IMG/VR virus record: IMGVR_UViG_3300029288_005873
Coordinates: 224,001 to 288,000 of that record
Direction: 5' to 3' (one strand)
Origin: a virus
Taxonomy: Duplodnaviria; Caudoviricetes
DNA length: 64,000 nucleotides
How positions within the stretch are numbered: position 1 is the first letter of the stretch; every line of letters begins with the position of its first letter. Below, piece after piece: positions 1 through 64,000 of the stretch. The notes beneath the pieces are model-generated. The model saw only the letters and a program-made list of their open reading frames with translations, ran no database searches and was not told the DNA's origin. The position numbers were made by a program, and so were the translations under genes.

Positions 1-203
1 TCACCGAAAAGAACGAACCAGTGCCCAAGACCTTCGCCAATCTCTGTGGTGATTCCGTTTTCCTTCGCCAGCTTCCACAGAAATTCCGAAGCATCGAGGC
101 ATAGTCCGCCGAGATCTGACGGCCATCTGTCCTCTTCCGCCACACGTTCGAAGGCCCTTCGAGCCCTCCACGCCAACTTCTCCAGCCTCTTGAGGTCGTT
201 CAT
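1..203 (-). CDS. Transglutaminase/papain-like domain protein (runs off window start; missing from ORF track)
   Basis: Manual translation from ATG at 203, which overlaps the TGA of the upstream gene (ATGA): MNDLKRLEKLAWRARRAFERVAEEDRWPSDLGGLCLDASEFLWKLAKENGITTEIGEGLGHWFVLFG. Paralogous to both repeats of 200..985. Confidence 0.8.
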   Translation of the reverse strand, partial: MNDLKRLEKLAWRARRAFERVAEEDRWPSDLGGLCLDASEFLWKLAKENGITTEIGEGLGHWFVLFG

Positions 204-985
204 GGACGAGCCTCCTCCGTCTGCTGTTGCTCCGCCAGGATCTTCTCGAACTCCTCCTTGGCGATATTTGTTGTTTTGTCGTGGAGATTTGACGGAGAAT
301 CACTGATGTACATCTTTTCCCACCACGGTCCGATTTTTCCAGCTTCCACCAGCGGCTTGACAGCCACCCTATCGGGTTGACCAAATTGGGTGGATGTTAC
401 GTCGATCACGAAGTCACCATACATTACGAAATAATGTCCCACACCTCCGCAGACTTGTGTATCGATCCCGCGCTCGACCGCAACAGCATGGAGGAACTTG
501 GAGGCATGGTAGCATAGACCGGTAAGATCTTTGTTCCATGAGTCCCTCTCAGCTGTACGTTCGAAAGCTGTGCGAACCTGATACGCCAAGGCGATCAGAT
601 TCTCCATGTCGAAGGAGATCTTGTCAAACTCATCTTCCGCCCATTTCATCGCCATGCTGTTCTGAGGAATGAAGAGAGTTTTCGACAGCAGTTTCCACCA
701 GTCACCGATCTTTTCGGCTTTCTCCAGCGGCATTACGGCAACCCTGTCAGGCTGACCAAACTGGGTCGACGTGATGTCAACCACGATGTTTCCATCGTAT
801 AGAATAAAGTAGTGACCGCTGCCTCTGCCGATTTCCGTGGTGATTCTATTGTCGGCTGCGATTTTGTGGAGAAGGCATGATGCGCAGTAGCACATGCCAT
901 AGAGATCATCTGACCAGCCCTTTGCCTTTGACACCCTCTCGAATGCCATGCGAAGCTTCCAGGCGATTTCGATCAGCTTATCCAT
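200..985 (-). CDS. Tandem duplicated transglutaminase/papain-like (Cys-His-Asp) domain protein
   Basis: Two ~100-aa repeats, each with G-x-C-x-x-A-S, G-H-Y-F and D-[IV]-T-S-T-Q-F-G-Q-P-D-R-V-A-V. Confidence 0.7.
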   Translation of the reverse strand: MDKLIEIAWKLRMAFERVSKAKGWSDDLYGMCYCASCLLHKIAADNRITTEIGRGSGHYFILYDGNIVVDITSTQFGQPDRVAVMPLEKAEKIGDWWKLLSKTLFIPQNSMAMKWAEDEFDKISFDMENLIALAYQVRTAFERTAERDSWNKDLTGLCYHASKFLHAVAVERGIDTQVCGGVGHYFVMYGDFVIDVTSTQFGQPDRVAVKPLVEAGKIGPWWEKMYISDSPSNLHDKTTNIAKEEFEKILAEQQQTEEARP

Positions 986-1000
986 GTCTCTCTCCTAGTT

Positions 1001-1210
1001 TTATCTTACTTTGATCACGGCGACCTTGGTCAACCGGGCGTATCTGATGTTGACTTCCTTGATCCCAGCCTTCACCAGCTGCTCCTTGTTGACGTATCTG
1101 CCCATGTCGGGACCGATACTCTGGATCACGAAATCTTTATTCGCATCGAAATCCGTAATTACATCTTTCTTTGAGTTATATGATCGTCCATAAGCAGCTG
1201 AAAGAACCAA
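1001..1210 (-). CDS. Hypothetical phage protein
   Basis: TTG start preceded by an AAGGAG SD; 69 aa. Confidence 0.65.
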   Translation of the reverse strand: MVLSAAYGRSYNSKKDVITDFDANKDFVIQSIGPDMGRYVNKEQLVKAGIKEVNIRYARLTKVAVIKVR

Positions 1211-1265
1211 GATATTTTCTCCTTGTTTGAATGGTTGTTATCTATTAATATTCTAGAATTAAAAT

Positions 1266-2093
1266 ATGATGACCAATGATGAGAGAAAAGCCAAAAACAG
1301 AGAAGCTTCTCGCCGTTACAGGAACAAATACCCTGAGCGAGTTAGGGATAATATCCGACGCTATAAAGAACGACATCCTGATCGACAAAAAGAATCCGTT
1401 CGTCGATACAGGATTAAATATCCAAATAGCGTCAGGAATAGCGATTTAAAGTCGACATATGGAATAACCCACGACGAATACTTACGTTTACTGGATAATC
1501 AAGGTGGGCATTGTGCCATATGTGATCGAAGCTCCAACGGTAAAGCTGCTTTGGCAATTGACCACGATCATAAGACTGGTAGAATTCGTGGTCTTTTATG
1601 TTGGCAACACAACTCATTATTAGGTCACATCAATGATGATATTAGTCAATTATACAAACTAATATGGTATTTAAACCAACCCACCATTGATATAGATTCT
1701 ATTATGGGTGAACGTCTTCCTTCTCCAGGTAAACATGGACGACGATATCCCCGCGAGTCAGCTAAAAACCGTTCAGAAGTCAGCAAGCGCTACCGTCTAA
1801 GACACGCCGATATTATAAAAGAACAAATGCTAATTAGAAAATACGGCATAACTCAGTCCTGCTATAACACAATTCTCATAAATCAAGGAGGACATTGTGC
1901 CGTATGTGATAGAACCATTAGCGAAAATGGAAAACCACTATGTGTCGATCATAATCATGTAACCAACAAAATTCGCGGATTACTATGTTGGCGACATAAT
2001 CTTATCCTCGGTTTTGTTGAAGATGATATTACACAATTAACACAGCTTATTACATATCTGGAGAAACAATCAACTCAACCAACCATCGTTTAA
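1266..2093 (+). CDS. Free-standing endonuclease VII-like (His-Me finger) homing endonuclease with two nuclease domains
   Basis: Two copies of YGIT...QGGHCA[IV]C...DH[DN]H.T..IRGLLC..HN..LG..DD, each preceded by a basic segment. It is the only convincing plus-strand gene and is AT-richer than its flanks. Confidence 0.85.
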   Translation: MMTNDERKAKNREASRRYRNKYPERVRDNIRRYKERHPDRQKESVRRYRIKYPNSVRNSDLKSTYGITHDEYLRLLDNQGGHCAICDRSSNGKAALAIDHDHKTGRIRGLLCWQHNSLLGHINDDISQLYKLIWYLNQPTIDIDSIMGERLPSPGKHGRRYPRESAKNRSEVSKRYRLRHADIIKEQMLIRKYGITQSCYNTILINQGGHCAVCDRTISENGKPLCVDHNHVTNKIRGLLCWRHNLILGFVEDDITQLTQLITYLEKQSTQPTIV

Positions 2094-2108
2094 TCCGAAG
2101 AAACTATA

Positions 2109-2645
2109 TTATACAAGTTCGGACCATGAAACATCTATGGGGTCGGCGCCATGCTCAGAATTGCGTATAGCGTCAACAATGTCTGTTCCTTCTACTATCT
2201 CTATTGTGCCATCTTTCCAGCACACCTTGTATTTGGACAGCCTACCCTCTCCTGATATGAGGTCGATCAGGCGATCCAACTTTCTTGTGTGCGGGATGCC
2301 TCCCTCCGCCATTCCAAGGCGCGTTATTGCCCCTTTCGCCTGATTTAGTGCCTTCAGGGCATCGCGTCTTAACCTCTCCTTGGTTCCATTACCGAGAAGA
2401 AGTTTAACCTTCACCGAACGGTTAATCCACAAGTCTTCAAGTCTGGCAGGAATCTCGAAAAGGCTGGCATCACGCCACCCAGACGCATGTAACGTCACCA
2501 TGTGGACGACTCCGTTCTCATCCACCATTAGGAAAAGATGACCATCAACATTGTGTATGGGATCACTACCACTTGAGTTGACAACATATGGAAATCCCGC
2601 TGCGGAAAGATCAAAGCTTGTCTTGTCGGCTTTTGATAGCGTCAT
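2109..2645 (-). CDS. Hypothetical protein
   Basis: 178-aa ORF in the dominant orientation. Confidence 0.6.
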   Translation of the reverse strand: MTLSKADKTSFDLSAAGFPYVVNSSGSDPIHNVDGHLFLMVDENGVVHMVTLHASGWRDASLFEIPARLEDLWINRSVKVKLLLGNGTKERLRRDALKALNQAKGAITRLGMAEGGIPHTRKLDRLIDLISGEGRLSKYKVCWKDGTIEIVEGTDIVDAIRNSEHGADPIDVSWSELV

Positions 2646-2662
2646 GATAATTAACCTTTCAT

Positions 2663-2746
2663 TGGTGCAGGGAGCGGGAGTCGAACCCGCACGCCATTAG
2701 GCTGGGGATTTTAAGTCCCTTGCGTCTACCATTTCGCCACCCCCGC
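2663..2746 (-). tRNA. tRNA-Leu(TAA)
   Basis: Cloverleaf: acceptor GCGGGGG/TCCCTGC, D-arm TGGCGAAATGGTAGACGC, anticodon loop CT-TAA-AA, long variable arm, T-loop TTCGACT, encoded A-CCA. Confidence 0.95.
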
Positions 2747-2749
2747 ATC

Positions 2750-2824
2750 GCTACAATAACTAGGTCTTACTGGTTTACCAGATTCAACCTAGATCTCTGG
2801 CGTTCCCGCCAATCCGCTTGTAGC
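2750..2824 (-). ncRNA. Candidate small structured RNA (three-way junction) between the tRNAs
   Basis: GCUACAA/UUGUAGC closing stem, UGGCG-GGAA-CGCCA (GNRA loop) and CUAGGU..CUGG-UAAA-CCAG..ACCUAG. Confidence 0.45.
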
Positions 2825-2842
2825 ACACGGCTAAACTTTTTG

Positions 2843-2924
2843 TGCGAGGCAAGGGAATTGAACCCTTACGTCTTTCGACACGGGATCCTAAGTCCCGCGC
2901 GTCTACCTGTTCCGCCAGCCTCGC
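2843..2924 (-). tRNA. tRNA-Leu(TAG)
   Basis: Acceptor GCGAGGC/GCCTCGC, anticodon arm CGGGA-CT-TAG-GA-TCCCG, variable arm GTC-GAAA-GAC, T-arm AAGGG-TTCAATT-CCCTT. CCA not encoded. Confidence 0.95.
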
Positions 2925-2930
2925 TTATCT

Positions 2931-3302
2931 TCAAGAGTGTCCTTGGAGATATAAACTTCTCGTTCTTTCTATCTCCGGAGAAGGTTTTCCAAACAACTGT
3001 TCTGTTAACCTGAGATATGCTTTCCACGGCAGCCGAAGATCTTGGGATACTCTGGCTGCGAGATCCATCAATCCTCGCGAAAATGCTGGCAATCTGCTTC
3101 CTGAACGCACCAGAGAAACATCGTCCATGCTGTCGTTGTTGTGGAAATAAGCCTGCTCTGGAGATTTATCTCCTTCGTTTTTGTACCTTTGTAGCTCATC
3201 GGCAAGCTTGTTGAAGAATACGACATCATACGGTATTGCTCCAGAAAACCAGAGTTTCCTCCAACGACGTGACCATATCACCGGCATTTTTTGGAATCTC
3301 AT
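2931..3302 (-). CDS. Hypothetical protein
   Basis: ORF with an upstream GGAG SD, in the dominant orientation. Confidence 0.6.
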   Translation of the reverse strand: MRFQKMPVIWSRRWRKLWFSGAIPYDVVFFNKLADELQRYKNEGDKSPEQAYFHNNDSMDDVSLVRSGSRLPAFSRGLMDLAARVSQDLRLPWKAYLRLTEQLFGKPSPEIERTRSLYLQGHS

Positions 3303-3329
3303 TTTGTTAACTCCATCAAACGGATTAGT

Positions 3330-3626
3330 TTACCAGCTTTTCTCCCATTCCCTTTCTTCTTCACGTGTAAAAGCTGCCGCATCATCTTCGTCACGTTGAC
3401 GCGCAGCTTCATCCTCGGCTGTACGTTTTTCCACCTTGTCTTCCGCCGAGGAGATCGTCTCTGACCAACTGCCGTAATCCACTTTGAGATCGTCCAGTGC
3501 TTGCTTCACGACTTGAGCCATCGCTACCTCGATAGCCTCTCTGGTAGTGGGATAAAATGGCAGGTCCAAATCCTTCTCCAAATTCTTGATGATTTTCTGG
3601 ACATTTTCCCTTCTCATCATGATCAT
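3330..3626 (-). CDS. Hypothetical protein (acidic C-terminus)
   Basis: ORF with an AAGGAG SD. Confidence 0.6.
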   Translation of the reverse strand: MIMMRRENVQKIIKNLEKDLDLPFYPTTREAIEVAMAQVVKQALDDLKVDYGSWSETISSAEDKVEKRTAEDEAARQRDEDDAAAFTREEEREWEKSW

Positions 3627-3669
3627 TTAGATTCTCCTTATGACAAAGTCCTTTATGGACTGAAAATGG

Positions 3670-3864
3670 TTAGTAGGTTGTTACCCAAATCGGGAATGAT
3701 GTCCCCATTTTTTCCTCGCAGGCTTCTCCCCACTTCCTGTGAGCATCATTGTTCAATGTGTAATTTAGGAGAACCCCATCTTTGTGATTCTCGACAACAA
3801 ACCCCTTGGGACGTTTTCCAAGGAGCTTTTGTGCTGCTTTCAGGAAGCGTTTACGCATACTCAT
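3670..3864 (-). CDS. Hypothetical protein
   Basis: 64-aa ORF with an AAGGAG SD. Confidence 0.55.
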   Translation of the reverse strand: MSMRKRFLKAAQKLLGKRPKGFVVENHKDGVLLNYTLNNDAHRKWGEACEEKMGTSFPIWVTTY

Positions 3865-3874
3865 GACACTCTCC

Positions 3875-4636
3875 TTATCCGAGGGTACATCTCCTCAGAA
3901 CGGGGTTGAAAAGTTCTATTTCACCAACACCTTTACACTTGGTACAGGTGTGAAAGATTCTCCGCACTCGAGGAACCATTCCCTTTAGGTCATCGGAACG
4001 ATAACCAAAGAGACCGGCGAACAAATCCCAAGTATCGTAGTATCTTTGGCTTTTCTGGCGCATCAGTATGAGCTGAACTTCCAACGGAAGTTTTGACAAC
4101 TCCCGCTGAAAAGTGCCGTTTTTGTTTTTGGGATTACATTCGCTACAATAGCGAACGATCATCCCTTTCCCGTTACAGTTGTTACATTTCCCAACAACCT
4201 TACCTCCCCTCTTGAACTCCCCACTGCCACCACATTTTCTACAAACCATCTCCTGTTTCCAGTGCCCATGACACTCGGGACACACGACCCAACCCGCTGT
4301 TGAGTTGGCTTCGTTATATCCCTTACCGAAACAATTGTCGCACGGAACTCCTGCTTTCGTGTGCGGAAGACCATTCCCCAAATCTTTTAGGGATTTGCCG
4401 TCCGTTGTGTATAGCATAGCGTTTGAAGAATCGTCCGACACGTCCAGAATAACATCTCCCTGAGTCAGGAGGTAGTCGTATGCTTCCTTTACCTTGATGA
4501 ACTCAGCAGAAGCATTTTCGCTTTTGTTGAGATCAGGGTGGGTTTCATGACTCCTTCTCCTGAACGCTGATTTGAGAATGACAGTCGTTACCGGAAGGAT
4601 GATACCAAGAACCTTGGAAGCTTCATGGACGGTCAT
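3875..4636 (-). CDS. DnaJ-like co-chaperone (J domain plus CxxCxGxG zinc fingers, no substrate-binding C-terminal domain)
   Basis: THPD motif, F..VKEAY, and repeats CDNCFGKG, CPECHG, CRKCGGSG, CNNCNGKG, CTKCKGVG. Confidence 0.85.
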   Translation of the reverse strand: MTVHEASKVLGIILPVTTVILKSAFRRRSHETHPDLNKSENASAEFIKVKEAYDYLLTQGDVILDVSDDSSNAMLYTTDGKSLKDLGNGLPHTKAGVPCDNCFGKGYNEANSTAGWVVCPECHGHWKQEMVCRKCGGSGEFKRGGKVVGKCNNCNGKGMIVRYCSECNPKNKNGTFQRELSKLPLEVQLILMRQKSQRYYDTWDLFAGLFGYRSDDLKGMVPRVRRIFHTCTKCKGVGEIELFNPVLRRCTLG

Positions 4637-4651
4637 TGTCGTCTCCAGTCG

Positions 4652-5209
4652 CTATTCGGTTTTTGCTTGTTCCTCAGCCAGTGGTAGAACTTGCTTTGTG
4701 ATCTTGATATCACAACATCGATTGTAGCCAGGACATTCGGTCAGATGATACGACGCTATCAGCATCTGTGATGCTGTTAGCGGAAAATCAAACAATTGTT
4801 TGCTATGAGTAACTCTCTCCTCTACTACATCCATAGATTCTCTCTGTCCCAATCCGGTTACTTCACGCAGTGCATGAACAGCACTAATCCTGTTTTGAGC
4901 CATCCATTCGATCGGAACTTCAACATACCAACACACCAGCAGACTTCTCAGAGGGACCATATCACTACATTTCTCAGACAACTCCAACTCGCCGATGCGT
5001 TGTTTGAGTTCCTTGACGTTCTTAACCCGTTCGCAGAGAGCTTTATCAAGAGCTTCAGCACGATCTTTACAGTACTCCAGATCCTTTGTGAGAGTCTGGA
5101 TTGTGCTCCACATCCTATCCCTCACCACTTCGAAAGCGTTGGCGAGATTGTTATCCACCTTGCGAAGCAAGGCAATCAACGCAATAAAGATCGTAAACAG
5201 GGCTTCCAT
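4652..5209 (-). CDS. Coiled-coil protein with a ribosomal L7/L12 C-terminal-like motif
   Basis: Start re-set to MEALF (CAGGAG SD). NRISAVHALREVTGLGQRESMDVVE resembles the L7/L12 CTD motif KI.VIK.VR.ITGLGLKEAK.LVE. Confidence 0.55.
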   Translation of the reverse strand: MEALFTIFIALIALLRKVDNNLANAFEVVRDRMWSTIQTLTKDLEYCKDRAEALDKALCERVKNVKELKQRIGELELSEKCSDMVPLRSLLVCWYVEVPIEWMAQNRISAVHALREVTGLGQRESMDVVEERVTHSKQLFDFPLTASQMLIASYHLTECPGYNRCCDIKITKQVLPLAEEQAKTE

Positions 5210-5246
5210 GATATCTCCTGTATCGAATGTGTTGGACAGCTTATGG

Positions 5247-5486
5247 CTAAACCTCAGCCATCTTTCTGTATTTCTCTGAGAGAAGATCGGCAGCGACCTG
5301 AAGGTCCCAGTATTTGACTTTTCTGAGAGCCGAATACAAAGATATGGGAACTGTTGAGAATATGATATCGCCAAGCTCTGACAGCATGTCGATATTACAA
5401 TCCCAACTCTCCCATCTGATCGCTCTGTGTAGCGCCTCTTCTTTTGTCATGTCTTTATCCCACACAACCAGACTCCTGAATTTCAT
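5247..5486 (-). CDS. Hypothetical protein
   Basis: Probable start MKFRSL; overlaps the end of the upstream gene. Confidence 0.45.
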   Translation of the reverse strand: MKFRSLVVWDKDMTKEEALHRAIRWESWDCNIDMLSELGDIIFSTVPISLYSALRKVKYWDLQVAADLLSEKYRKMAEV

Positions 5487-5757
5487 GTTCGCTTTGGATG
5501 AACAATCCAGGTCCAGTGTACAGCAGCGCATCAGGTAGTTTCTTTCCACCAGGACCCTCAGGTGTGATCACAATACATGAACGGTCGAAACTACGAAGCC
5601 AGCCGATCACGTAACTGGAGCCCCATGTGTCACACCTGACACGGATACGCGTATTGACAAGACCAATGAGGAATTTGTATATTAAGTCCTCATTGGTCTT
5701 TGGTTTTTGATTTCTGGTAGCGTTTTTTTGACTATTGCTACATCTCGCCTTCCCCAT
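5455..5757 (-). CDS. Hfq/LSm-like Sm-fold protein
   Basis: FL..L...RIRV......V.GWLRSFDRSCIVI......LLY matches the Hfq Sm1 pattern (FLNALR..V......GQIESFDQFVILL...MVY). Confidence 0.5.
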   Translation of the reverse strand: MGKARCSNSQKNATRNQKPKTNEDLIYKFLIGLVNTRIRVRCDTWGSSYVIGWLRSFDRSCIVITPEGPGGKKLPDALLYTGPGLFIQSEHEIQESGCVG

Positions 5758-5767
5758 GGTCGTTCCT

Positions 5768-6184
5768 TTAGACCTTGGTCAGCTTGTACTTGATGCCGTC
5801 GATCTCGACCGTCTTCCCTTCACAGGTGGGCGGTTCCTGGAAGTTTTCCTCGTATTTCCAACCGTCCACTATGGGATCGTCTCCGTCCCAACCAACTTCC
5901 TTTTCCGATCCAAATACGGAGATGACCGCTTCGTATAACAGAATCAAGCCCTCATTCCTCAAGTTGTTGTTTTCGGCATAAATCTTATTGGCTTGGGCAA
6001 AGAGCCTATTGGCATGAGCATGTAGTTTGAGTGTCGAAGCTTTGACGGCTTTGTTTTTGGTGGCCTCGACATACATATGGTTTGCCGTAGCATAGAGCTT
6101 GTTGGCATCGTCGGCAGATTTCTTACATTCGGCGCGAATCTGACACAGCTTGTTGTAAGCCTCCTGAATCCTTTTGTTGTACAT
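5768..6184 (-). CDS. Hypothetical phage protein
   Basis: Helical N-terminus; C-terminal CEGKTVEIDGIKYKL. Confidence 0.6.
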   Translation of the reverse strand: MYNKRIQEAYNKLCQIRAECKKSADDANKLYATANHMYVEATKNKAVKASTLKLHAHANRLFAQANKIYAENNNLRNEGLILLYEAVISVFGSEKEVGWDGDDPIVDGWKYEENFQEPPTCEGKTVEIDGIKYKLTKV

Positions 6185-6195
6185 TCTCTACTCCT

Positions 6196-6687
6196 TTATG
6201 GTACTCGATTTGGATCATAACAACAGATAGTACCCCGTTGAATGGAAAAACCTTCACATGAGTCCTTCTGATAACAGCTTTCACAAGGAGATAGTGATAG
6301 GTTTCTCTTATCCTCTACCTCCCACCCGTTCAGTGCCGCCACAGCCTTCAGGATGTTGAGGAAACCAGTGATCCTATCTTTGTCCCAGTTCTTGTGGCTG
6401 AACCGAACGACCGTCCCGGTCGCGATCTCGTTTCCCATGCCATCGAAGAACGGAACGACGACACAGAACTCATTCCGCTCGATATACTCACGAGCTTCGT
6501 GATCCCATTTCTCGCTGTATACGTATTCCCCACACAGGAGAGACACGATGTGCCGAAAGATAGTGTGAGCTACGTCCATAAAACTCTGTCTTTCGCTCCC
6601 CGGACGCATGGATAACTCACAGATGGTCCCCGGCACATCATTATGAATGTGATACACACACACCTTGGAGATTTCGTTGATCTTCAT
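6196..6687 (-). CDS. Hypothetical protein
   Basis: ORF with a strong purine-rich SD. Confidence 0.6.
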   Translation of the reverse strand: MKINEISKVCVYHIHNDVPGTICELSMRPGSERQSFMDVAHTIFRHIVSLLCGEYVYSEKWDHEAREYIERNEFCVVVPFFDGMGNEIATGTVVRFSHKNWDKDRITGFLNILKAVAALNGWEVEDKRNLSLSPCESCYQKDSCEGFSIQRGTICCYDPNRVP

Positions 6688-6699
6688 GTTCTCCCCTCC

Positions 6700-8205
6700 T
6701 TATGCTCTCGGCTGCTCCGTTGTGACCATGTAGCCGTCCTTGTCCACGATGCGTCTTCCAGACGCCGCCCCGATGGCGGAAGCCTCATCCTCCCACAGGC
6801 TCTCCACCCTTAGGTTGTCCGACACCACGGCGAAGAGACCCAGATGTAGGCGTCGGGAGTATGTCCTTCCGACCAGACCTCGGAAGTCCCCTCTCGCCGG
6901 AAGTCCTCCGATGGGACCGCAGGTCCCTTTCTCCAGAGCCGAAGGCTCCTTGATCTCTTCGGCAGGAGCCGAAGGCTCCTTGACCACGACCTCGTCCTTC
7001 ATGAAATTATCCCACGCTTTCGCCAGCTTCGCGGGCTCCCCTTCGGATACACCGAAGTTCAGCTTCAACTGCCGGAGAACCAACAGTTTCACGCAGCTTA
7101 GCTCCATGCCGGGGATGCTCAGGTTCCTGTACCCGGCACCCTTCTCCGGTTCCCCCTTGACTTTCTTTCCATCCACAAGAAGCGTGGGCTTGGGCTGTAG
7201 CTGAATCCTCACCTTCCTGCCGCCCTTCGGACGAGCAGACCCTCTCTCGACAGCCGACCGATGCTTCGTTCCAGCAACATCCCTGATCACGGATAGAACG
7301 GCGAATACATCATCGGGCGAGGCTCCGTCCACCTCGCAGTTACCGGCGTACACATAGTCGCCGTTGAAGTACTCGGTCAGCTGTACCCTCGTGTTCATTC
7401 CGCCTTCCTTGATAGGTGCGGAGCCGGCGCCTTGGCTGACCGCGGCGGCACTCCCATCTAGCTCGAGCTCACCAGACAGGGGGGATGCGCCGGGTTCCTT
7501 CGGCGCCGGCTCCGCATTCGGCTGCGAGGGCTCGGAGCCGGCGGCGGGCTTGGGCGGAGGAGGGTTGTTGATCGGAAAACCCCAGTCATCGTAGTTTGGT
7601 CGGAACGGAGGCTCGCCCGGTTTTCTCACCAGCGGAGGCGGAGCCTTCTCGTCCTCTTCATCCTCTGGGTCGAACTTGCGACCCGACCTCCACCCTGCTG
7701 CCATCTCCAGCCGGTCCAGCACCCCATCGGATGCCTCCAGAACCGACCTGGCTGCCCCCAGGTTTGCATCCGATACCGCCAGAAGCTCCCCAACATTCGC
7801 AACCGACAGGACCGCCTCCACGGACCTCACAGTAGCCTCGGGCGCCATGCGCCCGCCCCTCAGGTTCCACGGATCGGGCGTGTTGCGAACATCGATCGGG
7901 GCGGAGGCCTTGGGCATCCTGAACTCCCCAGAGTTCCCAGATGCCACACACACCTTCCCGTTCCCGCAGGACATCTCCACGTAGTCCTTGTATCCCCAGC
8001 AGGGAGCCGTAGCCGGCTCCCGGACTTTCCCCTGCGGAACCGTGAGGCTGCGGTCGGTCAACCACGCCTGCTCGTCAACCTCATCAGATAGGGCAGGACC
8101 GTAGGCATCCATGTCCCACCTCTCCGGTGCCTCGACATGGGCTCGGTCATGAAGCTCGTCGCGAACATCGTAGCCGGACACTACTTGGCGCATCTTTTTC
8201 TCCAT
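6700..8205 (-). CDS. Hypothetical protein with a Pro-rich linker
   Basis: 501-aa ORF at the left edge of the GC-rich island. Confidence 0.65.
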   Translation of the reverse strand: MEKKMRQVVSGYDVRDELHDRAHVEAPERWDMDAYGPALSDEVDEQAWLTDRSLTVPQGKVREPATAPCWGYKDYVEMSCGNGKVCVASGNSGEFRMPKASAPIDVRNTPDPWNLRGGRMAPEATVRSVEAVLSVANVGELLAVSDANLGAARSVLEASDGVLDRLEMAAGWRSGRKFDPEDEEDEKAPPPLVRKPGEPPFRPNYDDWGFPINNPPPPKPAAGSEPSQPNAEPAPKEPGASPLSGELELDGSAAAVSQGAGSAPIKEGGMNTRVQLTEYFNGDYVYAGNCEVDGASPDDVFAVLSVIRDVAGTKHRSAVERGSARPKGGRKVRIQLQPKPTLLVDGKKVKGEPEKGAGYRNLSIPGMELSCVKLLVLRQLKLNFGVSEGEPAKLAKAWDNFMKDEVVVKEPSAPAEEIKEPSALEKGTCGPIGGLPARGDFRGLVGRTYSRRLHLGLFAVVSDNLRVESLWEDEASAIGAASGRRIVDKDGYMVTTEQPRA

Positions 8206-8240
8206 GGGGTCCGAAGGACCCGAAAAGGTTGATCCCCCAG

Positions 8241-8888
8241 CTACCCCTGACGCTTCACTGTCGTCCTGCCCGGCTCCCTATCCAGAACCACAAGACCTCG
8301 CCTCATCGGCTCAGGCCTGGACTTGTCACCAGCTGAGAACTTCCATGCCTTGCCGTCTCGCGAACACGTCGGGTTACGACACTCGAAGCCATCCGCAGAC
8401 CTGCTGACCGACCACCTCTGACGGCAGTTCGGACACTTCGGCATCGTCTCAGACGGAGGTCCCGATACCATCACCATCTCTATCCCCCTATCCTCCTTGC
8501 CGCCCATGAAGTCCAGCACTCGATCAACATGCTTACACTCGTCTTCGGAACAAGGCGGTCCGCCCGGCTTCCTGCCATCACAGCACATCGAGGATACTAC
8601 CACACCATCCTTGTATGACAAGGACACGTAATGCATGATGGGAAACCACTTCACCCATCCGCACTCCCTCTTGTCCTCGCTACACCTTCCGTTTTTCAGG
8701 CATCCGTGGCACGTCGGATGCCAGTCAGAGACGCGGTATGCCCTGCTCCCCGTCCCAAGCCCGGCGGGAGCTTCGGGCTTAGGAGCCTTCGGCTCCTTGC
8801 CCATGATTCGGTCGATCGCCGCCCCTGTTTCCGCCAGCTTCGCCATCGTGGCAGCAAGTCTGGACCTCAGAACGTCAGATCGCCCCAT
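8241..8888 (-). CDS. Cys-rich zinc-binding protein (SWIM-like CKH and CxxC motifs)
   Basis: Start re-set to MGRSD (AAGGAGG SD). Contains CHGC, C..C..ECKHV and CPNC...C...C. Confidence 0.55.
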   Translation of the reverse strand: MGRSDVLRSRLAATMAKLAETGAAIDRIMGKEPKAPKPEAPAGLGTGSRAYRVSDWHPTCHGCLKNGRCSEDKRECGWVKWFPIMHYVSLSYKDGVVVSSMCCDGRKPGGPPCSEDECKHVDRVLDFMGGKEDRGIEMVMVSGPPSETMPKCPNCRQRWSVSRSADGFECRNPTCSRDGKAWKFSAGDKSRPEPMRRGLVVLDREPGRTTVKRQG

Positions 8889-8987
8889 CGTTTCCTCCTT
8901 GGAATCTTCGGGCGTTGCCCTTGAAAACCTCAATACTCTGTGGGTCTCAAGGGCAGCCCCCGAAGGGCTGCTTAAATTCACTATCGT

Positions 8988-9406
8988 ATTTTGGAGTCAC
9001 CGCTTAGTGCCAGGTCATACCATTCCTCTTCAGGTTAGGTTTTTCCTATTCGCACATGCGCTTCTCGCAGTTCTAGACGTGAATTTTTGAAGCTACAACC
9101 TAGGGCCAGGTCATACTCTTTCCCTCGTTAGCAGGCTTTACAACTCATACCATATACACCTATATGGTACACACATACGCTTATATAAGTTTTAAACATG
9201 AATTTGGAGTTATAACCTAGGGCCAGGTCATACCTTTTCCCTCGTTAGCAGGCTTTACAACTCATACCATATACACCTATATGGTACACACATACGCTTA
9301 TATGTTTTAAACATGAATTTGGAGTTATAACCTAGGGCCAGGTCATACCTTTTCCCTCGTTAGCGTGGATTTTGGGGTCTCTCCATTCGCCCATGCGCTT
9401 CTCGCA
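8988..9406. repeat. Non-coding tandem repeat region (115-117 bp unit with internal palindrome)
   Basis: Units start at 9097, 9214 and 9329 (AACCTAGGGCCAGGTCATAC...), with a degenerate copy at ~9005. Palindrome TACCATATA-CACC-TATATGGTA at 9148 and 9265. A separate 22-bp direct repeat lies at 9048 and 9385. Confidence 0.9.
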
Positions 9407-9559
9407 ATCTTTGATGCTAAACAAAGACAAGAAACCACAGGTTACTTCGGGTGCTCTCGCCACGGCATTTGGTTTTTCCTTACGGGCATTAGTGCCCAAC
9501 TGCCTATGACTTCGATATACAAACTTCCCCTCGGGTCCTGCCTGCTGCCTCCCCCTCAG

Positions 9560-9655
9560 TGGCACCAAGTGGGTTTGAACCACCAGCCCTCTCTGTCCGA
9601 GAGTCGGATACTCGGGACCGGAGCCCCGGTTGCCCGCCCCTGTGGCGGTGGTGCC
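9560..9655 (-). ncRNA. tRNA-like RNA (acceptor stem plus T-arm, no recognisable anticodon arm)
   Basis: GGCACCA/TGGTGCC-A acceptor, GGTGG-TTCAAAC-CCACT T-arm and three internal GC-rich hairpins. Confidence 0.55.
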
Positions 9656-9658
9656 GAA

Positions 9659-9699
9659 ACGGTGGGACCATAACCCTCGTTAAGCTATGGTCCCACCGT
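9659..9699. other. Perfect 14-bp inverted repeat downstream of rpsL
   Basis: ACGGTGGGACCATA-13nt-TATGGTCCCACCGT. Confidence 0.75.
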
Positions 9700-9715
9700 G
9701 CTGCTCAACACTTCC

Positions 9716-10120
9716 CTACTTCTTCGCCCGCTTCACCCCGTACTTGCTCCTGCTCTGGTTCCGGGGGTTCTTCTCACCACCGTTGCGGACCGTGTCTCCC
9801 GCAGCATCCGTCCCCTTGGCACCACGCACGATGTGATACTTCACACCGGGCAGGTCCTTCACCCTGCCGCCCCTGATCAGCACCGTCGAGTGCTCCTGCA
9901 GGTTGTGCCCGATTCCCGGGATGTACGCGATCACCGTGATCCCGTTCGACAGCCTCACCACCGCCACCTTGCGGTTCGCGGAGTTCGGCTTCTTCGGACC
10001 GACGGTGTACACCCTCAGGCACACACCCTTGCGCTGCGGACATCCCTGAAGCGCTGGCGCCTTGGATTTGTTCGCCAAACGCTTCCTACCTTGCCTCACC
10101 AGCTGGTTGATCGTCGGCAT
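9716..10120 (-). CDS. rpsL: 30S ribosomal protein S12 (uS12), stand-alone
   Basis: MPTINQLVR..., [42 protein letters not shown]. True start at 10120 (134 aa) with a GGAGG SD. Confidence 0.97.
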
Positions 10121-10442
10121 CTCCGTCCTCCTCTTCCTGAAGCATTGCGTCGATTTCCTCGATTTCATCCTCCGAGACACCATTGTCCAGGAGGATTTTC
10201 CTCATTTCCTCGATACTACACTCCTCGAGCACGATCTCCCTGCGATCACCCTTCTTCGCAAGGATGTGGTCCAGCTCCTTCTCATGCTTCGCCGCCTCGT
10301 GCCGCAGACGGTTGACGCACGAAAGAAGCTTCTCGTTCTTCACGTGAGCCTTCTTCAGAAGATCCATCATCTCCTCGGCCATCGATGATACCGTTGATAC
10401 CGCATCCAGACGCTCCGTGACCGAACTCGAATTCGAACCCAT
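10086..10442 (-). CDS. Hypothetical coiled-coil/acidic protein overlapping the rpsL start
   Basis: AAGGAG SD; 118 aa. Confidence 0.65.
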
Positions 10443-10481
10443 CGCTCATCTCCTTATCGGGCTGTAATCCTCACGTCCCTT

Positions 10482-10545
10482 TCCATCCCTCTGCGTTTTC
10501 ACGGGCTTGGGACCGTCGTCCCTTTGGGACGGCCGCATTGATGGA
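10482..10545 (-). ncRNA. Twister ribozyme (type P1), copy A
   Basis: UCCAU CAA UGCG GC CGUCCC-AAA-GGGACG ACGG UCCCAAGC CCGU GAAAA CGCA GAGGG AUGGA. P1, P2, P3, P4, the conserved L4 UCCCAAGC and the GAGGG pseudoknot partner are all present. Confidence 0.9.
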
Positions 10546-10760
10546 GCCCGCCTAGCGCCTGGATGCGCATCGGCGGGCGGCACGGATATGTGCCTTGTGC
10601 GCTCCCCAATTGTATGATCCGCATGTCGGGGAATGTCTTCCTCTCGCTTAGCGGGGAAGCTCTGTCCCATGCGGACCGCCCCATGTAGACTGTCCGCTAG
10701 CTGGGGCGCAAATGCCAGCGGACCAAGTATGCTCAAATAGTGACGGGAATCTCATTCCCT
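10546..10760 (-). ncRNA. Candidate multi-stem structured RNA upstream of twister A
   Basis: Several GC-rich stems (GCCCGCC/GGCGGGC, GGCAC/GUGCC, UCCGCAUG/CAUGCGGA, GUCCGCU/AGCGGAC) and no credible ORF. Confidence 0.4.
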
Positions 10761-10801
10761 CATCCCTTCTGATGCTGTAGCTATCAGCACCTATTTTTTC
10801 G

Positions 10802-11224
10802 TTAGTTCATCTTGGCGTCCATGGCGGCAACAACATCTGCCGCCATCTCCTCTACCGCCTTGTCGATCCCCATCTCATCGATCATCTCTTGGGCGCTGTC
10901 AGACAGACACATGACATTGACACCCTCCGGCACTAGGTCCAGGTCCTCCTCAGTGAAGAACCCAGCCTCGACCTTGGCGCGGTTCGGAGAGGCTAGGACC
11001 AAGTCCCTGTTGGGCATCTCCACCAGAATGCCGTCGTCCATCAGCTCCACAACCGCATACAGCATCTGTGACCGTCCGAGATCGTCCGAGCACATGTCGC
11101 AGAGCACCTCGAACGAGAAAGGCGCTTTCCTGCCCTCCACCAATCCGAACAGGAAAGCCTCCAGAACCTGGCTCCTCATTGTCTGATACCCGAATATCGC
11201 CTCTTCCGTCCTGTAAATCTTCAT
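10802..11224 (-). CDS. Hypothetical protein (possible winged-helix-like N-terminus)
   Basis: 140 aa with a GGAG SD. Confidence 0.6.
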   Translation of the reverse strand: MKIYRTEEAIFGYQTMRSQVLEAFLFGLVEGRKAPFSFEVLCDMCSDDLGRSQMLYAVVELMDDGILVEMPNRDLVLASPNRAKVEAGFFTEEDLDLVPEGVNVMCLSDSAQEMIDEMGIDKAVEEMAADVVAAMDAKMN

Positions 11225-11267
11225 GGTCGTCTCCCCTTGTATGATGAGGTGGACTCTCCCACGATCT

Positions 11268-11633
11268 CTAGCGCACTTTGAATCCAGCCTCCATGCATTT
11301 CCAGCGCGGAACTTCGGCTCCTACGGAGCCCATGAACCGTTCCGAGAGAAGCCGCGCTGAGAATTCGTCCCTCGTCATCGCGAACGCCAGAACCGCACAC
11401 CACCCCTCCTGCTTGGCCAGGTCCATCGTCAGCAGCTCCATGGGAATGCTCCTGGCGCTGGACAGGGAATTGTTGTCCGTGTCGCTGAGCTTCAGCAGCA
11501 TCTCCAGACCGCTGAGGACCTGTTCCATGTGCGATTCCATGGCATCATCGGTCACGTTATTGCTGACCCAAAGCCGGAGAGACACTACCAGTCCAGCTAT
11601 GAGATCCCTGTTTACCGGAACCATGACTTTCAT
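11268..11633 (-). CDS. Hypothetical protein
   Basis: Start re-set to MKVMVP (AGGAGG SD). Confidence 0.6.
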   Translation of the reverse strand: MKVMVPVNRDLIAGLVVSLRLWVSNNVTDDAMESHMEQVLSGLEMLLKLSDTDNNSLSSARSIPMELLTMDLAKQEGWCAVLAFAMTRDEFSARLLSERFMGSVGAEVPRWKCMEAGFKVR

Positions 11634-11720
11634 GTCGTTCCTCCTAGGGTTGTACACCTTTCCAGGAAAATTTCTCCTGGACCGAAATGCCGATCTGAGT
11701 TTTGGGAAAAACGCTAAGGC

Positions 11721-11948
11721 TCAGAAGTCAGAGTGCTCCTTTGTGCGGTAGTTAACCACATCCTCCACAAACTCCTGAATGGAACCTACCCACACTTGGA
11801 TATACTCCGGCAGCCCGAAGGGACGAATTATGTTCTCTGGCTTTGTCCCCTCTGGCACCACACCCAACAGCTCGGGTGAACTGTATGAGCCGCCTATCCA
11901 GCAAACCACGAGCGGTTTCGGTTTGACACGTCTTACCTTGTCAGCCAT
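11721..11948 (-). CDS. Hypothetical protein
   Basis: 75-aa ORF. Confidence 0.55.
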   Translation of the reverse strand: MADKVRRVKPKPLVVCWIGGSYSSPELLGVVPEGTKPENIIRPFGLPEYIQVWVGSIQEFVEDVVNYRTKEHSDF

Positions 11949-11986
11949 GGCTTTAACACCTTTTGGCTATTTTTCAGCCACGCATT

Positions 11987-12016
11987 AAAAGCCCCCCAGG
12001 AGGTATTCTGGGGGCT
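11987..12016 (-). terminator. Probable intrinsic terminator
   Basis: GC-rich hairpin (GCCCCCAG...CUGGGGGGC) followed by UUUUA on the minus strand. Confidence 0.55.
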
Positions 12017-12053
12017 CTATGGCTCCGGGTCCTGCGGACCCATCCATGCTTTT

Positions 12054-12260
12054 CTACGTCCCCGCCGTTTCCGCAGCCTCATTGAGGGCTCGGGAGATCC
12101 TTTTGCTGAGCTGGGTCGGGGTCATATTCTCCAAGGCTGCCTCCAGGAGGTTGCCTGCTGCTTCGAGGAGGGTTCGTGTTACGCGATCAAGTTCCAGCTC
12201 GGCGATTGTCCACGTCTCCGCCATCATGGTAGCGACGCTTTCCCTCTGCTCTTTGGTCAT
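12054..12260 (-). CDS. Hypothetical protein directly downstream of twister B
   Basis: 68 aa with an AAGGA SD. Confidence 0.6.
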   Translation of the reverse strand: MTKEQRESVATMMAETWTIAELELDRVTRTLLEAAGNLLEAALENMTPTQLSKRISRALNEAAETAGT

Positions 12261-12284
12261 GGCGTTGTCCTTTCACCTACATTT

Positions 12285-12350
12285 CCCCACCCCTCCGCAT
12301 TTGCACGGGCTTGGGACCGTCGTCCCGAAGGGACGGCTGCGTTATGGGAG
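12285..12350 (-). ncRNA. Twister ribozyme (type P1), copy B
   Basis: CUCCCA UAA CGCA GC CGUCCC-UUC-GGGACG ACGG UCCCAAGC CCGU GCAAA UGCG GAGGG GUGGGG. P2 shows compensatory changes (CGCA/UGCG) relative to copies A and C. Confidence 0.88.
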
Positions 12351-12417
12351 GGGCGCGAGGCGCCCCTTTATGTAGGACCTCCGGTCCTTGGTAGGGGAGT
12401 TGTAGAGCTTCTAGCTC

Positions 12418-12882
12418 TTAGTCGGTGGTGGGGCGCTCGGCGGGGCGGTCGTCGTCCCAGGTATCGGAGCCGATGGCGACGACGGAGCAGCTGAGCTGGA
12501 GGGCGAGACCGGCGACAGTGGCTTTGCCGTTGGCGTAGAAGCCGCACTTGCCGGAGGCGAAGATACGGGCGGTGGCGACGGTCTGGTCGATTTTGAGGGA
12601 CTTGAGGGTCTGGGGCTCGAGGGCGAGGAACTTCTGGATATCCTCGTCCTTGAGGCGTTTGGGGTCATCGGGCTTGGAGTGGGCGAGGGTGACGTTGAGG
12701 GAGACCTGGAAGGTCTTGGGCTCTCCGGCGACGTCGAGGGTGACCTTGCCGTTGTGGTTGAACCCCACCGAGCCGGTGGAGTTGGTGCGGGGCTCCATGG
12801 CACCGACGCCCAGCTGCTTGAGGCTGATGCTGCCCATGGTCAGGACGTCGCTCTTGAACCCCTCGGTCTGCTTCTTCGACAT
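12418..12882 (-). CDS. Hypothetical protein with an internal duplicated beta-rich motif, flanked by twister ribozymes
   Basis: Repeats PRTNSTGSVGFNHNGK...QVSLNVTLAHSK and ARIFASGKCGFYANGK...QLSCSVVAIGSD. AAGGAG SD and strong GC3 codon bias. Confidence 0.75.
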   Translation of the reverse strand: MSKKQTEGFKSDVLTMGSISLKQLGVGAMEPRTNSTGSVGFNHNGKVTLDVAGEPKTFQVSLNVTLAHSKPDDPKRLKDEDIQKFLALEPQTLKSLKIDQTVATARIFASGKCGFYANGKATVAGLALQLSCSVVAIGSDTWDDDRPAERPTTD

Positions 12883-12923
12883 GGTACATTCTCCTTCGGG
12901 ACCTTTGGTCCCATGTTAGGGTT

Positions 12924-12988
12924 GCGCCCCTCTGCGTTCGTCCGGGCTTGGGACCGGCGCCTCACCATTGAGGCGGCCGCATTGGCGC
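12924..12988 (-). ncRNA. Twister ribozyme (type P1), copy C
   Basis: GCGC CAA UGCG GC CGCCUCA-AUGG-UGAGGCG CCGG UCCCAAGC CCGG ACGAA CGCA GAGGG GCGC. P3 and P4 covary with copies A and B. Confidence 0.92.
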
Positions 12989-13086
12989 TGGAGGGGTTGA
13001 GTATCAGAGCCCCCTCCGGGCTCCGGGGTTGGGCCAGGCTATGCGCCCCCTTCCAACCACTGGCGGCGTCCCGCCAGATGAGATGT

Positions 13087-13266
13087 CTATCGCGTGATTC
13101 CCATCAACTGCTCGGCCTTCCTCGTGTTCCTGGTCCTGTAGTGGAGGGGGCGGCATTTATTGATGTCCCCAGCAGCCCTCCTACGGCTTGGCGGACAGAT
13201 CTCCACCTCCACCGTTTGCCCATCAATCACCTCGATGCGGACATTCTTGGCTTTCATCGCCTTCAT
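13087..13266 (-). CDS. Small basic hypothetical protein (59 aa, below ORF track cutoff)
   Basis: MKAMKAKNVRIEVIDGQTVEVEICPPSRRRAAGDINKCRPLHYRTRNTRKAEQLMGITR, just downstream of a promoter-like repeat. Confidence 0.5.
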   Translation of the reverse strand: MKAMKAKNVRIEVIDGQTVEVEICPPSRRRAAGDINKCRPLHYRTRNTRKAEQLMGITR

Positions 13267-13290
13267 CCTTGGCAGCGATTTTCCCTCGCG

Positions 13291-13331
13291 GGTTCAAAAC
13301 ATCCGCGGAAATTTTTCGCTGCAAAAATTTT
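13291..13331 (-). promoter_or_regulatory. Duplicated promoter-like element, copy 1
   Basis: Near-identical to 17421..17464. Minus strand reads A/T tract, TTGCAG, 17 nt, TGTTTT. Confidence 0.55.
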
Positions 13332-13396
13332 TCATCCATCGCGCAGGATCTTACTGTTCCGGGAAACTCCTGTGGCAATTACCTCATTTGAGCCTC

Positions 13397-13915
13397 CTAG
13401 GGAAGGATGAGGACTTCACGAAACATAGACCATGTTCCTGGGGCATAGAACCTAATACAATGGTCTATGACGGGATCAATGCTGAATGGGTCCATAAGGA
13501 CCGGTTTTCCGTCATTGTTCAGCATGACCTGAAGGTCTTGTGGCTCCATGTCGTGGTCCAGGAGAGTTTTGGCTATGACCTTCATGTCACTCAGAATCGG
13601 CTCCCAACCTCCTATTGCGTTTAGCAGGGGCATGACGGCGGCAGCCGCATTCCATCCATAGAAGGCGTCCAGGATTTCGACGGTCGGCACGAAGGGGCGC
13701 ATCCTATCCAGGCAGTTGTGTTCCTTCTTCAGTTGGACTGCGTGCTCGGTCAGCGCGACCGCCCGGTCGCCACTGGCGTAGACCAGCTTGTACCCACCTT
13801 CGCCCAGCCAGCGGGAGAACGGGTGCGCTTCCACGATTCGGCGGACACCCGTATCCGTGATGAGCTGTGCTACCCATTCTGGGGCATCTGGGAGTAGGAC
13901 CTCTTGACGCACCAT
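13397..13915 (-). CDS. Minimal protein kinase-like protein
   Basis: Gly-rich loop LGEGGYKLVY, helix-C Glu (KKEH), catalytic loop-like QDLQVM and DG..VLMDP. Confidence 0.6.
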   Translation of the reverse strand: MVRQEVLLPDAPEWVAQLITDTGVRRIVEAHPFSRWLGEGGYKLVYASGDRAVALTEHAVQLKKEHNCLDRMRPFVPTVEILDAFYGWNAAAAVMPLLNAIGGWEPILSDMKVIAKTLLDHDMEPQDLQVMLNNDGKPVLMDPFSIDPVIDHCIRFYAPGTWSMFREVLILP

Positions 13916-13916
13916 G

Positions 13917-14180
13917 TTATTCCACCTGTTCTAGCTCTCCGATGGAGACGGAAAGTGTGTGGAAGTTAAAGTTGGACCTCAGGAAACCGGAAGCGTCCAT
14001 GACTCGTTCTCCGCGCTCCCAGGCAGCGATGGTGTTCCAGTTCCCGCAGACTGACTCGAACTTGACCTGAACCGGAACGAACGTGTTACCCGTATGGGCG
14101 ACGACCCGTCCCACCTTTGTACGTTTCCCATCGGTCGAACGCCAGATGACCATGGAGCCGATGGCAGGAAGGCTTGTCAT
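13917..14180 (-). CDS. Hypothetical protein (SH3-like beta pattern)
   Basis: 87 aa, ATGA-coupled to the upstream gene. Confidence 0.5.
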   Translation of the reverse strand: MTSLPAIGSMVIWRSTDGKRTKVGRVVAHTGNTFVPVQVKFESVCGNWNTIAAWERGERVMDASGFLRSNFNFHTLSVSIGELEQVE

Positions 14181-14653
14181 TCCTGCACGATGTGGGGTCC
14201 CTCGTGGTCCTTTGCCGTGCGCCAGCAGTAGGTGCGCCCTTCGAGGGTAATATACATTCCAAGCTCATCCTTGCCGGTGAAGGTGCCGTACTGGACGACT
14301 CGGTTCCAGACTGCCATGGATACTTTCTCCATGACCGGGAGGATGTGCTCGGCATTAATCTGCTTCACCTGAGGACGGACGCTTTCGGCAAAGAGAGCGT
14401 ACGCCAGGCTTTCGGCGTCTCCTTTGGTGGGCGCGTTCATTTCCATCTTGATGGTGACCAGGAAGCGTTTCATGATGGTCATTCCTTTCTGGTGTCCGTA
14501 GAACAGGAAAAACATACAGGAGCTGCCATAGTGCTCCAGCCGCAGCTTCCTGGAGATGTCGCATTTCCCCTCGATGCGAACTCCCATGCACGAGGTTTCC
14601 ATACCCATGTACTACCAGTGAGCACAGAAGTTACAGGTGTGTCTGTTGTCCAT
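14177..14653 (-). pseudogene. ORF with an in-frame TAG at codon 14 interrupting a CxxCxHW...C...C zinc motif
   Basis: ATG 14653 with an AGGAG SD reads MDNRHTCNFCAHW*YMGMETSCMGVRIEGKC... in frame with the 14177..14608 ORF. A further SD-supported start lies near 14473-14482. Confidence 0.45.
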
Positions 14654-14661
14654 GGCTTCTC

Positions 14662-15000
14662 CTACGGCTGGACGGGTCCCTCGGCGAAATCCTGGCGCGC
14701 CTCCAGGTCGATCTGGCGGTACCGCGCCATCTTCTCCTCGTAGTTGGGCTGGCGAGGGAGGTACTGACCGGCGTCGCCGAAGTCCTCCAAAGGGCAGCAG
14801 GACTCCATGCAGCTGACATGGTCGAGAACGTTCAGGAAATACCAGGCAGCCTGGTCAGCGTCGTTCAGCATGGGGCGGAACCCGAGGTACGACGGAGCCG
14901 TCTCGGGGAGCTCGAACCGGCGAAAGAAGTAGCCGTCGAAGTTGCTCTTGTTCAGGACAGCCACGTATCTCCTGCTGGGGGACACCATGTTCTTGGTCAT
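14662..15000 (-). CDS. Hypothetical protein
   Basis: AAGGAG SD; 112 aa. Confidence 0.6.
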   Translation of the reverse strand: MTKNMVSPSRRYVAVLNKSNFDGYFFRRFELPETAPSYLGFRPMLNDADQAAWYFLNVLDHVSCMESCCPLEDFGDAGQYLPRQPNYEEKMARYRQIDLEARQDFAEGPVQP

Positions 15001-15030
15001 TGGTTCTCTCCTTGAGGGACCTGCGGTCCC

Positions 15031-15702
15031 CTACTTGCGGTTGAACTCCTCGTAGTTCTTGAGCTGGGGGTCGTTGTCCTCGCCCCACCGCTGGTTCAGA
15101 CCCCGCTCCAGGAACAACTCCTCCTGGAGATGCGCCCATTCGATCGCCTTGGTGGCATTAGAGATGCTCGCTCTTACCAAGGCGGTACCGATTTCGTCAC
15201 TATCCCAGCACTCGTCGATGCTGGAACAGGAGCCGCGCCCCACCTTCGGGTCCAACCTGATGGCTTCCACCAGAGCGGGCATGTTGACCGCAGCTTTCCA
15301 GGCGGTCAGCGCCGCGCAGTCAACCGTCCGCTGCCACAGGCACTCATCGCACTTGGCGCACTTCGCGCAGGGGTGTACTACTTGCTTCACCTCGCGGGTC
15401 GCGAACCAACCCGCATCCGGGTTGTGGGTCTCCTTCCGGAACTCGGAGAGGTCGGCAGTGTAGCCACCAGAGCAGCGCAGGCACTGACTCCACCACGCGC
15501 CATTCTGCTGAACCTTCCAGCCACGGATGACGACCTGGTTCTTCAGGGTCGGATGAACCTCAGGAGCGCCACACGTCGGACACTCCATCGGCGTACCCTG
15601 AACGTGGAACCGCTCGGTCTGGCTTACACTGCCGCACATGCAGGGAAGCGCCCAGGAGGGACGCGCTACGCCCAGCAGACGACCGCACTTTGCGCACCGC
15701 AT
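15031..15702 (-). CDS. Cys-rich hypothetical protein
   Basis: Multiple CxxC motifs; AAGGAGG SD. Confidence 0.6.
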   Translation of the reverse strand: MRCAKCGRLLGVARPSWALPCMCGSVSQTERFHVQGTPMECPTCGAPEVHPTLKNQVVIRGWKVQQNGAWWSQCLRCSGGYTADLSEFRKETHNPDAGWFATREVKQVVHPCAKCAKCDECLWQRTVDCAALTAWKAAVNMPALVEAIRLDPKVGRGSCSSIDECWDSDEIGTALVRASISNATKAIEWAHLQEELFLERGLNQRWGEDNDPQLKNYEEFNRK

Positions 15703-15716
15703 CAGAGGCCTCCTTG

Positions 15717-15896
15717 CTAGAAAGACACCGGCTTCCTGTCGAGTACGACCATCTCGTGAATCCTGGCCGAGTCGATACCCGACTCCTTCGCAGCCAGGAC
15801 CAACGTCCTGCTGTACATCTCGCTGTCGCCGTCACGCAGATAACGGCGAAGCAGGTTGATGTACAACACCGTGGCGTACGCTTTTCCGGGCTCCAT
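15717..15896 (-). CDS. Small hypothetical protein (59 aa, not in ORF track)
   Basis: MEPGKAYATVLYINLLRRYLRDGDSEMYSRTLVLAAKESGIDSARIHEMVVLDRKPVSF with a GGAGG SD. Confidence 0.6.
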   Translation of the reverse strand: MEPGKAYATVLYINLLRRYLRDGDSEMYSRTLVLAAKESGIDSARIHEMVVLDRKPVSF

Positions 15897-15968
15897 GAGA
15901 ACCCTCCCGAGTTGTTGCGACCCCCCCTATGAAACCTGGGTCTTTGTTGGGATTTTCGATCGGTTTTG

Positions 15969-16229
15969 CTAGCGCACCCTCGTCTTGGCGGCGAGGATGG
16001 CCGCGATCGCAGCGCGGCGCAAAGGTCGCGAGCGACCCGCAGCCTGAAGCGCCTCCATGAGCGGCGCCGCCTTGGGAAGCGCCAGGTGAAGACGCGACCG
16101 AGCGGTCAGCAGATCACGGTCAAACTCACCCGCAATCATGCGGTACACCATGGTGTCCTTGAGACCCGCACGCTCGAGGCGGTTGATGAACCTGTACGCC
16201 TGCGTCCTGAAAGGGCACGTCACTCTCAT
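15969..16229 (-). CDS. Hypothetical basic protein
   Basis: AAGGAGG SD. Confidence 0.6.
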   Translation of the reverse strand: MRVTCPFRTQAYRFINRLERAGLKDTMVYRMIAGEFDRDLLTARSRLHLALPKAAPLMEALQAAGRSRPLRRAAIAAILAAKTRVR

Positions 16230-16308
16230 GTCTCGACCTCCTTGGGTTGGGTAAGCACCTGAACGATTTCAGGCACTTACCGAGCCTAAAGCTCGGTCGA
16301 TTAGGACG

Positions 16309-16695
16309 CTAAGCGTCCTTGTCCGCATCCAGCAGGTCGCGCTGAATGCTGTCCACCTCAGCTAGCACTTCCGCCAGCCGCTGCTCCAACTTGACCAACT
16401 GGAGACCACGCTTCAGGGGCGTCATGTCCTCGTCCGCCTTCACACGTTCCAGTCTCGCATGAAGCACGCGGGCTGTCGCCATCAGCGAAGTCACTCGCCT
16501 CTCAGGCGTTAAATTCCCCGCCTTGAGGTCATCCGTGTTCTCCACGCCACGCCCTACCGCCCTACCACCCACTAGCTCCTCCAGCCGCTCGGCGCTCTGG
16601 TTCTTGATGTTGCTCGCCCTCGTCGCAGAGCGCCCGCCCCTCGGGCGGATTTGCTGCTGCTCCACGTACCCGAACACCACCTTGACGTCAGCCAT
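16309..16695 (-). CDS. Hypothetical coiled-coil protein
   Basis: AAGGAGG SD; overlaps the upstream gene. Confidence 0.6.
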   Translation of the reverse strand: MADVKVVFGYVEQQQIRPRGGRSATRASNIKNQSAERLEELVGGRAVGRGVENTDDLKAGNLTPERRVTSLMATARVLHARLERVKADEDMTPLKRGLQLVKLEQRLAEVLAEVDSIQRDLLDADKDA

Positions 16696-17374
16696 CGATC
16701 TCCTCCTTGGCGAAAGCCGCTCGGCACGCCTCCCGCCTCGCCATCATGACGCGCCGCGCCTCCTTGGCAGCCCGGCGCTCCGCCCTGGCGTTGCGATCGG
16801 CGTACCCATTCGGATCGGTACGCCGCCACTTCTCCCCCATCTCCGCCGCTCGAGCCGCCTTGCGCTCCTTGCGGTTCTGCTGAGCCTTGTGGCTCATACC
16901 CGCTTGGTCCAAGATCTCGCCGCAGCAGAACCCGTAGCCGTACCACTGCTCGCTGCTCGTCGCCCTTAGCGCCAGTGCGACTGGGGTGATGATGGCGCGG
17001 GACGGTATGGAAGGCGGGTACACTATGTCAGCCGGAGTCTTGATATATCGTTCCGGCACTACGGGCTGTATCATCTCCAACCAATCAGAGCGGAACACCA
17101 TCTGGTCCGCTATGGCTGTGATGGCATAGCCTTCGCGCGAACCATTACCTACGCGCGTGGGCGCTCCCATCTCGCGTGCCTGTTTGGCCAGACGCCCATC
17201 CACGCTGCCCTCCCACTTCGCGACAAACTTGCGTCCCAGGCCCGCTACCCAGCGCGCCACCCTTCCTAGCGCCTGGGTCTCGTTCTCCGCCTCCACCATC
17301 CCTACCACCTTGGTGGGGAACCGAAGGGCATGGCAAAGCAGGATTGCCTGGTTCAGGATGACATACCGTAGCAT
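16688..17374 (-). CDS. Hypothetical protein with an Arg/Ala-rich C-terminus (first gene of the GC-rich island)
   Basis: Probable start MLRYV. Confidence 0.55.
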   Translation of the reverse strand: MLRYVILNQAILLCHALRFPTKVVGMVEAENETQALGRVARWVAGLGRKFVAKWEGSVDGRLAKQAREMGAPTRVGNGSREGYAITAIADQMVFRSDWLEMIQPVVPERYIKTPADIVYPPSIPSRAIITPVALALRATSSEQWYGYGFCCGEILDQAGMSHKAQQNRKERKAARAAEMGEKWRRTDPNGYADRNARAERRAAKEARRVMMARREACRAAFAKEEIDG

Positions 17375-17420
17375 CTCGCTCCCCTTTCCGCTGCCTTGCC
17401 TCAAGGCGCAAGGCTGGCAA

Positions 17421-17464
17421 GGTTCAAAACATCCGCGGAATTTTTCCGCTGCAAAAAAATTTTT
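17421..17464 (-). promoter_or_regulatory. Duplicated promoter-like element, copy 2
   Basis: GGTTCAAAACATCCGCGGAA.TTTT.CGCTGCAAAAA is shared with 13291. Confidence 0.55.
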
Positions 17465-17690
17465 GGCAAGATTTTTGCTAAGCCGAAAGCGCTACGTGCC
17501 GGGACCTGCGGTCCCTAGTACCACGGATTGTAGCAAGTCGGACTCCGGGGATAACAATACACCGACTTGTACCAAATGCTAACAACGTAGCTATGGCTAT
17601 GACATTTTTGTCATTGCCCTATGACATGCACGCCACTGCGCGCGAGCTCGGCTATGACTGCGGCGTCACAGCTCCCCCGTCTCCTATAAA

Positions 17691-17740
17691 AAGGTGGGGG
17701 ATAGTGGAAAAGAGTGGAGAAAAGTGGAACACAGTGGGAA
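17691..17740 (+). promoter_or_regulatory. Five GTGG direct repeats at exact 10-bp spacing (MraZ-operator-like array)
   Basis: GTGG at 17694, 17704, 17714, 17724 and 17734 in an A-rich context. Confidence 0.55.
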
Positions 17741-17953
17741 GAACATAGTAAAACGTACTAAAAGACAGGGTTAGTGTACAAAATATAAGTACATAAAAAC
17801 ACCAATGTTTTAGCATAGTTACGCTATTAAAAATAGCTCTAAAAAAAACTCAATGATTCCCAGGTCTTCCTTGAACGTTTAGGGATAGTTGGAAAAGGAT
17901 TCTTGTACGGAGTAATGGGGTATTTTATGGGTAGGTTTTACAAAAATGAAAAA

Positions 17954-18538
17954 CTAAGGTTTTCCAATTGTATCAAAGATTGCTTTAAGCAGAAGGGTAT
18001 TACTGGCTATATGGACTATGCCATCGGAGAGTTCATAGCGGAGCATTCCTTGAGGATCAGCATAAACGGAGATATCCACGAAGGGGAGATTTCTTTGAGC
18101 ACATCCTTGGGAAAGAATGTGATTAGCGAGGATTGTATAGGCGGCACGTTCTTGGTCAGAACCTGCTACGGGGAATTCATCACGGTCAATGCGCAATTTT
18201 GGGGCAGGTGGAACTATGCCAAGGATTGCTGGTTTAGGGGTAAGTTGAGATGCCTTATCCAAATACAGGTCAATCCACTCTTGAAGGAGGGGTTGAGGTT
18301 GTCTTCCTCTATTTTTCACATGGACATCGACCCAACAACGCATGTCTATTTCGCCAAAGCAAAGAAGGAGGGAATCCTCCGGGGCGAATTGTATAGAGGC
18401 GACGGAATCAAGGAGTAGTGTTTCATTAGGGTGTCCTATACGTTTAAGGGTAACTGGACCGAGCCAATGAGTGGTAAAACCTGGAGTTTTTTCAAAGGGG
18501 ATGAAGCAGTGGGAGTCGCCCATTGTATGAATTGTCAT
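17954..18538 (-). CDS. SGNH/GDSL-like hydrolase or acyltransferase
   Basis: N-terminal GDSH, FGEID.R and C-terminal DG.VH. Confidence 0.65.
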   Translation of the reverse strand: MTIHTMGDSHCFIPFEKTPGFTTHWLGPVTLKRIGHPNETLLLDSVASIQFAPEDSLLLCFGEIDMRCWVDVHVKNRGRQPQPLLQEWIDLYLDKASQLTPKPAILGIVPPAPKLRIDRDEFPVAGSDQERAAYTILANHILSQGCAQRNLPFVDISVYADPQGMLRYELSDGIVHIASNTLLLKAIFDTIGKP

Positions 18539-19179
18539 ATTGCCGCCTCCATGGCAATTTTGAGGTTTTGGGGATCAAGGAGGTTGTATAATCCAGCAAG
18601 AGTTGGGATATTATGTATAGAGCAGTAATCATTCCAGCCGGCGAAGTCAGACCAGGCATATACAAAGACAAAGCCGATATTAGCGGATTGGGCAGCCTGA
18701 TGATCTAAGCGGGAATCACCTATATAGAGTGCTGGGTGTTGGACATTGAGTTTACGTAGGATATTGTGTTTAGGTTCAGGGGCACCAAGGATATCATCAA
18801 ACAAGTTAAGAAGACCTTTATGGTCTAGAGCTTCAGATATTTCATTAGGATCCCCTCCCGAGACAACGATCCATGTTGTATTGGGAAGGAGATTTTTAAG
18901 TTGGCGTAATGGGGCGCAGGGAGCGGACAGGAGGGATGCGCGCACATAAGAAGCATAGGAAGCAACGAGGGGTTCTATTGGTTCTTGACTTTTTATGATA
19001 TTACGCAGGAAGTGCTCAAATTTAGCATAGCGCGTCATTCCGCCATTTTGGAGATGGTAGTTAACTAGAGCCTGTGAGGGAACTTTTCCAAAGGGGGCTG
19101 TTGTTTGCCTAAAGGCTTCAGTTTTTAGGGGGTTAGAGTTAAATATAGTTCCATCGCAGTCAAGGATTAAAGTTTTCAC
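18535..19179 (-). CDS. HAD-superfamily phosphatase
   Basis: LDCDGT motif I, VSGG motif II, K...IGDS..D motifs III/IV. Confidence 0.9.
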   Translation of the reverse strand: MKTLILDCDGTIFNSNPLKTEAFRQTTAPFGKVPSQALVNYHLQNGGMTRYAKFEHFLRNIIKSQEPIEPLVASYASYVRASLLSAPCAPLRQLKNLLPNTTWIVVSGGDPNEISEALDHKGLLNLFDDILGAPEPKHNILRKLNVQHPALYIGDSRLDHQAAQSANIGFVFVYAWSDFAGWNDYCSIHNIPTLAGLYNLLDPQNLKIAMEAAI

Positions 19180-19892
19180 AGGCCTCTCCTACGCAGGGCG
19201 GTTTCGGCGATTAGGATATCGTCAAAGGTATCGACTGGGATAGAATCGGAAGACATAGGGATCATATGGACATCCATACCCAATTCAAGGAAGCGGAGTA
19301 TTTCGATATCCTCTATAGATTCCAAAGGTGTTTTGCCCGATTTTGCGAAGATTTCGAGGGAAGTTTTAGGGAAGGCATAGAGGCAGACCTGTCTATGAGC
19401 GCCGGAGAATGAGAGAGTTTTTGTAGTTGGGATAGGGGCACGAGAAGCATAGAGGAGGCGCCCATCTGGGCGCACGACAACCTTTGGCATAGAGGGGCTA
19501 GTGAAAGTTTGTTCAGAAAGGGGACAGAAGCCATTGAGCACTCTATCTGGGTAGAGATCAGATTGTGCGATAAGGGTTAAGAGGTCATTGGGATTAAGCA
19601 AGGGTTCATCGCCTTGGACATTGATACAGCGATCAGCATTAAGAGAATTGAGTGCGAAAGCGACTCTATCTGTTCCTGTAGGGCATTGTGGGGTCATGAT
19701 ATATTGGATACCATAGAGGGCACAGATGCCGGCGATTTTGACGTCATTAGTAGCGACCCAGAGATTTTGTTTAGGCACCACTTTAAGGCATTGGAGACAA
19801 GTTCTAATGATCATAGGGATACCGTTAAGGAGAATTAAGGGTTTCCCCGGCAAACGTGATGAATCGAAGCGGGCTGGGACGATGACGATCAT
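19176..19892 (-). CDS. kdsB: CMP-Kdo synthetase-like cytidylyltransferase
   Basis: PAR..SSRLPGKPL, TGTDR, NVQGDEP, LE..E.IE.LRFLE.G, VDT..D. Confidence 0.9.
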   Translation of the reverse strand: MIVIVPARFDSSRLPGKPLILLNGIPMIIRTCLQCLKVVPKQNLWVATNDVKIAGICALYGIQYIMTPQCPTGTDRVAFALNSLNADRCINVQGDEPLLNPNDLLTLIAQSDLYPDRVLNGFCPLSEQTFTSPSMPKVVVRPDGRLLYASRAPIPTTKTLSFSGAHRQVCLYAFPKTSLEIFAKSGKTPLESIEDIEILRFLELGMDVHMIPMSSDSIPVDTFDDILIAETALRRRGL

Positions 19893-20812
19893 AGGCGATT
19901 CCTATCGAACTGATTAAGCCCATTGAGTTTTGGGAGAATGCGGGCGATATCGGACAATGAGAGTCCTGAACCAATCATTTCATAGACATATGTAGGATGT
20001 ATATTATGAAGGGCAGCCAGGTGATAGATTGGATTCGGTCCCCAGCCCAGTTTTTCTTGGAGGATTGCGAAGCGTTTCATAATAGTAAGAAGGGGTTGGG
20101 TATTCAAGTTAGGGAACAAATCTGGGAGCAATTGTTCTGTTCTTGTATTACCTGGACCGCGTCCCATACCCAAGATTGTACAATCGACAATTGTGTTTTC
20201 GGAAAGAGCTTGAATTGAGTTAGCCAGAGCCAGACCTCTACTATTATGGGCATGGACGCCTATTTTACCTTGCCATTGTGAACGAAGGGCGGACAGGGCA
20301 TTTGAGACATCTTTAGGGGACATACCGCCCAAGCTATCGGCAATATAGATTACAGAGATAGGTAGGGTAGAAAAGAACATAGCAGCATCCGCGAGTTCGG
20401 AATAGGAACGCAGGGAAGCCTGCATAATATTGACCATGATTTCGAGGCCTTTATTATGTAGTTGTTTTATAAGGGGTGCGGCGGTTAGGATTTCATGGTA
20501 ATGGAATGCTATACGCACCACTGAGATGAGGGAATTTTGGGGGAACATAATTTCCAAGCTAGAGGGATTAAGTTCCGAGGCATTCACCATAACGCAGAGT
20601 TTCTTCTGGTTTTTTGGGAGTGTACGGACAAAGTCATCAGTAGCATTAGCACAGCTCGGAAGGACGTTCCTTGGGGTCCGGAAGCCTATTTCCAGGTAAT
20701 CAACTGGGAGGCTATTCATAGCGATGATATAGTCATCGATAAGATCTTTTGGAAAATTCCAGGCATTCTGATAGCCGCCATCTCTAAGGGTACAATCAAG
20801 AATTTCGACCAT
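19889..20812 (-). CDS. DRE-TIM metallolyase (4-hydroxy-2-oxovalerate aldolase-like)
   Basis: LDCTLRDGGY, ADSLG, HAHN..GLA.AN, GMGRGPGN..TE. Confidence 0.88.
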   Translation of the reverse strand: MVEILDCTLRDGGYQNAWNFPKDLIDDYIIAMNSLPVDYLEIGFRTPRNVLPSCANATDDFVRTLPKNQKKLCVMVNASELNPSSLEIMFPQNSLISVVRIAFHYHEILTAAPLIKQLHNKGLEIMVNIMQASLRSYSELADAAMFFSTLPISVIYIADSLGGMSPKDVSNALSALRSQWQGKIGVHAHNSRGLALANSIQALSENTIVDCTILGMGRGPGNTRTEQLLPDLFPNLNTQPLLTIMKRFAILQEKLGWGPNPIYHLAALHNIHPTYVYEMIGSGLSLSDIARILPKLNGLNQFDRNRL

Positions 20813-21397
20813 TTAGGCTCCGTGTAGGATGATTTTTCCCTCTTGGGCGAGGCGTAGAAGGGTTGAAGCCTCGTCCTGGAAACTATGACAGGTTGAAGGT
20901 GGAATAATGTAATGATTCCAATAATGTCTGCGAATTCTTTGGACATTTGTTTCAAACCCAAAGATATGAGGAATGAGACCAGCAGATACACAGACATGGA
21001 TAATTGCCATTCCACTAGTTGGCATTGGGGATGGAGGTAAAGAAAGCGAAGATAAATTCAACAGATAAATCTGATTACTAGGATGTAAGGGATTTTCTTT
21101 AGGATCCCAGGGATAAACGCAAATGCGGCTAGACATCAATCTAGAGGCGAACATATCGTCATCTGGAGGATCAGAAGGTTTACATTTGAAAGTATTAACA
21201 TTCATGACCCTTAGGGTTGTGCGTGATCCGACGGAGGTTTCAAAACCCACAGTTGGTGCTCTATTAAATCTGATTACATCGGTATAGGTATCGATATGAG
21301 GTCCGAACTGTTGATTAAGCAAGATATCGCTAGATCCCACTATAGCTAGATTAGTAGAGAGGACATCTATTTTGAAAGGAAGAATTGATCCGCACAT
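20813..21397 (-). CDS. GT29 sialyltransferase-like glycosyltransferase
   Basis: L-motif AIVGSS..L...FG..ID...DVIRFNRAPT.GFE..VGSRTTLR, S-motif PTSG..........IFGF, motif III HYW and VS-motif H...E. Confidence 0.88.
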   Translation of the reverse strand: MCGSILPFKIDVLSTNLAIVGSSDILLNQQFGPHIDTYTDVIRFNRAPTVGFETSVGSRTTLRVMNVNTFKCKPSDPPDDDMFASRLMSSRICVYPWDPKENPLHPSNQIYLLNLSSLSLPPSPMPTSGMAIIHVCVSAGLIPHIFGFETNVQRIRRHYWNHYIIPPSTCHSFQDEASTLLRLAQEGKIILHGA

Positions 21398-21423
21398 GCC
21401 TTAATATCAACAAATTGATAGTT

Positions 21424-22257
21424 TTAGCTAAACAGCAGGCAACCTTCGAGGCAGAGTTTAGGAGGTTGTTTATTCGCAAAATCTTGGAGAAGTTTAGCAC
21501 GAATAGGACCTTGCCAAATATCTTCAAGGCTTTGTGAGAACAAGTTACCTAGGGGGATAGAGGCGTCATAGTCGTAACAACATAGGACTATGGAGCCGTC
21601 CGCCAGGATTGTACAGACGTCATAGGGGTCACGACAAGAAAGAACCTGATTCAAATCGAATGGAGGGCGTTGGACATGGGGTTGAATAACTGGATTCAAT
21701 TTGAAATGTGGGACTTTAGTTGTACCTGGCACGCCGATAGATTTACAAAAGGCTAGGAATTTGGGAACTTCATGGACGTTATGGGCGAAAACAAGAAACT
21801 GTGCGCCCAATGAAGTAGTCATTTTAGCGGCGGCGTGGTGTTTTTTGAGGATTTTCAAGACATTAATAGCTTTATCGAGTGAGCCACCGATTCTATAAGC
21901 GCCGTAAGTTTCTTGGGTCATTCCATCTAGAGAAACAGAGACGCTAGCACCAGAGACAGCGAGCTTAGCGGCGTCTTCATCAGAAAGACAATTAGCGTTG
22001 GTATGTATGCCTGCGGAAGCAAACTGTAAAGTTCTTGATATTATTGAAAAAATATCTCGATTAAGCATAGGTTCGCCCCAGATATGGAGGGCGACATGTG
22101 AGGCATAGGGAGAGATTTTATTGGCGATAGTATCATATTCGCCGATGGTCATATGTTTTTTAGGAAGTATTGTTTTGCCGCAACCGACGGCACAGAGTGG
22201 GCAGCGCAGGTTGCAGCCGCGCACGGTTTCGACCGAGAAGATTTTAGGAAAGTTCAT
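21424..22257 (-). CDS. Radical SAM protein with SPASM/twitch domain
   Basis: CNLRCPLC, GEP, HTN, SLDG, and C-terminal C..P...I..DG...CC.D...GN.....L..IW...C...C. Confidence 0.9.
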   Translation of the reverse strand: MNFPKIFSVETVRGCNLRCPLCAVGCGKTILPKKHMTIGEYDTIANKISPYASHVALHIWGEPMLNRDIFSIISRTLQFASAGIHTNANCLSDEDAAKLAVSGASVSVSLDGMTQETYGAYRIGGSLDKAINVLKILKKHHAAAKMTTSLGAQFLVFAHNVHEVPKFLAFCKSIGVPGTTKVPHFKLNPVIQPHVQRPPFDLNQVLSCRDPYDVCTILADGSIVLCCYDYDASIPLGNLFSQSLEDIWQGPIRAKLLQDFANKQPPKLCLEGCLLFS

Positions 22258-22799
22258 CTAACCCTCTTCCAGGCGAGTATATTATCGGGGTGACCTGGTC
22301 GTGGATCTATACGCACTTTATATCCGAGGGAAGTTAGGTCTTCTGGGTATACATTCCAGAGGTGACGTTCGAACACGTTATCGTAGCACAAATCCTGTGG
22401 AGCTTCGCCGTTGGGACAACCTAGGACCACGAGTGAACAAGCATTTTCTAGATTAGCGAGAGCTTTTGTAAAATATTCCTTATGGACGTGTTCAGGACCA
22501 TGCCACCAGAGTCCAAGGTCATAGGGAGCCGGCAAAAATGAAGAAACCACATCGCCACAGATTACGGGGACGCCATAGGTATGTTGAATAAATTTGGCGT
22601 TTTCCGGCCAGATTTCGATAACGGCGGTATTCCATCCAAGTTGAATCAAGTCATGGAGCATATATGCTCGTTGGACGGAGGCACCGACATACAGTAGTCT
22701 TTTATCTTGTCCGTTAAGGATTTCTGGAAGCTCAGCAAGGAGCGCCCCTTTTTCTGGAAGGTCCTGTGGTCCCATTGGAACATCATATTGATTTGACAA
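22254..22799 (-). CDS. Class I SAM-dependent methyltransferase-like protein
   Basis: LLYVGA, IEIW, GDV, YD...W.HGPEH. Confidence 0.55.
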   Translation of the reverse strand: MSNQYDVPMGPQDLPEKGALLAELPEILNGQDKRLLYVGASVQRAYMLHDLIQLGWNTAVIEIWPENAKFIQHTYGVPVICGDVVSSFLPAPYDLGLWWHGPEHVHKEYFTKALANLENACSLVVLGCPNGEAPQDLCYDNVFERHLWNVYPEDLTSLGYKVRIDPRPGHPDNILAWKRVR

Positions 22800-22870
22800 G
22801 ATTAACCCTCCTGTCGTCTAGATGTCCTATAATTGATAGTTTTTACTTGGGTGTGTATACACCAAAATTG

Positions 22871-23627
22871 TTATCTACATATATACCAATTACCAGGAGG
22901 AATTTCGATAGGCTCTATTTTGGAATTATTCCCCATTACTGATTGCCAATATAATGGTCCGCCTCCTGATGTAACAAAAACATGGGAATAAATAGGAAGT
23001 AGAGATACAAAAGCAGCAAGTTTAGTTGGACCAGCTTCATCAGCGGCATGCATAGAGATAGCTAGAGAAAGATCATTTGGTGGTGGTTTTAGGATAGGAC
23101 TAGACGAATGCGATATAGGAACGCCGCGCTGACCGAGATACATTCGTTGTAGGGCAGAAAGTTCAGGAAGGTCATGGATTATCCATTGTCCGCGAAAACC
23201 TAAAGAATGAGCAATCCTAGCAAAACTACCATAACCTCCGCCGAATTCGAAAACGAAATTAAAATCAGAAATACGATGACCGGTCATACGTTCTAGAACG
23301 AGCATTTGGTGAGCGTGTCCAATGGCAGTACTAGAAGCGCCTTCTAAATCTATAGATGAAGTAAGACCATCTGCCAGGACAGGAAGCCAGCGAGAGAGCC
23401 AATCTGGATCAGCTTGTAATGGGGGTAAGCGTACCGAATTAGCCTCTTGGTCCAGACCATAGACCGCCGCGACTTATTTCCGGCCATTCCCACCAATTAG
23501 AAATATTGCCAGAAGCTCCTCGGGTACGGATACCTATACAAATATCATTCCAATGATCAAGGGAAGTTTCATGTGGTATTGGTTGTCGCATCTCATCGAC
23601 AAAATTTTGTTCGAATTTATCCATCAA
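22871..23627 (-). pseudogene. Putative sugar O-methyltransferase, apparently frameshifted near 23440-23470
   Basis: FEFGGGYG..AR and DLPE...LQ..YL motifs in 22871..23305. That frame stays open to ~23470 and overlaps the 23439..23627 ORF, which supplies a plausible N-terminus. Confidence 0.55.
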
Positions 23628-23669
23628 CTACCCCAAATACAACCTATGACCTTGGATCTGGTAATCTTC

Positions 23670-24389
23670 CTACCCCAGCCCCCAGCGTTTAGAAAGAACA
23701 TCAGCGATCTCTTGAGCAAATTTTGCCCCGGCTTCTAAATCCTTGGATTCGTTGGTTTTAGTACAACGGCATTCTTTGCCACAATCTCCGCCGCCACAAC
23801 AATTCGGCATCGTTGCCTGATCTAATTCCTTTTCTTCACAACAAGAATGGCAGCATTTCTTCTCAAGCGCTTTCCTAAAGGCTTTCTTAAAAACGTTTAT
23901 CATTTCTTTATCGTGAGTAAACTCCTCATCTAGCCATTCATTAGTCTGACAGCTGAATTTTGGACCACAACACTCATTACAATTTTTTCCACAACGATTT
24001 TTACTACAACATGTAAGAGGGAAGAGGGGATCAACTGGATCAAGAAGATCTTGTTCTTCCAACTCTTTAAGGGTTTTTAGGATGGGTTCCTCTGAACTCT
24101 TCTTGGTCAAATCTTTGCGCTTAATAATTCCTTTTTCACCTGAAGCATCAAGGATATGGTTCCAATTAGGATAAGGTAGGTTTGGAATTGAGTTAGGCCA
24201 AACCATAGGATTGAGCTTATCAGCTTGCTGATGAAGCATTGTCGCAAACTCACGCAAATCATCAGCCACCTCTTGAATTGGAACCCGAATAGGCTTAGGG
24301 GGTCGTGGGGGTTCTTTGGTTACGGGAAGCGGACCAACCACGCGGTCGAGAATAGCGTTAACGATTTTTTTCAATAATTCCGTGATCAT
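23670..24389 (-). CDS. Cys-rich hypothetical protein
   Basis: Several CC/CxxxC clusters; N-terminus paralogous to 24393..24746. Confidence 0.6.
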   Translation of the reverse strand: MITELLKKIVNAILDRVVGPLPVTKEPPRPPKPIRVPIQEVADDLREFATMLHQQADKLNPMVWPNSIPNLPYPNWNHILDASGEKGIIKRKDLTKKSSEEPILKTLKELEEQDLLDPVDPLFPLTCCSKNRCGKNCNECCGPKFSCQTNEWLDEEFTHDKEMINVFKKAFRKALEKKCCHSCCEEKELDQATMPNCCGGGDCGKECRCTKTNESKDLEAGAKFAQEIADVLSKRWGLG

Positions 24390-24392
24390 TGA

Positions 24393-24746
24393 TTACTCCT
24401 TGTTTTTTGCGGCCATACATTCTTTGATAAAATACCTCATTTCATCTGGAGACATTTTATCGGCAGAAGTTTTACGCATTTCGAGGATGGTTTTTTTGAT
24501 GTTCTCCATTTGCTCATAAGTTGGAGCGTATTGTTTATAGATTGAGGGCATAACTGCGGCTGGCGGGGGATCGACTTTGTCTGCCAATTCTCTCAACTGA
24601 GTCGCATATCCCTTGGGCCAATAATCTTGAGACATTTCTATTTCTTCTTCGAGGCAGCTTTGTTTGATTTCAGATTTTTCGGGTTGAGGCTCAGCAATAA
24701 AAGCGAGCAATCTCTCTAGGATTTTCTCCAACAATTTCCTGATCAT
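24393..24746 (-). CDS. Hypothetical protein (paralog of the downstream gene N-terminus)
   Basis: MI..LL.KI...L and AT.L...ADK..P are shared. Confidence 0.6.
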   Translation of the reverse strand: MIRKLLEKILERLLAFIAEPQPEKSEIKQSCLEEEIEMSQDYWPKGYATQLRELADKVDPPPAAVMPSIYKQYAPTYEQMENIKKTILEMRKTSADKMSPDEMRYFIKECMAAKNKE

Positions 24747-24810
24747 ATCTTTCTCCTATTCAAAAATTCCCCCATTTTTAAGGGGGTAAAAAATCAATGA
24801 TTATGGGATA

Positions 24811-25014
24811 TTATCCAAAAACAAGTTCCAATAGACGTTCTGCCTTTTCATTGCGGAACGCTGGATCTTTGAGGCGGTCGTCGTCGAGGTTGTCATACAT
24901 GAACATGGCAAGATTGGCTATCCATGCCTCCATATAGCCGGGGTCGGTAGCGATAGCCTTACGTATGCGGTCGCGTGCTGCGGCTATGGGGTTAGTAGTG
25001 TTTATGACCTTCAT
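24811..25014 (-). CDS. Hypothetical phage protein
   Basis: DPGY..AW.AN.AM..YD...RN..AER.L pattern. Confidence 0.55.
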   Translation of the reverse strand: MKVINTTNPIAAARDRIRKAIATDPGYMEAWIANLAMFMYDNLDDDRLKDPAFRNEKAERLLELVFG

Positions 25015-25242
25015 ACTTTTCCTTTCTTATTAGAAGGTCTGAAAGGGCCATCTTTTGATTTCCGGGTTTAGTCCAGATCTTTTTAAGTGTTTCCAAGATT
25101 TTAGATCCAATGGTCATCTTTTCTACCTCCTGTCTATTATATATCTGATTATTGATAGTTGCTAGGGAAATTTTCACAGATTACGGGATTTTTCAAGAGG
25201 GAGATATTTAGATGAAGGAAATGTTTTTGAAGGGGAGTTTTG

Positions 25243-25482
25243 CTAAGAGGAAGTCCGGCAAGCAAGCACTTCATGTTTTTTGATACCATAGTCAAGCACT
25301 ATCCAACATTTTACACCATGGACAGATCCAGCAATGCGGAGTTCGCCACCAACCAACCGAACAATAACCGTGGAGATGCCGCCATCAGGCCATTTAATCT
25401 CTAGTTTATCGTTATCAACTATCTTCTTTTCATCCAGGATAAAACATCCTTGTGGATTGCGTTCGATAGGAGAATACGGCAT
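25243..25482 (-). CDS. Hypothetical protein
   Basis: AAGGAGG SD. Confidence 0.55.
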   Translation of the reverse strand: MPYSPIERNPQGCFILDEKKIVDNDKLEIKWPDGGISTVIVRLVGGELRIAGSVHGVKCWIVLDYGIKKHEVLACRTSS

Positions 25483-25503
25483 TCATGCGGACCTCCTTAT
25501 GAT

Positions 25504-25755
25504 TTATGCTCTTGTAGAAAGCGGAAGAGCCGCCTCCAAAGGAGCCAAAGTACTATGCCTAGTTTCGACAAGCATATCTTCTGGAACGGCATAAACCATA
25601 GATATTGGTTTTACCTTGTAATATACTTGCTCATCCACAGTGTCTCTTCCTACAATCTCAAATTTGACTTTTCCAAAACCCCTTATCTCGACATGTTTTC
25701 CCACCTCATGAAACTCCGCTGCCCTTTTCGAGATTGGAATATCGAAAGTTTTCAT
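25504..25755 (-). CDS. Small protein bounded by PISKRA and PLSTRA motifs
   Basis: MKTFDIPISKRA... and ...LPLSTRA-stop. Confidence 0.6.
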   Translation of the reverse strand: MKTFDIPISKRAAEFHEVGKHVEIRGFGKVKFEIVGRDTVDEQVYYKVKPISMVYAVPEDMLVETRHSTLAPLEAALPLSTRA

Positions 25756-25772
25756 GGTCTTTTTCTCCTGTT

Positions 25773-28679
25773 TTAGCTAACTCTCCAAATTTCTATGCGG
25801 GCTCTAGTAATGCTAACGGTGCCGCCCGTAGGTGATGCAAATTGAATTAGGAAAGTTTTTGGGGTTCCAGTAAATACGACATACTGAAATCCATCAAGTT
25901 GTTGTCTATCAGTGGTCAGTGTCGTCAATCTACCTTGTATGAAACAAAGTTCTACCGCATCAGTAGAATTATAAAGTCTGGCAGAGACATCTCTTGATCC
26001 AGTACCACCCACTATAACTGCGAGTTCGGCATGACAACCAACTCTATAAGTTCCAGCAAGTGCTGCCGTTGTGAGGGTTAATTTTGTCTGGAAAGCAGCA
26101 TTTGTAGTTGTAGAAGCGCCTTCTGAAGCAGCATTTGTAAAATCCCTACCAAACATTGAAAGTATATTTCCCAAAGTAGCATAAACTTTTACTTGACCAG
26201 CGGCACTGTCTTCCATCAAAAGAACATCTGCAGATACTGGAATTGTTTTCTGAGTAAAAGTAGTAAAATCACCTGCCCCTCTTGTCAATCCAGAATGGAC
26301 ATGATCGGACCTAGAGAAGGTTGAAGCTGATCCTGTAGCATTATCTGTAGAGACAGCAACGGGACTGCCTGCCAATAAGGCATGCTGATGATCTGATCGA
26401 GCCAAGCTAGTAGCAACTCCCTCATCAGTCGTGTTACCGATAGCCAAGGGTGAAGGGGCAGCTGTTGAAATGTCGTGCTTATGATCAGATTTTGCTATCT
26501 CATTAGTTGTTCCAACCGATGCCAACGAACGTTCAACAGGTAGGGGTGGAGTCGATGTAAATGGAAGTTGCGCAGTGGCAACTTGCGTCATAGCATTAAG
26601 CCCACAAAATCCATTAGCAAGATTCTTTTCTGCCCTTAATTGATATTGTTGGTGGTCATTATCAGCGAGTCCAGAAAGAGAACCATGGTCAGTAATGATT
26701 GTTCCTGCTGCCGCTAGTTGTCCGAGTTTGGGGCGCTGATCATCAATTGTTGTAATATCTATAGCTCCTCTCTGTACTATAATTCCCGCAAGACGAAGCG
26801 CCACATTATTAAATACATTTGGTGGGTTAGGATTGTTTAATGCTAAAATGGCAGAATCGTATACTTGCTGCCCATATACTACATGATATTCTGTACCACC
26901 GTCATTTGAGGTCAAATAAACAAGATCACGTTTGAATTTACCACTAGGGACTAGTTGAATAGTACCAGAACCTATAAAATTATATGCATCATAACCATCA
27001 GGATTTATAGCAGTTTGTCCTGGTGTTGCCATCCAGCCCCCAGAAGCTGTACGATTCCAATAAGTGAACGTTATTGGAGAATGGGCATCCGCTGTTTTAG
27101 GTACGTTGTATATATAATAACTACCAGCATCAACGCTTATTTGTAAAGAAGGCGAACCATATTTAGTGACTGCTGTTCCTGATACAGAAATCGGACCCAC
27201 AACATCACGAGCATAGATAAAACTAGCTGGAGTTGGCTGAGCTAAAATAGCATGTCTTGAACCTAGGATAGTTACATTTCCGCCGTCTGTAGAGGCGACT
27301 GCAAAAGATATGCTATTGTATGGAGACGTCACAAAAGGGCTGGCAGAAAATACACCATTGACATCACAAATTACGAAGGCGATGGGCATATTTGGATCCA
27401 ATGTCAGGTTGGTTGAAGGCCAGACAAGTCTACTTAGAAGACGCCCATCATTAATAAAACCATAGCCTTCCGAAATATTTACGGTAAGACCAGAAACCCT
27501 TGTAACTTCACCACCTTGGACAACACCAGTGTTGCCATTCGCTTTTGTATAACTGACAAGAGGAATGGTTGCAGAAATAGGACCACACCAAATTTCACCA
27601 CGAACCACATTTCCATAATCTAATGTGTGATTATCATCCACAAATGAAGCAACAAAACGTGTACCTTCTGGAACTGAAATAAGATCACGACGTAAAAATC
27701 CACCAGATACAGAAATAATACACGTATCCGTATCAGAAAGTATATCCCAAGTAAAAACATCTTCAAAAATAAAGCAAGAAGCTAGATATGCTTCTGTATC
27801 AATACTTGTTGGACCAATATGGATAGCATTTGTCCCTAAAGTAAAAGCACAAGAAATCAAAACAACAAAGGCGCCATTATCAACAAAAATACCATTGGTA
27901 CCGCCTGCTCCATATAGACTATCTGTCAAATATAGAACGGAATCGTCTCCTTGTACTTCAAAGCCGTTCCTACAAACCACTCCATAAGGTATAATACAAT
28001 TTGTAGCTAAAACAGTTCCACTATTAATTTGTAGAAAAGTCTGCATAGGATTACTGTTGTTTGTAGATACTTCAGTAACCTGTAGATTTCCTGAAACAGT
28101 ATTACATGTTATGCCATAATATCCATCTAATATAATAGAATTATCAACACGAAAAGGTGTGGGATTGATATCATTATATACTATTGCCGCACATCCGTTG
28201 CCAGTAGGACCCACAATATCAATATCGGTTATTCCTGAAGAATGTGATCCAGTTATAAAATTGTCATAATTATCAAGAGTTGCTACTACAACAGAATGCC
28301 CATGCCCGCCCTTACCTATAAGGGAGACGTAAGGTTTTAATGTGAAGGGCTGTTCGAAATATACCCCAGGAGCAACATAAATCGCATATTGATCGAGAGC
28401 TGAGGCTGTTACAGAATCTATAGCCGATTTGATCGATGTATATTCTCCCGTAGGAGCTACGGTTATAGTATGATACCGTTCACTAAGGATTGGATCATTT
28501 TCCGTTAAATAGCGATTTGTAGCTGAGGGTGTTCCGGACGAACCAGCTAATGCTGCTTTTTGTCCATCAGTTGGTACATTTCCAGATAAAAGTTCAATAC
28601 TTGAAACTCTTCCATCCAAACCCACTATTTGGTCTCGTAAACCATAAGAGCCTGGCCAAACTTTTGGTCCAATTGCCAT
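25773..28679 (-). CDS. Tail fibre/spike-like virion protein with a beta-helix (pectin lyase-like) region
   Basis: TVAPTGEYTSIKSAID..I.VAPGVY.E helix cap, Thr/Ser/Gly-rich composition, three [AS][KR]SDH.H repeats. Confidence 0.6.
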   Translation of the reverse strand: MAIGPKVWPGSYGLRDQIVGLDGRVSSIELLSGNVPTDGQKAALAGSSGTPSATNRYLTENDPILSERYHTITVAPTGEYTSIKSAIDSVTASALDQYAIYVAPGVYFEQPFTLKPYVSLIGKGGHGHSVVVATLDNYDNFITGSHSSGITDIDIVGPTGNGCAAIVYNDINPTPFRVDNSIILDGYYGITCNTVSGNLQVTEVSTNNSNPMQTFLQINSGTVLATNCIIPYGVVCRNGFEVQGDDSVLYLTDSLYGAGGTNGIFVDNGAFVVLISCAFTLGTNAIHIGPTSIDTEAYLASCFIFEDVFTWDILSDTDTCIISVSGGFLRRDLISVPEGTRFVASFVDDNHTLDYGNVVRGEIWCGPISATIPLVSYTKANGNTGVVQGGEVTRVSGLTVNISEGYGFINDGRLLSRLVWPSTNLTLDPNMPIAFVICDVNGVFSASPFVTSPYNSISFAVASTDGGNVTILGSRHAILAQPTPASFIYARDVVGPISVSGTAVTKYGSPSLQISVDAGSYYIYNVPKTADAHSPITFTYWNRTASGGWMATPGQTAINPDGYDAYNFIGSGTIQLVPSGKFKRDLVYLTSNDGGTEYHVVYGQQVYDSAILALNNPNPPNVFNNVALRLAGIIVQRGAIDITTIDDQRPKLGQLAAAGTIITDHGSLSGLADNDHQQYQLRAEKNLANGFCGLNAMTQVATAQLPFTSTPPLPVERSLASVGTTNEIAKSDHKHDISTAAPSPLAIGNTTDEGVATSLARSDHQHALLAGSPVAVSTDNATGSASTFSRSDHVHSGLTRGAGDFTTFTQKTIPVSADVLLMEDSAAGQVKVYATLGNILSMFGRDFTNAASEGASTTTNAAFQTKLTLTTAALAGTYRVGCHAELAVIVGGTGSRDVSARLYNSTDAVELCFIQGRLTTLTTDRQQLDGFQYVVFTGTPKTFLIQFASPTGGTVSITRARIEIWRVS

Positions 28680-28694
28680 AGAAGAAACCCTCCG

Positions 28695-29354
28695 TCAGCC
28701 TTCCACACCATATTCCATGACTATATGGTCAAACGCATAGCTTGAGGCGTCTACTAATGACCTTGGAGTTGTGACAAGTGTATTACTTGTAAGACGAAAC
28801 TCCAGAAATCTAGCAACTACATCAGCTCCCACAGCACCACCTGGAGCTCTGCTAGGTGTAGGTGTAAGTTTGCCATTTGACATGGGGAAAATTGGGTCCC
28901 CTGGAAACAGAGAAGTGTTGGTTGGTACTAATCCCAACGTAGCATCGGTATCTACCGCATCAAGTGTTACTCCATAAGTTCCAGGTTTGTTCCAAACCGT
29001 TACCTTACCACTTCCGCTGTTGGTTTGCGGACCTAGATTAGAATTGGTACGACCAAGAACTGAACCGACAATTTGCCCAAAAAGAATACCATATCCAGAA
29101 CTTCCATCATCCAATAACCAAAGAGGTCTGAGTCCATTCTGACCAAGATATGGAGCAACCATCAATCTGCGTTGATCGCTAGTGTTATCCATACTCTGTC
29201 TAGCATCAAAAGCAGCCACTTCTGAAGATGTATTAGATCTAGGACCTCTCCATACAGTACCTATCTCACCACCCATAATTGTACTAGCATAGGAATCCAT
29301 TAAATCAAACTGTCCAACGGGTTGGATTCCTGGCTGAAGAATACGAAGCGCCAT
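28695..29354 (-). CDS. Probable virion structural protein
   Basis: Gly/Thr-rich beta composition; preceded by the TATTAAT motif. Confidence 0.45.
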   Translation of the reverse strand: MALRILQPGIQPVGQFDLMDSYASTIMGGEIGTVWRGPRSNTSSEVAAFDARQSMDNTSDQRRLMVAPYLGQNGLRPLWLLDDGSSGYGILFGQIVGSVLGRTNSNLGPQTNSGSGKVTVWNKPGTYGVTLDAVDTDATLGLVPTNTSLFPGDPIFPMSNGKLTPTPSRAPGGAVGADVVARFLEFRLTSNTLVTTPRSLVDASSYAFDHIVMEYGVEG

Positions 29355-29426
29355 CTATTATTTCCTCCCAAGCCCTCCCAGTTTTTACAAAATATGGGCA
29401 TATGGATATAAACATATTAATAGTTT

Positions 29427-30509
29427 TTAGGGATTACGTGATCTACAATGACGCGAACCGCAGCAACATCGGGTCGGCACTGAGGCGCCTGTAATAGAAT
29501 AATCGTGGCATATTTCCTCACCAGCGCCAATGTCACGGACGGCAATTGGCACAGAAAGACCACCTGCCCGCATTAAAGTTACATTGGGCTCACAGGAATG
29601 ATTCATGGAATCACAAGAAAATGCCGCAATAGCTTCTCCTGTTTTGATAACGCGAGGCGCCATCGTTCCTAATCCATGTATTTTGGAGTTCTCAATTTTT
29701 GCTTTTGCCGCCTTTTGAAGCCTTACATGAAGCAACAAAGCACGAATGATTCTATCATTCACCTCTGCTCTGACATTGATGTTGGCTCCTCTTGGGGTCT
29801 CTGTAACAAGGCATATTGGAACCCCCTCATGATGAAGTCGGTCCTCAAATGAACCATCATGATGATTCAATGATAAACCCCCATGGAGCTGGGCACTATT
29901 TTCAGATATAGTACGGTCTTGTGTTATCCCAAAGGTGACCATTTCCGCCAAGGCAGCATTGGCTGCCGAAACGGGACGGGCACCATAGGCATAAGCATGA
30001 GCTGTAGGAAAGCCATCCTCATGAAGTGACAGGAATAGATCTCCTGACATCTGTTTGAGGAGTGAGAGATTTTCTAGAAGTATTCGTCCTTCTTTGGAAG
30101 GCGGTGTGGGATCAATATCAGGATGGCAGAAGCCATCATTGGGATTTTCACCCCATTGGTTACGTCTTTGAGCAACGCGCAAGCCTGTTGGGTTTAGAAC
30201 AGGTATTATGGAGAGCGAAATGCCGTCCAGCCAAGGATCGGCAGCTGTTTCAAGCATATGTAGGATGCCGAGCGGACCGCCGGGTTCTTCGCCATGAAAA
30301 CCTGCGGCGACCAGCACGGCTGGGGCACCCGGTGGCGCGGGACGCTGGAAAGCAAGGATTTCATCGCCAGAAGGTAGCGTTCCTAAGACTCGCTGGGAGA
30401 AACGTCTACGTCCAAAAGCAATCATTAGGCGGGGGAATATCTGTTTAGGATCGGTTGGAGCATGCCATGGTTTATTGGTCTGTGGAGAAGAATTTTTGAA
30501 TTCGGTCAT
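29427..30509 (-). CDS. M14-family (succinylglutamate desuccinylase-like) metallopeptidase fused to a SET domain
   Basis: AGFHGEEPGG, NP.G...RRN..G.N.N and LSLHED, followed by SKIHGLG, NHSCEPN, RDI..GEEI..DY and post-SET C.CGS..CR. Confidence 0.8.
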   Translation of the reverse strand: MTEFKNSSPQTNKPWHAPTDPKQIFPRLMIAFGRRRFSQRVLGTLPSGDEILAFQRPAPPGAPAVLVAAGFHGEEPGGPLGILHMLETAADPWLDGISLSIIPVLNPTGLRVAQRRNQWGENPNDGFCHPDIDPTPPSKEGRILLENLSLLKQMSGDLFLSLHEDGFPTAHAYAYGARPVSAANAALAEMVTFGITQDRTISENSAQLHGGLSLNHHDGSFEDRLHHEGVPICLVTETPRGANINVRAEVNDRIIRALLLHVRLQKAAKAKIENSKIHGLGTMAPRVIKTGEAIAAFSCDSMNHSCEPNVTLMRAGGLSVPIAVRDIGAGEEICHDYSITGASVPTRCCCGSRHCRSRNP

Positions 30510-30534
30510 TGACATGCCTCCAAAAGAAAAATTT

Positions 30535-33500
30535 CTAACCGGGCGGAGCACCTAGATTTTTTGTTTTTACATCTAAAGATGATGGAAAATGTGGAGGACG
30601 ATCATCCCATGATATATTAGAATTTGATTTATCAAGCATATCTTTTACAGAATTTACCATTAAACGAACAGCTGCGATCCAACGATTCTTTTTATTAATC
30701 TTCTTTGAACCAATTTTGTAGAGAATTTTGAATATTCTAGAATATTCAAAAGAAACTGTTGAAAGATTAAGATTAGGATTTTTATTTTTGGCATCAATAT
30801 AACCAAAAAAATCTCCCTTAATCCAATATTTTAGGAAAATAAGACGTTCTTCTATAGTCATAGGTGCGGCTATTTCCCGCCATTTTTCTATCGAGTTGCG
30901 CAAATTAGATTGAAATTCAACATCTCGGAGTACATGGTTTATTCTATCACCTTTTGTGCTTGTATATGAACCGGGTTCTTGTTTATTCAAACGTCTTCGT
31001 TGATTTCTAGAAAGTGCCCATGCCTCTCCGCTAGGAGATATTTTGCGATTCCGAACAGACATTGGAGGCAATCCTGCTTGCATTTTCAATTTCAAAGCTG
31101 CTTTTAAGAGGTCTTGTGACAAATGTACCATTTCGTGTCGCAAAGCTGTTTCCAAAGTTGTAAGTCTAAAGTGTAAATTTTCAATTGTTGGAGGTAATCC
31201 TGTTAGAACTTCAATTGCTGGCCAAAAGCCTCCACTATTTTCAGTTGGAGCAAAGCCGGCAAAATATGCTGCACCTACATCTTTTGGGATTTTCGGTACC
31301 GCTCGAAGATAGTAATGCGACCATGGCAATTTTGTTATTAGATTTTCATATTTCCAACCAGAAATATCAATTGGAAGCTTTCTTTCCTGAGTTGTTAGAA
31401 CACCATTGCTAAAATATGAATAATCTTTAGATAATTCTACAAGTTTCTTTTCTAATTTTTCATATTTTGGATCATTTTCCGGAAGAATAGAAAGCCAAGT
31501 ACTAGCATACATTTTCTTAAGCCAGTCCCAAGCTTCATGTATCATTTTTGGTGGAATATCCATTAAAGCAGCAGCTTGCCGTTCCAATTTTGGTAATCCG
31601 AGCATCTCCTTATGGGATCCTCGCGGCATCGGAAGAGTAATTTGACGATAGGCACCGGGCATCAGGTCAAATCTACGCTCAACAGCATTATAGGCTTCAG
31701 GTTCGGTGTCCAAAAGCTTAGCAAAGGGGGTGCCATAAGTTGTGACCTCCGTCTTGCCATCTTCGTAGAACGTCACAAAACCCCTAGGCGCCTTCTTGGC
31801 AGCCTCTGAGGGTATTCCCAACTCATCAATAAGGGATCGATGATCAACACCTGGAATCTCAATTCCATCATGGACATTTCGTCTATAGACTAGCTTTAGC
31901 GCATTGGCATCCCAAATCCAGATAAATTCATCTAGGACACCTAGGCGACGCCCAGCATGCCTGGATATGGGAATATCATTTTCAAATTGCTCGAGGAATT
32001 CCTCACGCTCATTAGGATCCATTTCTGCCAGAAGTTCAATCTCTTCTGCTGTCATTTGGGAGCGTTTCCTTTTCGGACGGTCTTTTTGTTCTTCTTTGAT
32101 TTTTTTATCTAGCTTATCCCAATAATCCTCAAAAGCTTTTTCTTCCTCTTCTATCATGTGTGGCTCTAAATCAGAATCATCTATAAATTCCGCACGCTTG
32201 GAGATTGGTGGCTCCAACGATGCCAAGATGCCGCGTACACTCTTGCCTTCCATATAGTACTGCTCGATACGTGGGATAAGATATTGGTTCTTCAAGGTAC
32301 CAGGTTCATGCCCAACTTTCTTAGCTGCGTCAGCCAGGGCTTTCTTAAAGCGTTCTTTGAGCGCCTTATCCCTTTCCTTGCCTTCTTTAGGAAGCTTGCC
32401 TTTGCCATTCTCTTTTAGGGAACGAAGCATTTCCTTGTTGGCATGGAAACCTCTTATATCCTTGGCAGTCACCTTAAATGGGGCAAGATATGAATTTACG
32501 TCTTTAGCCGTAATACCAGCCAGAACGCGATCACTTTTCTTTTTATCCTTACAGGCGCGTTTTAGCGCATTAAGAACCTGCTTGGTCTTAACTTCCTTGC
32601 TTTGTTTCACTCCAGCTTTGCCCACATATTTAATAGTCGCTTTGCCCTTACCAAACGTTACATGGCGAAGCAGCCAGCCAGTTACTCCATAATGTTTTAG
32701 TTCGCTTGCCGATTCTTCATTTCCGATACGTTCATAAGTTTCATCAATGAGAGCAATCGCCAATGCCGAAAGGCGAGTTCGCTCATCATCGGACGAAAGA
32801 TCTTTCTTGACCTTAGCGCGCATCTTCTTGAGGGAACTATTAAGCCTCTTTAGACGTTGTTCTTTTTTACGATTACGCGCAGCAATATGCTTTTTATCAT
32901 AGAGATAAGTAATATTGCCAGATTCCTCTTTCTTTTTCTCTACATAAGCATGATCCTTTGCTCGTTTGGACAAAGGCTCAGAATATTCTATTGTCGAAGG
33001 TTTGAAAACATTATCAGCAAAGATGAGAGAAACAATTTTTCGCACAGTTTCGCGCCAACGAGATGGATTATCAGTACGAAGCCGATTAAGGGCAGGCGAA
33101 TCTAAAATCATTTTCTTAAGACCTTCGCGACGATCTTGTGAGGGCATGTCAGCCAATTTGGAGGTATAAAGCATGACGATTTCATTCAATCGCGGATAAA
33201 ATTCAATATCACGCAGATGATGCGGAAGCGCAACTCGTTCCTCATCAATCCTCTCTAATTGATCTTTTGAAAGACCCGTCATTGGTATATTTTCCACAGG
33301 TACGACTCCAGTGTAATGACTTCCTGGAATCTTATGCTTGCGAGAAGGTTCACCAATATCACCATATCCAGCCAGTTTTATCTCATCCAAAATTGTTTGA
33401 GCAACATGTGTGGCCTCGTGACGCGCAAGCATCAACACTCTCCGCACATACAAAACAAAACTGTTCATATCAGTTGGCACAAGCCACGATTCTGGAATAA

Positions 33501-34185
33501 TAAAATCTAAAACCCAATTTTTCCTAATCCATTTGCCAGTGTATTTAACATCTTGGTCAGGAATAGTGCGTATATGAATCTCTATAGCTGGGAAGGGAGT
33601 TACAATATCGCCAAGAGGACCTACTGTTTCGGAACCCCTCATATGTGGGGGTAACATTTCCAAATACTTCCAATTCGATAAATCCAACTCTACTTCATGA
33701 GAATCAGAAATTTTGGCAAACTTGGCGGCGGCAACTCGCACATCCTCAGGAGCTTCCCCATTTTTCACCAAAGCAGCATAATGCTGAACTAAGAATTTTT
33801 GAAGTGCCTCAGTGAAGACGGGCGGGGGTTCAAAAAGTCCCGCCAGTTTTGGTGGTATCATATCTGGTAGTTCTACCTCATATATTCCTAATGAGCCCTT
33901 AACTGGAAAAGGATCAATTTTACAAATATTAGACAGTTTCCAGGCAAATGCGGATGGGTATATTTCGCATTTTGCTTCTGACTCATCAGCCTTTGTCATT
34001 GGACGGCAATCTATAAGATTCGCTATAGCAAGGGCTTTTCCAGCCGGTTGTATATCTGGCTTAGCGGTTGAGACAATAAGCAAAGGACCACGATATTTGG
34101 TCCCCCATTTACGTGTCTCAATAGTCTTTTCCCCATTGGCAATCATGTTTGCCCAAGGTTGCTTGACTGAAAGAGCCTTTATCAT
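30535..34185 (-). CDS. Multidomain protein: ASCH + zincin-like + topoisomerase IB catalytic core + unknown + zincin-like
   Basis: ALSVKQPWA..I..GEK.IETR.W (ASCH); RHEATH..Q and RHEMVH..Q, each followed by H.LRD.EF; TopIB catalytic set in ERIGN, GKAG, AKDIR, GH and QY. Confidence 0.8.
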   Translation of the reverse strand: MIKALSVKQPWANMIANGEKTIETRKWGTKYRGPLLIVSTAKPDIQPAGKALAIANLIDCRPMTKADESEAKCEIYPSAFAWKLSNICKIDPFPVKGSLGIYEVELPDMIPPKLAGLFEPPPVFTEALQKFLVQHYAALVKNGEAPEDVRVAAAKFAKISDSHEVELDLSNWKYLEMLPPHMRGSETVGPLGDIVTPFPAIEIHIRTIPDQDVKYTGKWIRKNWVLDFIIPESWLVPTDMNSFVLYVRRVLMLARHEATHVAQTILDEIKLAGYGDIGEPSRKHKIPGSHYTGVVPVENIPMTGLSKDQLERIDEERVALPHHLRDIEFYPRLNEIVMLYTSKLADMPSQDRREGLKKMILDSPALNRLRTDNPSRWRETVRKIVSLIFADNVFKPSTIEYSEPLSKRAKDHAYVEKKKEESGNITYLYDKKHIAARNRKKEQRLKRLNSSLKKMRAKVKKDLSSDDERTRLSALAIALIDETYERIGNEESASELKHYGVTGWLLRHVTFGKGKATIKYVGKAGVKQSKEVKTKQVLNALKRACKDKKKSDRVLAGITAKDVNSYLAPFKVTAKDIRGFHANKEMLRSLKENGKGKLPKEGKERDKALKERFKKALADAAKKVGHEPGTLKNQYLIPRIEQYYMEGKSVRGILASLEPPISKRAEFIDDSDLEPHMIEEEEKAFEDYWDKLDKKIKEEQKDRPKRKRSQMTAEEIELLAEMDPNEREEFLEQFENDIPISRHAGRRLGVLDEFIWIWDANALKLVYRRNVHDGIEIPGVDHRSLIDELGIPSEAAKKAPRGFVTFYEDGKTEVTTYGTPFAKLLDTEPEAYNAVERRFDLMPGAYRQITLPMPRGSHKEMLGLPKLERQAAALMDIPPKMIHEAWDWLKKMYASTWLSILPENDPKYEKLEKKLVELSKDYSYFSNGVLTTQERKLPIDISGWKYENLITKLPWSHYYLRAVPKIPKDVGAAYFAGFAPTENSGGFWPAIEVLTGLPPTIENLHFRLTTLETALRHEMVHLSQDLLKAALKLKMQAGLPPMSVRNRKISPSGEAWALSRNQRRRLNKQEPGSYTSTKGDRINHVLRDVEFQSNLRNSIEKWREIAAPMTIEERLIFLKYWIKGDFFGYIDAKNKNPNLNLSTVSFEYSRIFKILYKIGSKKINKKNRWIAAVRLMVNSVKDMLDKSNSNISWDDRPPHFPSSLDVKTKNLGAPPG

Positions 34186-34270
34186 TAAACCAGCCCTCTT
34201 TTAGAAAGTTTTTATGCCTCACACCCATTCGAATGGACATCTTTTTCAAAAGACGTCTCGAACAGATCTC

Positions 34271-34591
34271 CTAACCGTCCAATTCTGACCAAAGCTTAAA
34301 ACCTTGTTTCTCAGCCGCTTTCTTTAGACCATTAATATCACTAACGAATTTAGTATGTTCCTCTGTAAAAGAATGTCGCCAAAGACGAGCTAGGCGTTTT
34401 ACGTGGTATGTCAACGTAGAGGTAAGATGCCGCAGCTGCTCTTGGTCCATAGATGCTGCTATCGCATAAAGATCCTCAGCAGGCTGTTGCCCACTTTCAC
34501 AAGCTTCCTCTAAAAGCCTTTCATATTTTTCCACTGGAGTTAAATCAATTCTTGTCTCACCATTCGCATCTTGTCTAACGATTACAGTCAT
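34271..34591 (-). CDS. Hypothetical protein
   Basis: 106 aa, adjacent to the upstream stop. Confidence 0.55.
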   Translation of the reverse strand: MTVIVRQDANGETRIDLTPVEKYERLLEEACESGQQPAEDLYAIAASMDQEQLRHLTSTLTYHVKRLARLWRHSFTEEHTKFVSDINGLKKAAEKQGFKLWSELDG

Positions 34592-34966
34592 TTATTTCCT
34601 CTTTGCTATTCTGCCCAAAAGCGCATCGATCTCGTTGGACAAATCACGCAGACCAGCCTTATCAAGGGCGTCGGCAGCGCGAATGAGGATTGATGCGGTG
34701 TGTAAAGAGGAAGTATATCGCCCTTGTAATTCATCATGAATATCTGGTTCTTCCTCAGTTAGCTCAGTTTCTGGAGCCATTTTGTCTAAGAATGCTCTTA
34801 CTGCCGTTTCGGTTTCTTCCATACCAACATGTTCAAATTTAGCACCCATCAACTTATCCACAGCTTTGTTGAAAAGGTCGCGTTGCTCATCATCCAAAGC
34901 TTCATAGCCACCCGCATTTTCCAGGACCTTCTTCATTTCTTCATATAGGCTCATCAGATCGTTCAT
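34592..34966 (-). CDS. Acidic helical protein with L..AAD.LD..G....S..ID motif (possible internal head protein)
   Basis: Start re-set to MNDLM (GGAGAGG SD); TATCAAT motif upstream. Confidence 0.55.
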   Translation of the reverse strand: MNDLMSLYEEMKKVLENAGGYEALDDEQRDLFNKAVDKLMGAKFEHVGMEETETAVRAFLDKMAPETELTEEEPDIHDELQGRYTSSLHTASILIRAADALDKAGLRDLSNEIDALLGRIAKRK

Positions 34967-35045
34967 TTTCCTCTCCTTTCCCGCAAAATGCGGAGGTAAT
35001 TTGAGAATCAGCAACAATAATGCTTAACTATTGATAGTTTTTATA

Positions 35046-35477
35046 CTATGGAACCAATGGTGTACGCAAAGAATTAGATGAGTTAACGTATGCCAAAACT
35101 GTGTCAACAGCATCGGATATACTGGTGGGAAGTGTCAGGAACATATCATTTATTGAGATGGGTAGCTGATGATCTAAAAGCATGAAATGAAAACCCTTAC
35201 CATTTTCCTCAATCATGAAGCTTATATCAATACCATCACTTGCCCAATCTGGATATGTCCACGATATTCCAAATGAAAACAGATGAGAATCGTAGTCGAA
35301 AGGTCGTCCAAAAATCTGTAATGAGGGTTTTCCTAAGGCAAGAAGACGCATCAATTGAGGAGCAATCTTGCGGAAAAGAGAAATTGCAGCAGGTTTTACT
35401 CCTGCCTTTTGTATCTTGTTTAGAACATTAGTAATGTAATTTCCAGAACTTTTCGATGATGTGTTAAAAACTTTCAT
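35046..35477 (-). CDS. Hypothetical protein (MxxFNT family)
   Basis: Starts MKVFNTS. Confidence 0.55.
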   Translation of the reverse strand: MKVFNTSSKSSGNYITNVLNKIQKAGVKPAAISLFRKIAPQLMRLLALGKPSLQIFGRPFDYDSHLFSFGISWTYPDWASDGIDISFMIEENGKGFHFMLLDHQLPISINDMFLTLPTSISDAVDTVLAYVNSSNSLRTPLVP

Positions 35478-35656
35478 CTATTTTCCCTTATATCGAAAGA
35501 CATCCAGGCCCCGCCGCATTTGGGACAACCTTCCCTCTTAAGAGTCTTGCGCCTTTTCTTTGCTACATCGAGATCATTTCCACTTTTTATTGTATGAAAT
35601 CCGCATAAACACCAAGCATGAACATGGAAATTAGCACAAGTGTTGAAGACAATCAT
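35474..35656 (-). CDS. Small zinc-ribbon protein (MxxFNT family)
   Basis: Starts MIVFNT; CLCG and CPKCG. Confidence 0.55.
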   Translation of the reverse strand: MIVFNTCANFHVHAWCLCGFHTIKSGNDLDVAKKRRKTLKREGCPKCGGAWMSFDIRENR

Positions 35657-35949
35657 GTTAGCCAGGACTCCACGACATTAAGAAACTCCAGGAAAGCAAG
35701 CGGACCTTCCAAGGTTTCTAGATCGATTTCAGATTTTGATATTGGTTTCAGACGATTAAATGTCTGACAGACAAAATATGATGGTCTATCTGCCATTTGT
35801 ACGATGGTAACTAGACGCCTATTATGGCTCCATGAAATACCAAATGCACCATCTGCCAAGGCGATTGTTGGTTTTGGAAGCCCAGCGAGATTTATAGCCG
35901 AAAGTACACGCATGCGGTATTTTGCGGAACCTGTACTCCAAAGCCTCAT
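35653..35949 (-). CDS. Hypothetical protein (MxxFNT family)
   Basis: Starts MRLWSTG; shares FGISW with 35046..35477. Confidence 0.55.
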   Translation of the reverse strand: MRLWSTGSAKYRMRVLSAINLAGLPKPTIALADGAFGISWSHNRRLVTIVQMADRPSYFVCQTFNRLKPISKSEIDLETLEGPLAFLEFLNVVESWLT

Positions 35950-35956
35950 GACGCTC

Positions 35957-36325
35957 CTAATCCCAAAGACAATCTTGGATAAAAATTTCCGCTACCGACG
36001 TAGTATTGGGGGAAGTTAAATCTAACGAAAATGTACCCAATTTCCCAATAGAATATGATACGTATATTAATTCTTTACCATCAAGCGCTAAATTTAGCTC
36101 ACCGCGTTCCGCCCATTCGAAAACAAGAAATTTTTGACGTATGTCGAGTTTTGGCCAGAGTTCCAATCTTTTACATTCTGGTAGTATAGAACGAGAAATC
36201 TGTTCCGCAAACTTTTGTACCTTTATGGATGAATTAGCATATTGTGGATATATTGCTTTAATAAGACGTAATTGCTTACCTATTTCACTTCGCCAAAAAT
36301 CGGATCCAGTATTAAATATTCTCAT
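35957..36325 (-). CDS. Hypothetical protein (MxxFNT family)
   Basis: Start re-set to MRIFNTG to avoid overlap with 36333..36623. Confidence 0.5.
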   Translation of the reverse strand: MRIFNTGSDFWRSEIGKQLRLIKAIYPQYANSSIKVQKFAEQISRSILPECKRLELWPKLDIRQKFLVFEWAERGELNLALDGKELIYVSYSIGKLGTFSLDLTSPNTTSVAEIFIQDCLWD

Positions 36326-36332
36326 TCGTAAC

Positions 36333-36623
36333 CTAACAAGTAATTTTTGCGTTAAATTCCGGAGAATCTCCAGTATATGTTGGACAAATATCACCAACAT
36401 ATACAATCTGTGACCATTGTACACCTATAGCCTGGCAAAAAGGACATGTGTCAACATGTGGACCATGATACCTGCCACAACCAGGACACCTCCAAGGAGA
36501 ACGAATATTGTTACACCATGGAGATGCCATTTTCCACCAACCACAAATAGGACAAAAACCAAATATTTGACATTGGTTTCCACAAGTTGGGCATATATAG
36601 TTAATATGATATGTTGTATTCAT
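36333..36623 (-). CDS. Cys-rich zinc-ribbon protein
   Basis: CPTCG, CPICG, W.CPGCG...P....CP.C. Confidence 0.6.
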   Translation of the reverse strand: MNTTYHINYICPTCGNQCQIFGFCPICGWWKMASPWCNNIRSPWRCPGCGRYHGPHVDTCPFCQAIGVQWSQIVYVGDICPTYTGDSPEFNAKITC

Positions 36624-37678
36624 TATTTACTCCGCGAAGAAATGGGAATTGTAACTCGTTTTGACAATGGTAGTGGCAAAGATGCCAATCTCTTACCAGC
36701 ATTACCACTATCTTGTTTCATCACAAAGGGCTGTTTTCGAAGGTGCTTTAACCTATCCACACTTTCTTCAGGTAAGGTTTCGATATAATGCCCGCCACGA
36801 TCTTCAAGAAACCGTTTAAGCGCCTCTTTCTCTTCGTTGGTCCAATCAGATCCTGGTACATTATACATGACAGGTTCCACAAACTTGTGATACTCATATA
36901 GAGCCTTATATGCTTGATCAACTATGCCTGGATAACTTCCTTCCATACTTTTGAGGCGATTAAAAACCTCATCAAGCTGTTCTTTAGTCATATTTCCCAT
37001 ATATGTAGGAAAACCAAACCATGCTCCCCAAGCTTTATGAGGCATACCGAATCTTTCCCATGCTTTCCAAGCATCTTTGAATCCACGATAACTTGCTACA
37101 GCTTCAGATATTGCTGTGCCCACAACAGGCCTGCTTTCTTTTCCAGCCCCAAGACGACCGTATCCCCCAGCTGGCACATTAGGATCATTCTGATAAGTGC
37201 CAACATGACCAAACTCATGTGCTAATTCTCCACTTATTGGTCCACTAGTAATTTTTGGTAAATCTCCAAGACGTGTTAAAAGAAGATCAAAAGCCTCATT
37301 TGCCTTGGCGGGATCCCCTGGGAATAGACGAGGTTGTAGAAGAGCACGATGCTTAACAAAAAAGTCTTTGGGCGCCATTGCGCCCCCATCAGCAGTCTGT
37401 AGGATTTTGAACCACTCTCTACTAGCTGTCGGATAGCCTAGCTTTTTAGCTTCAACATTATAAGCGTTAATGAGTGGATCAGCAAAATCTTCCATAAATC
37501 GTCGAAAATCAAACCCTTTGGCTGCTATTTGAAGCTGACGATAGACCTCACTTGCTCTTTGGCTTCCAAGCTGTGCCTGTTCAAAAGGTGCTGGTTGTTT
37601 CACCAATTCAGGTTCAAATGAAAAGGGTTTTGTCATTAGTTTTGCCCCAAAGGAAGAATCCTCAAACAAATCTGGCAT
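36623..37678 (-). CDS. Zincin-like metallopeptidase domain protein with C-terminal PLSKRV/PISSRS motifs
   Basis: LAHEFGH and a downstream E..AS. Confidence 0.55.
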   Translation of the reverse strand: MPDLFEDSSFGAKLMTKPFSFEPELVKQPAPFEQAQLGSQRASEVYRQLQIAAKGFDFRRFMEDFADPLINAYNVEAKKLGYPTASREWFKILQTADGGAMAPKDFFVKHRALLQPRLFPGDPAKANEAFDLLLTRLGDLPKITSGPISGELAHEFGHVGTYQNDPNVPAGGYGRLGAGKESRPVVGTAISEAVASYRGFKDAWKAWERFGMPHKAWGAWFGFPTYMGNMTKEQLDEVFNRLKSMEGSYPGIVDQAYKALYEYHKFVEPVMYNVPGSDWTNEEKEALKRFLEDRGGHYIETLPEESVDRLKHLRKQPFVMKQDSGNAGKRLASLPLPLSKRVTIPISSRSK

Positions 37679-37694
37679 TATTGATATAAAGATT

Positions 37695-38009
37695 CTACAA
37701 AATCTCAGTCTTTGGGGGTTCGCATTCCTTTTCTGTGGCTTTCAACACTTCCTCAGGTGCTTTAGTGGAACGGAACATTTCGACATCAGGTTGATCAAAC
37801 ATTTTACCAAAAGATGTATCAACCTTTAGACCATTTGTAGGTATAATCTCAAGTTCAATTATTGGAAAAAGTTCTTCTCCATCAAGTTTTATAGATAAGT
37901 TGCGAATTCCACCTAAAATCTTACCATCTAGATATACACGAACATTATTCACATCTGAAGAATCATTTGCCTTAGTTATATACCAGCCTTTACTTGGAAT
38001 TTCCTTCAT
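37695..38009 (-). CDS. Hypothetical protein
   Basis: 104 aa with an AAGGAG SD. Confidence 0.55.
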   Translation of the reverse strand: MKEIPSKGWYITKANDSSDVNNVRVYLDGKILGGIRNLSIKLDGEELFPIIELEIIPTNGLKVDTSFGKMFDQPDVEMFRSTKAPEEVLKATEKECEPPKTEIL

Positions 38010-38617
38010 TTCAATTCTCCTTTTACAAACAACCTAGTCGCAAAACCTTCAACATTGAGAATTTGTTGAGCCTCAATAGGAGGTTCATAAACAAATCGAA
38101 CATTGATTACAAATCTACCATCTGTTGTTCTGCCGAGGTTAATTGCCTCTGGGTTAAATGATTGAAAATATTTTTCAGCAACAACTTTTGCCATTCTAGC
38201 TTTTATAAGCTCTTTCATTCCCTTTTTTCCGATTGACCAAATATGCTCTATCCTACATGTGCGCAACATCTTGCGACACCCAACCAAACCATGCGTGGGA
38301 TCAATAAATTGTTTGCGTTTTGGGTCCCAAACTATAAAATGCCCACCGAAAACTTTTTCCGACCATTCTATAGCAACAAGCGCCGGTTGTCTTTTTGGCA
38401 ATTTCTGTATTTTGTGACACGTTATGCCCAGGCTTTCGATAACATCAATAACGTCATCGGGGAAAAGACCTCCCCTATGGTCGCATTTTGAGAAAAATGG
38501 CAAAATGTCATCATACAATAGCCCCGTGAGCATAGCGGCACAAGCCACTCCACAGTCCCATTTTTTACGTTGCTGTATGAATTCAATTTGTCTCGGTTCG
38601 TGAATAGGAAAAAGCAG
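38006..38617 (-). CDS. Peptidase C39-like cysteine protease
   Basis: The frame upstream of the listed GTG encodes QQRKKWDCGVACAAM; GHFIVWD...DP lies downstream. Probable CTG start at 38617 with GGAGG 8 nt upstream. Confidence 0.65.
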   Translation of the reverse strand: MLFPIHEPRQIEFIQQRKKWDCGVACAAMLTGLLYDDILPFFSKCDHRGGLFPDDVIDVIESLGITCHKIQKLPKRQPALVAIEWSEKVFGGHFIVWDPKRKQFIDPTHGLVGCRKMLRTCRIEHIWSIGKKGMKELIKARMAKVVAEKYFQSFNPEAINLGRTTDGRFVINVRFVYEPPIEAQQILNVEGFATRLFVKGELK

Positions 38618-38641
38618 CTCCGTGACCTCCGGATCTTGCTC

Positions 38642-38929
38642 TTACTTATTGTCCTCCTTCCTGTTTGCCCACTGCGGAAAAAGTCCCGCTTGCGGAACCT
38701 GGACATTAGAAATCTTTGACACCTGTTCGGGCGTCAGATTTTCTCCAGTACTTGATTTCGCTATAGCACGCATAGCTTCTAATTGCTTTCGTAATTTGCC
38801 AAATAGCTTTTCGGAAGCCTCATTGCGAGGTTGCCCTGCCAGCATGTCCTCAATACGCGTTAGAAGACCTTCGATAAGCTGTGGAAATTGGCTTAACGGA
38901 CCGCCACTTTCCCCATTTTTCGTATCCAA
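38642..38929 (-). CDS. Hypothetical protein
   Basis: AAGGAGG SD and TTG start. Confidence 0.5.
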   Translation of the reverse strand: MDTKNGESGGPLSQFPQLIEGLLTRIEDMLAGQPRNEASEKLFGKLRKQLEAMRAIAKSSTGENLTPEQVSKISNVQVPQAGLFPQWANRKEDNK

Positions 38930-39315
38930 AGGATCTCCTCCTTGTTATTTTTACAATGCGCACTGTGACCTAGAAAACTCGCATCAAGTTTACTTACAAT
39001 CTGTTCGTAAATCTCCTTAGGCGCATTTACGAAAGATACGAAACCTTCGCCATTACCGCAATCATATATCATGATTGCTCCGTTCTGAAATCTTAATGTG
39101 CGCCGTAATGTTGGACATACAGCTAACCGGGCATCTTCATTCAAATCACAGAAAGAACTTTTGCCCTGTTCAAAATTCTCGACAGAAGTAAGTAACTCCT
39201 CCTTATACCCCGCATCAGTTCCAGCTTTATATGAAAACCAAGATGTAACAATAGCAAATAGCAAAGCACCAAGGATAAGTAGTATCTTTACTCTCATTCC
39301 ATTTCTCCAAGACAA
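38893..39315 (-). CDS. Hypothetical membrane-anchored protein
   Basis: N-terminal hydrophobic helix. Confidence 0.5.
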   Translation of the reverse strand: MSWRNGMRVKILLILGALLFAIVTSWFSYKAGTDAGYKEELLTSVENFEQGKSSFCDLNEDARLAVCPTLRRTLRFQNGAIMIYDCGNGEGFVSFVNAPKEIYEQIVSKLDASFLGHSAHCKNNKEEILWIRKMGKVAVR

Positions 39316-39587
39316 AGATGCCTTCTAAGTTCATCCATTTTTCCAGATCGCCACATAGCCATTAGTGCGTTTATTTCCTCCATCGAAAATCCGCATGCGG
39401 TCTTATCAAGATCTTGACTCATAATTTCTCTGCGGTCTACGAAAAAAATCACTTTTCCTGCTTCTCGGTCTATCTTAATTTCCCGACAAGGACCAGCTGT
39501 TTCATCATGCTCTTCGAAAGGATCAGGAAGCTCCATAATACCTTCTTCAAGCAAACGCCTTAAATCATTAGTATTCATAAGTTTCAT
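39294..39587 (-). CDS. Hypothetical protein
   Basis: 97 aa. Confidence 0.5.
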   Translation of the reverse strand: MKLMNTNDLRRLLEEGIMELPDPFEEHDETAGPCREIKIDREAGKVIFFVDRREIMSQDLDKTACGFSMEEINALMAMWRSGKMDELRRHLCLGEME

Positions 39588-39595
39588 ATTGACCC

Positions 39596-39838
39596 CTACT
39601 TGACCTCTTCTTCGATCATCTTGTTATAGCAGGATTCACATAGGTCCCATTGGCAGGAATCGGATCCGTCATGTTGTATAAAACGGACAAGAAGCCTCCA
39701 GGAGCCGCAGCTATCGCATACACCAAAATTCCGACGTGATAAAGTCTTATCGACAAATCTGCGCTGCGCTCTTTTGACAAGAGTGGTGAAAGAAACCATT
39801 GCTATCCCAACTTTATATGCTTGTGGCGCTGCTTCCAA
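39596..39838 (-). CDS. Small zinc-finger protein
   Basis: CDSCG and LCESC; start uncertain. Confidence 0.5.
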   Translation of the reverse strand: MEAAPQAYKVGIAMVSFTTLVKRAQRRFVDKTLSRRNFGVCDSCGSWRLLVRFIQHDGSDSCQWDLCESCYNKMIEEEVK

Positions 39839-40194
39839 TCTTCGAAAGCTTTCGAATCGCGACCACCTTGTTCATGCGGACCAATGGCAACTTCCTCTGG
39901 CACAACTGCGGCAATATTTTCAGGTTGAGCTGTAACAACCAATGGCTTTTTTGAATTTGTCAAAACCACAATTTTATCTGTGGGTTTTGCATCAGGGAAA
40001 TCCACAATTACTTCAACAGGAATTTGCTCATCTTCAAACATGAGATTAAGTGGATTTGCCAAAGGTGCAAAAACCCGCAAGAGTAATTTGTCTTCAGTAT
40101 CAGCTATGACCGCATTGACAAAACCTGGCACTTCGCGCATCAAATCAAATTTGTGCTTTTGTAGGAACCCTAGAATTTTTTCTTTATCAACCAT
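39802..40194 (-). CDS. Hypothetical protein
   Basis: Probable start MVDKEK after GGAGG. Confidence 0.55.
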   Translation of the reverse strand: MVDKEKILGFLQKHKFDLMREVPGFVNAVIADTEDKLLLRVFAPLANPLNLMFEDEQIPVEVIVDFPDAKPTDKIVVLTNSKKPLVVTAQPENIAAVVPEEVAIGPHEQGGRDSKAFEDWKQRHKHIKLG

Positions 40195-41347
40195 TTTTCT
40201 CCTCCATGATGTGACGAACAGCCACCAAAGCTGACGCCATAGCTCCAAAAGGACTTTTTACTCTTGAAACACATTCCCCAGCACCATAAAGTCCACAGAA
40301 ATCTGTTCCCATATATGAATTAACTTCAATAGAACCTTCTACACGCATTTCTGGTATGTGAATTGTTGCACATCCAATTAACGATGGTAACATTTTGTCT
40401 AGTTTTAACAAAGCATCGCAAATTGGATGAAATTGATCAATATGTTCGAGGACGCTGTGCCCCTTTACAAAATCAATTCCCCTTTCCCGTTTTACTTTAT
40501 CATTAGATAGCGTATTCACTATGCGAATTAATCTAGCCGCATCTGTAAAATCTTGTATCGGAACACTTGCCATAAAAGTCGTACGTTCGGAGGGTTTTCC
40601 TGGTGCTGAATAGGCAAAAACTGTCATCAAACCCCCATCTTCACGGTCTCCAATAAGAGAATTAATACGCATATCATCAAAAAGAACATTGTCAGATTCT
40701 AGTCTGAGGTCTCCAGCTATTTTGAGAAACGGTTTAACAAGTTTGCTGGGAACCTCAACACGAACTCCTAATTTTGCCTTAGAATTTGAAATTGGAATGC
40801 CAAACGTTGTACTTATTGTGCGTATCCATTCTACAGAATGGCTCCCCGTTGATATTATACATTTCTTTGCTTCCATCCTACCACGATTAGTATGAAGAAC
40901 AAATTTTCCATCATTATAGCTTAGACGATTAACATTGGTGCCAAAAAGTACATCGGCTTTTCCAAGCCTTTTTTGTAAATGTTGTGATAGTTCATATCCA
41001 CATCCATGATTAAGTTGGTAAAATGGCAATGGAACCGTACGAAGTGGCAAGCCTTCTAATGATGCTGATATATGCTGTTCTAGCATTCCACCGTTAGCTT
41101 TGCGACACATGTCAAATATTGCGGCAAAAGCATGGGGATCGGAAAAATCATCTTTTTCAGAATCCGCCCTAGCCATGGAAAACATGGCACGCCCAAACCA
41201 ACCCGACACCAGACTGCGGCGATCTTTTAGACCATGTCCGCGTTCTAGCGCAAGTACATCCAATCCGCCTTCGGCAGCAGCTATGGTAGCCAGCGTACCA
41301 GCCATTCCAGTTCCCACCACGGCAAGATCATAAATCTTCATTGGCAC
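40187..41347 (-). CDS. FAD-dependent oxidoreductase (HI0933-like)
   Basis: YD..VVG.G.AG, LERG, ISTG and GLYGAGE. Confidence 0.75.
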   Translation of the reverse strand: MPMKIYDLAVVGTGMAGTLATIAAAEGGLDVLALERGHGLKDRRSLVSGWFGRAMFSMARADSEKDDFSDPHAFAAIFDMCRKANGGMLEQHISASLEGLPLRTVPLPFYQLNHGCGYELSQHLQKRLGKADVLFGTNVNRLSYNDGKFVLHTNRGRMEAKKCIISTGSHSVEWIRTISTTFGIPISNSKAKLGVRVEVPSKLVKPFLKIAGDLRLESDNVLFDDMRINSLIGDREDGGLMTVFAYSAPGKPSERTTFMASVPIQDFTDAARLIRIVNTLSNDKVKRERGIDFVKGHSVLEHIDQFHPICDALLKLDKMLPSLIGCATIHIPEMRVEGSIEVNSYMGTDFCGLYGAGECVSRVKSPFGAMASALVAVRHIMEEKNG

Positions 41348-41904
41348 TTTTCCGCAATTGTCCTATTGGCCGCCCATACAAAAAGCTTTACAGCCAAACT
41401 TTTTGGAATCGACCACATATATTCTGAACTTGAAATCGTCTCTGCAAAATTTTGCGCACGGGCAATAATCACTGAAGATGGAGTTCCAGATGCTAGAAGT
41501 GCCCTCCAAGATGCCCTATCAGCATCCATTTCTAATAGGGCTCTTGGGAAAGCAAACAATACTGGAAATGGGAAAAGAACATATATAAGCATCATAATAG
41601 GCAAACCGACAAGAGGGTGAATACCAAAACCACAAAAACGAGCCTGTCGGCTATGTCTGCTTTCATGAACAATAACGCGTTCTACAGTTGCCACACTCCA
41701 TGTGGCAGGATAGGCTTGGATATTGCCAATTGTAGTGGCAAATCTAGTTAGAAAATTTTCACGCTTGAAGGCACCAAAACTAACAATGAAAAGGAACCAG
41801 GCGATAATTTTCCAAAATTTACCATCTTTGGAAACAAGCTTTACGGATTTATCAATCTTACGTGCCTCTGCCTGTAACCTTTCCTTGTCTGAAAGCCAAC
41901 TCAT
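41338..41904 (-). CDS. HExxH-containing membrane-associated protein
   Basis: HESRH..Q and E..A, with hydrophobic segments. Confidence 0.5.
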   Translation of the reverse strand: MSWLSDKERLQAEARKIDKSVKLVSKDGKFWKIIAWFLFIVSFGAFKRENFLTRFATTIGNIQAYPATWSVATVERVIVHESRHSRQARFCGFGIHPLVGLPIMMLIYVLFPFPVLFAFPRALLEMDADRASWRALLASGTPSSVIIARAQNFAETISSSEYMWSIPKSLAVKLFVWAANRTIAEKCQ

Positions 41905-42095
41905 TTAAGATCTCCTTTAGTGAGCCAATTTTTGATGGCTTGAACTTTTCCTTGATCTATTACCACATTTGTAGAGGTTATTTTTGAACCCGATGGGTGC
42001 ATTGCTTGAAGACGTATGTGAAGCTCACCTCCCTCAAGGAGTTCCAAAAAAAGCTGACCGCCGCCTTCAAACTCGAATTCCAGCGTATTTTCCAT
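41901..42095 (-). CDS. Hypothetical protein
   Basis: GGAGG SD. Confidence 0.5.
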   Translation of the reverse strand: MENTLEFEFEGGGQLFLELLEGGELHIRLQAMHPSGSKITSTNVVIDQGKVQAIKNWLTKGDLK

Positions 42096-42227
42096 TCTAG
42101 CCTCCTAAAAACAATATGCTGAAGTTTGAAAACTGGTCGACAATTACGGGGCAATTTTCCATAAACCAAATAGCATATGGTGTCTTCATAAATTCCTGAA
42201 CAGTTTTATTGATAAAATATGTTATTT

Positions 42228-43700
42228 TCATAGAATAGCCTGTTTCCTCTTTTGGAAATCATACTTTCCACACGCCATTAGCATGACAAGTGGACAAGTT
42301 TTACGAGCGGCAGCCACCATTTTATCAGCTACATTACGGATGTCCCATTGTGCATGAGAGTCTTGGCGCAGTCTACTAAAGTGATAAAGCTCTCTAGCAT
42401 TCATTTTTACCAAAACACGACGCCTATGGGCTTGCGTCAACACATATGTGGCAGCATCTCGTAGCCCATGTGTTAAAAGTTTTCCATAAAAAACAGAGCT
42501 ACGATCCATTATTTCTTTGAATTTTTGACCAAATCCAGCTTCAAGCACGGTTGGAGGTACTGTAAAACCAAGAGAAATATTATAATCCTGCGGCAAAATA
42601 GTTGCCATTCTATGCCGTTTTAATTGTGCAAAACAGGAAGCAGAAACTATCAATTCAAAACGAAATTCTGCCAATTCGAAAGCCCTTGGCACAGCGTCCC
42701 ATTCCTGCATAGGACCAAATAACGCTTTAAGAATCCTATTTTTCTGTTTGTAATTATTACGCACCCAAATTTTCTCGCATTGTTTAGAATCCATGCCACA
42801 ATGCTCATACAATAGAGCTCCCATAACTTTCTTTTCAGCATCTTTATCCCAATTCAAAAGACATACGGGTTCTTTATTTGGTTTTGTACTGTATTTTGCC
42901 ATATCAAAACTTTCTTCGGACAATTTTCTAAGTTCTGAAACAGCAGTCAATTGTTCAATTGTTGGATCAAGATACCTAAGCAAAGATGGGGTTACATTAC
43001 GCCCCTCATCACGAAGCAACTTAGCTACTGATTTGGCTTCGTCCAGAGGGTGTATAAGCAAACGTTTAATCATATGTTCGAGATTGCGAGCATTACAAGT
43101 CATGCCCAATTGACCCTCGACCGCTAATGATGTAACATACCTTGCGTCTTCTTTCGCCTTTCCTTCAAAAGCTTTTCGCATATCCTTGTCGGCATTTGGA
43201 TTCTTAGCAAGAAGATAGGCAAGGATTCCTTCATATATTTCACAATAAGCAGCATATTGCTCTGCCATCAAAGCTCTAAATTCAACCTCAAAACCAGCTT
43301 CAACAATTTCCCTAGGAACTACAAATTCCTCACCAAGTTGCGTATATCTTTGACTTTTTTCAGTATAGCTACAAAGGCGAGCATGTTCTATAGCTTCAAT
43401 CACTAGACGCGAAACGCCCATAATATCAAAATTGAGAGCCGCATGTTCGGCAATTGACTCATGACCCATACCAAACACTATTTGTTTATTTGAGGCGCGT
43501 GCTTTAGCCACATCTTCTATGGCAGCTGCGCGCAATTCGTCAACCGGTCTTGGATCACGACTTATTCTTGCATATGCGGCTGAAATGGTTTCAGGAGTCA
43601 TAGCATCAGCGCGACTATCAGGACCCCCTTCGGTCATGAAAAATTTAGCATCTTCGAGAATGTCGATGTCGGCATTGAAGCCAGCCAGCTTAATCTTCAT
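42228..43700 (-). CDS. thyX: Flavin-dependent thymidylate synthase, tandem two-domain type
   Basis: GHESIAEH, SYTEKSQRY, EDARY, NAR.L in domain 1; QLKRHR, NARELYH...R....AQWDIR in domain 2. Confidence 0.88.
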   Translation of the reverse strand: MKIKLAGFNADIDILEDAKFFMTEGGPDSRADAMTPETISAAYARISRDPRPVDELRAAAIEDVAKARASNKQIVFGMGHESIAEHAALNFDIMGVSRLVIEAIEHARLCSYTEKSQRYTQLGEEFVVPREIVEAGFEVEFRALMAEQYAAYCEIYEGILAYLLAKNPNADKDMRKAFEGKAKEDARYVTSLAVEGQLGMTCNARNLEHMIKRLLIHPLDEAKSVAKLLRDEGRNVTPSLLRYLDPTIEQLTAVSELRKLSEESFDMAKYSTKPNKEPVCLLNWDKDAEKKVMGALLYEHCGMDSKQCEKIWVRNNYKQKNRILKALFGPMQEWDAVPRAFELAEFRFELIVSASCFAQLKRHRMATILPQDYNISLGFTVPPTVLEAGFGQKFKEIMDRSSVFYGKLLTHGLRDAATYVLTQAHRRRVLVKMNARELYHFSRLRQDSHAQWDIRNVADKMVAAARKTCPLVMLMACGKYDFQKRKQAIL

Positions 43701-44712
43701 TTGTCGTTCTCCTCCAATCACCATTTAGGGCATCCCTCATAACTGCTTCAGTTTTAGGTCCCCAAATCCCATCAGGTACCAAACCATGCTCTTTCTGGAA
43801 AGTCTGTAGCGCATATCTAGTCTTCGGACCAAAATCTCCATCAAGAGGACCGGGATCGTATCCGAGCTTTTTCAAAGCATTTTGGCGTTCCAGCCAAGTT
43901 CCAAGTTCCTGCTCGTCTATATTTTCCGCTATTTCTTTGTTAACAACAACAGTTCCAATTCCTTTAAGAAAGCGATCAAAATCAAAAGCAATTGGATCAA
44001 TCTTATCCGTTGTTACTTGAAAATGACAAATAAAACCCTGATGTTTTTTTGGTTCCGCAAGTTGTGTCTTAATAATTTCGCCTTTTTCTCTTGCAAAATC
44101 AGGTTTAATTAGCGGAAAAATCTCAACAAGCCCTTTTGCCAATTTTATCAAAGCATTGTATTGGGCGTCAGAATAGTCAAAACCCTTAAGTTTCATTCCA
44201 TGTATTGTGTCCAACTTAACTTTACGCGGACCCACTTTATATTTTTTCTGATGAGCCTCATCATAAGCATCGGGATATTGACCAGCGGCAGCGCGTGAAT
44301 CAATCTCTATACCTACAGACATGGCATTATTGCCACCAATGTGAAATGCGCGTTCGCGAACATCAAGACATTGGTAGATGGTTCCGTCATCATCACATAT
44401 AAAATGTACAGAAAGACCGCGTTGTTGTAGAGTCTCAAATGTATCCTTAGACCTATACAGTCCAGAATGGTGTAGACCAAATTGCCATACGATTTTCTTA
44501 AGCTTTGCTAGATCTGGAGTTCCACCCAATGCTAATCTGGATTTATAGCGCTTTCCTTTTACCACCTCCATCTTACCTGTTTTTCGATTTTGAGTTTCAT
44601 ACGCAGTAGTATCGTAAGCGCTAAAGCCTCCGGGCTCATTCCACAAAACAACGCGCGTTCCAATGTCATATTTCTTATCACATACAACAATACATGTATT
44701 ACTAGACATCAT
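43690..44712 (-). CDS. N-acetylmuramoyl-L-alanine amidase (Amidase_2) with a C-terminal peptidoglycan-binding domain; probable endolysin
   Basis: LHH, SVHF..D.DG.IYQ, AFH.G..N..SVGIE, H....KIDP; LGY.PG..DG.FG..T..A...FQ...GL..DG..GPKT. Confidence 0.88.
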   Translation of the reverse strand: MMSSNTCIVVCDKKYDIGTRVVLWNEPGGFSAYDTTAYETQNRKTGKMEVVKGKRYKSRLALGGTPDLAKLKKIVWQFGLHHSGLYRSKDTFETLQQRGLSVHFICDDDGTIYQCLDVRERAFHIGGNNAMSVGIEIDSRAAAGQYPDAYDEAHQKKYKVGPRKVKLDTIHGMKLKGFDYSDAQYNALIKLAKGLVEIFPLIKPDFAREKGEIIKTQLAEPKKHQGFICHFQVTTDKIDPIAFDFDRFLKGIGTVVVNKEIAENIDEQELGTWLERQNALKKLGYDPGPLDGDFGPKTRYALQTFQKEHGLVPDGIWGPKTEAVMRDALNGDWRRTTNED

Positions 44713-45382
44713 CTTCCCCCACATCTTGCTCTATTCCATTAGTCCACAAACGCTTAGAAATATGGTTTATAACTTCAGCATGAATACTTTCTTTCGTCTT
44801 TGGAGGTGCGGCATCTATTAGAACAATACGCCCTTGTTCAGCCAAACTTCCAGCCAATTTCAAAAATCCTTGTCTAACACGTAGGTGGAAATCCATAGCT
44901 TCACGCTCCAAACGATCACCCCCACCCGTCTTTGCTTTGGCACGCTCTAGCCCTACCTCTGGAGGAATATCAAAAATAAAAGTAAGATCAGGCATAAGTC
45001 CACCAGTAACGAATTCAAGCATAGGATCTAGTTTACTTCGACCTATGCCACGACTTACCCCTTGGTAAACTCTGGTTGAGTCAACATACCGATCACATAC
45101 TACATGAAGACCCTTTGTTAGACTTGGTCTTATAAGCTTTTCCACATGTTGAGCCCGATCTGCAAGGAATAGCATAAGTTCAGTCGTGGGCGCTAAATCT
45201 TTTGATGGATCAAGTAGAAGCTCTCTAATTTTTACGCACTCTGACAAATGCGGAGAACCCGGTTCTTTTGTAAGAATGTGTTGAATGTTCAGTTTTGACA
45301 TCCATTGCGAGACAAGTTCAATCTGTGTTGTCTTGCCAGCACCTTCGCCTCCCTCAAAACTCATGAACAAAGGTTTACTCAT
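44702..45382 (-). CDS. tmk: Thymidylate kinase
   Basis: FEGGEGAGKTTQ, EPG, LFLADRAQH, CDRY.DS..YQG, PDLT. Start MSKPLF is ATGA-coupled to map. Confidence 0.93.
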   Translation of the reverse strand: MSKPLFMSFEGGEGAGKTTQIELVSQWMSKLNIQHILTKEPGSPHLSECVKIRELLLDPSKDLAPTTELMLFLADRAQHVEKLIRPSLTKGLHVVCDRYVDSTRVYQGVSRGIGRSKLDPMLEFVTGGLMPDLTFIFDIPPEVGLERAKAKTGGGDRLEREAMDFHLRVRQGFLKLAGSLAEQGRIVLIDAAPPKTKESIHAEVINHISKRLWTNGIEQDVGEDDV

Positions 45383-46125
45383 TCTTCCTCCATTCCTGTG
45401 AGGACTATAGGGTCCCCAATTTCTGTTATGGCTATAGTATGTTCCCAATGTGCTGAAATACCTTGTGTACGCACAACCCAGCCATCTTTTCCAGTTTCTG
45501 TTTTATTCGGTCCATCAACAAACATTGGCTCTATAGCAAATACCATTCCTGGACGTAATTTTAGACGTTGAATTGTTCTTGTATTCGATACAAATGGATC
45601 GGCATGAAGAATATGCCGGTCTAAGCCGTGTCCACCATAGTTTGTAATGACACTCCAACCACCCTCTTTAGCTGTACGACTTATTTCTTCACCGATATCG
45701 CCAATATCATTACCAGCTTTAGCCACAGCAATAGCGCGCAAAAGGGCAAAATGGCAATCGGTAACCATCTTATTCAAACCTTTGCCTACTACAACTGTTC
45801 TAGCAATATCTCCAATAAAACCATCAACATCAATTCCTACGTCTAATTTGAGAATATCTCCTTCCTTCAATACACGAACACCAGGAATACCGTGTACAAG
45901 CTCCTCATTAATTGAGGAGCAAATAGCAGACGGAAAACCATGATATCCGAGAAAGGCAGGTTTAAGACCAGAAGCTATACATGCCTCCTTAGCAATCTTA
46001 TCCAACTCCTGCGTCAAAATTCCTGGGCGGGCAGCTTCGATAAGTTGACGCATTATAATGGCTGCCCACTTTCCAGCAATCCTAAACTTTTCGATCTCCT
46101 CGGGACTCTTCAACCTTACGATCAT
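45379..46125 (-). CDS. map: Methionine aminopeptidase type I
   Basis: C.S.NE..VHGIP, GD..K.D.G, GD.A.T, YGGHG, H..P, AIEPM, SAHWEHT. Confidence 0.95.
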   Translation of the reverse strand: MIVRLKSPEEIEKFRIAGKWAAIIMRQLIEAARPGILTQELDKIAKEACIASGLKPAFLGYHGFPSAICSSINEELVHGIPGVRVLKEGDILKLDVGIDVDGFIGDIARTVVVGKGLNKMVTDCHFALLRAIAVAKAGNDIGDIGEEISRTAKEGGWSVITNYGGHGLDRHILHADPFVSNTRTIQRLKLRPGMVFAIEPMFVDGPNKTETGKDGWVVRTQGISAHWEHTIAITEIGDPIVLTGMEEE

Positions 46126-46418
46126 TAAAATACCTCAAAACCATCTATTGTTTCAACCCGTACGACCCAAAGACCAAAAAGAGAACCATCCCCAAGAAAA
46201 ATCGTACCGCGCTGTGCCCTACGCATCTTCAACTCATAGGATAAAGAATCACCCCAAGGTAAAGCTTTAATGTCTTCAAGCCAACTACCCTCAAGAAGTT
46301 CGAAAGGATCTTTGCCAAGAAGGACCAAACGCGGCTTCAAACCCCGTTGTTCCAATTCATTTTTTCTTTCCAAAATTTTTTCTGCTAACTTGCTCGCTTG
46401 ATCCATATCCAGCAACAT
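46125..46418 (-). CDS. Hypothetical protein
   Basis: Probable start MLLDMD. Confidence 0.5.
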   Translation of the reverse strand: MLLDMDQASKLAEKILERKNELEQRGLKPRLVLLGKDPFELLEGSWLEDIKALPWGDSLSYELKMRRAQRGTIFLGDGSLFGLWVVRVETIDGFEVF

Positions 46419-46470
46419 TTTTTCTCTCCCGAGGAACAATAATGCTGAAAATGAAAACATGTCGACATTT

Positions 46471-47733
46471 TTAAGGGCTGGCGATGTCTCGGATAACGTT
46501 AGATGGTAAGTATCCCCCCTCTTTCGTCATAAAAATGAGTCTCGCATTGCGCGATATAGAAATTTGCGAAAGACCTCCGCCGAGTTCGGTACCATCATTG
46601 GTTGCTACAAAAATAATACCGTCCGCTTCGTCGGACGAAATGGCTACAACATTAGAAATGGTTCCTCCGAGCACGGGAAAATCTGTACTACTTCCATCTA
46701 TACCATATGTATATGATCTACCATATCCATCGTATCCATCACAATATCCATCTGTTCCACTGTCGTATGCTTCGATTTTCGTCAAACCATTTGAGCATCC
46801 CACATAAAGACGAGATCCTCCTGGTAATAGTGTCGATTGTCCATCAGCTACATATAAGGTTGTAAGCTGCCCATCTAATAATCTAACTGCCTCTGGAGTT
46901 CCGGTAGAACTGTCGTACACAAAATCTGGACTTCTAATTCCGGGTCTCCAATCTGATCCATAATATACCTCAATACCGCCTAGACCTCCATTAAGAGACA
47001 TGTTTATCAGATACAATGTTCCATCAGAAGTCATATGTCCATTACGTGTGTTATACCCATCGGAGTACGTTCGCGGATCAGCAGTTTCATTCTTCGTAAT
47101 AACGGTTCCACTTTCTGTGCTAGCAACTAAGAAAAGATATCCGTCTAACACTTGACTTGATAAAGAGTTTACAATATCATTCGGCCAGCTTGGTGTTACA
47201 GCTCTAGAAAGTATGATTGGCATTAAATATCCATCTGATAGCCCAACACTATATGGTTTCCATTCACCTACAAGTTGCCGCACATGTATGCGTCGAATAC
47301 CAGGTTCTGGATTGTAATATCCATCAATATCTACATAACCATCAGAAAAGTAAAAATCATTCACAGGATCATCGCCCACACGATATGACCAACACCCAGC
47401 AAGTCTGGAATAATATCTTACCTGAACATTAATAAATTCAGGGCGTGACGCCACATTGCGATCAAGAACTATACGAAAACCACCAGCAATAGCGGATACA
47501 GAGGAAAGAGGACCAAGAAATGGAGGATAGAATATTGACCCATTTCCCCAAAAAGCCAATTGCCCCTCGACAAAAATTTCCAAGGCAGAAAGCAAAGGCG
47601 CTGGTGTCTGAATTATATCAACCTGTATGCCGGTAAGCACACCAACATTCATAGCTCCGTTGGCTGGGCTTAGGTTCTGAAGAACAATTGACACGTTTTT
47701 TCTCCTATAAAATGGTAAAGGAATATGCGGCAT
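46471..47733 (-). CDS. Probable virion protein, DGY-repeat family
   Basis: Many DGY motifs and an Ig-like N-terminus; the true start may be an internal GTG. Confidence 0.5.
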   Translation of the reverse strand: MPHIPLPFYRRKNVSIVLQNLSPANGAMNVGVLTGIQVDIIQTPAPLLSALEIFVEGQLAFWGNGSIFYPPFLGPLSSVSAIAGGFRIVLDRNVASRPEFINVQVRYYSRLAGCWSYRVGDDPVNDFYFSDGYVDIDGYYNPEPGIRRIHVRQLVGEWKPYSVGLSDGYLMPIILSRAVTPSWPNDIVNSLSSQVLDGYLFLVASTESGTVITKNETADPRTYSDGYNTRNGHMTSDGTLYLINMSLNGGLGGIEVYYGSDWRPGIRSPDFVYDSSTGTPEAVRLLDGQLTTLYVADGQSTLLPGGSRLYVGCSNGLTKIEAYDSGTDGYCDGYDGYGRSYTYGIDGSSTDFPVLGGTISNVVAISSDEADGIIFVATNDGTELGGGLSQISISRNARLIFMTKEGGYLPSNVIRDIASP

Positions 47734-48859
47734 CCATCACATTACTAGAAAAGTCGCTAGCCCTAACCTCAATAAGCGCATTATCTCCAGAATGGAAAAA
47801 CCCTGCCACAGGGTAAAGTACAACCGAAAGACCTTGAGGAAAAATTTCTATTTGTCCACCCCACCCATTTGCCCAGCCAGCGGCTCCACCAAACACTAAA
47901 ACCGAATTCACTGAAACAATGAGGGAAGAAATTTCGACCGATGTTATGTCTGAAATAAGAAATCTAATCGTATCTGGAGCTAGCACTACTGCCCCACTGG
48001 CTGGCACCATATCTGAAATCCTAGGAGAGTCGGAATCAGAAAAGCTATATCCATCTCCATTAAGACATGCTGCATATATCCCATATGAATCTAATATTTG
48101 TCCCCATTTTGTCGGACTTGTACTTTGTATATCAAAAATGTCTAGACCTCTTATACCCATCAGGAATGCACGTTGTATATCCTTTTCCACCATAAGACTT
48201 TGCTGCCAAGAACGGACTAGACCATTATATCCAGATACTAAAGCTTCGGAAAACCCAGGATAGACTGAAGCACCTGAAAATTCCACAGGAAAACCATGAA
48301 TGTCCAAAATATCTGACATAGTTAATGTAAAAGTTGGATTTCCATTCATACCCTCAACCCACAATAATATGGAATCATTAGAAATTATATCTATTTTCCT
48401 TACATATGCTCCATTTGATATGGAAAACAAAGAGGCATCATCTAAAGTTCCAGTGTCTAAAGCTCCACTAAAACCAACCGAAAGGCAAACCTCGAAAGGA
48501 CCTATGGAAACAAAAGTAACTGTGGTTGCGATCCAAAAACCATATGTTTCATCCAAAAATGTCACACTATCTATACTTGAGGCTAGAATATGTAATTCGA
48601 CCCTAGTTGATGCTGAATATGAACTATGGTCAATCCTTACATGGAAGCCACTGTAGCCGTCAACTACAGTATTTCCAACATACCCATCAAATGGAGAAAT
48701 CCATCCAGAGGCTCCATCATAAGCCTGTATTCCATTTACAAAAATGGACAAGGAGGTTGATTCTACGCCATAAGAATCTAAGACATCAAAAGAAAAGCTT
48801 TCAGATGGTGTTACTCCACCCATTTCAGCTTCGGGATCACGGGAACTTAAAAAAAGCAT
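47705..48859 (-). CDS. Probable virion protein with Ig-like domains (paralog of the C-terminal part of 48871..51132)
   Basis: Shares TVVDGYSG.HV, GP.E..L, DASLF..SNGAYV, LW.EG, RGLDI and KW.QILDSYGI. Confidence 0.55.
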   Translation of the reverse strand: MLFLSSRDPEAEMGGVTPSESFSFDVLDSYGVESTSLSIFVNGIQAYDGASGWISPFDGYVGNTVVDGYSGFHVRIDHSSYSASTRVELHILASSIDSVTFLDETYGFWIATTVTFVSIGPFEVCLSVGFSGALDTGTLDDASLFSISNGAYVRKIDIISNDSILLWVEGMNGNPTFTLTMSDILDIHGFPVEFSGASVYPGFSEALVSGYNGLVRSWQQSLMVEKDIQRAFLMGIRGLDIFDIQSTSPTKWGQILDSYGIYAACLNGDGYSFSDSDSPRISDMVPASGAVVLAPDTIRFLISDITSVEISSLIVSVNSVLVFGGAAGWANGWGGQIEIFPQGLSVVLYPVAGFFHSGDNALIEVRASDFSSNVMDAAYSFTIL

Positions 48860-48870
48860 TTTTGCTCCAG

Positions 48871-51132
48871 CTACGACCCAAAGGGGTCGATACCAAATGA
48901 AATTTCCCCAAAGCCGAAAACATCTGGCTCGGGACCAATAGAAAAGCTATAACTCGAGTAGAGCGTATTTCCTAACATATCGGCAACCTGAATAATAACC
49001 GTTGCTGTTCCATTATCTAGAGCTTGACGTGGAAACAATTCTATATCCAAGGCATTTTTGTATACAACAATTGATCCACCACAAACACCTGGATATGTCC
49101 AACCTAAAGTTCCACTAAATACGATTTCGTAAAGAGTGGGTATACTAGAATTACGTAGTCTTACTACCAAAGAACGAATCTGGATGGCATTTGACGCACT
49201 TTCGACCCAGAATCTAATGTTTGTTGTTGGAAGAACATTTATTTCCCCAGGTGCTGGTGACCGATGTGATAGGAAAGGCAAATCTGTCCCTGAAAATACA
49301 TATGCCGATCCCGAAAGGCAAAATGAGGATATACCATAAGAATCAAGGATTTGAGACCATTTTGAAACCGTCGTTCCCACCCTGGCACCAATAATATCTA
49401 AACCGCGCGTTCCACTAAGATATATGCGTTCAGTATCACGTCTTATTTGACTGCTTTCATGCCATGAACAAACAAGACCTGTTGTGTTAGAGAACATAGC
49501 TGAAGACTGAAAAGGCACAATCGTCGCCGAATTGCCTTCAGGTGCTAAACTATCTCCATAAGAATCTAATGGTGATGCTGTAAGTACAAAAGGCTCAGTA
49601 CCCTGAAAACCCTCCATCCAAAGTCGTATTTTGGTTGGATCGTTGGAAATCTGTTCGGTGTATTTTACATAAGCGCCATTGGAAAATGCGAACAAAGAAG
49701 CATCAGACATGCTAGAGAATGACATTGGACCGCTGAATAAGGCATCTAATGTAATCTCATATGGTCCCTGCTGGAGCGAAAGCAATTTTGTCTGCGTTCT
49801 AAACCACCAAGTCTCATCAAGCCATTGCCCATATATATCTTGAGCTACTACTCTAAGATATACAGCTGAAGATGGAGAGAAAGGAACTGAACTAGAAAAG
49901 GAGACATGGTATCCAGAATATCCATCAACTGTAGTTGGTTCTACTGACCCAGAATATGGCAAAACGAAACCAAAAAGACCATCATAAACTTTTTGCCCAT
50001 TAACATACAAAGAAATCGATGATGGTTCTACACCATCATCGAGAATATCCATTGACATATTTGCAAATACAGATACGCCGGTCTGAGTAGGAAAGGGTAT
50101 TTGATTATCAAGAAAAAGCGGAACACCCCTTGTGTAAAAATAGTATGTCTGATTTAGAAGATTTCCAACAAAATCTGATGCGGACACAGATATGCCAACA
50201 GGTGACATTTGTGGCAAGGGGTTGGGAGGTTGTATATCATATTTAAGCCCACCAGAAATTCCAGTGGTTGTTAACAAATATCCATCCTGTGCGACACCAG
50301 ATGAAACCGCTGGTACGGTTCCAAACAATATGTCCGTTCTTGTCCAATCAACCCCGCTTAGATCATCAACTATAGATAAAGAAATAAGAGCTGAACGGTC
50401 AACACCTAATTGATCTTCAGCAGGATTTAAGTCTACCAGATATGGACTAGCGTCATCACCATAAAGCTCCGTGATAAGTTCAGAAAAATGAACTTCGTCA
50501 GAAGCAGTATACCAATCGACACAGCCTACATACTTGACATCCCAACCACTAGTTGAAATTGGAGAATGGTCATATAATTCAACCCAATCTGTATCACTGG
50601 CTTTTTTCCAAAAGGCCTTAAAATGACCCGGCTGACCAACCTGAAAAGGAATCTCTTCCTCAATCATAAGGCTTATTGGGAGATCGGAATCATCCCAAAC
50701 ATCATATCCCGCATAAGCAACAATACCATCTACATGGACATATAAAGTTCTAGCGGTATGAAATAAAAATCTATTTATTGTTACCGACATTCCACGAGAA
50801 TAATCGGGAAGAGGGCTCGTTGCCCCAAAAAGAACTAGACCACATCTTGGTGCGTATAGTCCGCTGTTTCCAGTAAGACTTGTTATTGTTGTATACCATC
50901 GCCGACGTAATGGATAAAACGAAACAACAGGTTCATATGCAGCAACCCCATTTCCCCACCACCAAATTCCTCCAATGTTATATTGTATGGTAAGGTCATG
51001 AGGCAATTCTGAGAAAACGGCCCTACTCCCCGGATTACTCAAAAGCAATGGGTCGTAGGTTCCATCAAAATAATTGGGTCGGATTTTGAACCAATCCATA
51101 GAAGGGCTCCGCACTTGTGTGGCAACCTCCAT
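48871..51132 (-). CDS. Probable virion protein with repeated Ig-like domains
   Basis: Repeated P...Q.GV......I.D..G units; C-terminal FGFG...FG..PFGS. Confidence 0.55.
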   Translation of the reverse strand: MEVATQVRSPSMDWFKIRPNYFDGTYDPLLLSNPGSRAVFSELPHDLTIQYNIGGIWWWGNGVAAYEPVVSFYPLRRRWYTTITSLTGNSGLYAPRCGLVLFGATSPLPDYSRGMSVTINRFLFHTARTLYVHVDGIVAYAGYDVWDDSDLPISLMIEEEIPFQVGQPGHFKAFWKKASDTDWVELYDHSPISTSGWDVKYVGCVDWYTASDEVHFSELITELYGDDASPYLVDLNPAEDQLGVDRSALISLSIVDDLSGVDWTRTDILFGTVPAVSSGVAQDGYLLTTTGISGGLKYDIQPPNPLPQMSPVGISVSASDFVGNLLNQTYYFYTRGVPLFLDNQIPFPTQTGVSVFANMSMDILDDGVEPSSISLYVNGQKVYDGLFGFVLPYSGSVEPTTVDGYSGYHVSFSSSVPFSPSSAVYLRVVAQDIYGQWLDETWWFRTQTKLLSLQQGPYEITLDALFSGPMSFSSMSDASLFAFSNGAYVKYTEQISNDPTKIRLWMEGFQGTEPFVLTASPLDSYGDSLAPEGNSATIVPFQSSAMFSNTTGLVCSWHESSQIRRDTERIYLSGTRGLDIIGARVGTTVSKWSQILDSYGISSFCLSGSAYVFSGTDLPFLSHRSPAPGEINVLPTTNIRFWVESASNAIQIRSLVVRLRNSSIPTLYEIVFSGTLGWTYPGVCGGSIVVYKNALDIELFPRQALDNGTATVIIQVADMLGNTLYSSYSFSIGPEPDVFGFGEISFGIDPFGS

Positions 51133-51215
51133 TTAAGGAGGTAAAAGCTGATTTTCAGCCACACAAATGCGAGATTATTGATATGTCGAAGGAAAATAGC
51201 GGAGATATTGGGGAA

Positions 51216-53537
51216 TTAGAGGCATTCCGATGCCAAGGTGGCCAATTCAGAACGTTCTCCCTTCTGTAGGGTAATGTGACCCGTTAAGTGGGAATTCTTC
51301 ATCTTTTCAATAACATATGCCAAACCGTTATTTGCAAAATCTAAATAAGCAGAATCGATCTGCTCAATATCTCCAGTAAGCACGATTTTACTACCCTCAC
51401 CCAAACGTGTAATGATAGTTTTTGCCTCATGTGGGGATAAATTCTGGGCTTCATCGAGTATCATGAATTGATTTGGTATGGAACGACCTCGGATATATGT
51501 CAAAGGTTCAACTTGTATAATTCCTTGACGTTTATACGTCTCAAGCATCTCCATATCCTTAGCAAATAGGAGTTCAAGACTATCATTTAAAGCAGCCATC
51601 CATGGGGCCATCTTTTCTTCAACAGAGCCTGGAAGAAAACCTATATCTCGCCCAAGTGGCTGAACTGGACGAGAAAGTAAGGCTCGCTGAAAACTTTCTT
51701 TTTCAATCGTTTGATGAAGCGCAGCAGCAGTTGCCAATAATGTATTATGCGTCACAATAAAGTTATTTGTTATATATAAATGATCAGGATGATCAACCAT
51801 AATACATTGCGTATCTTTTTCGCCAACCAACTCTATTCTATCAATATATCGTATTGGTTTATATTTGATTCTAGGAATCCATTTTTCTGCCTTATATAAT
51901 AATTTAAAAGGATTAATATTGATTGCTAAATGTAAACGAAAAGCTTTTTTACCGTTACGTTTTTCTCCTTTATATATATATTTAGGAATACAAGAAGTTA
52001 CTTTAACAGTACCGCCTAAAGATTCTACTAGAAACCTAACATCATCACACAATTGCGGAGATGATGTATTAAAAATAGAACTACTTGATTTAAGCATATA
52101 AGCTTCGCCGTCCGTATCCATTAGACCGCGAAGTATAGCTAGTCTTGTTTCAATAGAGGCAAATTTATATTCATAGGGAATAAATTTATCAGAAGAGCAT
52201 TTGCCCCAAAGACCCAAATCGATTAGAGATTTTTTAAGCTGATTTTTTGTATGAGAATTGGGAGAAATTATATAGTAATCACAATTTGCTCCAGACTTTT
52301 TATGTAGTGTATAACCGCCGCATCGTAAAGCATTAATTAATTCATCAGATATACTAGAAAATACAGGAGTTTGCCCTCGAAAACAACCATCTCCCAATAA
52401 AAGACCTAAAATATAAGGATTTATTGGCAGTGTTTTTTCAGAAAATTCAAAAGGTTTGACTATTGGTATTGAATGATTTCTCTTTAATATTTTACCATAT
52501 CGCAGTGTATCTCTAATCTCTGCCAATGATTTTACAGAACCAGGTCTGCCTTGATCACGGTCTTTCTGAGTCTTTGTATGCCATAGATGATCCTCACAAC
52601 ATTCTGTAGATGTACCATCAGAAAAAAATACCCGAAAAACTTTTTTTATTCCTTGTGGAAAAATACCTGAAATTTTGGCACAATGTCCATCAGGGACAAC
52701 AATTTCATCTCCAATTTTCAAAGTTCCAAATTTACGAAAACCTTCAGGAGTTAGAATTTCAGCATCCAATGGTTGTGCTTTTCCTGATCCCGCGCGACCT
52801 ATAAGTGTTACAAGTTTAATAGCAGGGTCAAGAAGAAGACTTAAAGCCATTTTTTGTTCAAGATTTCTAGGATTTATACCCCAAATACCATTTGGGGGAT
52901 TTGTAACACGCAATCTTCCATCTTTGGTTACTTGACCTAGTCCGCTATGTCCTTCACGCTCTGAAGATTGTAACAGTACAAATTCATTAGGATATTTACC
53001 AGAAGTGTCAAAGTCAATAATACGACGAGCATAAAGATCATCTATAACAGATGATGGCACAGATACTATATCTAGTCCAGAATATATAGAGGAAGGTGCT
53101 TTAGCCACCTTATCATGCTCATAATCCTGTGCGGCTATTCCAAAAGCGTCACATTTCACACGTAAATTGATATCCTTGGTCACAACTATAATTGGGATAT
53201 CAGGATTTTCAGATGTCAATCCTATAGCCATGCGAAGTAGGCGATTGTCTATACTATCAGCTAAATGCGCCGTTTCTATCATATGCCCAGATTCCACCCT
53301 AACAACGGACCCAGATTGTAGGCATACACCTGTATTTAATGAACCCTGGGCTCTCAAGTTGTCGAGACGGCGTATTAACGCCCTAGCATTACGCCCAACC
53401 TCATCTGGGCGAGTTTTTGCCTTATCCAGCTCATCTAGAACAGGCATTGGTATGATGATTTCATTGTCAGCAAAGGCTTCGAGACAATTCGGATCGTTCA
53501 GGAACACATTGGTGTCAACCAAGAACCGTTTCGTCAA
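51216..53537 (-). CDS. phoH: PIN-PhoH family protein (PhoH2/YlaK-like) containing an intein
   Basis: LVDTNV, TKDINLR.K (PIN); G.AGSGK|T, GFLPG...EK..PW, RGRS, DEAQN, GD..Q.D. TTG start with an AAGGAGG SD. Confidence 0.92.
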   Translation of the reverse strand: MTKRFLVDTNVFLNDPNCLEAFADNEIIIPMPVLDELDKAKTRPDEVGRNARALIRRLDNLRAQGSLNTGVCLQSGSVVRVESGHMIETAHLADSIDNRLLRMAIGLTSENPDIPIIVVTKDINLRVKCDAFGIAAQDYEHDKVAKAPSSIYSGLDIVSVPSSVIDDLYARRIIDFDTSGKYPNEFVLLQSSEREGHSGLGQVTKDGRLRVTNPPNGIWGINPRNLEQKMALSLLLDPAIKLVTLIGRAGSGKAQPLDAEILTPEGFRKFGTLKIGDEIVVPDGHCAKISGIFPQGIKKVFRVFFSDGTSTECCEDHLWHTKTQKDRDQGRPGSVKSLAEIRDTLRYGKILKRNHSIPIVKPFEFSEKTLPINPYILGLLLGDGCFRGQTPVFSSISDELINALRCGGYTLHKKSGANCDYYIISPNSHTKNQLKKSLIDLGLWGKCSSDKFIPYEYKFASIETRLAILRGLMDTDGEAYMLKSSSSIFNTSSPQLCDDVRFLVESLGGTVKVTSCIPKYIYKGEKRNGKKAFRLHLAININPFKLLYKAEKWIPRIKYKPIRYIDRIELVGEKDTQCIMVDHPDHLYITNNFIVTHNTLLATAAALHQTIEKESFQRALLSRPVQPLGRDIGFLPGSVEEKMAPWMAALNDSLELLFAKDMEMLETYKRQGIIQVEPLTYIRGRSIPNQFMILDEAQNLSPHEAKTIITRLGEGSKIVLTGDIEQIDSAYLDFANNGLAYVIEKMKNSHLTGHITLQKGERSELATLASECL
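51744..52778 (-). mobile_element. Class 3 intein with LAGLIDADG homing endonuclease (345 aa) in the PhoH Walker A motif
   Basis: Starts AQPLD, ends VTHN|T. Shows the WCT triad (DHLW, TQCI, VTHN) and LGLLLGDG / LRGLMDTDG. Confidence 0.9.
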
Positions 53538-53604
53538 TGGGTAATTCCTCCTTGGAAAAAGCTTCCTACAACGCAATGCTCCGATATTGATAGGTTTTCT
53601 GTTT

Positions 53605-54063
53605 TTACCTTCCACGTCTAGAACGACGGAGATCACAACGCTGCTTTATCTCCATTACTTCATGATATTCTTTTACTGTTAAGGGGGTTGGCAAGATTGC
53701 TACTCCTCCTGCGCGACCACGGAGTTGTTCACGAGCATGTTGCTGAAGTCCTCCGAGTTTGGATAGATCGTCGTCGCCCGTCACACGTACAGCTACACAT
53801 TGTTTTCCAAGATCATCAATACTTCCAAGTACATCAAACTTCATAGCATATGATGTAACTAAAAAGCTGGTTTCGGGAAGCATATCAATCACAGTGGCTG
53901 TATCCAATTTGTCATTAACATCAATCAACTCATCCTCATCAGCAGGATGTTCATCACTTCCCACCCTCACAAGAACGATTTTACCTGCCCAATCCTTAGA
54001 AAGTATTTGTTCAATTGCTACGGGTATCAATTCGCCCTTGCGATTCTTCATAAAAAAGGACAT
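53605..54063 (-). CDS. Hypothetical protein
   Basis: Probable start MSFFMK. Confidence 0.55.
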   Translation of the reverse strand: MSFFMKNRKGELIPVAIEQILSKDWAGKIVLVRVGSDEHPADEDELIDVNDKLDTATVIDMLPETSFLVTSYAMKFDVLGSIDDLGKQCVAVRVTGDDDLSKLGGLQQHAREQLRGRAGGVAILPTPLTVKEYHEVMEIKQRCDLRRSRRGR

Positions 54064-54065
54064 CG

Positions 54066-54440
54066 TTACTCCTCTCCCATTTGGAATGGAAGTGCCCATT
54101 CGTTTAGAGTTATCATATAGAAATCCTTTGGCTTTTCCCTCATCCTTACTAATTTTGGCGGAAGCCACTGGGCAACTAACCGCCTTCCTGACTCTACTGG
54201 CACTTCCCCATCAGGGGTTTGTACAACTGCTGTCTCAAACCTAGCTATGTCGATTGATCCATCAAAATGACTCACTACGTCAAGACCAAGTTGAGTCAGA
54301 TGTCGCTTAGTTCCAAGAGTGTTATTTGAAATGATATTTTCATCCGCCCCAAACGCTATGAGAACACGTTGAAGCCAAGCTCGCTTTTCTTCATCCACTA
54401 TCTTCGTTTCATCTCCTACACTAGCCAAAATTGTAGTCAT
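54066..54440 (-). CDS. Hypothetical protein
   Basis: 124 aa. Confidence 0.55.
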   Translation of the reverse strand: MTTILASVGDETKIVDEEKRAWLQRVLIAFGADENIISNNTLGTKRHLTQLGLDVVSHFDGSIDIARFETAVVQTPDGEVPVESGRRLVAQWLPPKLVRMREKPKDFYMITLNEWALPFQMGEE

Positions 54441-54442
54441 TA

Positions 54443-54919
54443 TTATTCCCGCTTAACATATGAATCGATACAGCAAGTTGGTTCACCATAATAGACAATG
54501 TGCTTACCTCCGTTTTTGTCGACAATTGAATACCACGGTCTACCGTCATTTTTAGCCCACACCCACTCTTTTATAAAACGTGCGCCGCATGCTTCACAAG
54601 AACACTCCTCAGTCCAATGATTTGGATCCAAACCTCTAATCCAACCAAGAAGAGTTGTCATTTTTCCATGAGTGCGGAAAGGTCCAGCACAGCCATTGGG
54701 GCAAACATATGGTGCTCCTGGAACGACAGGCTCACCATATTCGCGGTATAAACGCATCCTTTCTGTCCTCTCTTCCAGTACGCGCTGTCTCTCATCCTCA
54801 GGTAAGAAAAAGATGGGATTAATAATACTGAGACCTACCTCTTCATTTGTTGTCCAGCCGATTTTCGGCTTCTCACCCGATTCATCACGAATAATATCTA
54901 CATCAGTATTCTTTGGCAT
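54443..54919 (-). CDS. Hypothetical Cys-containing protein
   Basis: CPNGC and C.C..CG. Confidence 0.5.
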   Translation of the reverse strand: MPKNTDVDIIRDESGEKPKIGWTTNEEVGLSIINPIFFLPEDERQRVLEERTERMRLYREYGEPVVPGAPYVCPNGCAGPFRTHGKMTTLLGWIRGLDPNHWTEECSCEACGARFIKEWVWAKNDGRPWYSIVDKNGGKHIVYYGEPTCCIDSYVKRE

Positions 54920-55176
54920 TTCCCACCTTCTTTTGGTCTAATAATCGCCAATAAGAATTCGCCCTCTTCCCTAACTAGGTCGAATGCTTTTGCGGTCACA
55001 ATAAGATGTTCAACAGCATATCCTACACGCACTCCCAAACATGGTTCAAACATGTCCCGAAGTTTTTGCCTCACCAATACTTTAAGGGCTTTTGGCGGAT
55101 CTACTTTTTCACTATTGATACAAATTTGTGCAAGTAGTTCTATCATTGGTATGCTTACATCTATCATTTTATCCAC
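54898..55176 (-). CDS. Hypothetical protein
   Basis: Overlaps the nrdJ stop. Confidence 0.5.
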   Translation of the reverse strand: MDKMIDVSIPMIELLAQICINSEKVDPPKALKVLVRQKLRDMFEPCLGVRVGYAVEHLIVTAKAFDLVREEGEFLLAIIRPKEGGKCQRILM

Positions 55177-57499
55177 ATCCCGACCATCCGCAATCTAAAC
55201 AATGCATACAACCCTCTTCCATGCGGACGTTGGAGCTGCCACAAGCAGGATTTTTACATACGGCACTCTTGATTGCCAAACTTTTACCAAGGATTTTGTG
55301 TAACTCAGCAGCCAAAGTCCCAATTGTTCCATGCTCTCCAAGGATTTCGACCGCCTCAGCAAAATAACCTGTCCGCATAGCAAGAGAAAGAAAGCGCGTT
55401 ACCTTGTTGAGTTGCGTACTACTACGGTCAAGGTATTTCTGGATACGAGTTTCATCCACATCCTTTTCACGCAATAGACGTACCAGGTCATTACCTAATT
55501 TGGCAAAACGGTCATTTTCGCCGGTCTTGTAGTTTATAAGAAATACTTGATAAGGCTTTCTGAGATCACCATTTTCATACGAAACCGGTATGTAAAATTT
55601 ATCACCAGCTTCAGCTCTAGCTTCATATACTATAGTGTCTACCGGAAACGCCTTCTTTGAGAAGTCCTCTGTAACTAAAATTCCCTTGCGTGAACCTTCA
55701 CGGTAAACCGTCACACCCTTGAGTCCAGATTTCCAAGCTTCAAGATAGATATCACCCACAGTATTGACATCAGTATCTTTTGGCAAATTTATAGTACTAG
55801 ATATAGAGGCATCGGTATGCTTTTGTATAGTAGCTTGCATAGCAATTCGGAAATGATAATCTATTTCATGAGCGGTTACCCAAACAGATGGGTCTTCCTC
55901 TTCTTTGCCAGTAGCTGCCATAAAGCGAGAGAGTCCATGATGATGTATGGAAAACTCCTTGCTTTCCGTTCCAAGTTCTACAAAACGCCTATAACGCAAA
56001 TCGAAAATGGGTTCAATTCCACTAGAACACTGGGCAATTATACTAAGACTGCCAGAAGGGGCAACGGTTGAAATTGCTACGTTTCTCTGACCGCTCTTCC
56101 TCCCCATCTGTTTAATATTTTCGGGCAGAGTTTCACAAAAACCGCGTTCATAATGTCGTTCTGGATCGCAAAGTGGAAAGGCTCCGCGTTCAACTGCCAA
56201 ATCTATCGAAGCACAATATTCGCTGTCTCTTTTGGCAGACATTATACTATCCACTAAAGATAGTGCTTCATTAGAATCGTATCGTATGCCTAAAGACGCC
56301 AACATATCAGCTAAACCTGTAATACCTAAACCAATTCTTCTACCAAGTTTAGATGCTTCTTTTTGTTCAGCAAGAGCATGTTTGTCTAAATTTAACTCTA
56401 CAACATTATCCAAATGCCTTACTGCTCGTCGCGTCATTTGTCTAAAAAGGCACATATCAAAACGAGCCCGTGGAGTAAATGGATCAACCACAAAAGTGTG
56501 AAGAAGTAAAGAACCGAGTACACAACTTCCACCGCCCTCTAATACCTGTTCTCCACATGGATTGGTCGAATTTACACATAGTCTTGGATATGTATCTGAA
56601 GGAGACATATTAACCATTCTGTCCCAAAACATTAAACCGGGTTCAGCAGAATCGCGAGCACTTTGAATAATTCTTTGCCACAGATCCCTTGCGCGCACTT
56701 CACGCCTAATTGTCTCATGTTTTGTTACAAATAATTGCTCAAACATGGTATCGTTTACTACAGCTTCCATGAAAGAATCAGAAAGTTTTAGGCTAATATT
56801 TGCATACTTCACTTTTTCAGTATCACCATGTTTGACTTCAATAAAATCCAAAGCGTCGGGATGAGAAATTGGAAGCGTTATCATAAGAGCGCCACGGCGA
56901 CCAGCTTGACCAATTAAGCCCGTTGTCAAGGAGAACAAATCCATGAAGCTAACAGAACCAGTCGACTGACGAGCACTATTTGAGACCAAGGCATTACACG
57001 GACGTAATGGACCGATACATACTCCGATACCGCCACCGTATGAAAAAGTCTTAGCTAGCCTTTGGGCAGCGCCATAAATTCCCTCTATGCTATCTTCCTC
57101 AATTTTGGTAACATAACAATTCGAGAGTGTTGCATTTTTCATAAATGAATTGCCCAAGGCAAACATCTGGCGTCCCGCTGGCAAAAAGTAGTTGTACAAT
57201 TCCCGAAAATAGGAAGCTGGCGCTTTATTTCCTGACCACTCAGCTACAGTTTCACATTCAGAAATTGTGTTCGCCCAACGATCCTTGGCTTCATCAAGTG
57301 TGGTTTCCATGATAAAATTTTGGGCATTACGTAATGCATATTTTTTCAAAAAGATTGAGGCGGCAAATTCATCCCCGTTAAACGAGGTAAGAGCTTGACG
57401 AATCCTGGTTTTATTGAGACCAAGCCCAGTAAGTTCTTCGTCAGCCAGCATTCTTTTTGTTGTGGATTCGATATCGTCCACTAGGTAGATCATCTTCAT
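55169..57499 (-). CDS. nrdJ: Class II (adenosylcobalamin-dependent) ribonucleotide reductase
   Basis: NCYV, GGG.G, GRRGALM, AEPG, NPCGEQ, C.LGS, GLG.TGLAD, APSGS and a C-terminal zinc ribbon EEGC..C..CGWS.C. No adjacent beta subunit. Confidence 0.9.
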   Translation of the reverse strand: MKMIYLVDDIESTTKRMLADEELTGLGLNKTRIRQALTSFNGDEFAASIFLKKYALRNAQNFIMETTLDEAKDRWANTISECETVAEWSGNKAPASYFRELYNYFLPAGRQMFALGNSFMKNATLSNCYVTKIEEDSIEGIYGAAQRLAKTFSYGGGIGVCIGPLRPCNALVSNSARQSTGSVSFMDLFSLTTGLIGQAGRRGALMITLPISHPDALDFIEVKHGDTEKVKYANISLKLSDSFMEAVVNDTMFEQLFVTKHETIRREVRARDLWQRIIQSARDSAEPGLMFWDRMVNMSPSDTYPRLCVNSTNPCGEQVLEGGGSCVLGSLLLHTFVVDPFTPRARFDMCLFRQMTRRAVRHLDNVVELNLDKHALAEQKEASKLGRRIGLGITGLADMLASLGIRYDSNEALSLVDSIMSAKRDSEYCASIDLAVERGAFPLCDPERHYERGFCETLPENIKQMGRKSGQRNVAISTVAPSGSLSIIAQCSSGIEPIFDLRYRRFVELGTESKEFSIHHHGLSRFMAATGKEEEDPSVWVTAHEIDYHFRIAMQATIQKHTDASISSTINLPKDTDVNTVGDIYLEAWKSGLKGVTVYREGSRKGILVTEDFSKKAFPVDTIVYEARAEAGDKFYIPVSYENGDLRKPYQVFLINYKTGENDRFAKLGNDLVRLLREKDVDETRIQKYLDRSSTQLNKVTRFLSLAMRTGYFAEAVEILGEHGTIGTLAAELHKILGKSLAIKSAVCKNPACGSSNVRMEEGCMHCLDCGWSGCG

Positions 57500-57514
57500 G
57501 GCGCCGCCGCCCTC

Positions 57515-58123
57515 CTATTCGCAGAATTGTTGCTTAAGGCTTCGATTCTCCTTCAGCCTCCTAAGTGCATTTGCTTCGATTTGTTGAACGCGCTGTCTTG
57601 ATATACCAAGTGTATTTCCTATTTGCTGGAAAGTACAAGGCTCTTGACCGTCAAAACCAAACCGCATTTCCAATACCCGTCTATCATTATCGGAAAGATA
57701 ACTAAGGGCTTCTTTAATTGTTTTCCTATCTTCGTCAGTTTCAACAGTATCTTGTGTCTCCTGGGTACATTCAAAAAATGACGAATCACCTGAGGGGACT
57801 TCGTGTATACGTATTTGCCGCATAATTAATCTACGCACTCTGGTCCGTATATGCCAATTAGCAAACATAAAGAAGTTCCTACCACGTTCTGGTCTAAAAT
57901 CCTCTATAGCTTTGACTATACCTAGGCGCCCCTCTTGAAGTAGATCATCATATATTGGGGAGCCCTTATGTGATTTAATCCTTGATTGAACAAGAAATGT
58001 TAACCTAGATACAAGCTTGTTCTCCAATTTTTTTCTACTTTTTACATCAGTGGTATTCTTCAACCTATCTATGATAGGAATTATCTCTTCATTTCCAACT
58101 ATATAGTGGCGCTCACTCTCCAT
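57515..58123 (-). CDS. Sigma-70 family RNA polymerase sigma factor (regions 2 and 4)
   Basis: DLLQEG.LG..KA...F...RG..F..FA.W.IR; L..R.VL..RFG......T..QIG..LGISRQRV.QIE..AL.RL. Confidence 0.88.
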   Translation of the reverse strand: MESERHYIVGNEEIIPIIDRLKNTTDVKSRKKLENKLVSRLTFLVQSRIKSHKGSPIYDDLLQEGRLGIVKAIEDFRPERGRNFFMFANWHIRTRVRRLIMRQIRIHEVPSGDSSFFECTQETQDTVETDEDRKTIKEALSYLSDNDRRVLEMRFGFDGQEPCTFQQIGNTLGISRQRVQQIEANALRRLKENRSLKQQFCE

Positions 58124-58685
58124 CTTTTCCCTCCAAACTTTCCACCCTCAAGTGGGGAGGAGTCCAACCAATATCCAAATCCTCTCTGAAGATTGGACGA
58201 AGTCCATCTAAAGCATTTAGAACAAACTTGGATTTGGATAAAGCATATTTCATCGTTTCAAAAGTGCCGCCGCGCCTGCGTCCTACCCAAAAAGCCACTA
58301 CGAAATCCGATTCATCTACCATAAGACGATCGCGTTCATGATACTTTACCACATTATATAACCCCGTTGAGTCCACAATTGTTATTCCGGTGGCGGCTCG
58401 CATTTGTCTATCAAGTTCATGACGTTGATCTTTGGTCCAAAACTTTGCTTGGATCTGTGGAAGAAATGGTAGATAGAGCTTGAACTTAACACCATGCTCA
58501 ATAGCGGCAGATCCCATCCATTGATCAGCACCAATGGCTCCACCAAGATTGAGTGATAGTTCCTCGCCATATTCCCTTTTCAAAACACAAGCCACATCGC
58601 CCGCCTTAACAATAACATCGTCAATTTTGTAGTGGGACACAAGGAAAGGATCAGGTCTATGCCCTGTGATACAGACTCTAACCAT
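58113..58685 (-). CDS. SLOG-superfamily protein (YspA/DUF1273-like)
   Basis: ITGHRP, GGA.GAD, R...MVD.SD.V.A.W.G...GGT..T..YA. Confidence 0.8.
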   Translation of the reverse strand: MVRVCITGHRPDPFLVSHYKIDDVIVKAGDVACVLKREYGEELSLNLGGAIGADQWMGSAAIEHGVKFKLYLPFLPQIQAKFWTKDQRHELDRQMRAATGITIVDSTGLYNVVKYHERDRLMVDESDFVVAFWVGRRRGGTFETMKYALSKSKFVLNALDGLRPIFREDLDIGWTPPHLRVESLEGKDGE

Positions 58686-60120
58686 TTTTCACCTCATCAT
58701 TATCAAGAAGCCCAAAATCTTCCCCAAGGAATCGCCAAGAAGGGCCCGCTTCATCAAAAAGTAGAACTATGTTGCGTCCCTCATCATTCTTCATATAAAG
58801 CTCTACAGGAGCTGCCCAAAGTTCCCAAACATACTCCAACATATGTTGAGCATATTTTAAGTTTAGCGTTCCAAGTTCCTCAGTATCATGCCTTAGACAT
58901 ATTCTTTCTGAACTTGCATCAGTTACGACAATTTTAGGAGCCCAGTTATTATATCTAGGACGAACCAGCGCTTCTACAACGTCCTCAAGCATGCGACTTT
59001 TTATCTCGTATAGTGTTTCACCATCTTCATGACCAAAATATTCATTCTCTTGCCCAAACGTGAAGAGCTTCAATTCTTGTGCCATGTCGGCTGTTAAATA
59101 ATTCCTCAGAAAAGATATGTCGTCCTCATCTCGCATGACCTCGAATATCTTCTGCCGTCCGGTTATATTCGATTCGCCTTCATTATACTTTTTATCCCAC
59201 CTGATCTCTATATCCTTGAATATTTTATATCCCAAATAGTACGGATTTATATCAAGTGGATTACCAGGTTGTACTACGCGTTCATGTGTTCGAGCAAAAT
59301 CTATTGTCTCTTCAGGAGTCATACCAGAATATTGGTGTAATAATTCCGCATGCCAAAAAACTGCCCAGCCTTCGTTCATAATCTTTGTCATGCGTTGAGG
59401 ATAGAAGTAGAAAGCTTCTTCCCTTATCATGTCAAGAATATCACGCTCCCAATCCTCCAAAGGAGCATAGTTTATGAAAAACCATAGAAGGTCTTTTTCT
59501 GGATATGGTGGAAGTGTAGCGTTAACAACCTCTCGAATATGAGAGGGCTTTTCCCTCCGATTTGGATTCAGGTCATCGAACTCACCGACATCCAAAATTC
59601 GCTCTTCTACATGACGTTTTGGATATTTGCGTCTATAAAGACCCTTATGAATATCTATATGATCATCCATAGAAAAACCAATATCCATTATACATTCAAC
59701 GGCATCTAGTCCATATTGCTCTATATATTGATCTATCCTATTAGCATGCTCAGCAGCATGTTTTGCCATATTCCTATCACTGTCTTTGAACATGACATTT
59801 GTCTTGAAGAAGCTAGAGTGACCAAAACAATGAGCAACAATCAAAAGATTTTGTGTTTCTGTATTGCTATCCAGAACAAAAGCATATGATGGGTCATTAT
59901 TGGTGATCATTTCGAACACTTTTGAGAACCCCATCTCGCCATATATTCTTTGGTGCTCATAGGAACGACCATAACTCCAATGACGAGCTCTTGTGGGAAG
60001 ACCATAAGCACACACGTTATTCATGGTCTTCCCACTCACCATCTCAAAGACGACTGGAAAAAAGTCCAAGCCGTTCTTATGAGCTAGAGCTTCAATATCG
60101 GCAATCCGCGCATCCATCAT
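58678..60120 (-). CDS. spoVR: SpoVR/YcgB family protein
   Basis: GLP.R..HWS.G, AHC.GH..FFK.N, FYPQ..TKIMNEGWA.FWH, NPY.LG. Confidence 0.93.
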   Translation of the reverse strand: MMDARIADIEALAHKNGLDFFPVVFEMVSGKTMNNVCAYGLPTRARHWSYGRSYEHQRIYGEMGFSKVFEMITNNDPSYAFVLDSNTETQNLLIVAHCFGHSSFFKTNVMFKDSDRNMAKHAAEHANRIDQYIEQYGLDAVECIMDIGFSMDDHIDIHKGLYRRKYPKRHVEERILDVGEFDDLNPNRREKPSHIREVVNATLPPYPEKDLLWFFINYAPLEDWERDILDMIREEAFYFYPQRMTKIMNEGWAVFWHAELLHQYSGMTPEETIDFARTHERVVQPGNPLDINPYYLGYKIFKDIEIRWDKKYNEGESNITGRQKIFEVMRDEDDISFLRNYLTADMAQELKLFTFGQENEYFGHEDGETLYEIKSRMLEDVVEALVRPRYNNWAPKIVVTDASSERICLRHDTEELGTLNLKYAQHMLEYVWELWAAPVELYMKNDEGRNIVLLFDEAGPSWRFLGEDFGLLDNDEVKNG

Positions 60121-61298
60121 TTTGTTCCTTTTCCATCAACATCAAGGAATTGCCGCAAACACTCATATACGTCTTCACGTCTAGCTATTGCAGCTGTTAT
60201 GAAGCGACGCTCACCCATCAATTCAGCATTTTCCTCGATAGTATCATGAAGAGTTGACCAGGTCGGTGCGCTGGATGAAGCCGTCCATTTGTAGAAATGC
60301 TCGGAATATTTCACTTCTCCGTAGCCGACCGCCTGGCACATTCCTAGAAGTTCCTTGAATAATTCTAAACAACGACGATTGTCGTCCGAATCCCAATTAT
60401 CTCCATCAGAAAAGGAAAAAACATAATTATTCCATATCGATGTTGGAAATCTGTTTTCAATTATAGTCTTAGCAAGTTCAAGACCAGAACTGATTTTTGT
60501 TCCCCCACCATCGGAAATAGAAAAAAAGTTTTTCTCTTCTACCTCATGCGCTTCGACATCAAAAGCTATGAATACCACCCTTACATTCCTATATTTTAGC
60601 CTGAGGAAGCTAACAAGCCAAAAAAAGAATGATTTGACGATATATTTCTTTTCGTCTGTCATACTACCAGAACGATCCATTATCAGGGTAACCGAAGCAT
60701 TTGAATGTTTCTCAGTAGTATTCTCCCAAACTTTATACCTAACATCATTTGGGACAATTTTACCAAATCTGGGCTTTCCTGCTGCCGAATTTCGGCGAAG
60801 ATTCTCTATAAGCGTCCTTCTTATGTCTACATTCGGAGGCAAACCGCTTTCTGATATATCATGGAAAACCATCTCTTCTGTCTCTATCTCCACTTGATTT
60901 TCTTTACTTTCCAACCAAGGAAGACCAAGATCTTCAAGCATCATATCCACTACTTCGGAAAGCTCTACCTCTTCATCATAGACTTCTTCGCCAGGTTGAT
61001 CACCAGCTTTATTACCTTTTCCTGATCCTTTATCTGTCGCTATTATATCACCTGGATCTCCTTCACCGTGTCCAACCCACCTTTCTTTGGGATTTTTCCC
61101 AAACTTAAAACGCCAAGTATCCAGATACCGCACAGGAATTTTAACTTTGCGTTTTCCATCCGAAGAGATGATATTTTCCTCAGCAATCAATTCGCGTAGG
61201 TTTTCTTTGATAGCTTTCCTAACACGCTCCTTATGGCGCAGGGAATCGCGCCTTCCAGGCTGTCTCAATTCCCAAATATCCTTAAAAGAGTCGTTCAT
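60117..61298 (-). CDS. yeaH: YeaH/YhbH (DUF444) VWA-like protein
   Basis: D..RH, MD.SGSM...KK...KSFFF, GGT.ISS, SDGDNW..D, YGE. Confidence 0.9.
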   Translation of the reverse strand: MNDSFKDIWELRQPGRRDSLRHKERVRKAIKENLRELIAEENIISSDGKRKVKIPVRYLDTWRFKFGKNPKERWVGHGEGDPGDIIATDKGSGKGNKAGDQPGEEVYDEEVELSEVVDMMLEDLGLPWLESKENQVEIETEEMVFHDISESGLPPNVDIRRTLIENLRRNSAAGKPRFGKIVPNDVRYKVWENTTEKHSNASVTLIMDRSGSMTDEKKYIVKSFFFWLVSFLRLKYRNVRVVFIAFDVEAHEVEEKNFFSISDGGGTKISSGLELAKTIIENRFPTSIWNNYVFSFSDGDNWDSDDNRRCLELFKELLGMCQAVGYGEVKYSEHFYKWTASSSAPTWSTLHDTIEENAELMGERRFITAAIARREDVYECLRQFLDVDGKGTK

Positions 61299-61309
61299 TT
61301 CCTCTCCAA

Positions 61310-63271
61310 CTAATTGTTTTTACTAAGGATTGAACTAACATAACGCAAAAGGTCATTTGCGCTTTCAGGAGTATAACCACATTGTTCGCTTAGGGTCTTT
61401 ACAACTTCGTTCAATCTCTTTAGGGCTTCAGGATCAGGATTGCGCACAGATACTGTAAGCCTAATTATATCACTTCGTTCCTCGAAAAGCTGTTTCTGTA
61501 GAGCTTCCTTCAGTCTAGGATGACTCTGGTAATCATAACTACCAGTTTCGCTCTTGCTCTTTACCATCTTCCTATAAACTTCCTCACGGAACGAATCCTT
61601 ACCTCCATCTGTTACACCAATCTTCTCTTCGACGCTTCGCATAAGCCTATGGTTGGGTTCTTCCATCTCTCCCCAATCATTCTTGACTTTTTCCTTGTCT
61701 AGATAAGCCCCCACATTATCAAGATAGTTATTGAGAAGGTCTTTAATCTCATGTTCAAAATTGAGGAAGAATGCCTTTTGAATCTCATTGGTGGCGATTT
61801 TGTTATATTCCTCCATAACCGTAGTTATAATATCCTCGAACCGCGATATATCATCCTTGGTCAACTTGGCATTGGTAGCAAAACCCTCTTTGATGCTCCG
61901 AACAATATCCAAAGGAGTAATGTAGTTTTTGCCGCATTTTGTCAAACAAGCTGAAATACGGTTTACAATGTAACGCGGGCTAATTCCATCCATTCCCTCG
62001 CGTTCGGCGCTTTCACGAAGTTTCCTCTCATCATCCTTGCCAGTTCCATCAAGCTTCTCTCCATTGTACAGGCGCATCTTAGTCAAAGTTGTAAACGATG
62101 CGTCCTTAGGCTCCTCCAAGCGACTTAGAACGGCAAACATTGCCGCCAGACGAAGAGTGTGTGGAGCTATATGGATATCTTTGAACCCATGGGCTTTGGA
62201 AATAAGTTTCTCATATATCTTAATCTCGTCGTCAAGTTTAAGATTGTATGGGAACTTAATCACCCAAAGGCGGTCATGTAATGCTTCCTCTTCCTTCTGA
62301 CCTAGAAACTTGAGATATTCTGTTTCATTTGTGTGCGAAATCACAACTAGATCCGCAAAAATAAGTGGAAAATTCTGAGCTTTAATCCTTTTCTCCTGGG
62401 CAAGCGTTAGAAGGATGTGGCGAAATTTACGATCCACCTTTAGGAGTTCTATAAACTCCATCATTCCACGATTTGCCTTGTTCAACTCACCATTAAAATC
62501 AAACGCAAGGGGGTGTGACTCTGATCCAAGTTCTGCTAGCTTAGCAAAATTTACAGATCCTGTCAATTCTGACTGATTCTGCGATTTTGAATCAGCGGGC
62601 TGAAATGTACCAATACCTACTCTATCTGCTTCAGACATAAATACGCGTTCAACCGGCATGGACATAAAATCCCCATTAAACTCGTTCTTAAGTCTATATG
62701 CGCAACGTGGACATAGATCGCCCTCGATCCCTATACCAAGCTGCTCTTTTAATTTTGCGCGTGCAGCTTTTGGTACGGCATTCAAAGGATTTTCCTGCAT
62801 AGGACAATCCTTCAGTGCAAAAATTCGTCCAGCCTTGGTGCGAGAAAAGCGTTCAAGACCCTCCTTTAGGAGGATTGCAAACTGTGATTTTCCAGAACTC
62901 GTCGGACCATAAAGCAAAAGAATGCGTCGACTAACATCCGAACCTGCCGCCGCTGCTTTGAAATATTCCATAACACTATTTAGCGTATCATTGATGCCAA
63001 ATAGTTCATTAGTGAAGAAGGAATATTCTGGCCTCTCTTTCTTTTCATCCTTTTCTCCAAATTTGATGCCTGCCGTCTCAATCATCCGCCAGAGCCTGGC
63101 GTGGGCGGATTCTGCCAACGAGTTATCATCACGCACCATTGGAAGGAATTCGCGCAATGTACCAGTCCAAGGTTCCAAATCCTCGTCGGCTGCGCATTCC
63201 TCAATCATAGAGACGATATCAAATATGTCTTCGCCATCTTTTTTGTTACGCTTGCCGGTGTTTACAATCAT
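61310..63271 (-). CDS. prkA: PrkA/YeaG AAA+ serine protein kinase
   Basis: LL.GP..SGKS, CPM.E.PL, G.LCP.C, GIGTF.P.D, GELN.ANRGMMEFIE.LK, HTNE.E, EAL.DR, GM.GISPRY. Confidence 0.93.
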   Translation of the reverse strand: MIVNTGKRNKKDGEDIFDIVSMIEECAADEDLEPWTGTLREFLPMVRDDNSLAESAHARLWRMIETAGIKFGEKDEKKERPEYSFFTNELFGINDTLNSVMEYFKAAAAGSDVSRRILLLYGPTSSGKSQFAILLKEGLERFSRTKAGRIFALKDCPMQENPLNAVPKAARAKLKEQLGIGIEGDLCPRCAYRLKNEFNGDFMSMPVERVFMSEADRVGIGTFQPADSKSQNQSELTGSVNFAKLAELGSESHPLAFDFNGELNKANRGMMEFIELLKVDRKFRHILLTLAQEKRIKAQNFPLIFADLVVISHTNETEYLKFLGQKEEEALHDRLWVIKFPYNLKLDDEIKIYEKLISKAHGFKDIHIAPHTLRLAAMFAVLSRLEEPKDASFTTLTKMRLYNGEKLDGTGKDDERKLRESAEREGMDGISPRYIVNRISACLTKCGKNYITPLDIVRSIKEGFATNAKLTKDDISRFEDIITTVMEEYNKIATNEIQKAFFLNFEHEIKDLLNNYLDNVGAYLDKEKVKNDWGEMEEPNHRLMRSVEEKIGVTDGGKDSFREEVYRKMVKSKSETGSYDYQSHPRLKEALQKQLFEERSDIIRLTVSVRNPDPEALKRLNEVVKTLSEQCGYTPESANDLLRYVSSILSKNN

Positions 63272-63345
63272 ATGAATCCTTTTTCATGAAGACGTCGGGT
63301 TTTCCAAACAAAGATATTATACGGATGGGCTCGGCAAAATTCAAC

Positions 63346-63621
63346 CTACTTTTTTCCCATCTTGTCTTCTCCAATAATATCAGCAAGAGCATCCTCGTCG
63401 CCACCCTTGATTTTTTCAGCAATTTTCTTAGCCTCTGGCTCCAGGACATTTTTGAAATATTCCCTGCTACCCATTTCTACTTTGCCAAATGTTCCTGAAA
63501 TCATTCTAAATACATTACCACAATGACAAGCTGGGCATTCTTTTGGTGGTGGATCGCCGATCGCCGCAAGTTCATCAAATTCATTTCCACAGTCACGGCA
63601 TTTGTAGTCATATATAGGCAT
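63346..63621 (-). CDS. FmdB-family zinc-ribbon protein
   Basis: MPIYDYKC..CG..F...CPAC; GGAGG SD. Confidence 0.85.
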   Translation of the reverse strand: MPIYDYKCRDCGNEFDELAAIGDPPPKECPACHCGNVFRMISGTFGKVEMGSREYFKNVLEPEAKKIAEKIKGGDEDALADIIGEDKMGKK

Positions 63622-63632
63622 ATATCCTCCCA

Positions 63633-64000
63633 TTATACAGATGTATAATCTCCAACATCCCAATCACTTGGGCAATCATATAAACGCATTAGATCTAAAC
63701 GCTTCTGAAGCACTATAATTCCTTGTTCGCCGTCTCTATTCTTTACAATATGACATCTCATGTCCTTCAAAAGATGTTCATCCTTTCGTTTCTCTATGTT
63801 TATGATTATACTAGCATTTTGCGCAAGCATAAGACTTCTAGCCATCCTATCCTGATCCGGTCTCGCTTGACGTGAGGATTCTTCCTTTGGAGGTCTGTTT
63901 AGCTGCGCTGGTGAAATAACAGGTACATGGTTTACACGAATAAATTCATGCGCTTGCTCTGCTATTTTGCCAACCTTGAGCCAATCCTGCCCAGCTTCAC
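63633..64000 (-). CDS. DnaB-like replicative helicase, C-terminal part (start lies beyond the window)
   Basis: The frame is open to the window end: DWLKVGKIAE...VPVISPAQLNR...ARS..LAQNAS...IVKNRDG. Confidence 0.8.
   Translation of the reverse strand, partial: EAGQDWLKVGKIAEQAHEFIRVNHVPVISPAQLNRPPKEESSRQARPDQDRMARSLMLAQNASIIINIEKRKDEHLLKDMRCHIVKNRDGEQGIIVLQKRLDLMRLYDCPSDWDVGDYTSV

What the first reader, a model, noticed from the sequence alone, without database searches (positions are those of the whole stretch)
6700..17520. Candidate new system: a GC-rich, ribozyme-segmented expression island carrying translation-modifying cargo
Seen together in one visibly GC-richer block: two copies of a promoter-like element, three twister ribozymes in intergenic gaps, recurrent GGACC/GGTCC hairpins, a minimal kinase, a stand-alone uS12, a tRNA-like RNA and a tandem-repeat array. 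All are co-oriented and begin just after an AT-rich non-coding hub. Inference: an early host-takeover region whose long transcripts cut themselves into defined mRNA units without host RNases and deliver a variant decoding-centre protein.
Basis: partly seen in the sequence, partly recalled or inferred. Interest (0 to 1): 0.85.

Follow-up and report, generated by a model that had tools for sequence, protein, structure and literature searches.

The report
Phage early region carrying ribosomal S12
An 11-kb GC-rich block of a 442-kb bacterial virus, probably the first part to enter the cell, has self-cutting RNAs in front of three genes (a known arrangement) and its own version of the ribosome's decoding protein S12, which belongs to a virus-specific family that I found no report of.

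Summary
The block is real and native to a circular 442-kb phage. Single contigs bridge both borders, and it shares the genome's GGCC/TGCA avoidance. Confirmed parts:
- three intact type-P1 twister ribozymes, each 26-41 nt before a start codon
- seven island-only GGWCC triloop hairpins
- a HopBF1/RIO-like minimal kinase
- a stand-alone uS12
- a deviant tRNA-like RNA and a 117-bp repeat

It is not one new system. The promoter-like 28-mer has eight copies genome-wide. Co-orientation is genome-wide. High GC is the lineage norm, kept here while the rest of the genome is AT-rich. Twisters in front of phage genes are common, were proposed as mRNA processors before, and this scan found them on other DNA. 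Most uS12 phages lack twisters.

Best reading: a first-entering early region like the SPO1 host-takeover module (about 0.6; termini not mapped).

The new part is uS12. Fourteen stand-alone copies in phage-type contexts carry a C-terminal insertion and frequent changes beside the decoding loop. They are under purifying selection, and 12 of them form one clade apart from cellular uS12. uS12 is absent from the published viral ribosomal-protein survey, and this scan had not seen it on other DNA. Its function is untested.

The parts
17520..17953 (.). Non-coding gap ('hub') at the sharp compositional border; candidate genome start or end of a terminal repeat
   Evidence: GC 0.417; GC3 jumps from 0.38 to 0.77 across it. 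Bridged by one 78.6-kb contig.
17501..17515 (.). GGWCC triloop hairpin 1, at the island's upstream edge
17426..17453 (-). Promoter-like 28-mer, copy 1 of 8 in the genome
   Evidence: promoter function inferred
14662..17374 (-). Six small ORFan genes (228, 128, 86, 59, 223 and 112 aa), GC3 0.77-0.87
   Evidence: the 59-, 223- and 112-aa genes are syntenic in L364
15016..15030 (.). GGWCC hairpin directly before the SD of the 112-aa gene
   Evidence: absent at this site in relative L364
13917..14608 (-). 143-aa and 87-aa ORFan genes
   Evidence: a 143-aa homologue is fused to the 112-aa gene in L364
13397..13915 (-). 172-aa minimal protein-kinase-like gene (HopBF1/RIO-like fold)
   Evidence: AF2 pLDDT 90.4; best VIA match HopBF1 6pwd Z 10.3, rmsd 3.7, 136 aligned, tied with Rio1 Z 10.2. 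Gly loop, K43, E65 and D142 invariant, D127 near-invariant, in 10 sequences. dN 0.18, dS 0.81 against L364.
13296..13323 (-). Promoter-like 28-mer, copy 2
13087..13266 (-). 59-aa ORF
12924..12988 (-). Twister-P1 ribozyme 3; predicted cut 12984/12983; ends 41 nt before the start of the 154-aa gene
12898..12912 (.). GGWCC hairpin between twister 3 and the SD
12418..12882 (-). 154-aa two-repeat beta-rich protein, highest GC3 of the island genes (0.93), flanked by two twisters; paralogue at genome 221.9 kb; fold unassigned
12349..12387 (.). Two hairpins (GGWCC type and an 8-bp stem) between the stop codon and twister 2
12287..12348 (-). Twister-P1 ribozyme 2; predicted cut 12344/12343; ends 26 nt before the 68-aa gene
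12054..12260 (-). 68-aa ORF
11993..12041 (-). GGWCC hairpin followed by a terminator-like stem-loop with T tail
10802..11948 (-). 75-, 121- and 140-aa ORFan genes
   Evidence: the 121- and 140-aa genes are syntenic in L182
10483..10544 (-). Twister-P1 ribozyme 1; predicted cut 10540/10539; ends 40 nt before the 118-aa gene
   Evidence: identical in L182; a twister lies upstream of the homologous gene in L087
10086..10442 (-). 118-aa helical partner gene directly upstream of uS12
   Evidence: Homologues precede uS12 in L001, L087, L181, L182 and L184
9716..10120 (-). Stand-alone phage-type uS12 (134 aa): +10-residue C-terminal insertion, T39V/T40G/L48N (E. coli numbering), K42, K43, PNSA, K87 and D88 kept
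9655..9710 (-). Long near-perfect hairpin after the uS12 stop
   Evidence: z -7.66
9559..9655 (-). tRNA-like RNA (Arg-CCG-type loop, acceptor and T arms intact, extra arm, no CCA)
   Evidence: ARAGORN only
8990..9410 (.). 117-bp tandem repeat (2.4 copies) plus degenerate copies, GC 0.43
   Evidence: collapsed into a deeper contig in the source run
8241..8981 (-). Cys-rich ORFan, up to 246 aa
8207..8221 (.). GGWCC hairpin directly before the SD of the 496-aa gene
6700..8190 (-). 496-aa ORFan containing the last GGWCC hairpin (6913-6927); downstream edge of the island

Best explanation
The block is the first-entering, earliest-expressed region of a huge tailed phage whose host is GC-rich, possibly a Polyangia-type myxobacterium. 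It may be a long terminal repeat, collapsed in the circular assembly. INFERRED: host RNA polymerase or a phage sigma factor starts at the 28-mer and makes polycistronic RNAs. INFERRED from intact structure: the three twisters cut these RNAs, so the 154-, 68- and 118-aa/uS12 messages begin with a 5'-OH and a folded leader just before their SD, and the 154-aa gene becomes a monocistron of about 640 nt. SHOWN: the block keeps the lineage's GC-rich codon use while the rest of the genome is AT-rich and carries its own tRNAs, mostly for A-ending codons. INFERRED: this is because these genes must be read with host tRNAs before phage tRNAs accumulate, perhaps helped by copy correction between repeats. 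SHOWN: the cargo includes a conserved phage-specific uS12 and a minimal kinase fold. INFERRED: uS12 enters newly assembling 30S subunits and retunes or protects decoding during infection. The ribozymes, kinase and uS12 are separately assorting early-gene parts, not an obligate unit.
For: Native: single contigs of the source run span both borders with no mismatches; contigs from a second study match island and flanks; GGCC/TGCA avoidance is 0.25/0.32 in the island and 0.24/0.31 elsewhere, against 0.88-0.98/0.68-0.83 in Myxococcota loci. Early position: GC3 jumps from 0.38 to 0.77 at the upstream border, then falls with distance in the direction of transcription (rho -0.58, p 6e-22, first 200 kb, island excluded) to about 0.3 in the structural genes that end just before the border. 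All 8 copies of the 28-mer lie in the first 165 kb after the border. Codons read by the phage's tRNAs are depleted in the island, e.g. CAA 0.15 vs 0.48, CCA 0.12 vs 0.44. Repeat hint: the inner contig has depth 28.9 against 21.6-22.2 for flanking contigs, and the mixed contig (24.1) fits a predicted 24.4. Twisters: both pseudoknots 100% paired, with compensatory changes. uS12: dN/dS about 0.15-0.4; 12 phage rows form one clade, 99/95.
Against: Termini are not mapped. The depth ratio is about 1.35, not 2, and GC bias of the library could give it. Non-coding island DNA is also GC-rich (0.57), so codon selection alone does not explain the block. The colinear relative G158 shows no GC3 gradient (rho 0.05), though its record lacks this region. 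The host assignment is weak: 85/86, not starred, and grouping with a verrucomicrobial uS12 is not rejected (p-AU 0.21). In other phages uS12 often sits in tRNA/tmRNA arrays, which need not be early.
Confidence: 0.6

Rival explanations
1. The block is a mosaic segment taken by recombination from a GC-richer relative of the same phage group. The GC contrast records that exchange, not timing or genome ends, and the gradient beside it records older exchanges in the variable region.
For: Relatives are GC-rich: G158 0.557 with orthologue GC3 about 0.70, L087 0.575, L181 0.61. Non-coding DNA is GC-rich too. L087 shares the GGCC/TGCA avoidance (0.30/0.18). The hairpin family and the twisters occur only inside the block.
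Against: Apart from uS12 itself (83%), island genes are no closer to L087 than flanking genes are (34-49% vs 37-61%). The block carries the genome's own 28-mer twice. A G158-like donor is disfavoured (GGCC 0.85). The GC3 decline is smooth over 200 kb. This rival is compatible with the block also being early.
Confidence: 0.22
2. One reading: one integrated new system in which ribozyme segmentation exists to deliver translation-modifying cargo (uS12, tRNA mimic, kinase).
For: 154-aa homologue, twister, 118-aa homologue, uS12 in that order in L087; twister, 118-aa gene, uS12 in L182; L181 has the three genes in order and a twister about 5.7 kb upstream of uS12.
Against: No twister in the uS12 phage records G003, G004 and G005 (the same search finds 3 in G000), or in loci L088, L090, L093, L175, L176 and L178. 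None of 80 twister-bearing viral loci shares an island gene. In L087 another gene starts 3 nt after uS12, with no tRNA-like RNA or repeat. The kinase was found next to island genes only in one close relative.
Confidence: 0.13
3. Assembly chimera, or a piece of host chromosome.
For: Sharp GC step, and a gene usually taken as cellular.
Against: Both borders are bridged. There is no rpsG or str operon. Homologues of island genes lie among homologues of other G000 genes in independent samples. The palindrome signature is the phage's. uS12 groups with other stand-alone phage copies.
Confidence: 0.02

Closest known systems
SPO1 host-takeover module (26 small early genes in the 12.4-kb terminal region; PMC6873191); T5 first-step-transfer DNA and the RNase III-processed T7 early region (both from memory)
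   Same: About 11 kb of small ORFans with strong SD sequences at a putative genome end; hairpin-rich; includes a kinase gene, as the T7 early region does (from memory).
   Different: Termini, timing and toxicity are unproven here. Processing would be by ribozymes, not RNase III. It carries a ribosomal protein. There is no sequence homology.
Type-P1 twister ribozyme (Rfam RF03160) near phage genes; polycistron processing proposed in PMC6765202
   Same: P1, P2 and P4 stems, both pseudoknots, the cleavage-site A and the general-base G motif are present; each lies 26-41 nt before a start codon.
   Different: Scores fall 2-8 bits under the gathering cut-off. Two copies have C rather than U before the cut. 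One copy heads the uS12 message.
Virus-encoded ribosomal proteins (bS21, bL12, HPF, bL31, bL33, uS9, bS6, uL11, uS15, bL19, bS20, uL10, uL2, bL9, eS30; PMC6375957)
   Same: A single ribosomal gene outside its operon, in large phages, under purifying selection.
   Different: uS12 was among the profiles searched there and was not found. That paper argues that viruses favour loosely bound, exchangeable proteins; uS12 is a decoding-centre protein built in during assembly (established knowledge). The phage copies form their own clade with an insertion.
HopBF1 minimal kinase (PDB 6pwd; phosphorylates HSP90, PMC9950578) and RIO kinases
   Same: Minimal kinase fold, Gly loop, Lys-Glu pair, DLQ and DP motifs.
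   Different: 16% identity; a tie with RIO1; no secretion context; substrate unknown.

Membership tests
Twister ribozyme type P1 | P1, P2 and P4 stems in P1 topology | tested here: met
   Full-length RF03160 matches, model 1-68; P2 and P4 100% paired with compensatory changes
Twister ribozyme type P1 | Two pseudoknots and the conserved cleavage-site A and general-base G | tested here: met
   Both pseudoknots paired in all 5 distinct sequences, each with a two-sided change in L181; A6, A7 and the GAGG motif invariant
Twister ribozyme type P1 | Rfam gathering score 67.2 bits | tested here: not met
   65.1, 60.6 and 59.5 bits, E 4e-13 to 1e-11; a curation threshold rather than a structural feature
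Twister ribozyme type P1 | Self-cleavage | not testable with these tools
   needs in vitro transcription
uS12 family | PF00164 domain with PKKPNSA and RVKDLPG motifs | tested here: met
   118 bits against cut-off 22.3; motifs invariant
Virus-encoded ribosomal protein | Encoded in a genuine viral genome, outside the str operon | tested here: met
   TerL present; CheckV 100%; 126-bp end overlap; no rpsG; borders bridged
Virus-encoded ribosomal protein | Purifying selection and recurrence in independent viruses | tested here: met
   dN/dS about 0.15-0.4; 14 full-length stand-alone copies
Virus-encoded ribosomal protein | Incorporation into host ribosomes | not testable with these tools
   needs expression and mass spectrometry of ribosomes
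SPO1-type host-takeover module / terminal early region | Lies in a long terminal repeat or at the first-injected end | tested here: inconclusive
   Depth about 1.35x, GC3 step and gradient; only contigs were available, no raw reads
SPO1-type host-takeover module / terminal early region | Small genes with strong ribosome-binding sites | tested here: met
   19 genes, 15 of them under 200 aa, most with a clear SD
SPO1-type host-takeover module / terminal early region | Strong host sigma-70-type promoters | tested here: inconclusive
   Sigma-70 sites at chance level, 5 vs 4.6; a conserved non-consensus 28-mer instead; the host's promoter consensus is unknown
SPO1-type host-takeover module / terminal early region | Early expression and host-inhibitory products | not testable with these tools
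   no expression data in hand
HopBF1 kinase family | Minimal kinase fold with catalytic Lys, Glu and two Asp | tested here: met
HopBF1 kinase family | Specific kinship to HopBF1 rather than to other atypical kinases | tested here: inconclusive
   Z 10.3 vs 10.2 for Rio1, a tie; no sequence hit in PDB
Canonical tRNA | Cloverleaf matching RF00005 | tested here: not met
   no Rfam match at E<=5; ARAGORN call only; extra arm, no linker, no CCA

The most novel reading that the evidence does not exclude
A widespread clade of large phages has domesticated uS12. The phage copy, with its tail insertion and T40/L48 changes, is made early from a ribozyme-capped mRNA, together with a small partner protein, and is built into new 30S subunits. 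This gives infection-specific ribosomes with altered accuracy or resistance to a host translation-blocking defence. It would be a natural case of a virus replacing a decoding-centre protein.
Probability: 0.3. Interest if true: 0.88.

Novelty: new variant of a known kind. Interest (0 to 1): 0.6.

Why it matters
Known viral ribosomal proteins are mostly peripheral and exchangeable. A conserved phage-only family of the protein that sets decoding accuracy would extend that picture, and it gives a direct test of whether phages make specialised ribosomes. The locus is also a clean test bed for an open question, what bacterial and phage self-cleaving ribozymes do: three predicted cut sites, one gene excised between two of them. 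The genome-wide GC3 gradient could be a sequence-only readout of expression time and genome start in huge phages. The 'island system' as such is an assembly of known kinds of parts.

Tried and rejected
- Chimera or host DNA: rejected.
- Island-specific promoter: rejected, 8 copies. The motif was not found in IMG/VR or in four terminase relatives.
- Rfam at gathering threshold missed the twisters; E-value mode found them.
- The 19 uS12 hits in the GenBank phage collection look like host contigs or host-containing records, judged by record names and sizes; I did not open them. L002, L003, L005 and L177 have rpsG beside rpsL and are host flanks; L004 ends just after a cellular-type rpsL.
- G158-G161 gave no uS12, twister or 154-aa gene. 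G158 stops exactly where this region would begin and the others are 40-75% complete, so this shows nothing.
- 154-aa protein: model pLDDT 67, best Z 4.2, no fold assigned.
- Pfam and PHROGs named no island gene but uS12.
- No RtcB gene in the phage, so circularisation of the doubly cut 154-aa mRNA would need a host ligase; not pursued.
- No RpoB-like domain.
- No RNA holder listed.
- TerL is closest to small Bacillus-phage terminases at only 26%, too far to infer the packaging mode.
- The larger mixture-model tree left phage and Polyangia-type uS12 unresolved.
- Literature search covers the open-access library only; a report of phage uS12 elsewhere cannot be excluded.


Full report
VERDICT. 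The block is best read as the native early region of a huge phage, built from known kinds of parts. One part, a phage-specific uS12 family, appears to be unreported.

SETTING. The window lies in a single 441,904-bp contig of GC 0.439 with a 126-bp end overlap. It is classed as a virus record, CheckV 100%. It encodes a terminase, two sigma-70 region-2 proteins, 23 tRNA calls and a tmRNA; no RpoB-like domain was found. Of 553 called ORFs, 505 are on the minus strand, so co-orientation of the island says nothing. The DNA is held by landfill metagenomes.

IS THE BLOCK NATIVE? Yes. GC is 0.588 in 6700-17520, the genome's maximum. In the probable source run one contig covers 2713-9148 and another covers 12975 onward for 78.6 kb, both without mismatches, so both borders are bridged. 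Runs of a second study hold related pieces of island and flanks at low depth. The island avoids GGCC and TGCA exactly as the rest of the genome does (0.25/0.32 vs 0.24/0.31), unlike Myxococcota loci.

WHY IS IT GC-RICH? The difference is largest at third codon positions: most island genes have GC3 0.62-0.93, against 0.26-0.51 per 10-kb bin elsewhere. GC3 jumps from 0.38 to 0.77 across the 430-bp gap at 17.5-17.95 kb. It then falls with distance in the direction of transcription (rho -0.58 over the first 200 kb with the island left out) and is lowest in the structural genes that end just before the gap. A colinear relative, G158 (TerL 83%), has GC 0.557 and orthologue GC3 near 0.70 everywhere; L087 and L181 are GC-rich too. 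High GC is therefore typical of the group, and this phage is the AT-rich one. The phage's tRNAs mostly read A-ending codons, which are common outside the island and rare inside it. This fits earliest genes that depend on the tRNAs of a GC-rich host (inference). Non-coding island DNA is also GC-rich (0.57), so a regional cause may contribute. Contig depths (28.9 inside, 21.6-22.2 outside, 24.1 for the mixed contig against 24.4 predicted) give about 1.35-fold. That hints at a collapsed terminal repeat, but library GC bias could also produce it.

PROMOTER-LIKE MOTIF AND HAIRPINS. The 28-mer occurs eight times, all on the minus strand, between genes, within 165 kb downstream of the gap; two copies are in the island. 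It is not a sigma-70 consensus. The GGWCC-N3-GGWCC hairpins are island-specific: seven copies, shuffled mean 0.14. The first and last bracket the block, three lie directly before an SD, and both stem orientations occur, which favours structure over an operator sequence. One is missing at the same site in relative L364. Their role (5' stabilisers, or DNA hairpins) is open.

TWISTERS. Three full-length RF03160 matches, the only ones in the genome. Across the window, L087, L181 and L182, the stems and both pseudoknots pair in 94% of cells, with 12 pairs changed on both sides, including one in each pseudoknot (only five distinct rows, so this is supporting rather than statistical). They end 41, 26 and 40 nt before the starts of the 154-, 68- and 118-aa genes. 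Cleavage would give 5'-OH messages with a folded leader, which host 5'-end-dependent nucleases attack poorly (established knowledge), and would excise the 154-aa gene as a unit. The arrangement is common. An exact twister-core pattern matches at least 100 IMG/VR stretches, and 26 of 68 distinct ones have an SD and start within 80 nt on the same strand, against 9 in the antisense control. Processing of polycistronic RNA and a link to phage genes are already proposed (PMC6765202). Earlier notes of this scan describe the same layout in several other phages.

uS12. The gene starts at 10120 behind a strong SD and has no rpsG in the genome. Closest relatives also stand alone among small ORFans or tRNA/tmRNA arrays: IMG/VR records L001 (193 kb), L006, L175, L176, L178 and L179, and contigs L087, L088, L090, L093, L184, L362 and L363. 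Every stand-alone copy has 16-25 residues where most cellular proteins have 9; the cellular exceptions (17 residues) are Polyangia-type Myxococcota and a Methylacidiphilales genome. The IMG/VR search used motifs outside the insertion, so this is not only query bias. T40 is replaced in 12 of 14 phage copies against 3 of 189 cellular ones; L48 is N in 9 of 14 against 0 of 189; K87/D88 are kept in 13. dN/dS is about 0.15-0.4. With the insertion removed, 12 phage rows form one side of a branch at 99/95, next to the Polyangia-type rows at 85/86 (112 columns, LG+G4, two long rows left out). The larger mixture-model tree did not resolve this. The survey of viral ribosomal proteins searched PF00164 and lists no uS12 (PMC6375957); three literature searches found no report. 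A homologue of the 118-aa gene precedes uS12 in five relatives.

DO THE PARTS TRAVEL TOGETHER? Partly. The 154-aa homologue, twister, 118-aa homologue and uS12 stand in that order in L087. L182 keeps twister, 118-aa gene and uS12. L181 keeps the three genes, with a twister further upstream. More distant uS12 phages have no twister, and twister-bearing viral loci share no island gene. The tRNA-like RNA and the repeat are absent behind uS12 in L087. The link is thus confined to one sub-lineage.

KINASE AND REMAINING PARTS. The 172-aa protein folds confidently (pLDDT 90.4) into a minimal kinase; HopBF1 and Rio1 tie as best matches. Catalytic positions are conserved in a small family, probably phage-rich. 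The substrate is unknown, and nothing shows that it modifies translation. The tRNA-like RNA has intact acceptor and T arms and an Arg-CCG-type loop but fails the Rfam model. The 117-bp repeat is real and AT-richer than the island; its function is unexplained.

MECHANISM AND ODDS. Early, first-entering region with ribozyme-processed messages and retained host-type codon use: 0.6. Mosaic import from a GC-rich relative as the main cause: 0.22. Obligate new system: 0.13. Chimera: 0.02. Shown: sequence anatomy, nativeness, ribozyme structure, the uS12 family and its selection, the kinase fold. Inferred: termini, timing, promoter function, cleavage in vivo, host identity and all effects on translation.

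SCORE. Interest 0.6, carried mainly by the phage uS12 family; the ribozyme layout alone would be ordinary.

Noticed in passing
whole genome G000: GC3 falls steadily from the island round the circle, while a colinear relative has GC3 near 0.70 everywhere: a genome-wide AT shift with a positional gradient.
   Followed up: partly
window 17954-23305: Block of sugar/capsule-type genes (HAD, cytidylyltransferase-like, aldolase-like, glycosyltransferase-like, radical SAM, methyltransferase; named by eye) whose GC skew is opposite to that of the rest of the minus-strand genes; possibly a separate acquisition.
   Followed up: no
G000 76212, 103505, 128560, 169649, 182237, 210061 (minus strand): Six further copies of the 28-mer between genes; four are preceded by a second shared box reading GATCGCGCG.
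   Followed up: partly
L184:940-1362: A close uS12 relative has a weak bL12 match two genes downstream, so possibly two ribosomal proteins in one phage locus.
   Followed up: no
L006:9000-14000: uS12 of an unrelated 117-kb phage record also sits in a local GC peak (0.50-0.55 against about 0.43).
   Followed up: no
L001, L088, L090, L093, L178: uS12 lies beside tmRNA or long tRNA arrays; L088 and L093 also have an RF-1-domain gene nearby, suggesting a translation-rescue neighbourhood.
   Followed up: partly
L307:930-2000: Three tandem twister ribozymes in repeated units of a 63-kb viral contig, each preceded by a similar short hairpin.
   Followed up: no
L087:5823-5965 and window 10545-10800: Structured-looking non-coding stretches next to the twister that precedes the 118-aa gene; the window's stretch is nearly identical in L182.
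   Followed up: no
window 1266-2093: Endonuclease VII-type gene on the opposite strand with low GC3 (0.30), shared with L087; likely a homing endonuclease.
   Followed up: no
L186-L215: Cellular uS12 of one part of Myxococcota, and of a Methylacidiphilales genome (L069), carries an 8-residue insertion at the same place as the phage proteins.
   Followed up: partly

Follow-up and report, generated by a model that had tools for sequence, protein, structure and literature searches.

We show that positions 9716–10120 of the window (the whole stretch of 64,000 nucleotides analysed here) encode ribosomal protein uS12, that the gene truly belongs to a phage, and that it represents, rather than a host allele, a phage-specific lineage shared by several large phages that are only distantly related. 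The protein keeps both decoding loops, differs from bacterial uS12 in the residues beside them and near the C-terminus, and is encoded directly downstream of a small overlapping partner gene. Our best reading, to which we give a probability of roughly 0.55, is that the phage protein is incorporated into 30S subunits made during infection and would there alter the accuracy or the kinetics of tRNA selection.

Identity of the gene and its product

The open reading frame is translated without internal stops into a protein that matches Pfam PF00164 (Ribosom_S12_S23) with 118.7 bits against a cut-off of 22.3 (E 1.3e-34), and a scan of the whole genome recovers the same match. A sequence-only reading of this DNA had described an intact rpsL with its own Shine–Dalgarno sequence, and both are indeed present (Table 1); the GC3 of the gene is 0.85. 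The AlphaFold (AF2) model, computed with 20 relatives, contains five strands (residues 29–40, 50–57, 62–67, 79–84 and 95–98) that correspond to the expected barrel, with N- and C-terminal extensions of low confidence, and when this model was compared with the PDB by Foldseek the top 50 matches were all ribosomal uS12 chains (TM about 0.6, E down to 2e-14). The window protein has both the OB-fold barrel and the conserved N-terminal extension (MPTINQL...) that mark the uS12 family.

Residues were compared in an alignment of the window protein with Escherichia coli RpsL and 85 bacterial uS12, and positions are given in E. coli numbering. The window protein keeps P41-K42-K43-P44-N45-S46-A47, R49, K50, H76 and R85-V86-K87-D88-L89-P90-G91, among them the K42/K43, PNSA, K87 and D88 that the sequence-only reading had singled out. 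That reading had also pointed to an altered neighbourhood of the decoding loops and to an insertion of about 10 aa before RSKYG, and the alignment bears out both: the protein has a different stretch of 12 letters where E. coli has TTPKKPNSALRK, the residues beside the loops are changed (T39V, T40G, L48N, R53V and R93K, with R53 being R or K in 85 of 85 bacteria), and 2 + 8 = 10 residues are added between A100 and R109, the protein having 134 aa as against 124. This insertion is absent from all solved uS12, in which it corresponds to gaps in the PDB alignments. The window protein resembles organellar uS12 (uS12m, uS12c) in that these give its best PDB sequence matches, by small margins: chloroplast uS12c leads in the full-length search, and two algal mitochondrial uS12m chains lead, by a small margin, when the decoding-loop segment alone is used. 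It differs from them in its insertion, which the solved organellar structures lack.

Table 1. Features of the window (positions counted from its first letter)
Feature	Position	Strand	Basis or remarks
GC-rich island holding uS12, 10.7 kb	6700–17404	minus	Composition
tRNA-like element with long variable arm, 97 nt	9559–9655	minus	ARAGORN Arg-CCG; 60 nt 3' of the uS12 stop codon
Phage-type uS12 (rpsL-like) CDS, 134 aa	9716–10120 (including stop codon)	minus	Translation, Pfam, Foldseek of AF2 model
Partner gene, 118 aa	10086–10442	minus	Directly upstream of uS12; overlaps its start by 35 nt
Shine–Dalgarno sequence AGGAGG	10127–10132	minus	Read from the sequence; 6 nt 5' of the uS12 ATG (10118–10120), within the 3' end of the partner ORF
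Predicted twister-P1-like ribozyme	10483–10544	minus	Rfam RF03160; 40 nt 5' of the partner start codon
Second predicted twister-P1-like ribozyme of the island	12287–12348	minus	RF03160, 60.6 bits, E 7e-12
Third predicted twister-P1-like ribozyme of the island	12924–12988	minus	RF03160, 59.5 bits, E 1.6e-11
Intergenic motif inside the island, 28–44 nt	13291–13332		blastn

A phage genome without a str operon

The window comprises bases 224,001–288,000 of an IMG/VR record of 441,904 bp (G000), which CheckV puts at 100% and rates complete. Searches with PHROGs identified in this record a large terminase, TerL (phrog_675, E 2.4e-57; its Terminase_6N match also exceeds the Pfam cut-off), a portal (phrog_16240, E 1.3e-50) and a head maturation (prohead) protease (E 2.3e-15), so that the phage context stated in the sequence-only reading holds and the contig is not cellular; the Pfam profiles for the sheath and the HK97 capsid found no match in it. 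The genome also encodes 23 tRNAs, a tmRNA and a bS21 homologue, and the window holds genes for PrkA, SpoVR, ribonucleotide reductase, ThyX, a PIN-PhoH protein and a topoisomerase IB fusion. The best matches of PrkA, which are 39–54% identical, are scattered over Halothermothrix, Entotheonella, Chloroflexia, Acidobacteriota and others, and indicate no host.

The whole 441,904-bp record contains no uS7 and no GTPase domain of the EF-Tu/EF-G type (GTP_EFTU), and no rpsG follows the uS12 gene. The gene is therefore not part of a displaced str operon, in agreement with the sequence-only reading, which had reached this view from the lack of rpsG, fusA and tuf.

Relatives and phylogeny of phage-type uS12

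Among 5.8 billion proteins, about 30 unnamed metagenomic sequences (67–83% identity) outrank any named bacterial uS12; the best bacterial proteins are 68–75% identical to the window protein by BLASTP and 70–77% identical over alignment columns. IMG/VR itself yielded six further stand-alone copies, on contigs of 11, 23, 96, 128, 158 and 193 kb, as well as five evident bacterial str-operon contaminants (L011, L012 and L014–L016). The phage loci at which uS12 stands alone without a str operon are L002, L003, L006, L008–L010, L013, L017, L018, L099, L100 and L105–L108. On the contigs of L002, L003, L006, L099 and L100, which were examined for their gene content, uS12 lies by itself amid small orphan genes, HNH/Endo VII nucleases, an amidase or an RNA ligase, and on none of the five is it followed by rpsG. 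A tblastn search of GenBank phages returned only bacterial-type uS12 (50–72% identity), in mislabelled or contaminated records. A homologue of the G000 terminase is undetectable in two complete uS12-bearing records and only 24% identical in a third, and the uS12 gene is therefore distributed across different phage lineages.

In a maximum-likelihood tree (LG+C20), for which the insertion columns were removed and the two longest branches (L017 and L018) omitted, 32 phage-type uS12 are separated from all sampled bacteria by a branch (UFBoot 97, SH-aLRT 92) that is present in 96% of bootstrap trees; the phage context was checked directly for 10 of these 32 rows, the remainder coming from short contigs. 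Quick trees give a similar split between phage and bacterial proteins, and a tree of 209 rows gives the same split, but on a zero-length branch and without support, because some 120 columns are too few for that many rows. Myxococcota-like bacteria, which carry an 8-aa insertion at the same site, were considered as the donor and rejected: they form a clade of their own (SH-aLRT 94 in the quick tree) that is not sister to the phage clade, and these insertion-bearing bacteria fall on the bacterial side of the split in quick and careful trees alike. The 8-aa insertion would then be convergent, or at least uninformative about the donor. The phylogeny, which the sequence-only reading had proposed as a way to find the donor or host, thus separates a phage clade (97/92) and speaks against a host allele, but it names no donor. 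The outcome that would have told against that reading, a gene matching a host allele and having no phage homologues, is the reverse of what was found, namely many phage homologues and no close cellular allele.

Constraint and signature residues

Across 34 phage-type uS12 the segments PKKPNSA and RVKDLPG and the residues R49, K50, E75 and H76 are invariant in 33–34 sequences, and the RSKYG motif and D88 are likewise invariant; in bacteria, both decoding loops are invariant in 84–85 of 85 proteins. The exception on the phage side is L018, which has K42C and K87P, so that not all phage copies would be able to act canonically. Eight additional residues before R109 are a common feature of the phage type.

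The positions at which the phage type departs from bacteria lie in part beside the loops. T40, kept in 83 of the 85 bacteria, is replaced by K, N, G or E in 29/34 phage-type sequences, and T39 is V in 28/34 (7/85 bacteria). Two further states, L48N and G70D, each occur in 16/34 phage-type proteins and in 0/85 bacteria, which have L or M at position 48; R93K is found in 18/34 as against 4/85. Position 53 is non-basic in 8/34 (V in the window protein, L in its three nearest relatives) and in none of the 85 bacteria. Substitutions of R53 in E. coli rpsL have been described as extremely error-restrictive (PMC3884664), and the window protein and its nearest relatives share with the error-restrictive alleles of E. 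coli and Thermus thermophilus (K42, R53, R85, K87 and P90; PMC3884664) the change at R53. They differ from such alleles in that the phage states are natural, clade-wide and set in a different background, with K42, R85, K87 and P90 wild type. We regard R53V as a lead on a possible fidelity phenotype, extrapolated from E. coli alleles in another sequence background. That the gene is a streptomycin-resistance allele was considered and ruled out, K42, K87 and P90 being wild type.

Mean pairwise identity is 68% (minimum 51%) among the 34 phage-type uS12 and 79% among the 85 bacterial proteins, which come from many phyla; the phage lineage therefore evolves faster, and such faster evolution would also fit a relaxed or altered function. 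Pairwise dN/dS, a check that the sequence-only reading had recommended for the phage homologues, is 0.15–0.35 in pairs with the window sequence and up to 0.49 in other pairs, ratios that are rough because dS is 0.4–2.1 and near saturation; they point to purifying selection.

A partner gene overlapping uS12

Homologues of the partner gene lie directly upstream of, or overlap, stand-alone uS12 in L002, L003, L006, L008–L010, L099 and L104–L108, and in L002, L003, L006, L008, L009, L010 and L099 the partner ends between 6 nt before and 79 nt past the uS12 start. A profile search of 5.8 billion proteins found 13 partner clusters only; all those looked up (L104–L108) precede a stand-alone uS12, and one of them is present on 20 contigs from several samples. 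The family can be described as a 65-aa helical hairpin whose gene overlaps the uS12 start in most loci, and the 'ECRRSxS' end of its short forms is the uS12 start read in another frame. The partners of the window and of L002 carry, in addition, a small C-terminal helical domain and an acidic tail.

Partner dN/dS is 0.07–0.14 in four closer pairs and 0.28–0.38 in two distant ones, and the AF2 model is a two-helix hairpin with pLDDT 94–96; judged by these ratios and by the confident model, the partner is a real protein. It has no Pfam match, Atlas feature and structure searches stayed below useful scores, and a Foldseek search of the PDB produced no match at E≤0.001, only generic helical hairpins (HR1, Rop) coming up beyond that limit. 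A joint structure prediction of uS12 and the partner scored 0.01, which speaks neither for nor against binding. The partner constitutes a new small protein family whose known context is only next to phage uS12.

RNA elements and neighbouring translation genes

The predicted twister upstream of the partner gene scores 65.1 bits against a gathering score of 67.2 (E 1.2e-14), in a full-length match to model positions 1–68 with the conserved core CCGGUCCCAAGCCCG. Two more are predicted in the island (Table 1), and the genome contains none outside these three. A twister also precedes the partner gene in the two closest relatives, L002 and L104; none was found near uS12 in L003, L006, L008, L009, L010, L013, L017, L099, L100 or L105/L107. 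The tRNA-like element downstream of uS12 gives no match to the Rfam tRNA model even at E≤1, and it is not conserved in L002.

In the relatives, uS12 is found inside or beside arrays of 14–46 tRNAs. A tmRNA lies no more than 700 nt upstream of uS12 in L003, L008, L013 and L018 and within 7 kb of it in L006, L099 and L105, and release-factor genes are near uS12 in L006 and L099. A functional link between uS12 and tmRNA/SmpB was considered and dropped, since S12 is reported to make no contact with SmpB (PMC3929946); we treat the adjacency as context only.

The GC-rich island

The uS12 gene lies in an island whose GC is 0.53–0.65 and GC3 0.62–0.92, as against 0.44–0.48 and 0.38–0.62 in the flanks, the only such block in the record. 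The island genes are all co-oriented orphans, and the right border is sharp. No Pfam match was obtained for the 17 other island proteins tested, the island has no integrase or transposase, and megablast of the island against the GenBank phage collection returned nothing. GC changes at gene borders, and flanks and island are co-oriented; the contigs that bear the nearest uS12 relatives have a GC of 0.55–0.63. One of these contigs, from an independent run, is 90.8% identical in nucleotides to window positions 10001–11703.

Copies of the intergenic motif of the island (Table 1) occur in the low-GC backbone of G000 at 76185, 103479, 128533, 169622, 182210 and 210034, and at the right border of the island at 241421 (window 17421). 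The presence within the island of what we take for a backbone regulatory motif argues against a chimera. The contigs of L002, L003 and L099 share many genes outside the island with the low-GC backbone of G000, and these are therefore related phages. The island may be read as a segment from a relative of higher GC that would now be regulated as part of G000.

Proposed function and alternative explanations

In the reading that we favour, infected cells would produce phage uS12, and the host 30S subunits then being assembled would take up this protein instead of host uS12. The catalytic geometry of the decoding loops would be kept, and their altered surroundings (T40G, L48N, R53V, R93K and the 10 residues near the C-terminus) should affect how accurately or how fast tRNAs are selected by the ribosomes that translate phage mRNAs. 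In most phages of the lineage the partner would be translationally coupled to uS12; in the window the message for both is probably cut from a longer transcript by the twister just upstream. The gene would act in the setting of other phage translation genes, namely tRNA arrays, tmRNA and release factors and, elsewhere in G000, bS21. Incorporation is favoured because the decoding-centre residues are invariant, the gene is under purifying selection, its Shine–Dalgarno sequence is strong and it keeps company with phage translation genes. A more far-reaching proposal, which we put forward tentatively and think somewhat doubtful as a whole, is that the two-gene cassette swaps a core protein of the decoding centre to give phage-specialized ribosomes with changed proofreading (for example of the restrictive R53 type) that work with the phage tRNAs, tmRNA and release factors, the partner being a dedicated escort or exchange factor for which bacteria offer no precedent. 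Fidelity reprogramming, escape from a defence and RNA chaperoning, the three functions named by the sequence-only reading, are candidate functions.

One explanation is that the island is an artefact, produced by chimeric assembly or by the fusion of contaminating cellular DNA with a phage contig; the composition jump, unique in the record, and the str-operon contaminants present in IMG/VR would suit it. We consider it the least probable of the alternatives, given that the GC shift falls at gene borders within co-oriented genes, that a motif with seven other copies lies inside the island, that the contigs with the closest uS12 share many G000 backbone genes outside it, and that the island holds no cellular genes and a uS12 of phage type, not a bacterial allele. 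The shared backbone genes and the shared motif thus make unlikely the chimeric contig that would have undone the sequence-only reading. Nearly as improbable, in our view, is that uS12 is passenger DNA, part of a GC-rich segment recently acquired from a different phage, and has no role here: the GC3 step, the sharp right border and the GC of the contigs with the closest relatives would suit such an arrival, but the reading frame is intact and has a strong Shine–Dalgarno sequence, both uS12 and its partner are under purifying selection, and phages whose terminases are unrelated retain the cassette, which recurs as a nucleotide copy, about 91% identical, in an independent sample.

Two further explanations grant the protein a function and are to be taken more seriously, unlikely as we hold both to be. 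One is an extraribosomal role, in which phage uS12 would serve as an RNA chaperone or RNA-binding factor for ribozymes, tRNA-like RNAs or nascent rRNA and would not replace the host protein. In vitro, uS12 is known to help group I introns of phage T4 to splice, and it speeds uS4 binding in co-transcriptional 30S assembly (PMC10931766); in the window, moreover, the gene is flanked by a twister and a tRNA-like RNA, the island has three twisters in all, and the relatives of the gene lie amid tRNA and tmRNA genes. Against this, a non-specific chaperone would not require PNSA, K42/K43, K87, D88, P90 and H76 to be invariant down to an identity of about 51%, and the twisters accompany uS12 only in the window, L002 and L104, being absent at the ten other loci scanned. 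Invariant decoding loops and purifying selection would favour a role in the ribosome over a pure chaperone role. The other explanation, a shade less likely, is target replacement, by which the variant uS12 would sustain translation when host uS12 or the decoding centre came under attack from a host toxin of abortive infection, the ribotoxin of a competitor or an aminoglycoside in the environment. The changes do cluster beside the decoding loops (T38–T40, L48, R53 and R93) and in the insertion, which lies in a surface loop, whereas the decoding loops proper are unchanged, and a dedicated partner could serve delivery or protection; yet K42, K87 and P90, the positions classically linked to streptomycin resistance, are wild type, no Pfam match was obtained for the island proteins, and this explanation, too, needs incorporation into the ribosome. 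We know of no defence system that targets uS12.

Incorporation into new 30S subunits, the reading preferred here, has its own difficulty. uS12 is a buried, late-assembling core and interface protein of the 30S subunit, so that ribosomes already present at infection would be closed to it and those made later may be few. The main weakness of this reading is that the protein is buried in the core and does not belong to the exchangeable ones that viruses reportedly prefer (PMC6375957). The foreign composition of the island around the gene also counts against it, as do the faster evolution of the phage clade and the loss of K42 and K87 in L018.

Relation to known systems and significance

Phage uS12 shares with bacterial RpsL, encoded in the str operon (rpsL-rpsG-fusA-tuf), the PF00164 fold, identical PKKPNSA and RVKDLPG segments, H76 and D88. 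It differs from it in having no operon partners in the genome, in forming a clade apart from all sampled bacteria, in its replaced T40, L48N, R53V, R93K and 10 extra residues, in its faster evolution, and in the overlapping gene upstream of it, for which bacteria have no counterpart.

Virus-encoded ribosomal proteins are known to include bS21, bL12, bL9, bL31, bL33, uS9, bS6, uL11, uS15 and others (Mizuno et al., 2019; PMC6375957), of which bS21, bL12, bL9, bL31 and bL33 are named as exchangeable by the same authors; PF00164 was among their search profiles, and uS12 is not in their virus list (PMC6375957). Huge phages have been reported to encode S1, S4, S21 and L7/L12, again with uS12 not listed (Al-Shayeb et al., 2020; PMC7162821). 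Its absence from both lists agrees with the remark in the sequence-only reading that a core decoding-centre protein is unusual among the ribosomal proteins of phages, and full-text searches of the literature for phage uS12 or rpsL found nothing relevant. Our case resembles the reported ones in the phage genome with hallmark genes, the virus-specific clade, the purifying selection and the presumed replacement of a host protein; it differs in that those papers emphasize proteins that are loosely bound and exchangeable, whereas uS12 belongs to the core of the decoding centre and has a dedicated partner gene beside it.

The 'six ribosomal proteins' of PhiMa05 are bS1, bL21, bL27, bL33, uL11 and uL1, without uS12 (PMC13157829), and the viral nature of PhiMa05 has been disputed for want of a terminase and a morphogenesis module (PMC13623518). 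That critique sets the standard that the viral nature of a genome must come first (PMC13623518). G000 resembles PhiMa05 as a large reported jumbo-phage element with core ribosomal protein genes, and differs from it in having a terminase, a portal and a protease, and a uS12 that is not of bacterial type.

Phage uS12 is thus new among virus-encoded ribosomal proteins as a core decoding protein with a clade and a dedicated partner of its own. The virus-encoded ribosomal proteins known so far are peripheral and exchangeable, and uS12 is the only protein at the site where codon–anticodon pairing is checked. Our findings suggest that some large phages alter the proofreading core of the host ribosome. 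If this is true, some phages would reach the accuracy-setting core of the ribosome of their host, it would become directly testable whether viruses build specialized ribosomes, and the natural uS12 fidelity variants (T40, L48, R53, R93 and the loop insertion) could be tested for their effects on decoding.

RNA elements around the cassette

Three matches to the type-P1 twister ribozyme model were found in the window, all of them full-length and with E values of 1e-11 to 1e-14, their scores (59.5–65.1 bits) falling slightly below the gathering score of 67.2. Each occupies an intergenic gap within the GC-rich island that carries the uS12 gene and its partner, the gene for a helical-hairpin protein, and these are the only twister-like matches in the 442-kb genome. 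In two other contigs bearing phage-type uS12 (L002 and L104) the partner gene likewise has a twister upstream of it.

In four different phage contigs (L003, L008, L013 and L018) the partner–uS12 cassette is directly preceded, at 10–700 nt, by a phage tmRNA gene; the tmRNA gene of the present genome (G000) is located 14 kb from its cassette. In a further phage contig with the cassette, L105, one locus scores 46.6 bits with the selenocysteine tRNA model, marginally below its gathering score of 47.

Near uS12 itself there is a tRNA-shaped element whose acceptor stem is 7 bp long and which also has a T-arm and a ~25-nt variable arm; the Rfam tRNA model gave no match to it. With an Arg anticodon, such a class-II-like arm is anomalous. 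AT-rich tandem repeats lie in the 734-nt gap that follows this element downstream, in three to four copies, the inner ones 91–95 % identical. An intergenic motif, copies of which are scattered across the phage genome, contains a small hairpin (CCGCGGAAATTTTTCGC...) and is likely to serve the phage as a promoter or terminator.

Features in the window, in the phage genome (G000) and in related contigs
Feature	Location	Strand	Remarks
Tandem repeats	window 8990-9364		unit ~116 nt
tRNA-shaped element, 97 nt	window 9559-9655	-	ARAGORN: tRNA-Arg(CCG)
Twister-P1-like matches	window 10483-10544, 12287-12348, 12924-12988	-
Intergenic motif, 28-44 nt	window 13291-13332, 17421-17462
Further motif copies	G000 76185, 103479, 128533, 169622, 182210, 210034
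ASCH–topoisomerase IB protein, 1216 aa	window 30535-34185	-
PIN-PhoH protein, 806 aa	window 51219-53636	-
PrkA (653 aa), 393-aa ORF, SpoVR (480 aa)	window 58678-63271	-
bS21 homologue (L110)	G000:C1:107508-107669	-	PF01165, E 1.6e-16, above cut-off
tmRNA	G000 219262-219637
tmRNA	L003:9349-9794
tmRNA	L008:9146-9487
tmRNA	L013:1156-1509
tmRNA	L018:9055-9377
Very divergent uS12	L018:10001-10402		stand-alone, ~50% identical
Twister	L002 5761-5823
Twister	L104 1637-1698
Selenocysteine tRNA match	L105:1187-1270

Other proteins encoded in the window

The PIN-PhoH protein has a LAGLIDADG-type match in its middle (residues 497–549), which suggests that the ATPase is interrupted by an intein or a homing-endonuclease insertion. 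The 1216-aa protein joins an N-terminal ASCH domain to the catalytic core of a eukaryotic-type topoisomerase IB. The PrkA/393-aa ORF/SpoVR cluster is the stress- or sporulation-associated bacterial operon of the PrkA/YeaH/SpoVR type; the phage PrkA is only 39–54 % identical to its best cellular relatives, which are spread over many phyla.

Other ribosomal protein genes

The uS12 of L018 (an IMG/VR contig of 158 kb, complete according to CheckV) is surrounded by an array of 46 tRNAs, with the tmRNA 620 nt upstream of the gene. It carries K42C and reads IAPDLRG in place of RVKDLPG in the second decoding loop, and it cannot function as a canonical uS12. Since G000 encodes a bS21 homologue besides uS12, this phage has at least two ribosomal protein genes.

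Follow-up and report, generated by a model that had tools for sequence, protein, structure and literature searches.

What do three small structured RNA elements do between the genes of a very large phage? The minus strand of the window (the whole 64,000-nt stretch of DNA that was analysed) carries three exact copies of the 13-mer GGTCCCAAGCCCG; the window belongs to an IMG/VR virus contig of 441,904 bp whose CheckV completeness is 100%. A first-pass annotation of the window had proposed three minus-strand twister self-cleaving ribozymes in intergenic regions, had asked for a covariance-model search with the Rfam twister-P1 model, and had read the elements as built-in insulators of mRNA 5' ends. 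We addressed the identity of the elements, the selection acting on their structure, their placement relative to genes, and the effect that self-cleavage would have on the phage messages.

Identity and fold of the three elements

The three proposed ribozymes are present at the positions claimed. When the sequence was searched with Rfam cmscan using permissive filters, each element matched twister-P1 (RF03160) over its full length, i.e., model positions 1-68 of 68. Twister A (10482..10545, minus strand) was matched from 10544 to 10483 at 65.1 bits (E 8e-14 for a 2.9-kb region and 1.8e-12 for the whole window), twister B (12285..12350, minus strand) from 12348 to 12287 at 60.6 bits, and twister C (12924..12988, minus strand) from 12988 to 12924 at 59.5 bits. 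The covariance-model search thus returned a significant match for all three copies (E values of 1.8e-12 to 7.1e-11 across the whole 64-kb window), though the scores lie 2-8 bits under the curated gathering score of 67.2. A default Rfam scan therefore shows no ribozyme here. Two orthologous copies in relatives are over the cut-off, namely the orthologue of twister B in L106 (68.3 bits) and a copy in L098 (67.6 bits). The family model R1 scored A, B, and C at 86.4, 77.6, and 77.5 bits, respectively, and the same twister search was positive in 0 of 14 control genomes. The 442-kb virus genome has no twister besides these three, a family-specific model having found no additional or degenerate copy in it, and an Rfam scan of the window to E 0.1 detected no other ribozyme class. 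Twister A has an identical copy in L096, twister B an orthologue in L106, and twister C orthologues in L098, L099, L100, L101, L102, L106, and L109.

Every copy could be parsed into the same anatomy: N-AA, a 4-bp P2, GC, a P3 of 6-7 bp, a 3-bp P4, the loop GUCCCAAGCC, GAGGG, and a P1 of 4-6 bp. All three copies retain the AA after P1, the loop, and GAGGG; N-1 is C in twister A, U in twister B, and C in twister C. P1 of twister B requires a paired N-1 or one bulged G, and P3 of twister C carries a conserved hairpin top, CA-(A)UGG-UG. Minimum-free-energy folds recover the stems of copies A and C. Independent computation placed the predicted cuts between 10540/10539, 12344/12343, and 12984/12983, exactly where they had been claimed. 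In type-P1 twisters the termini lie in P1, with P1, P2, and P4 being essential and P0, P3, and P5 optional (PMC5408937). The present copies resemble the type-P1 twisters of bacteria and prophages (Roth et al. 2014; RF03160) in having P1, P2, P4, the optional P3, and probably P0, as well as in their L4 loop GUCCCAAGCC, GAGGG, the N-A cut site, and pseudoknots T1 and T2. In the published pairing scheme, T1 joins L4 with L1 and T2 joins L4 with L2 (PMC6154101). For A, B, and C, the CCC of L4 can pair with the GGG of GAGGG to form T1, and the GC of L2 can pair with the GC of L4 to form T2. The scheme as applied here also follows the twister crystal structures.

The first-pass annotation had further read compensatory changes in P1-P4 as a sign of selection on structure, and comparing the three copies, and then 22, upheld this. 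A, B, and C are only 61-81% identical to one another; among them, P2 and P3 each show two double compensatory changes and P4 shows one, while P1 differs entirely in sequence but keeps its pairing. In an alignment of 22 copies (three from the window and 19 from relatives), 88% of cells are paired versus 70% in shuffles, and 0 of 500 shuffles reach 88%. Eighteen of the 23 pairs are changed on both sides, as are 15 of the 18 stem pairs, and the covariation score is 0.431 versus 0.145 for shuffles and at most 0.126 for slid partners. Pairing is kept in 96.6% of cases for P2, 97% for P4, 87% for P3, and 69% for P1, whose register varies in some copies. The pseudoknots pair in 97% (T1) and 93% (T2) of cases and both show compensatory changes, i.e., G-C to A-U in T2 of L101, and C-G to U-A (L105) and C-G to G-C (L103) in T1. 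Neither the AA nor the loop AAG varies in any of the 22 aligned copies. At the level of sequence comparison, then, both the secondary and the tertiary structure of these twisters are under selection, and by sequence and predicted fold A, B, and C are genuine type-P1 twisters in phage intercistronic regions, a class of RNA that is already known.

Neighbouring genes and the GC-rich module

All three twisters are held in a conserved gene module (6700..17462, minus strand; about 11 kb, GC 0.55-0.66), the genome's sole large GC-rich island. Twisters C and B flank a gene for a 154-aa protein (12418..12882, minus strand). Twister B is in turn followed, 24-25 nt on, by the start of a 68-aa gene (12054..12260, minus strand), which has a homologue at the same position in L106 and is followed by a terminator-like hairpin with a U-tract (11993..12014, minus strand). 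Downstream of twister A lies a 118-aa acidic gene (10086..10442, minus strand), whose 3' end overlaps by 35 nt the start of a phage-encoded, rpsL-like gene for ribosomal protein uS12 (9716..10120, minus strand; PF00164, E 1.8e-34; relatives in L090-L095). Measured from the 3' end of P1, the next start codon lies 39 nt after twister A, 24-25 nt after B, and 41 nt after C, with a Shine-Dalgarno sequence between them in each case, in agreement with the earlier estimate of about 25-45 nt. Support was likewise found for the claim that copy A heads the RNA carrying rpsL, this RNA comprising the 118-aa gene and the overlapping uS12 gene, and the arrangement around twister A is the same in L096, a close relative from another sample. 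A twister was absent from all six of the distant phage uS12 loci inspected (55-71% identity). Judged from these loci, the link between twisters and rpsL is not general, and the conserved association is that of the 154-aa gene with C and B on either side. The modules bearing this cassette do carry ribosomal-protein genes, uS12 here and bL12 in relatives.

The 154-aa protein belongs to a conserved family with 24 homologues and no assigned function. AlphaFold2 with alignment A2 gave a model with a pLDDT of 91 (55 for the single-sequence fold), for which Foldseek against the PDB (best E 0.08), a wide VIA-align search (best Z 3.5), and an Atlas shape search returned no convincing match. Searches of Pfam and PHROGs found no match to the protein, nor did an Atlas feature search. 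Close relatives of this protein or of a flanking low-GC gene were not found in IMG/VR, and the family profile had no match in either IMG/VR or 185,579 prokaryote genomes, so no host was inferred. An upstream ORF of 42 codons beginning at an AUG in the P3 loop of copy C was considered and discarded, its frame not being conserved in relatives.

A promoter- or operator-like motif, D5 (TGCAGCGAAAAATTTCCGCGGATGTTTT), lies at 13291..13332 (minus strand), upstream of the transcription unit that contains twisters C and B, and a second D5 copy lies at the head of the GC-rich module (17421..17462, minus strand). The motif has six copies in the genome and is also found in loci of the 154-aa gene family. 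We rejected the idea that the island is an assembly chimera, since its promoter-like motif occurs four times elsewhere in the genome as well as in the relatives' loci, and since L096 and L106, both from one other sample, repeat the island's order of genes and ribozymes. The island had no megablast match among GenBank phages, and Pfam and PHROGs searches of its proteins were blank except for uS12.

Conserved placement and upstream hairpins

Placement was compared over 11 loci of the 154-aa gene, the window's own and ten other metagenomic ones, with protein identities of 51-87%. An intact twister lies 32-41 nt before the gene start in eight of these loci and a degenerate one in one more, while a twister follows the gene stop at 55-150 nt in nine, with a partial one in another. 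All 24 hits lie on the coding strand. Across these loci, the position of the twisters relative to genes is conserved. L105 has no twister beside the 154-aa gene and L104 has lost the upstream one; since the cassette can occur without them, the ribozymes are not indispensable. Even where the ribozyme has been lost, relatives keep the CA-UGG-UG top of the P3 hairpin, and in several relatives an additional conserved hairpin separates the ribozyme from the Shine-Dalgarno sequence.

A similar geometry was seen beyond this family. Among 52 non-redundant twister cores in IMG/VR, 27 (52%) have an ORF start led by a Shine-Dalgarno sequence within 60 nt downstream, compared with 60 of 520 random positions (11.5%) and 3 of 93 antisense ones. 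None of these other IMG/VR twister loci shares proteins with the GC-rich island, and the recurrence of the geometry in unrelated phage twisters supports a general role in operon punctuation. Known type-P1 twisters, like the present copies, tend to lie near phage genes with several per region (PMC6765202, PMC5408937). The present ones differ from them in coming from a 442-kb uncultured phage and metagenomic relatives, in being tied to a specific conserved cassette with a fixed 32-41-nt spacing to the start codon, and, for the window copies, in scoring slightly below the curated cut-off. Our literature search found no published report of twisters in jumbo or huge phages.

The sequence immediately upstream of the cuts is also structured. 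A GC-rich hairpin (GCCCGCC...GGCGGGC; 10546..10578, minus strand) ends directly ahead of the 5' strand of P1 in twister A, and the 50-nt stretch preceding the cut folds with a dG of -25.5 kcal/mol. The hairpin is possibly the optional P0 stem of this twister and would become the 3'-terminal hairpin of the upstream fragment once twister A cuts. At twister B, the hairpin GGGGCGC-CUC-GCGCCCC (12350..12366, minus strand) ends 5 nt before the cut, leaving a 5-nt tail (50-nt fold, dG -24.4 kcal/mol), and L106 and L098 share this hairpin. A helix, GGAGGGG...CCCCUCC (12990..13017, minus strand), abuts the 5' side of twister C and covaries in relatives, where it appears as GGCGGGG/CCCCGCC and GGCUGGG/CCCAGCC. 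Of the 22 copies, 18 have a stable hairpin (dG of -15 kcal/mol or lower) whose end is no more than 9 nt from the cut, typically about 5 nt ahead of it, versus 39% of control windows (Mann-Whitney p 7e-6), the controls being slightly lower in GC (0.61 versus 0.66).

Probable intercistronic processing and its alternatives

We think it probable that A, B, and C are active type-P1 ribozymes in polycistronic phage mRNAs, where they would act as intercistronic processing sites. Each twister would cleave itself at its 5' edge during transcription, leaving an upstream RNA that ends in a strong GC-rich hairpin with a tail of about 5 nt and a 2',3'-cyclic phosphate, and a downstream RNA that begins with a 5'-OH buried in the still-folded ribozyme, which would retain P2, P3, P4, T1, and T2. 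A Shine-Dalgarno sequence and start codon would follow 25-41 nt on. Neighbouring cistrons (a small ORF, the 154-aa gene, the 68-aa gene, and, further on, the 118-aa/uS12 pair) would in this way be physically uncoupled, each RNA having its own ends and its own lifetime. We infer that all three elements cleave in vivo and that the selected effect of cleavage is presumably message uncoupling or stabilisation. Processing of polycistronic transcripts has been proposed, though not demonstrated, for bacterial and phage twisters and hammerheads (PMC6765202).

The narrower claim that the elements insulate mRNA 5' ends was not established. In a simple thermodynamic model that ignores pseudoknots and kinetics, the mean unpaired probability of the ribosome-binding site (-15 to +3) is the same before and after cleavage, being 0.57/0.58, 0.59/0.59, and 0.67/0.66 with and without the upstream 200 nt. 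The premise behind the insulator claim, that RNA with a 5'-OH resists RNase J, is contradicted by a statement in PMC3328962 (citing Collins 2007) that the 5'-OH product of the B. subtilis glmS ribozyme serves as a substrate for the 5'-exonuclease RNase J1 and undergoes rapid degradation; the direction of any effect thus depends on the host. The same statement lends support to a timed decay switch, in which the 5'-OH would mark the downstream message for an RNase J-type 5'-exonuclease and so limit downstream expression. The twisters would share with glmS the character of a bacterial 5'-UTR self-cleaving ribozyme whose 5'-OH product end decides the fate of the mRNA, but glmS depends on a ligand and destabilises its message via RNase J1, whereas twisters have no known ligand. 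A constitutive, ligand-free destroyer would be oddly conserved ahead of a well-conserved gene with a strong Shine-Dalgarno sequence in eight of 11 loci, the extra hairpin ahead of that sequence in several relatives looks protective, and the 3' fragment of a twister retains its pseudoknots and buries its 5' end (PMC8782182), so we regard the decay switch as unlikely. A role in forming the 3' end of the upstream RNA, by a near-scarless release that needs no terminator, would suit the hairpins that end about 5 nt ahead of the cut in most copies, and could make the 256-nt structured stretch before twister A a non-coding RNA. The 265-nt stretch holding this intergenic region folds with a z of -3.4, and the region differs by only two changes in L096. 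However, the adjoining 140-aa gene is as well conserved there (98%), so the conservation of the region is uninformative; Rfam gives no known RNA in it, and the hairpins may be merely the optional P0 stem (PMC5408937). The tight 32-41-nt spacing, moreover, concerns the downstream start, while in the window the upstream stop is anywhere from 67 to 256 nt away. A precedent exists in the theta (minimal HDV-like) ribozymes of gut phages, which adjoin viral tRNAs and have been implicated in tRNA-based recoding (PMC10879173). Phage-encoded and small like the present elements, they are nevertheless a different ribozyme class. By cutting at their 5' edge, theta ribozymes set where the adjacent RNA ends; what they process is the 3' end of tRNAs and not mRNA. 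For the twisters here, we rate 3'-end formation as distinctly unlikely.

Two further readings concern the origin of the cassette and the fate of its middle segment. The twisters could be roleless passengers of a horizontally acquired GC-rich module, as their confinement to the genome's only large GC-rich island and the lack of one or both gene-adjacent copies in some relatives might suggest. Yet A, B, and C keep all invariant nucleotides and compensatory changes in all stems despite their divergence, position and spacing persist over protein identities of 51-87%, and the pseudoknots covary, which makes mere hitch-hiking very unlikely. Alternatively, cleavage at C and B would excise a 640-nt RNA with the 154-aa ORF, whose ends could be joined by a host RtcB into an exonuclease-proof circular mRNA. 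The conserved twister-gene-twister arrangement would fit, ends with a 5'-OH and a 2',3'-cyclic phosphate are substrates of RtcB, and the result would be a natural counterpart of the engineered twister-based design for circular RNA. The phage, however, has no RtcB by a search that was positive in 10 of 14 controls, and its sole ligase, of the Rnl2 type, requires different ends. Furthermore, the orphan P1 strands are non-complementary (GCGC versus CCCAU in the window; L098 and L100 have comparable mismatches), which leaves nothing to bring the RNA ends together. In addition, the downstream twister simply serves the small gene that follows as its 5' leader. The lack of RtcB in the phage and the mismatched P1 strands led us to reject circularisation as the main reading; we hold it to be extremely improbable. 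A more elaborate scheme, also a long shot in our estimation, would have the excised message of about 640 nt use the CA-UGG-UG top of P3 as a protein-binding operator through which a phage factor controls cleavage or translation, with circularisation by host RtcB as its extreme form.

RiboJ, a ribozyme insulator, is an engineered hammerhead with a hairpin, placed ahead of a ribosome-binding site. By analogy, the present elements may likewise be self-cleaving ribozymes directly upstream of a ribosome-binding site that remove a variable 5' leader and leave a structured 5'-OH; unlike RiboJ, they are natural and of the twister class, and our folding model shows no effect of context on the ribosome-binding site. 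Fungal and plant RNA viruses also provide examples of hammerhead and twister ribozymes in 5' UTRs, directly ahead of ORFs, and in one chrysovirus the initiation of translation required ribozyme self-cleavage (PMC13725137). Those are eukaryotic RNA viruses with cap-independent translation, whereas here a DNA phage initiates with a Shine-Dalgarno sequence.

Default Rfam thresholds, as this locus makes plain, overlook real twisters in GC-rich phage DNA. Bacteria and phages harbour twister and hammerhead ribozymes by the thousands, and the biological role of these RNAs is still called speculative (PMC5408937, PMC6765202). With its four-part layout of a strong hairpin and cut site, a ribozyme serving as 5' leader, a 32-41-nt spacer with a Shine-Dalgarno sequence, and a conserved gene start, this locus, together with its relatives, offers a compact, conserved, and testable case for what twisters may do in phages.

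Twister ribozymes in a GC-rich island

The source record is a 441,904-bp IMG/VR virus, complete by CheckV, of which the window covers bases 224,001-288,000; phage hallmark genes lie farther along in the window (ribonucleotide reductase, PhoH/terminase-like ATPase, and thymidylate synthase). The first-pass annotation had proposed three minus-strand twister ribozymes from the sequence alone. At default settings, an Rfam scan of the window reported two tRNAs only; under permissive filters, full-length matches to twister-P1 (RF03160) were obtained on the minus strand for twister A (10544-10483, 65.1 bits), twister B (12348-12287, 60.6 bits), and twister C (12988-12924, 59.5 bits), with E-values of 8e-14 to 3.2e-12 for a 2.9-kb region and 1.8e-12 to 7.1e-11 for the whole window. 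Because the curated gathering score is 67.2, these real and significant matches are near-misses of a strict cut-off, not weak matches, and the same family search gave no match in 14 of 14 control genomes.

When parsed, all three copies run in the order P1, an unpaired N, AA, P2 (4 bp), GC, a P3 hairpin (6-7 bp), and then P4 (3 bp), which encloses GUCCCAAGCC and is followed by a 5-nt joiner, the P2 return strand, GAGGG, and the P1 return strand; copy B fits this scheme only with N-1 paired or with one G bulged. The cut sites computed from the parsed sequences (10540/10539 in A, 12344/12343 in B, and 12984/12983 in C) agree with those predicted earlier, and the compensatory changes described between copies were recovered: pairwise identity is only 61-81%, with double compensatory changes in P2 (two), P3 (two), and P4 (one), and P1 is paired in every copy despite wholly different sequence. 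Judged from sequence, twisters A-C have every feature of the family that can be tested in silico and are predicted to self-cleave.

Both the Rfam model and R1, a family-specific model built for this analysis, found these to be the sole twisters in the entire genome, all within a stretch of about 11 kb (GC 0.55-0.66; genome GC 0.44) that is the record's only large GC-rich island. Island genes lie on the minus strand throughout, and ribosomal protein uS12 is the only one with a Pfam/PHROG match (PF00164, E 1.8e-34). In transcription order, the local minus-strand map begins with D5, a promoter/operator-like motif (13332-13291), and a possible 59-aa ORF upstream of twister C, followed by twister C and a 154-aa gene (12882-12418), twister B and a 68-aa gene (12260-12054), a terminator-like hairpin (12014-11993), genes of 75, 121, and 140 aa, a structured intergenic stretch of 256 nt (10546-10801), twister A and a 118-aa gene (10442-10086), and the uS12 gene (10120-9716), whose start is overlapped by the end of the 118-aa gene. 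From the ribozyme 3' end to the next start codon there are 41 nt for C, 24-25 nt for B, and 39 nt for A, in line with the roughly 25-45 nt first noted, with a Shine-Dalgarno (SD) sequence between; all three ribozymes are thus intercistronic.

The 256-nt stretch has only two changes relative to the related locus L096 and no Rfam family match, and the 265-nt stretch enclosing it has a folding z of -3.4, with 0 of 200 shuffles folding as well. Directly downstream of uS12, ARAGORN placed a 97-nt tRNA-Arg(CCG) (9559-9655, minus), preceded by a strong hairpin at about 9697-9660; since the Rfam tRNA model gave no match there up to E 0.1, this element is possibly an expanded tRNA, or else mimics one. 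Four tandem AT-rich units of about 96-117 nt each (8990-9364, minus), with a common core GGTATGACCTGGCCCTAGG and CTAACGAGGG before the core, sit in the 735 nt of non-coding sequence that separate uS12 from the 246-aa gene; at the corresponding place in the related locus L098, the homologue of the 246-aa gene is preceded by a twister.

Conservation of the cassette and of the ribozyme fold

For the 154-aa protein, 24 homologues (51-87% identity) were found; the family shows 66% mean column identity and the repeated motifs STGSVGLNHSGK and SGKVGFYLNGK. Its structure was predicted with confidence (pLDDT 91, pTM 0.82) and matched no solved structure (best Z 3.5), and no relatives were found in 185,579 prokaryote genomes. 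Ten independent genomic contexts of this gene were scanned with Rfam and R1, which with the window gives 11 loci. An intact upstream twister ends 32-41 nt before the 154-aa start codon in eight of these (window, L098, L099, L100, L101, L102, L106, and L109), is degenerate or partial in L103, and is absent or decayed in L104 and L105. Downstream, 55-150 nt past the stop codon, an intact twister is present in 9/11 loci, with a degenerate or partial copy in L099 and an absent or decayed one in L105. Extra twisters precede other module genes, for a total of 19 in 42 kb, every one of them on the coding strand.

The twister structure, including both pseudoknots, was evaluated on A3, an alignment of 22 copies. 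Paired cells amount to 88% (70% when shuffled; 0 of 500 shuffles were as high), 18 of 23 pairs show changes on both sides, and the covariation score is 0.431 versus 0.145 for shuffled alignments and at most 0.126 for slid partners. The T2 pseudoknot changes from G-C to A-U in both L101 copies, and the T1 pseudoknot from C-G to U-A in one L105 copy and to G-C in L103. This covariation of the pseudoknots is the strongest evidence available short of bench work that the fold, and hence presumably catalysis, is under selection. A sub-variant (L098:2401-2465, L100:2397-2462, and L102:1746-1811) has CC between P2 and P3, where GC is otherwise conserved, and GC after P3; the usual first T2 pair is lost, and Rfam scores fall to 37-48 bits.

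In the twister preceding the 154-aa gene, the top of the P3 hairpin, CA-UGG-UG, is conserved and sits on covarying stems (CA-AUGG-UG in the window, 12958-12973, minus; also L098, L099, L100, L102, L103, L104, and L105). Because L104 and L105 keep the hairpin in place although the remainder of their ribozyme is lost or decayed, the comparison suggests that this hairpin has a function of its own, e.g., as a putative protein-binding site. In L104, the decayed twister's GAGGG-like stretch seems to be left as the SD.

The first-pass annotation had also tied copy A to the mRNA carrying rpsL. Twister A does precede the 118-aa/uS12 pair, but the association is not conserved: no twister was found at six phage uS12 loci (55-71% identity), so the conserved partner is the 154-aa cassette (twister-154-aa gene-twister), not rpsL. 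The 154-aa homologue is surrounded by homologues of six island proteins (501, 246, 223, 86, 128, and 238 aa) in L098, L099, L100, L102, L103, and L105, which indicates that the whole island is one module of the phage lineage into which the uS12 block was inserted. A bL12 gene lies near the cassette in L099 (322-837) and L103 (3380-3892), where the window phage has uS12, and the module seems to collect ribosomal-protein genes. The D5 motif TGCAGCGAAAAATTTCCGCGGATGTTTT, which includes the palindrome GCGGAAA/TTTCCGC, has a second window copy at 17421-17462 and others at genome positions 210065, 169653, 128564, and 103509; all six are minus-strand copies that precede genes, and four are outside the island. 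It recurs in L098, L099, L100, and L102, with variant forms in L104 and L105, and is a candidate lineage-specific promoter or operator. An assembly chimera is unlikely, as L096 and L106, both from one other sample (run ERR7015388), show the same order of genes and ribozymes, with about 90% identity, and have twister A identical and twisters B and C near-identical.

Sequence context of the predicted cut

A strict twister-core pattern retrieved 93 sites in IMG/VR contigs, representing 52 non-redundant contexts. Requiring an SD strictly 3' of GAGGG and the start codon of an ORF of at least 60 aa within 60 nt, an SD-led start was found downstream of 27/52 twister contexts versus 60/520 random same-strand and 3/93 antisense positions; several non-matching twisters have a shorter ORF at that spot. 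The window copies fall in the main mode of the twister-to-start distance distribution. In a subset of unrelated IMG/VR phage twisters (L004-L089), the start codon lies only 7-20 nt past GAGGG, so that the GAGGG/P1 strand of the ribozyme itself would also serve as the ribosome-binding site (RBS).

On the other side, the 50 nt before the cut were folded, and a stable hairpin ending within 9 nt of the cut was found in 18 of 22 family copies versus 39% of control windows (p 7e-6), typically ending exactly at the 5-nt P1 strand. These hairpins may correspond to P0, an optional stem in the consensus for twisters (PMC5408937). Several relatives have an additional covarying hairpin between ribozyme and SD.

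Proposed role and alternatives

We consider it probable that the twisters are intercistronic processing sites. A polycistronic transcript would be split into separate RNAs, the upstream piece being closed by the pre-cut hairpin, now 3'-terminal, and a 2',3'-cyclic phosphate. As the cut is at the ribozyme's own 5' edge, the ribozyme would stay with the downstream RNA as a compact 5'-OH cap just ahead of the RBS, and neighbouring cistrons would be uncoupled in stability and yield. In a thermodynamic model, RBS accessibility was unchanged by cleavage; any effect would more probably act through the ends and decay of the RNA than by unmasking the RBS. Sensing of the 5' end by RNase E needs a 5'-monophosphate, and 5'-OH RNA resists this enzyme. 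In the twister 3' fragment, the pseudoknots persist and the 5' end is buried (PMC8782182). Essentially this processing role has been suggested, though not demonstrated, for those twisters and hammerheads of bacteria that lie close to phage genes (PMC6765202). The earlier proposal of mRNA 5'-end insulators is only partly supported: it retains its ribozymes and cut sites but loses the resistance to RNase J that it assumed, since the 5'-OH product of glmS self-cleavage is a substrate of RNase J1 (PMC3328962).

A glmS-like decay switch is an unlikely reading, if the least unlikely of the alternatives to intercistronic processing. Slightly less probable is that 3'-end formation on the upstream RNA is the selected function, which overlaps with the processing reading. 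That the ribozymes merely hitch-hike without function is more doubtful still, being contradicted by the covariation and the conserved spacing. That the RNA of 640 nt bounded by cuts C and B is excised and circularised by RtcB is very improbable: RtcB was not found in the phage genome, which carries only an RNA ligase domain of the Rnl2 type (locus L097, outside the window at genome 148459-148947; PF09414, E 9e-15), and the P1 strands orphaned in the paired ribozymes are non-complementary. A search for T4 Rnl1 gave no match in the phage, and none in controls either, and was therefore uninformative. The search of prokaryote genomes turned up no relatives of the cassette.

It is already known that twisters occur near phage genes and that one region can hold several ribozymes; we found no paper joining self-cleaving ribozymes with jumbo or huge phages. 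What is new is the presence of twisters in an uncultured 442-kb phage, a conserved cassette of twister, gene and twister in which the spacing is fixed, the hairpin immediately preceding the cut, and a statistical rule for phage twisters generally. The cassette offers a defined system in which to study the role of twisters.

Follow-up and report, generated by a model that had tools for sequence, protein, structure and literature searches.

Type-P1 twister ribozymes flanking a conserved gene family in a 442-kb phage, with a predicted role in mRNA processing

Ribozymes and UTR elements around a single gene

We have analysed a window of 64,000 nucleotides, which is the whole stretch of DNA considered here and corresponds to bases 224001-288000 of a virus record of 441,904 bp that is rated complete. 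Feature coordinates are window positions, and the features are collected in Table 1. The genome has a GC content of 43.9%, and almost all genes around the locus are on the minus strand. We observed at this locus ribozymes, their conservation next to one gene, a recurring UTR design and a strong codon bias. Three matches to the Rfam family RF03160 (twister-P1) were found in the window, all full-length and on the minus strand, with E-values of 2e-12 to 7e-11 for the whole window. Two of them, each covering model positions 1-68 of 68, flank a gene encoding a protein of 154 aa. The three twisters lie within 2.5 kb on the strand of this gene, and no further copies were found in the 441,904-bp genome with RF03160 or with our own family model. 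An Rfam scan of the window at the gathering threshold gave two tRNAs only, and the twisters appear with an E-value threshold; the curated cut-off of RF03160 is 67.2 bits, and the two flanking copies fall 7-8 bits below it. The twister of one relative, L004, scores 67.6 bits with the same model. The P1 helix of the downstream copy is CCCA/UGGG with a 1-nt bulge (an extra G), and therefore this element reaches 12286. A search for other ribozyme or RNA families around the locus (Rfam, E <= 10) returned none beyond chance-level rows, and a sigma-70 promoter scan of 9400-14200 gave zero sites.

Table 1. Positions of the features at the locus and of related features elsewhere (G000:C1, genome contig; L numbers, loci of relatives)
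Feature	Position	Strand	Remarks
Structured leader RNA	12989-13090	-	directly 5' of the upstream twister; alignment A4, 7 loci
Leader copies in relatives	L004 3799-3900; L012 1166-1267; L005 3206-3307; L003 3765-3866; L008 5724-5825		
Upstream type-P1 twister	12924-12988	-	RF03160 59.5 bits, E 7e-11; family model R1 75.5 bits
5'-UTR hairpin	12898-12912	-	GGGACC-AAA-GGUCCC; immediately precedes the Shine-Dalgarno sequence
Shine-Dalgarno sequence	12891-12896	-	AAGGAG; 8 nt before the ATG
154-aa gene (P0001)	12418-12882	-	two ~50-aa beta-rich repeats and an acidic C-terminal tail
3' UTR	12350-12418	-	three hairpins: 12404-12418, 12374-12388, 12350-12366
Downstream type-P1 twister	12286-12348	-	RF03160 (12287-12348) 60.6 bits, E 3e-11; R1 75.4 bits
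Third twister	10483-10544	-	RF03160 65.1 bits; R1 82 bits; bounds the next block of four small genes
Predicted 640-nt RNA	12983-12344	-	5' terminus AAUGCGGCC... (12983); 3' terminus ...CCCCUCCCAU (12344)
PF09414 RNA ligase	G000:C1:148147-149010	-	adjoins an endonuclease VII gene; needs healed ends
AAA_33 (PNK-like) kinase	G000:C1:127933-128511	-	
2H phosphoesterase domain	G000:C1:394652-395068	-	within a 709-aa ORF

Roth et al. (2014) reportedly placed twister cleavage 5' of the invariant AA. The cuts predicted at this position fall between 12984 and 12983 in the upstream copy and between 12344 and 12343 in the downstream copy, and they would release a minus-strand RNA of 640 nt. The body of the upstream twister (12983-12924) is predicted to remain on the 5' end of this RNA, and that of the downstream twister would become the 5' end of the next mRNA, which carries a 68-aa gene with its ATG at 12260. 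One gene with outside support, that of the 154-aa protein, is found inside the 640-nt RNA. An earlier note on this DNA had described two twisters bracketing only this gene, a released RNA of 640 nt and a strong Shine-Dalgarno sequence, and it is borne out in each respect by the RF03160 matches on both sides, the one supported gene between them, the predicted cuts and the AAGGAG before the start codon. The third twister belongs to the transcription unit of the flanked gene. Separately, a terminator-like hairpin with a U-run lies just after the 68-aa gene (11993-12014, minus strand), which is suggestive of a short unit of three genes, with read-through as far as the third twister.

Both flanking copies contain the core nucleotides of the Rfam model (AA at the cut, GCC, GGUCCCAAGCCC, AA and GAGGG), and these are invariant or nearly so over the 19 twister copies of alignment A2, which were taken from the window and from contigs encoding homologues of the 154-aa gene. 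The base preceding the cut is U or C over the family, at about equal frequency. In the four nested helices, 92.6% of the cells of this alignment are standard pairs, and 13 of the 16 pairs show compensatory changes. None of 500 shuffles matched the observed values, and pairing fell to 27-50% when the partners were slid by 1-3 columns. When both pseudoknots are included, compensatory change is seen in 16 of 21 pairs: in T1, G-C is replaced by A-U in three copies, and in T2, the pair counts show CCC/GGG replaced by UCC/GGA and CCG/CGG, with CCA/UGG in L008_3rd as read from the alignment. We take both flanking elements to be functional twisters on the strength of these sequence comparisons, with cleavage predicted.

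The leader, about 100 nt long, immediately precedes those twisters that have GCGC as P1. Its elements are a hairpin with a GGACGC loop, a GGUUGG/CCAACC stem that reads GGUAGG/CCUACC in L005, and a third stem, GGNGGGG/CCCCNCC, which covaries; RNAalifold on alignment A4 gave 21 pairs, with compensatory changes in 8. The leader has zero Rfam matches and occurs as a single copy within the window. It accompanies the twister even before a different gene (L005, L008, L013), and at the present locus it is predicted to be cut off the mRNA of the gene by the upstream twister.

Between the upstream twister and the gene, the order is twister, about 9 nt, a GC hairpin, directly followed by the Shine-Dalgarno sequence, and the ATG. 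Equivalent hairpins of differing sequence occupy the same place in L001, L002, L004, L012 and L013, and L014 keeps the hairpin although no twister precedes it; examples from other loci are GGGCCC-UGC-GGGCCC and GGGCC-UAU-GGCCC. On the 3' side, the last of the UTR hairpins ends 5 nt before the cut, so that the final 45 nt have a dG of -24.1 kcal/mol and a 5-nt tail. In the relatives, the 3' arm of the GC hairpin in the 3' UTR likewise stops 0-6 nt before the downstream cut, and in L013 and L014 the 3' UTR hairpin replaces the P1 of the twister. When the final 45 nt of the upstream cleavage fragment were considered, 21 of 23 twisters had a dG of -10 kcal/mol or lower and a tail of 7 nt or shorter, but 59% of 600 random positions from those loci also qualified. 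The mean dG was -18.3 kcal/mol at the twisters versus -12.5 kcal/mol at the random positions. By our own binomial estimate the contrast is at about 7e-4, which we regard as moderate and not overwhelming, the control being only moderately discriminating in GC-rich DNA.

Also, hairpins of the form GGACC-N3-GGTCC occur six times in the 442-kb genome, and five of them (starts 6914, 12375, 12899, 15017 and 17502) are inside the GC-rich island described below. Two are in the UTRs of the flanked gene, and GGGACC-GCA-GGUCCC recurs in the UTRs of related loci. This hairpin could be a protein-binding or processing signal.

Conservation of the ribozymes and codon usage of the gene

The DNA around the 154-aa gene was read for 11 distinct lineages, the window included. 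A twister is present on at least one side of the gene in 10 of these and on both sides in six, namely the window, L001, L003, L004, L012 and L013, in which both copies are intact. In L002, the upstream copy is intact and the downstream one is a relic with a perfect 3' half, a broken 5' half and GA replacing AA at the cut. On the other hand, L008/L009/L011 have an intact downstream copy and a decayed upstream relic (17.7 bits). L007 and L014 have the downstream twister only. In L005/L006 no twister adjoins the gene, and two copies lie on either side of an unrelated cassette at a distance of 1 kb. A diverged paralogue of the gene, located 14.5 kb away in the same genome, is also without a twister.

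From the presence of at least one twister in 10 of the 11 lineages, and of both in six, we consider that the pairing of this gene with the ribozyme is strongly preferred. It is not obligatory, and either ribozyme can vanish alone. Considering that the gene is found without twisters in L005 and as the in-genome paralogue, the ribozymes are not essential to the gene. The relics of L002 (4443-4507) and L008 (3917-3980) occupy positions at which relatives keep an intact twister, and the final 26 nt of the coding sequence fall within the relic of L002. Further relatives of the gene were looked for in IMG/VR, where the scan gave none, and in metagenomes, where it gave 3 loci; a search of genome contigs with P0058 found none.

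The 154-aa gene has a GC3 of 0.92 and ranks first against 511 ORFs of the genome (mean 0.40, sd 0.10), none of which is higher, in agreement with the biased codons that the earlier note had pointed out. Among nine related loci, seven have the homologue as their highest-GC3 gene; it shares the first place in L014 and comes second in L003. L007 is AT-rich, and there the homologue has a GC3 of 0.68 versus 0.26-0.36 in its neighbours; at several loci the GC3 of the neighbours is much below that of the flanked gene. The gene is contained in a GC-rich island at about 6.5-17.5 kb of the window with 53-64% GC, where 14 of the genome's 25 ORFs with the highest GC3 are located; 11 of the 14 share the minus strand with the gene. 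Accordingly, the high GC3 could reflect the island and not expression. However, the bias follows the gene through genomes of 38-74% GC, which argues for selection on its own mRNA or translation and not only for regional composition. The codon usage points to heavy expression of the 154-aa protein.

The flanked protein

P0001 has 24 homologues at 51-87% identity, all unnamed. Its repeats carry the signature F-S-T-G-S-V-G-[WFY]..N-G-K...Q-V..N-x-T..G-S-K, and the tail W-x-D-x-R-P-A-E-R-P is conserved. The internally duplicated motif noticed earlier is real, since each half of the protein matches single-repeat proteins in a profile search. The same search returned 380 cluster representatives at E <= 0.001 (P0025-P0173) with one to three repeats each. 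By sequence, these repeat proteins form a large unannotated superfamily with the signature FSTGSVGW..NGK...QV.N.T.IGSK. Pfam and PHROG searches with P0001 and ten distant relatives gave zero families, the repeat being without a Pfam family, and the cluster tables hold zero names for the relatives of P0001.

The AF2 models are confident, with a pLDDT of 91 for P0001 and 92.5 for a single repeat. Foldseek (PDB, BFVD), a wide VIA-align search and the ESM Atlas gave best Z values of 3.5 (whole protein) and 3.7 (single repeat), with zero structural neighbours of weight. Weak structural matches include several PUR-alpha repeats, PC4/Sub1, Hfq/Sm and ssRNA-phage coat proteins. The PC4/PUR/Whirly-like binders of single-stranded nucleic acid, a class defined by a four-stranded antiparallel sheet with a helix, were considered for P0001; Pur-alpha 3nm7 has a Z of 3.1 with the single repeat and 2.6 with the whole protein, and nothing reaches Z 5. 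Matches of this kind to nucleic-acid binders make an abundant single-strand nucleic-acid binder a lead only, and we consider this role for P0001 doubtful. The SSB family PF00436 has zero matches in the genome. The CFA/I fimbrial subunit B, a marginal hit in a PDB sequence profile search with zero stretches passing alone, was treated as compositional. Since the protein is without a recognisable family or fold, the word 'effector', by which it had been described from the sequence, was an unsupported guess.

The in-genome paralogue (G000:C1:221477-221947, minus strand; L017 478-948), 2.5 kb before the window, is a diverged two-repeat protein of 156 aa. Its GC3 of 0.72 is among the highest of the genome, and it has a Shine-Dalgarno sequence and an upstream hairpin with zero twisters.

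Proposed processing of the transcript and alternative readings

We consider, with a probability of roughly 0.6, that the twisters trim a multi-gene phage transcript into an end-protected, linear, single-gene mRNA; cleavage in vivo, stabilisation and high expression are what we infer in this reading. The twisters would act as RNA-processing sites independent of host enzymes and would cut polycistronic phage RNA. The upstream cut would remove the preceding small gene together with the structured leader, and the mRNA would then begin with a 5'-OH buried in the compact, pseudoknotted twister fold, behind which the GC hairpin and then an exposed, strong ribosome-binding site would follow. The downstream cut would fall 0-6 nt past a stable GC hairpin, and the mRNA would therefore be left with this hairpin, a short tail and a terminal 2',3'-cyclic phosphate at its 3' end. 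Such a linear mRNA would be independent of the neighbouring genes, and 5'-end-initiated decay and 3' exonucleases would have poor access to it; this may allow a very high output of the 154-aa protein. On the one hand, RNase E in its 5'-monophosphate-dependent mode enters poorly at 5'-OH ends, and a 3' end that lies close to a hairpin and lacks a 3'-OH is resistant to tailing and to 3' exonucleases. On the other hand, a 5'-OH can act as a signal for decay where the host has RNase J, as in the glmS case, which counts against stabilisation. A comparable role for clustered ribozymes, the cutting of polycistronic phage RNA, was put forward for hammerheads in 2011 (PMC3088659) and subsequently for twisters (PMC6765202).

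The cuts might instead serve mainly to detach and destabilise, or to translationally reset, the flanking cistrons, which encode 59 aa upstream and 68 aa downstream, and would in this case give unequal output from one promoter. The distance from each twister to the following start codon is also about 25-45 nt, the neighbours of the flanked gene have a much lower GC3 at several loci, and differential fragment stability has been suggested in the literature (PMC6765202). However, the upstream fragments end in flush hairpins and the downstream ones start with a twister fold, so that all pieces would be protected and none sacrificed. We regard this possibility as improbable taken by itself, although it overlaps with the processing of a linear mRNA more than it excludes it.

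It is considerably less probable that both cuts are followed by joining of the ends of the 640-nt RNA into a translatable circle, either by a host RtcB or by end-healing enzymes and an Rnl2-type ligase of the phage. If true, a bacterial virus would here produce a circular mRNA naturally by means of ribozymes. The 5'-OH and 2',3'-cyclic phosphate are the substrate ends of RtcB (PMC13067282), and the phage has coding sequences for a PF09414 RNA ligase, an AAA_33 kinase and a 2H phosphoesterase. However, these three are located 75-160 kb from the locus and make up the usual tRNA-repair kit, and RtcB (PF01139), for which the earlier note had suggested a search of the rest of the genome, has zero matches in the phage. 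In one relative contig, an AAA_33 kinase gene is located directly upstream of the homologue.

The ends themselves also bear on the circle. The RNAs of the window and L004 carry GCGCCCCUC within their final 13 nt, a complement of GAGGGGCGC on the 3' side of the retained twister; the end duplex reaches -22.0 kcal/mol in the window and -26.8 kcal/mol in L004, values attained by 0.7% and 0% of shuffled tails, respectively. As we read the sequence, the 9-bp end helix would stack on P2 and place both ends at one junction. However, end pairing is above that of shuffled tails in two of six loci, the window and L004, and not in L012, L001, L003 and L013. The tail of the window RNA forms an equally good duplex with the downstream ribozyme of its own locus (-23.5 kcal/mol), since the partner is the universally conserved GAGGG strand, and pairing through this strand would unfold the T2 pseudoknot. 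Since both ribozymes are of the P1 type, the upstream ribozyme body stays on the product, and for the 5' end of the twister 3' fragment, burial and poor ligation have been reported (PMC8782182). The P1 strands are mismatched (GCGC versus CCCA/UCCA), and therefore the two ends cannot rebuild a ribozyme; a twister reconstituted across both ends for self-ligation was rejected, with mismatched strands in all six loci. Also, the gene is kept with one ribozyme decayed or absent in L002, L008, L014 and L005, and circles of hammerhead-flanked phage genes were sought and not detected (PMC3088659). Rolling-circle translation was rejected as well, as a TAA stop codon closes the ORF and the length of 640 nt is not divisible by 3. 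The earlier note had proposed a stable monocistronic or circular mRNA. The first part fits the conserved UTR anatomy and the codon bias, which is extreme in every relative. The second, the circle, lacks support, given the P1/P1 layout, the unconserved end pairing, the P1 strands that cannot be exchanged, the ribozyme losses and the absence of RtcB from the phage.

That the twisters and leader are mobile or hitch-hiking RNA modules of no benefit to the flanked gene is the least probable of the readings: twister positions shift among relatives, a leader-plus-twister precedes an unrelated cassette in L005 and the module precedes another gene in L008, L013 carries four twister copies within 1.35 kb, and the identities of ribozyme-flanked genes generally vary (PMC3088659), but all six twister helices are under purifying selection, 10 of the 11 lineages keep an adjoining twister across 51-87% protein identity, and the hairpin and Shine-Dalgarno elements are co-conserved around the twisters. 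Two of the intact twisters of L013 (2258-2318 and 2400-2460) are 81 nt apart with zero ORFs between them, and the RNA set free by this close pair would be about 140 nt long and consist mostly of ribozyme.

The trimming of a phage transcript into a linear, single-gene mRNA can be compared with several known systems. In ribozyme-flanked prophage genes (Perreault 2011, PMC3088659; twisters near phage genes, PMC6765202), co-oriented intergenic ribozymes bracket single genes or short gene blocks, and a single gene likewise here, and the processing of long transcripts into gene-length mRNAs has been proposed for them too. The ribozymes here are type-P1 twisters in a 442-kb phage, whereas those of Perreault 2011 are hammerheads in prophages. 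The flanked gene belongs here to one family in 10 of 11 lineages, whereas gene identities vary in the 2011 paper (PMC3088659), and in contrast to the 2011 clusters, a fixed hairpin/Shine-Dalgarno/hairpin UTR design accompanies the ribozymes.

In E. coli, RiboJ, a ribozyme with a 23-nt hairpin before the RBS, increased protein output 2-10 fold and transcript levels about 2 fold, and its terminal hairpin has been suggested as the cause (PMC6206723). The present locus resembles it in the order of ribozyme, hairpin and RBS, and in that cleavage strips variable upstream RNA. However, RiboJ is engineered from the hammerhead-type sTRSV ribozyme, whereas the locus is natural and has a 3' processing site in addition; RiboJ leaves a hairpin-containing remnant before the RBS, whereas nearly the whole twister would be retained here.

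In the Tornado system, a 5' P3 twister U2A, a 3' P1 twister, a homology stem and RtcB are combined, and both ribozyme bodies leave (PMC13067282). Two twisters flank the cargo in Tornado and at our locus, and the ends, predicted in our case, are a 5'-OH and a 2',3'-cyclic phosphate. Unlike in Tornado, the layout here is P1/P1 with the upstream twister retained on the cargo, and a conserved end-joining homology stem and a locus-linked ligase are absent.

In the early genes of T7, RNase III sites punctuate a polycistronic RNA and leave a protective 3' hairpin on each mRNA. T7 needs a host enzyme for this, whereas the RNA here would cut itself and leave 5'-OH and cyclic phosphate ends.

The ribozymes of this locus are ordinary type-P1 twisters, and ribozyme-bracketed phage genes have already been published. 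To these, the locus adds the fixed gene family between the ribozymes across a huge-phage clade, the conserved combination of a RiboJ-like 5' design with a flush 3' hairpin, the extreme codon signature and the covarying leader of about 100 nt. The roles of bacterial and phage twisters have been described as an open question (PMC6765202), and this locus offers a clean, conserved test case for ribozymes as host-enzyme-free sites of mRNA maturation, as well as natural parts resembling synthetic insulators. The flanked protein and its repeat superfamily may be a major product of these phages.

A phage homologue of ribosomal protein uS12 is encoded at 9716-10183 on the minus strand (PF00164, E 1.8e-34). 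In L014, an S12 gene is located two genes past the homologue of the flanked gene, and L7/L12-like genes are nearby in L002 and L008. The window also contains a weak L7/L12-like gene at 4652-5374 and a DnaJ-like gene at 3875-4636. Directly after the uS12 gene, at 9559-9655 on the minus strand, ARAGORN predicts a 97-nt tRNA-Arg(CCG), for which the Rfam tRNA model is silent at E <= 0.01; this element may be an atypical tRNA or a mimic.
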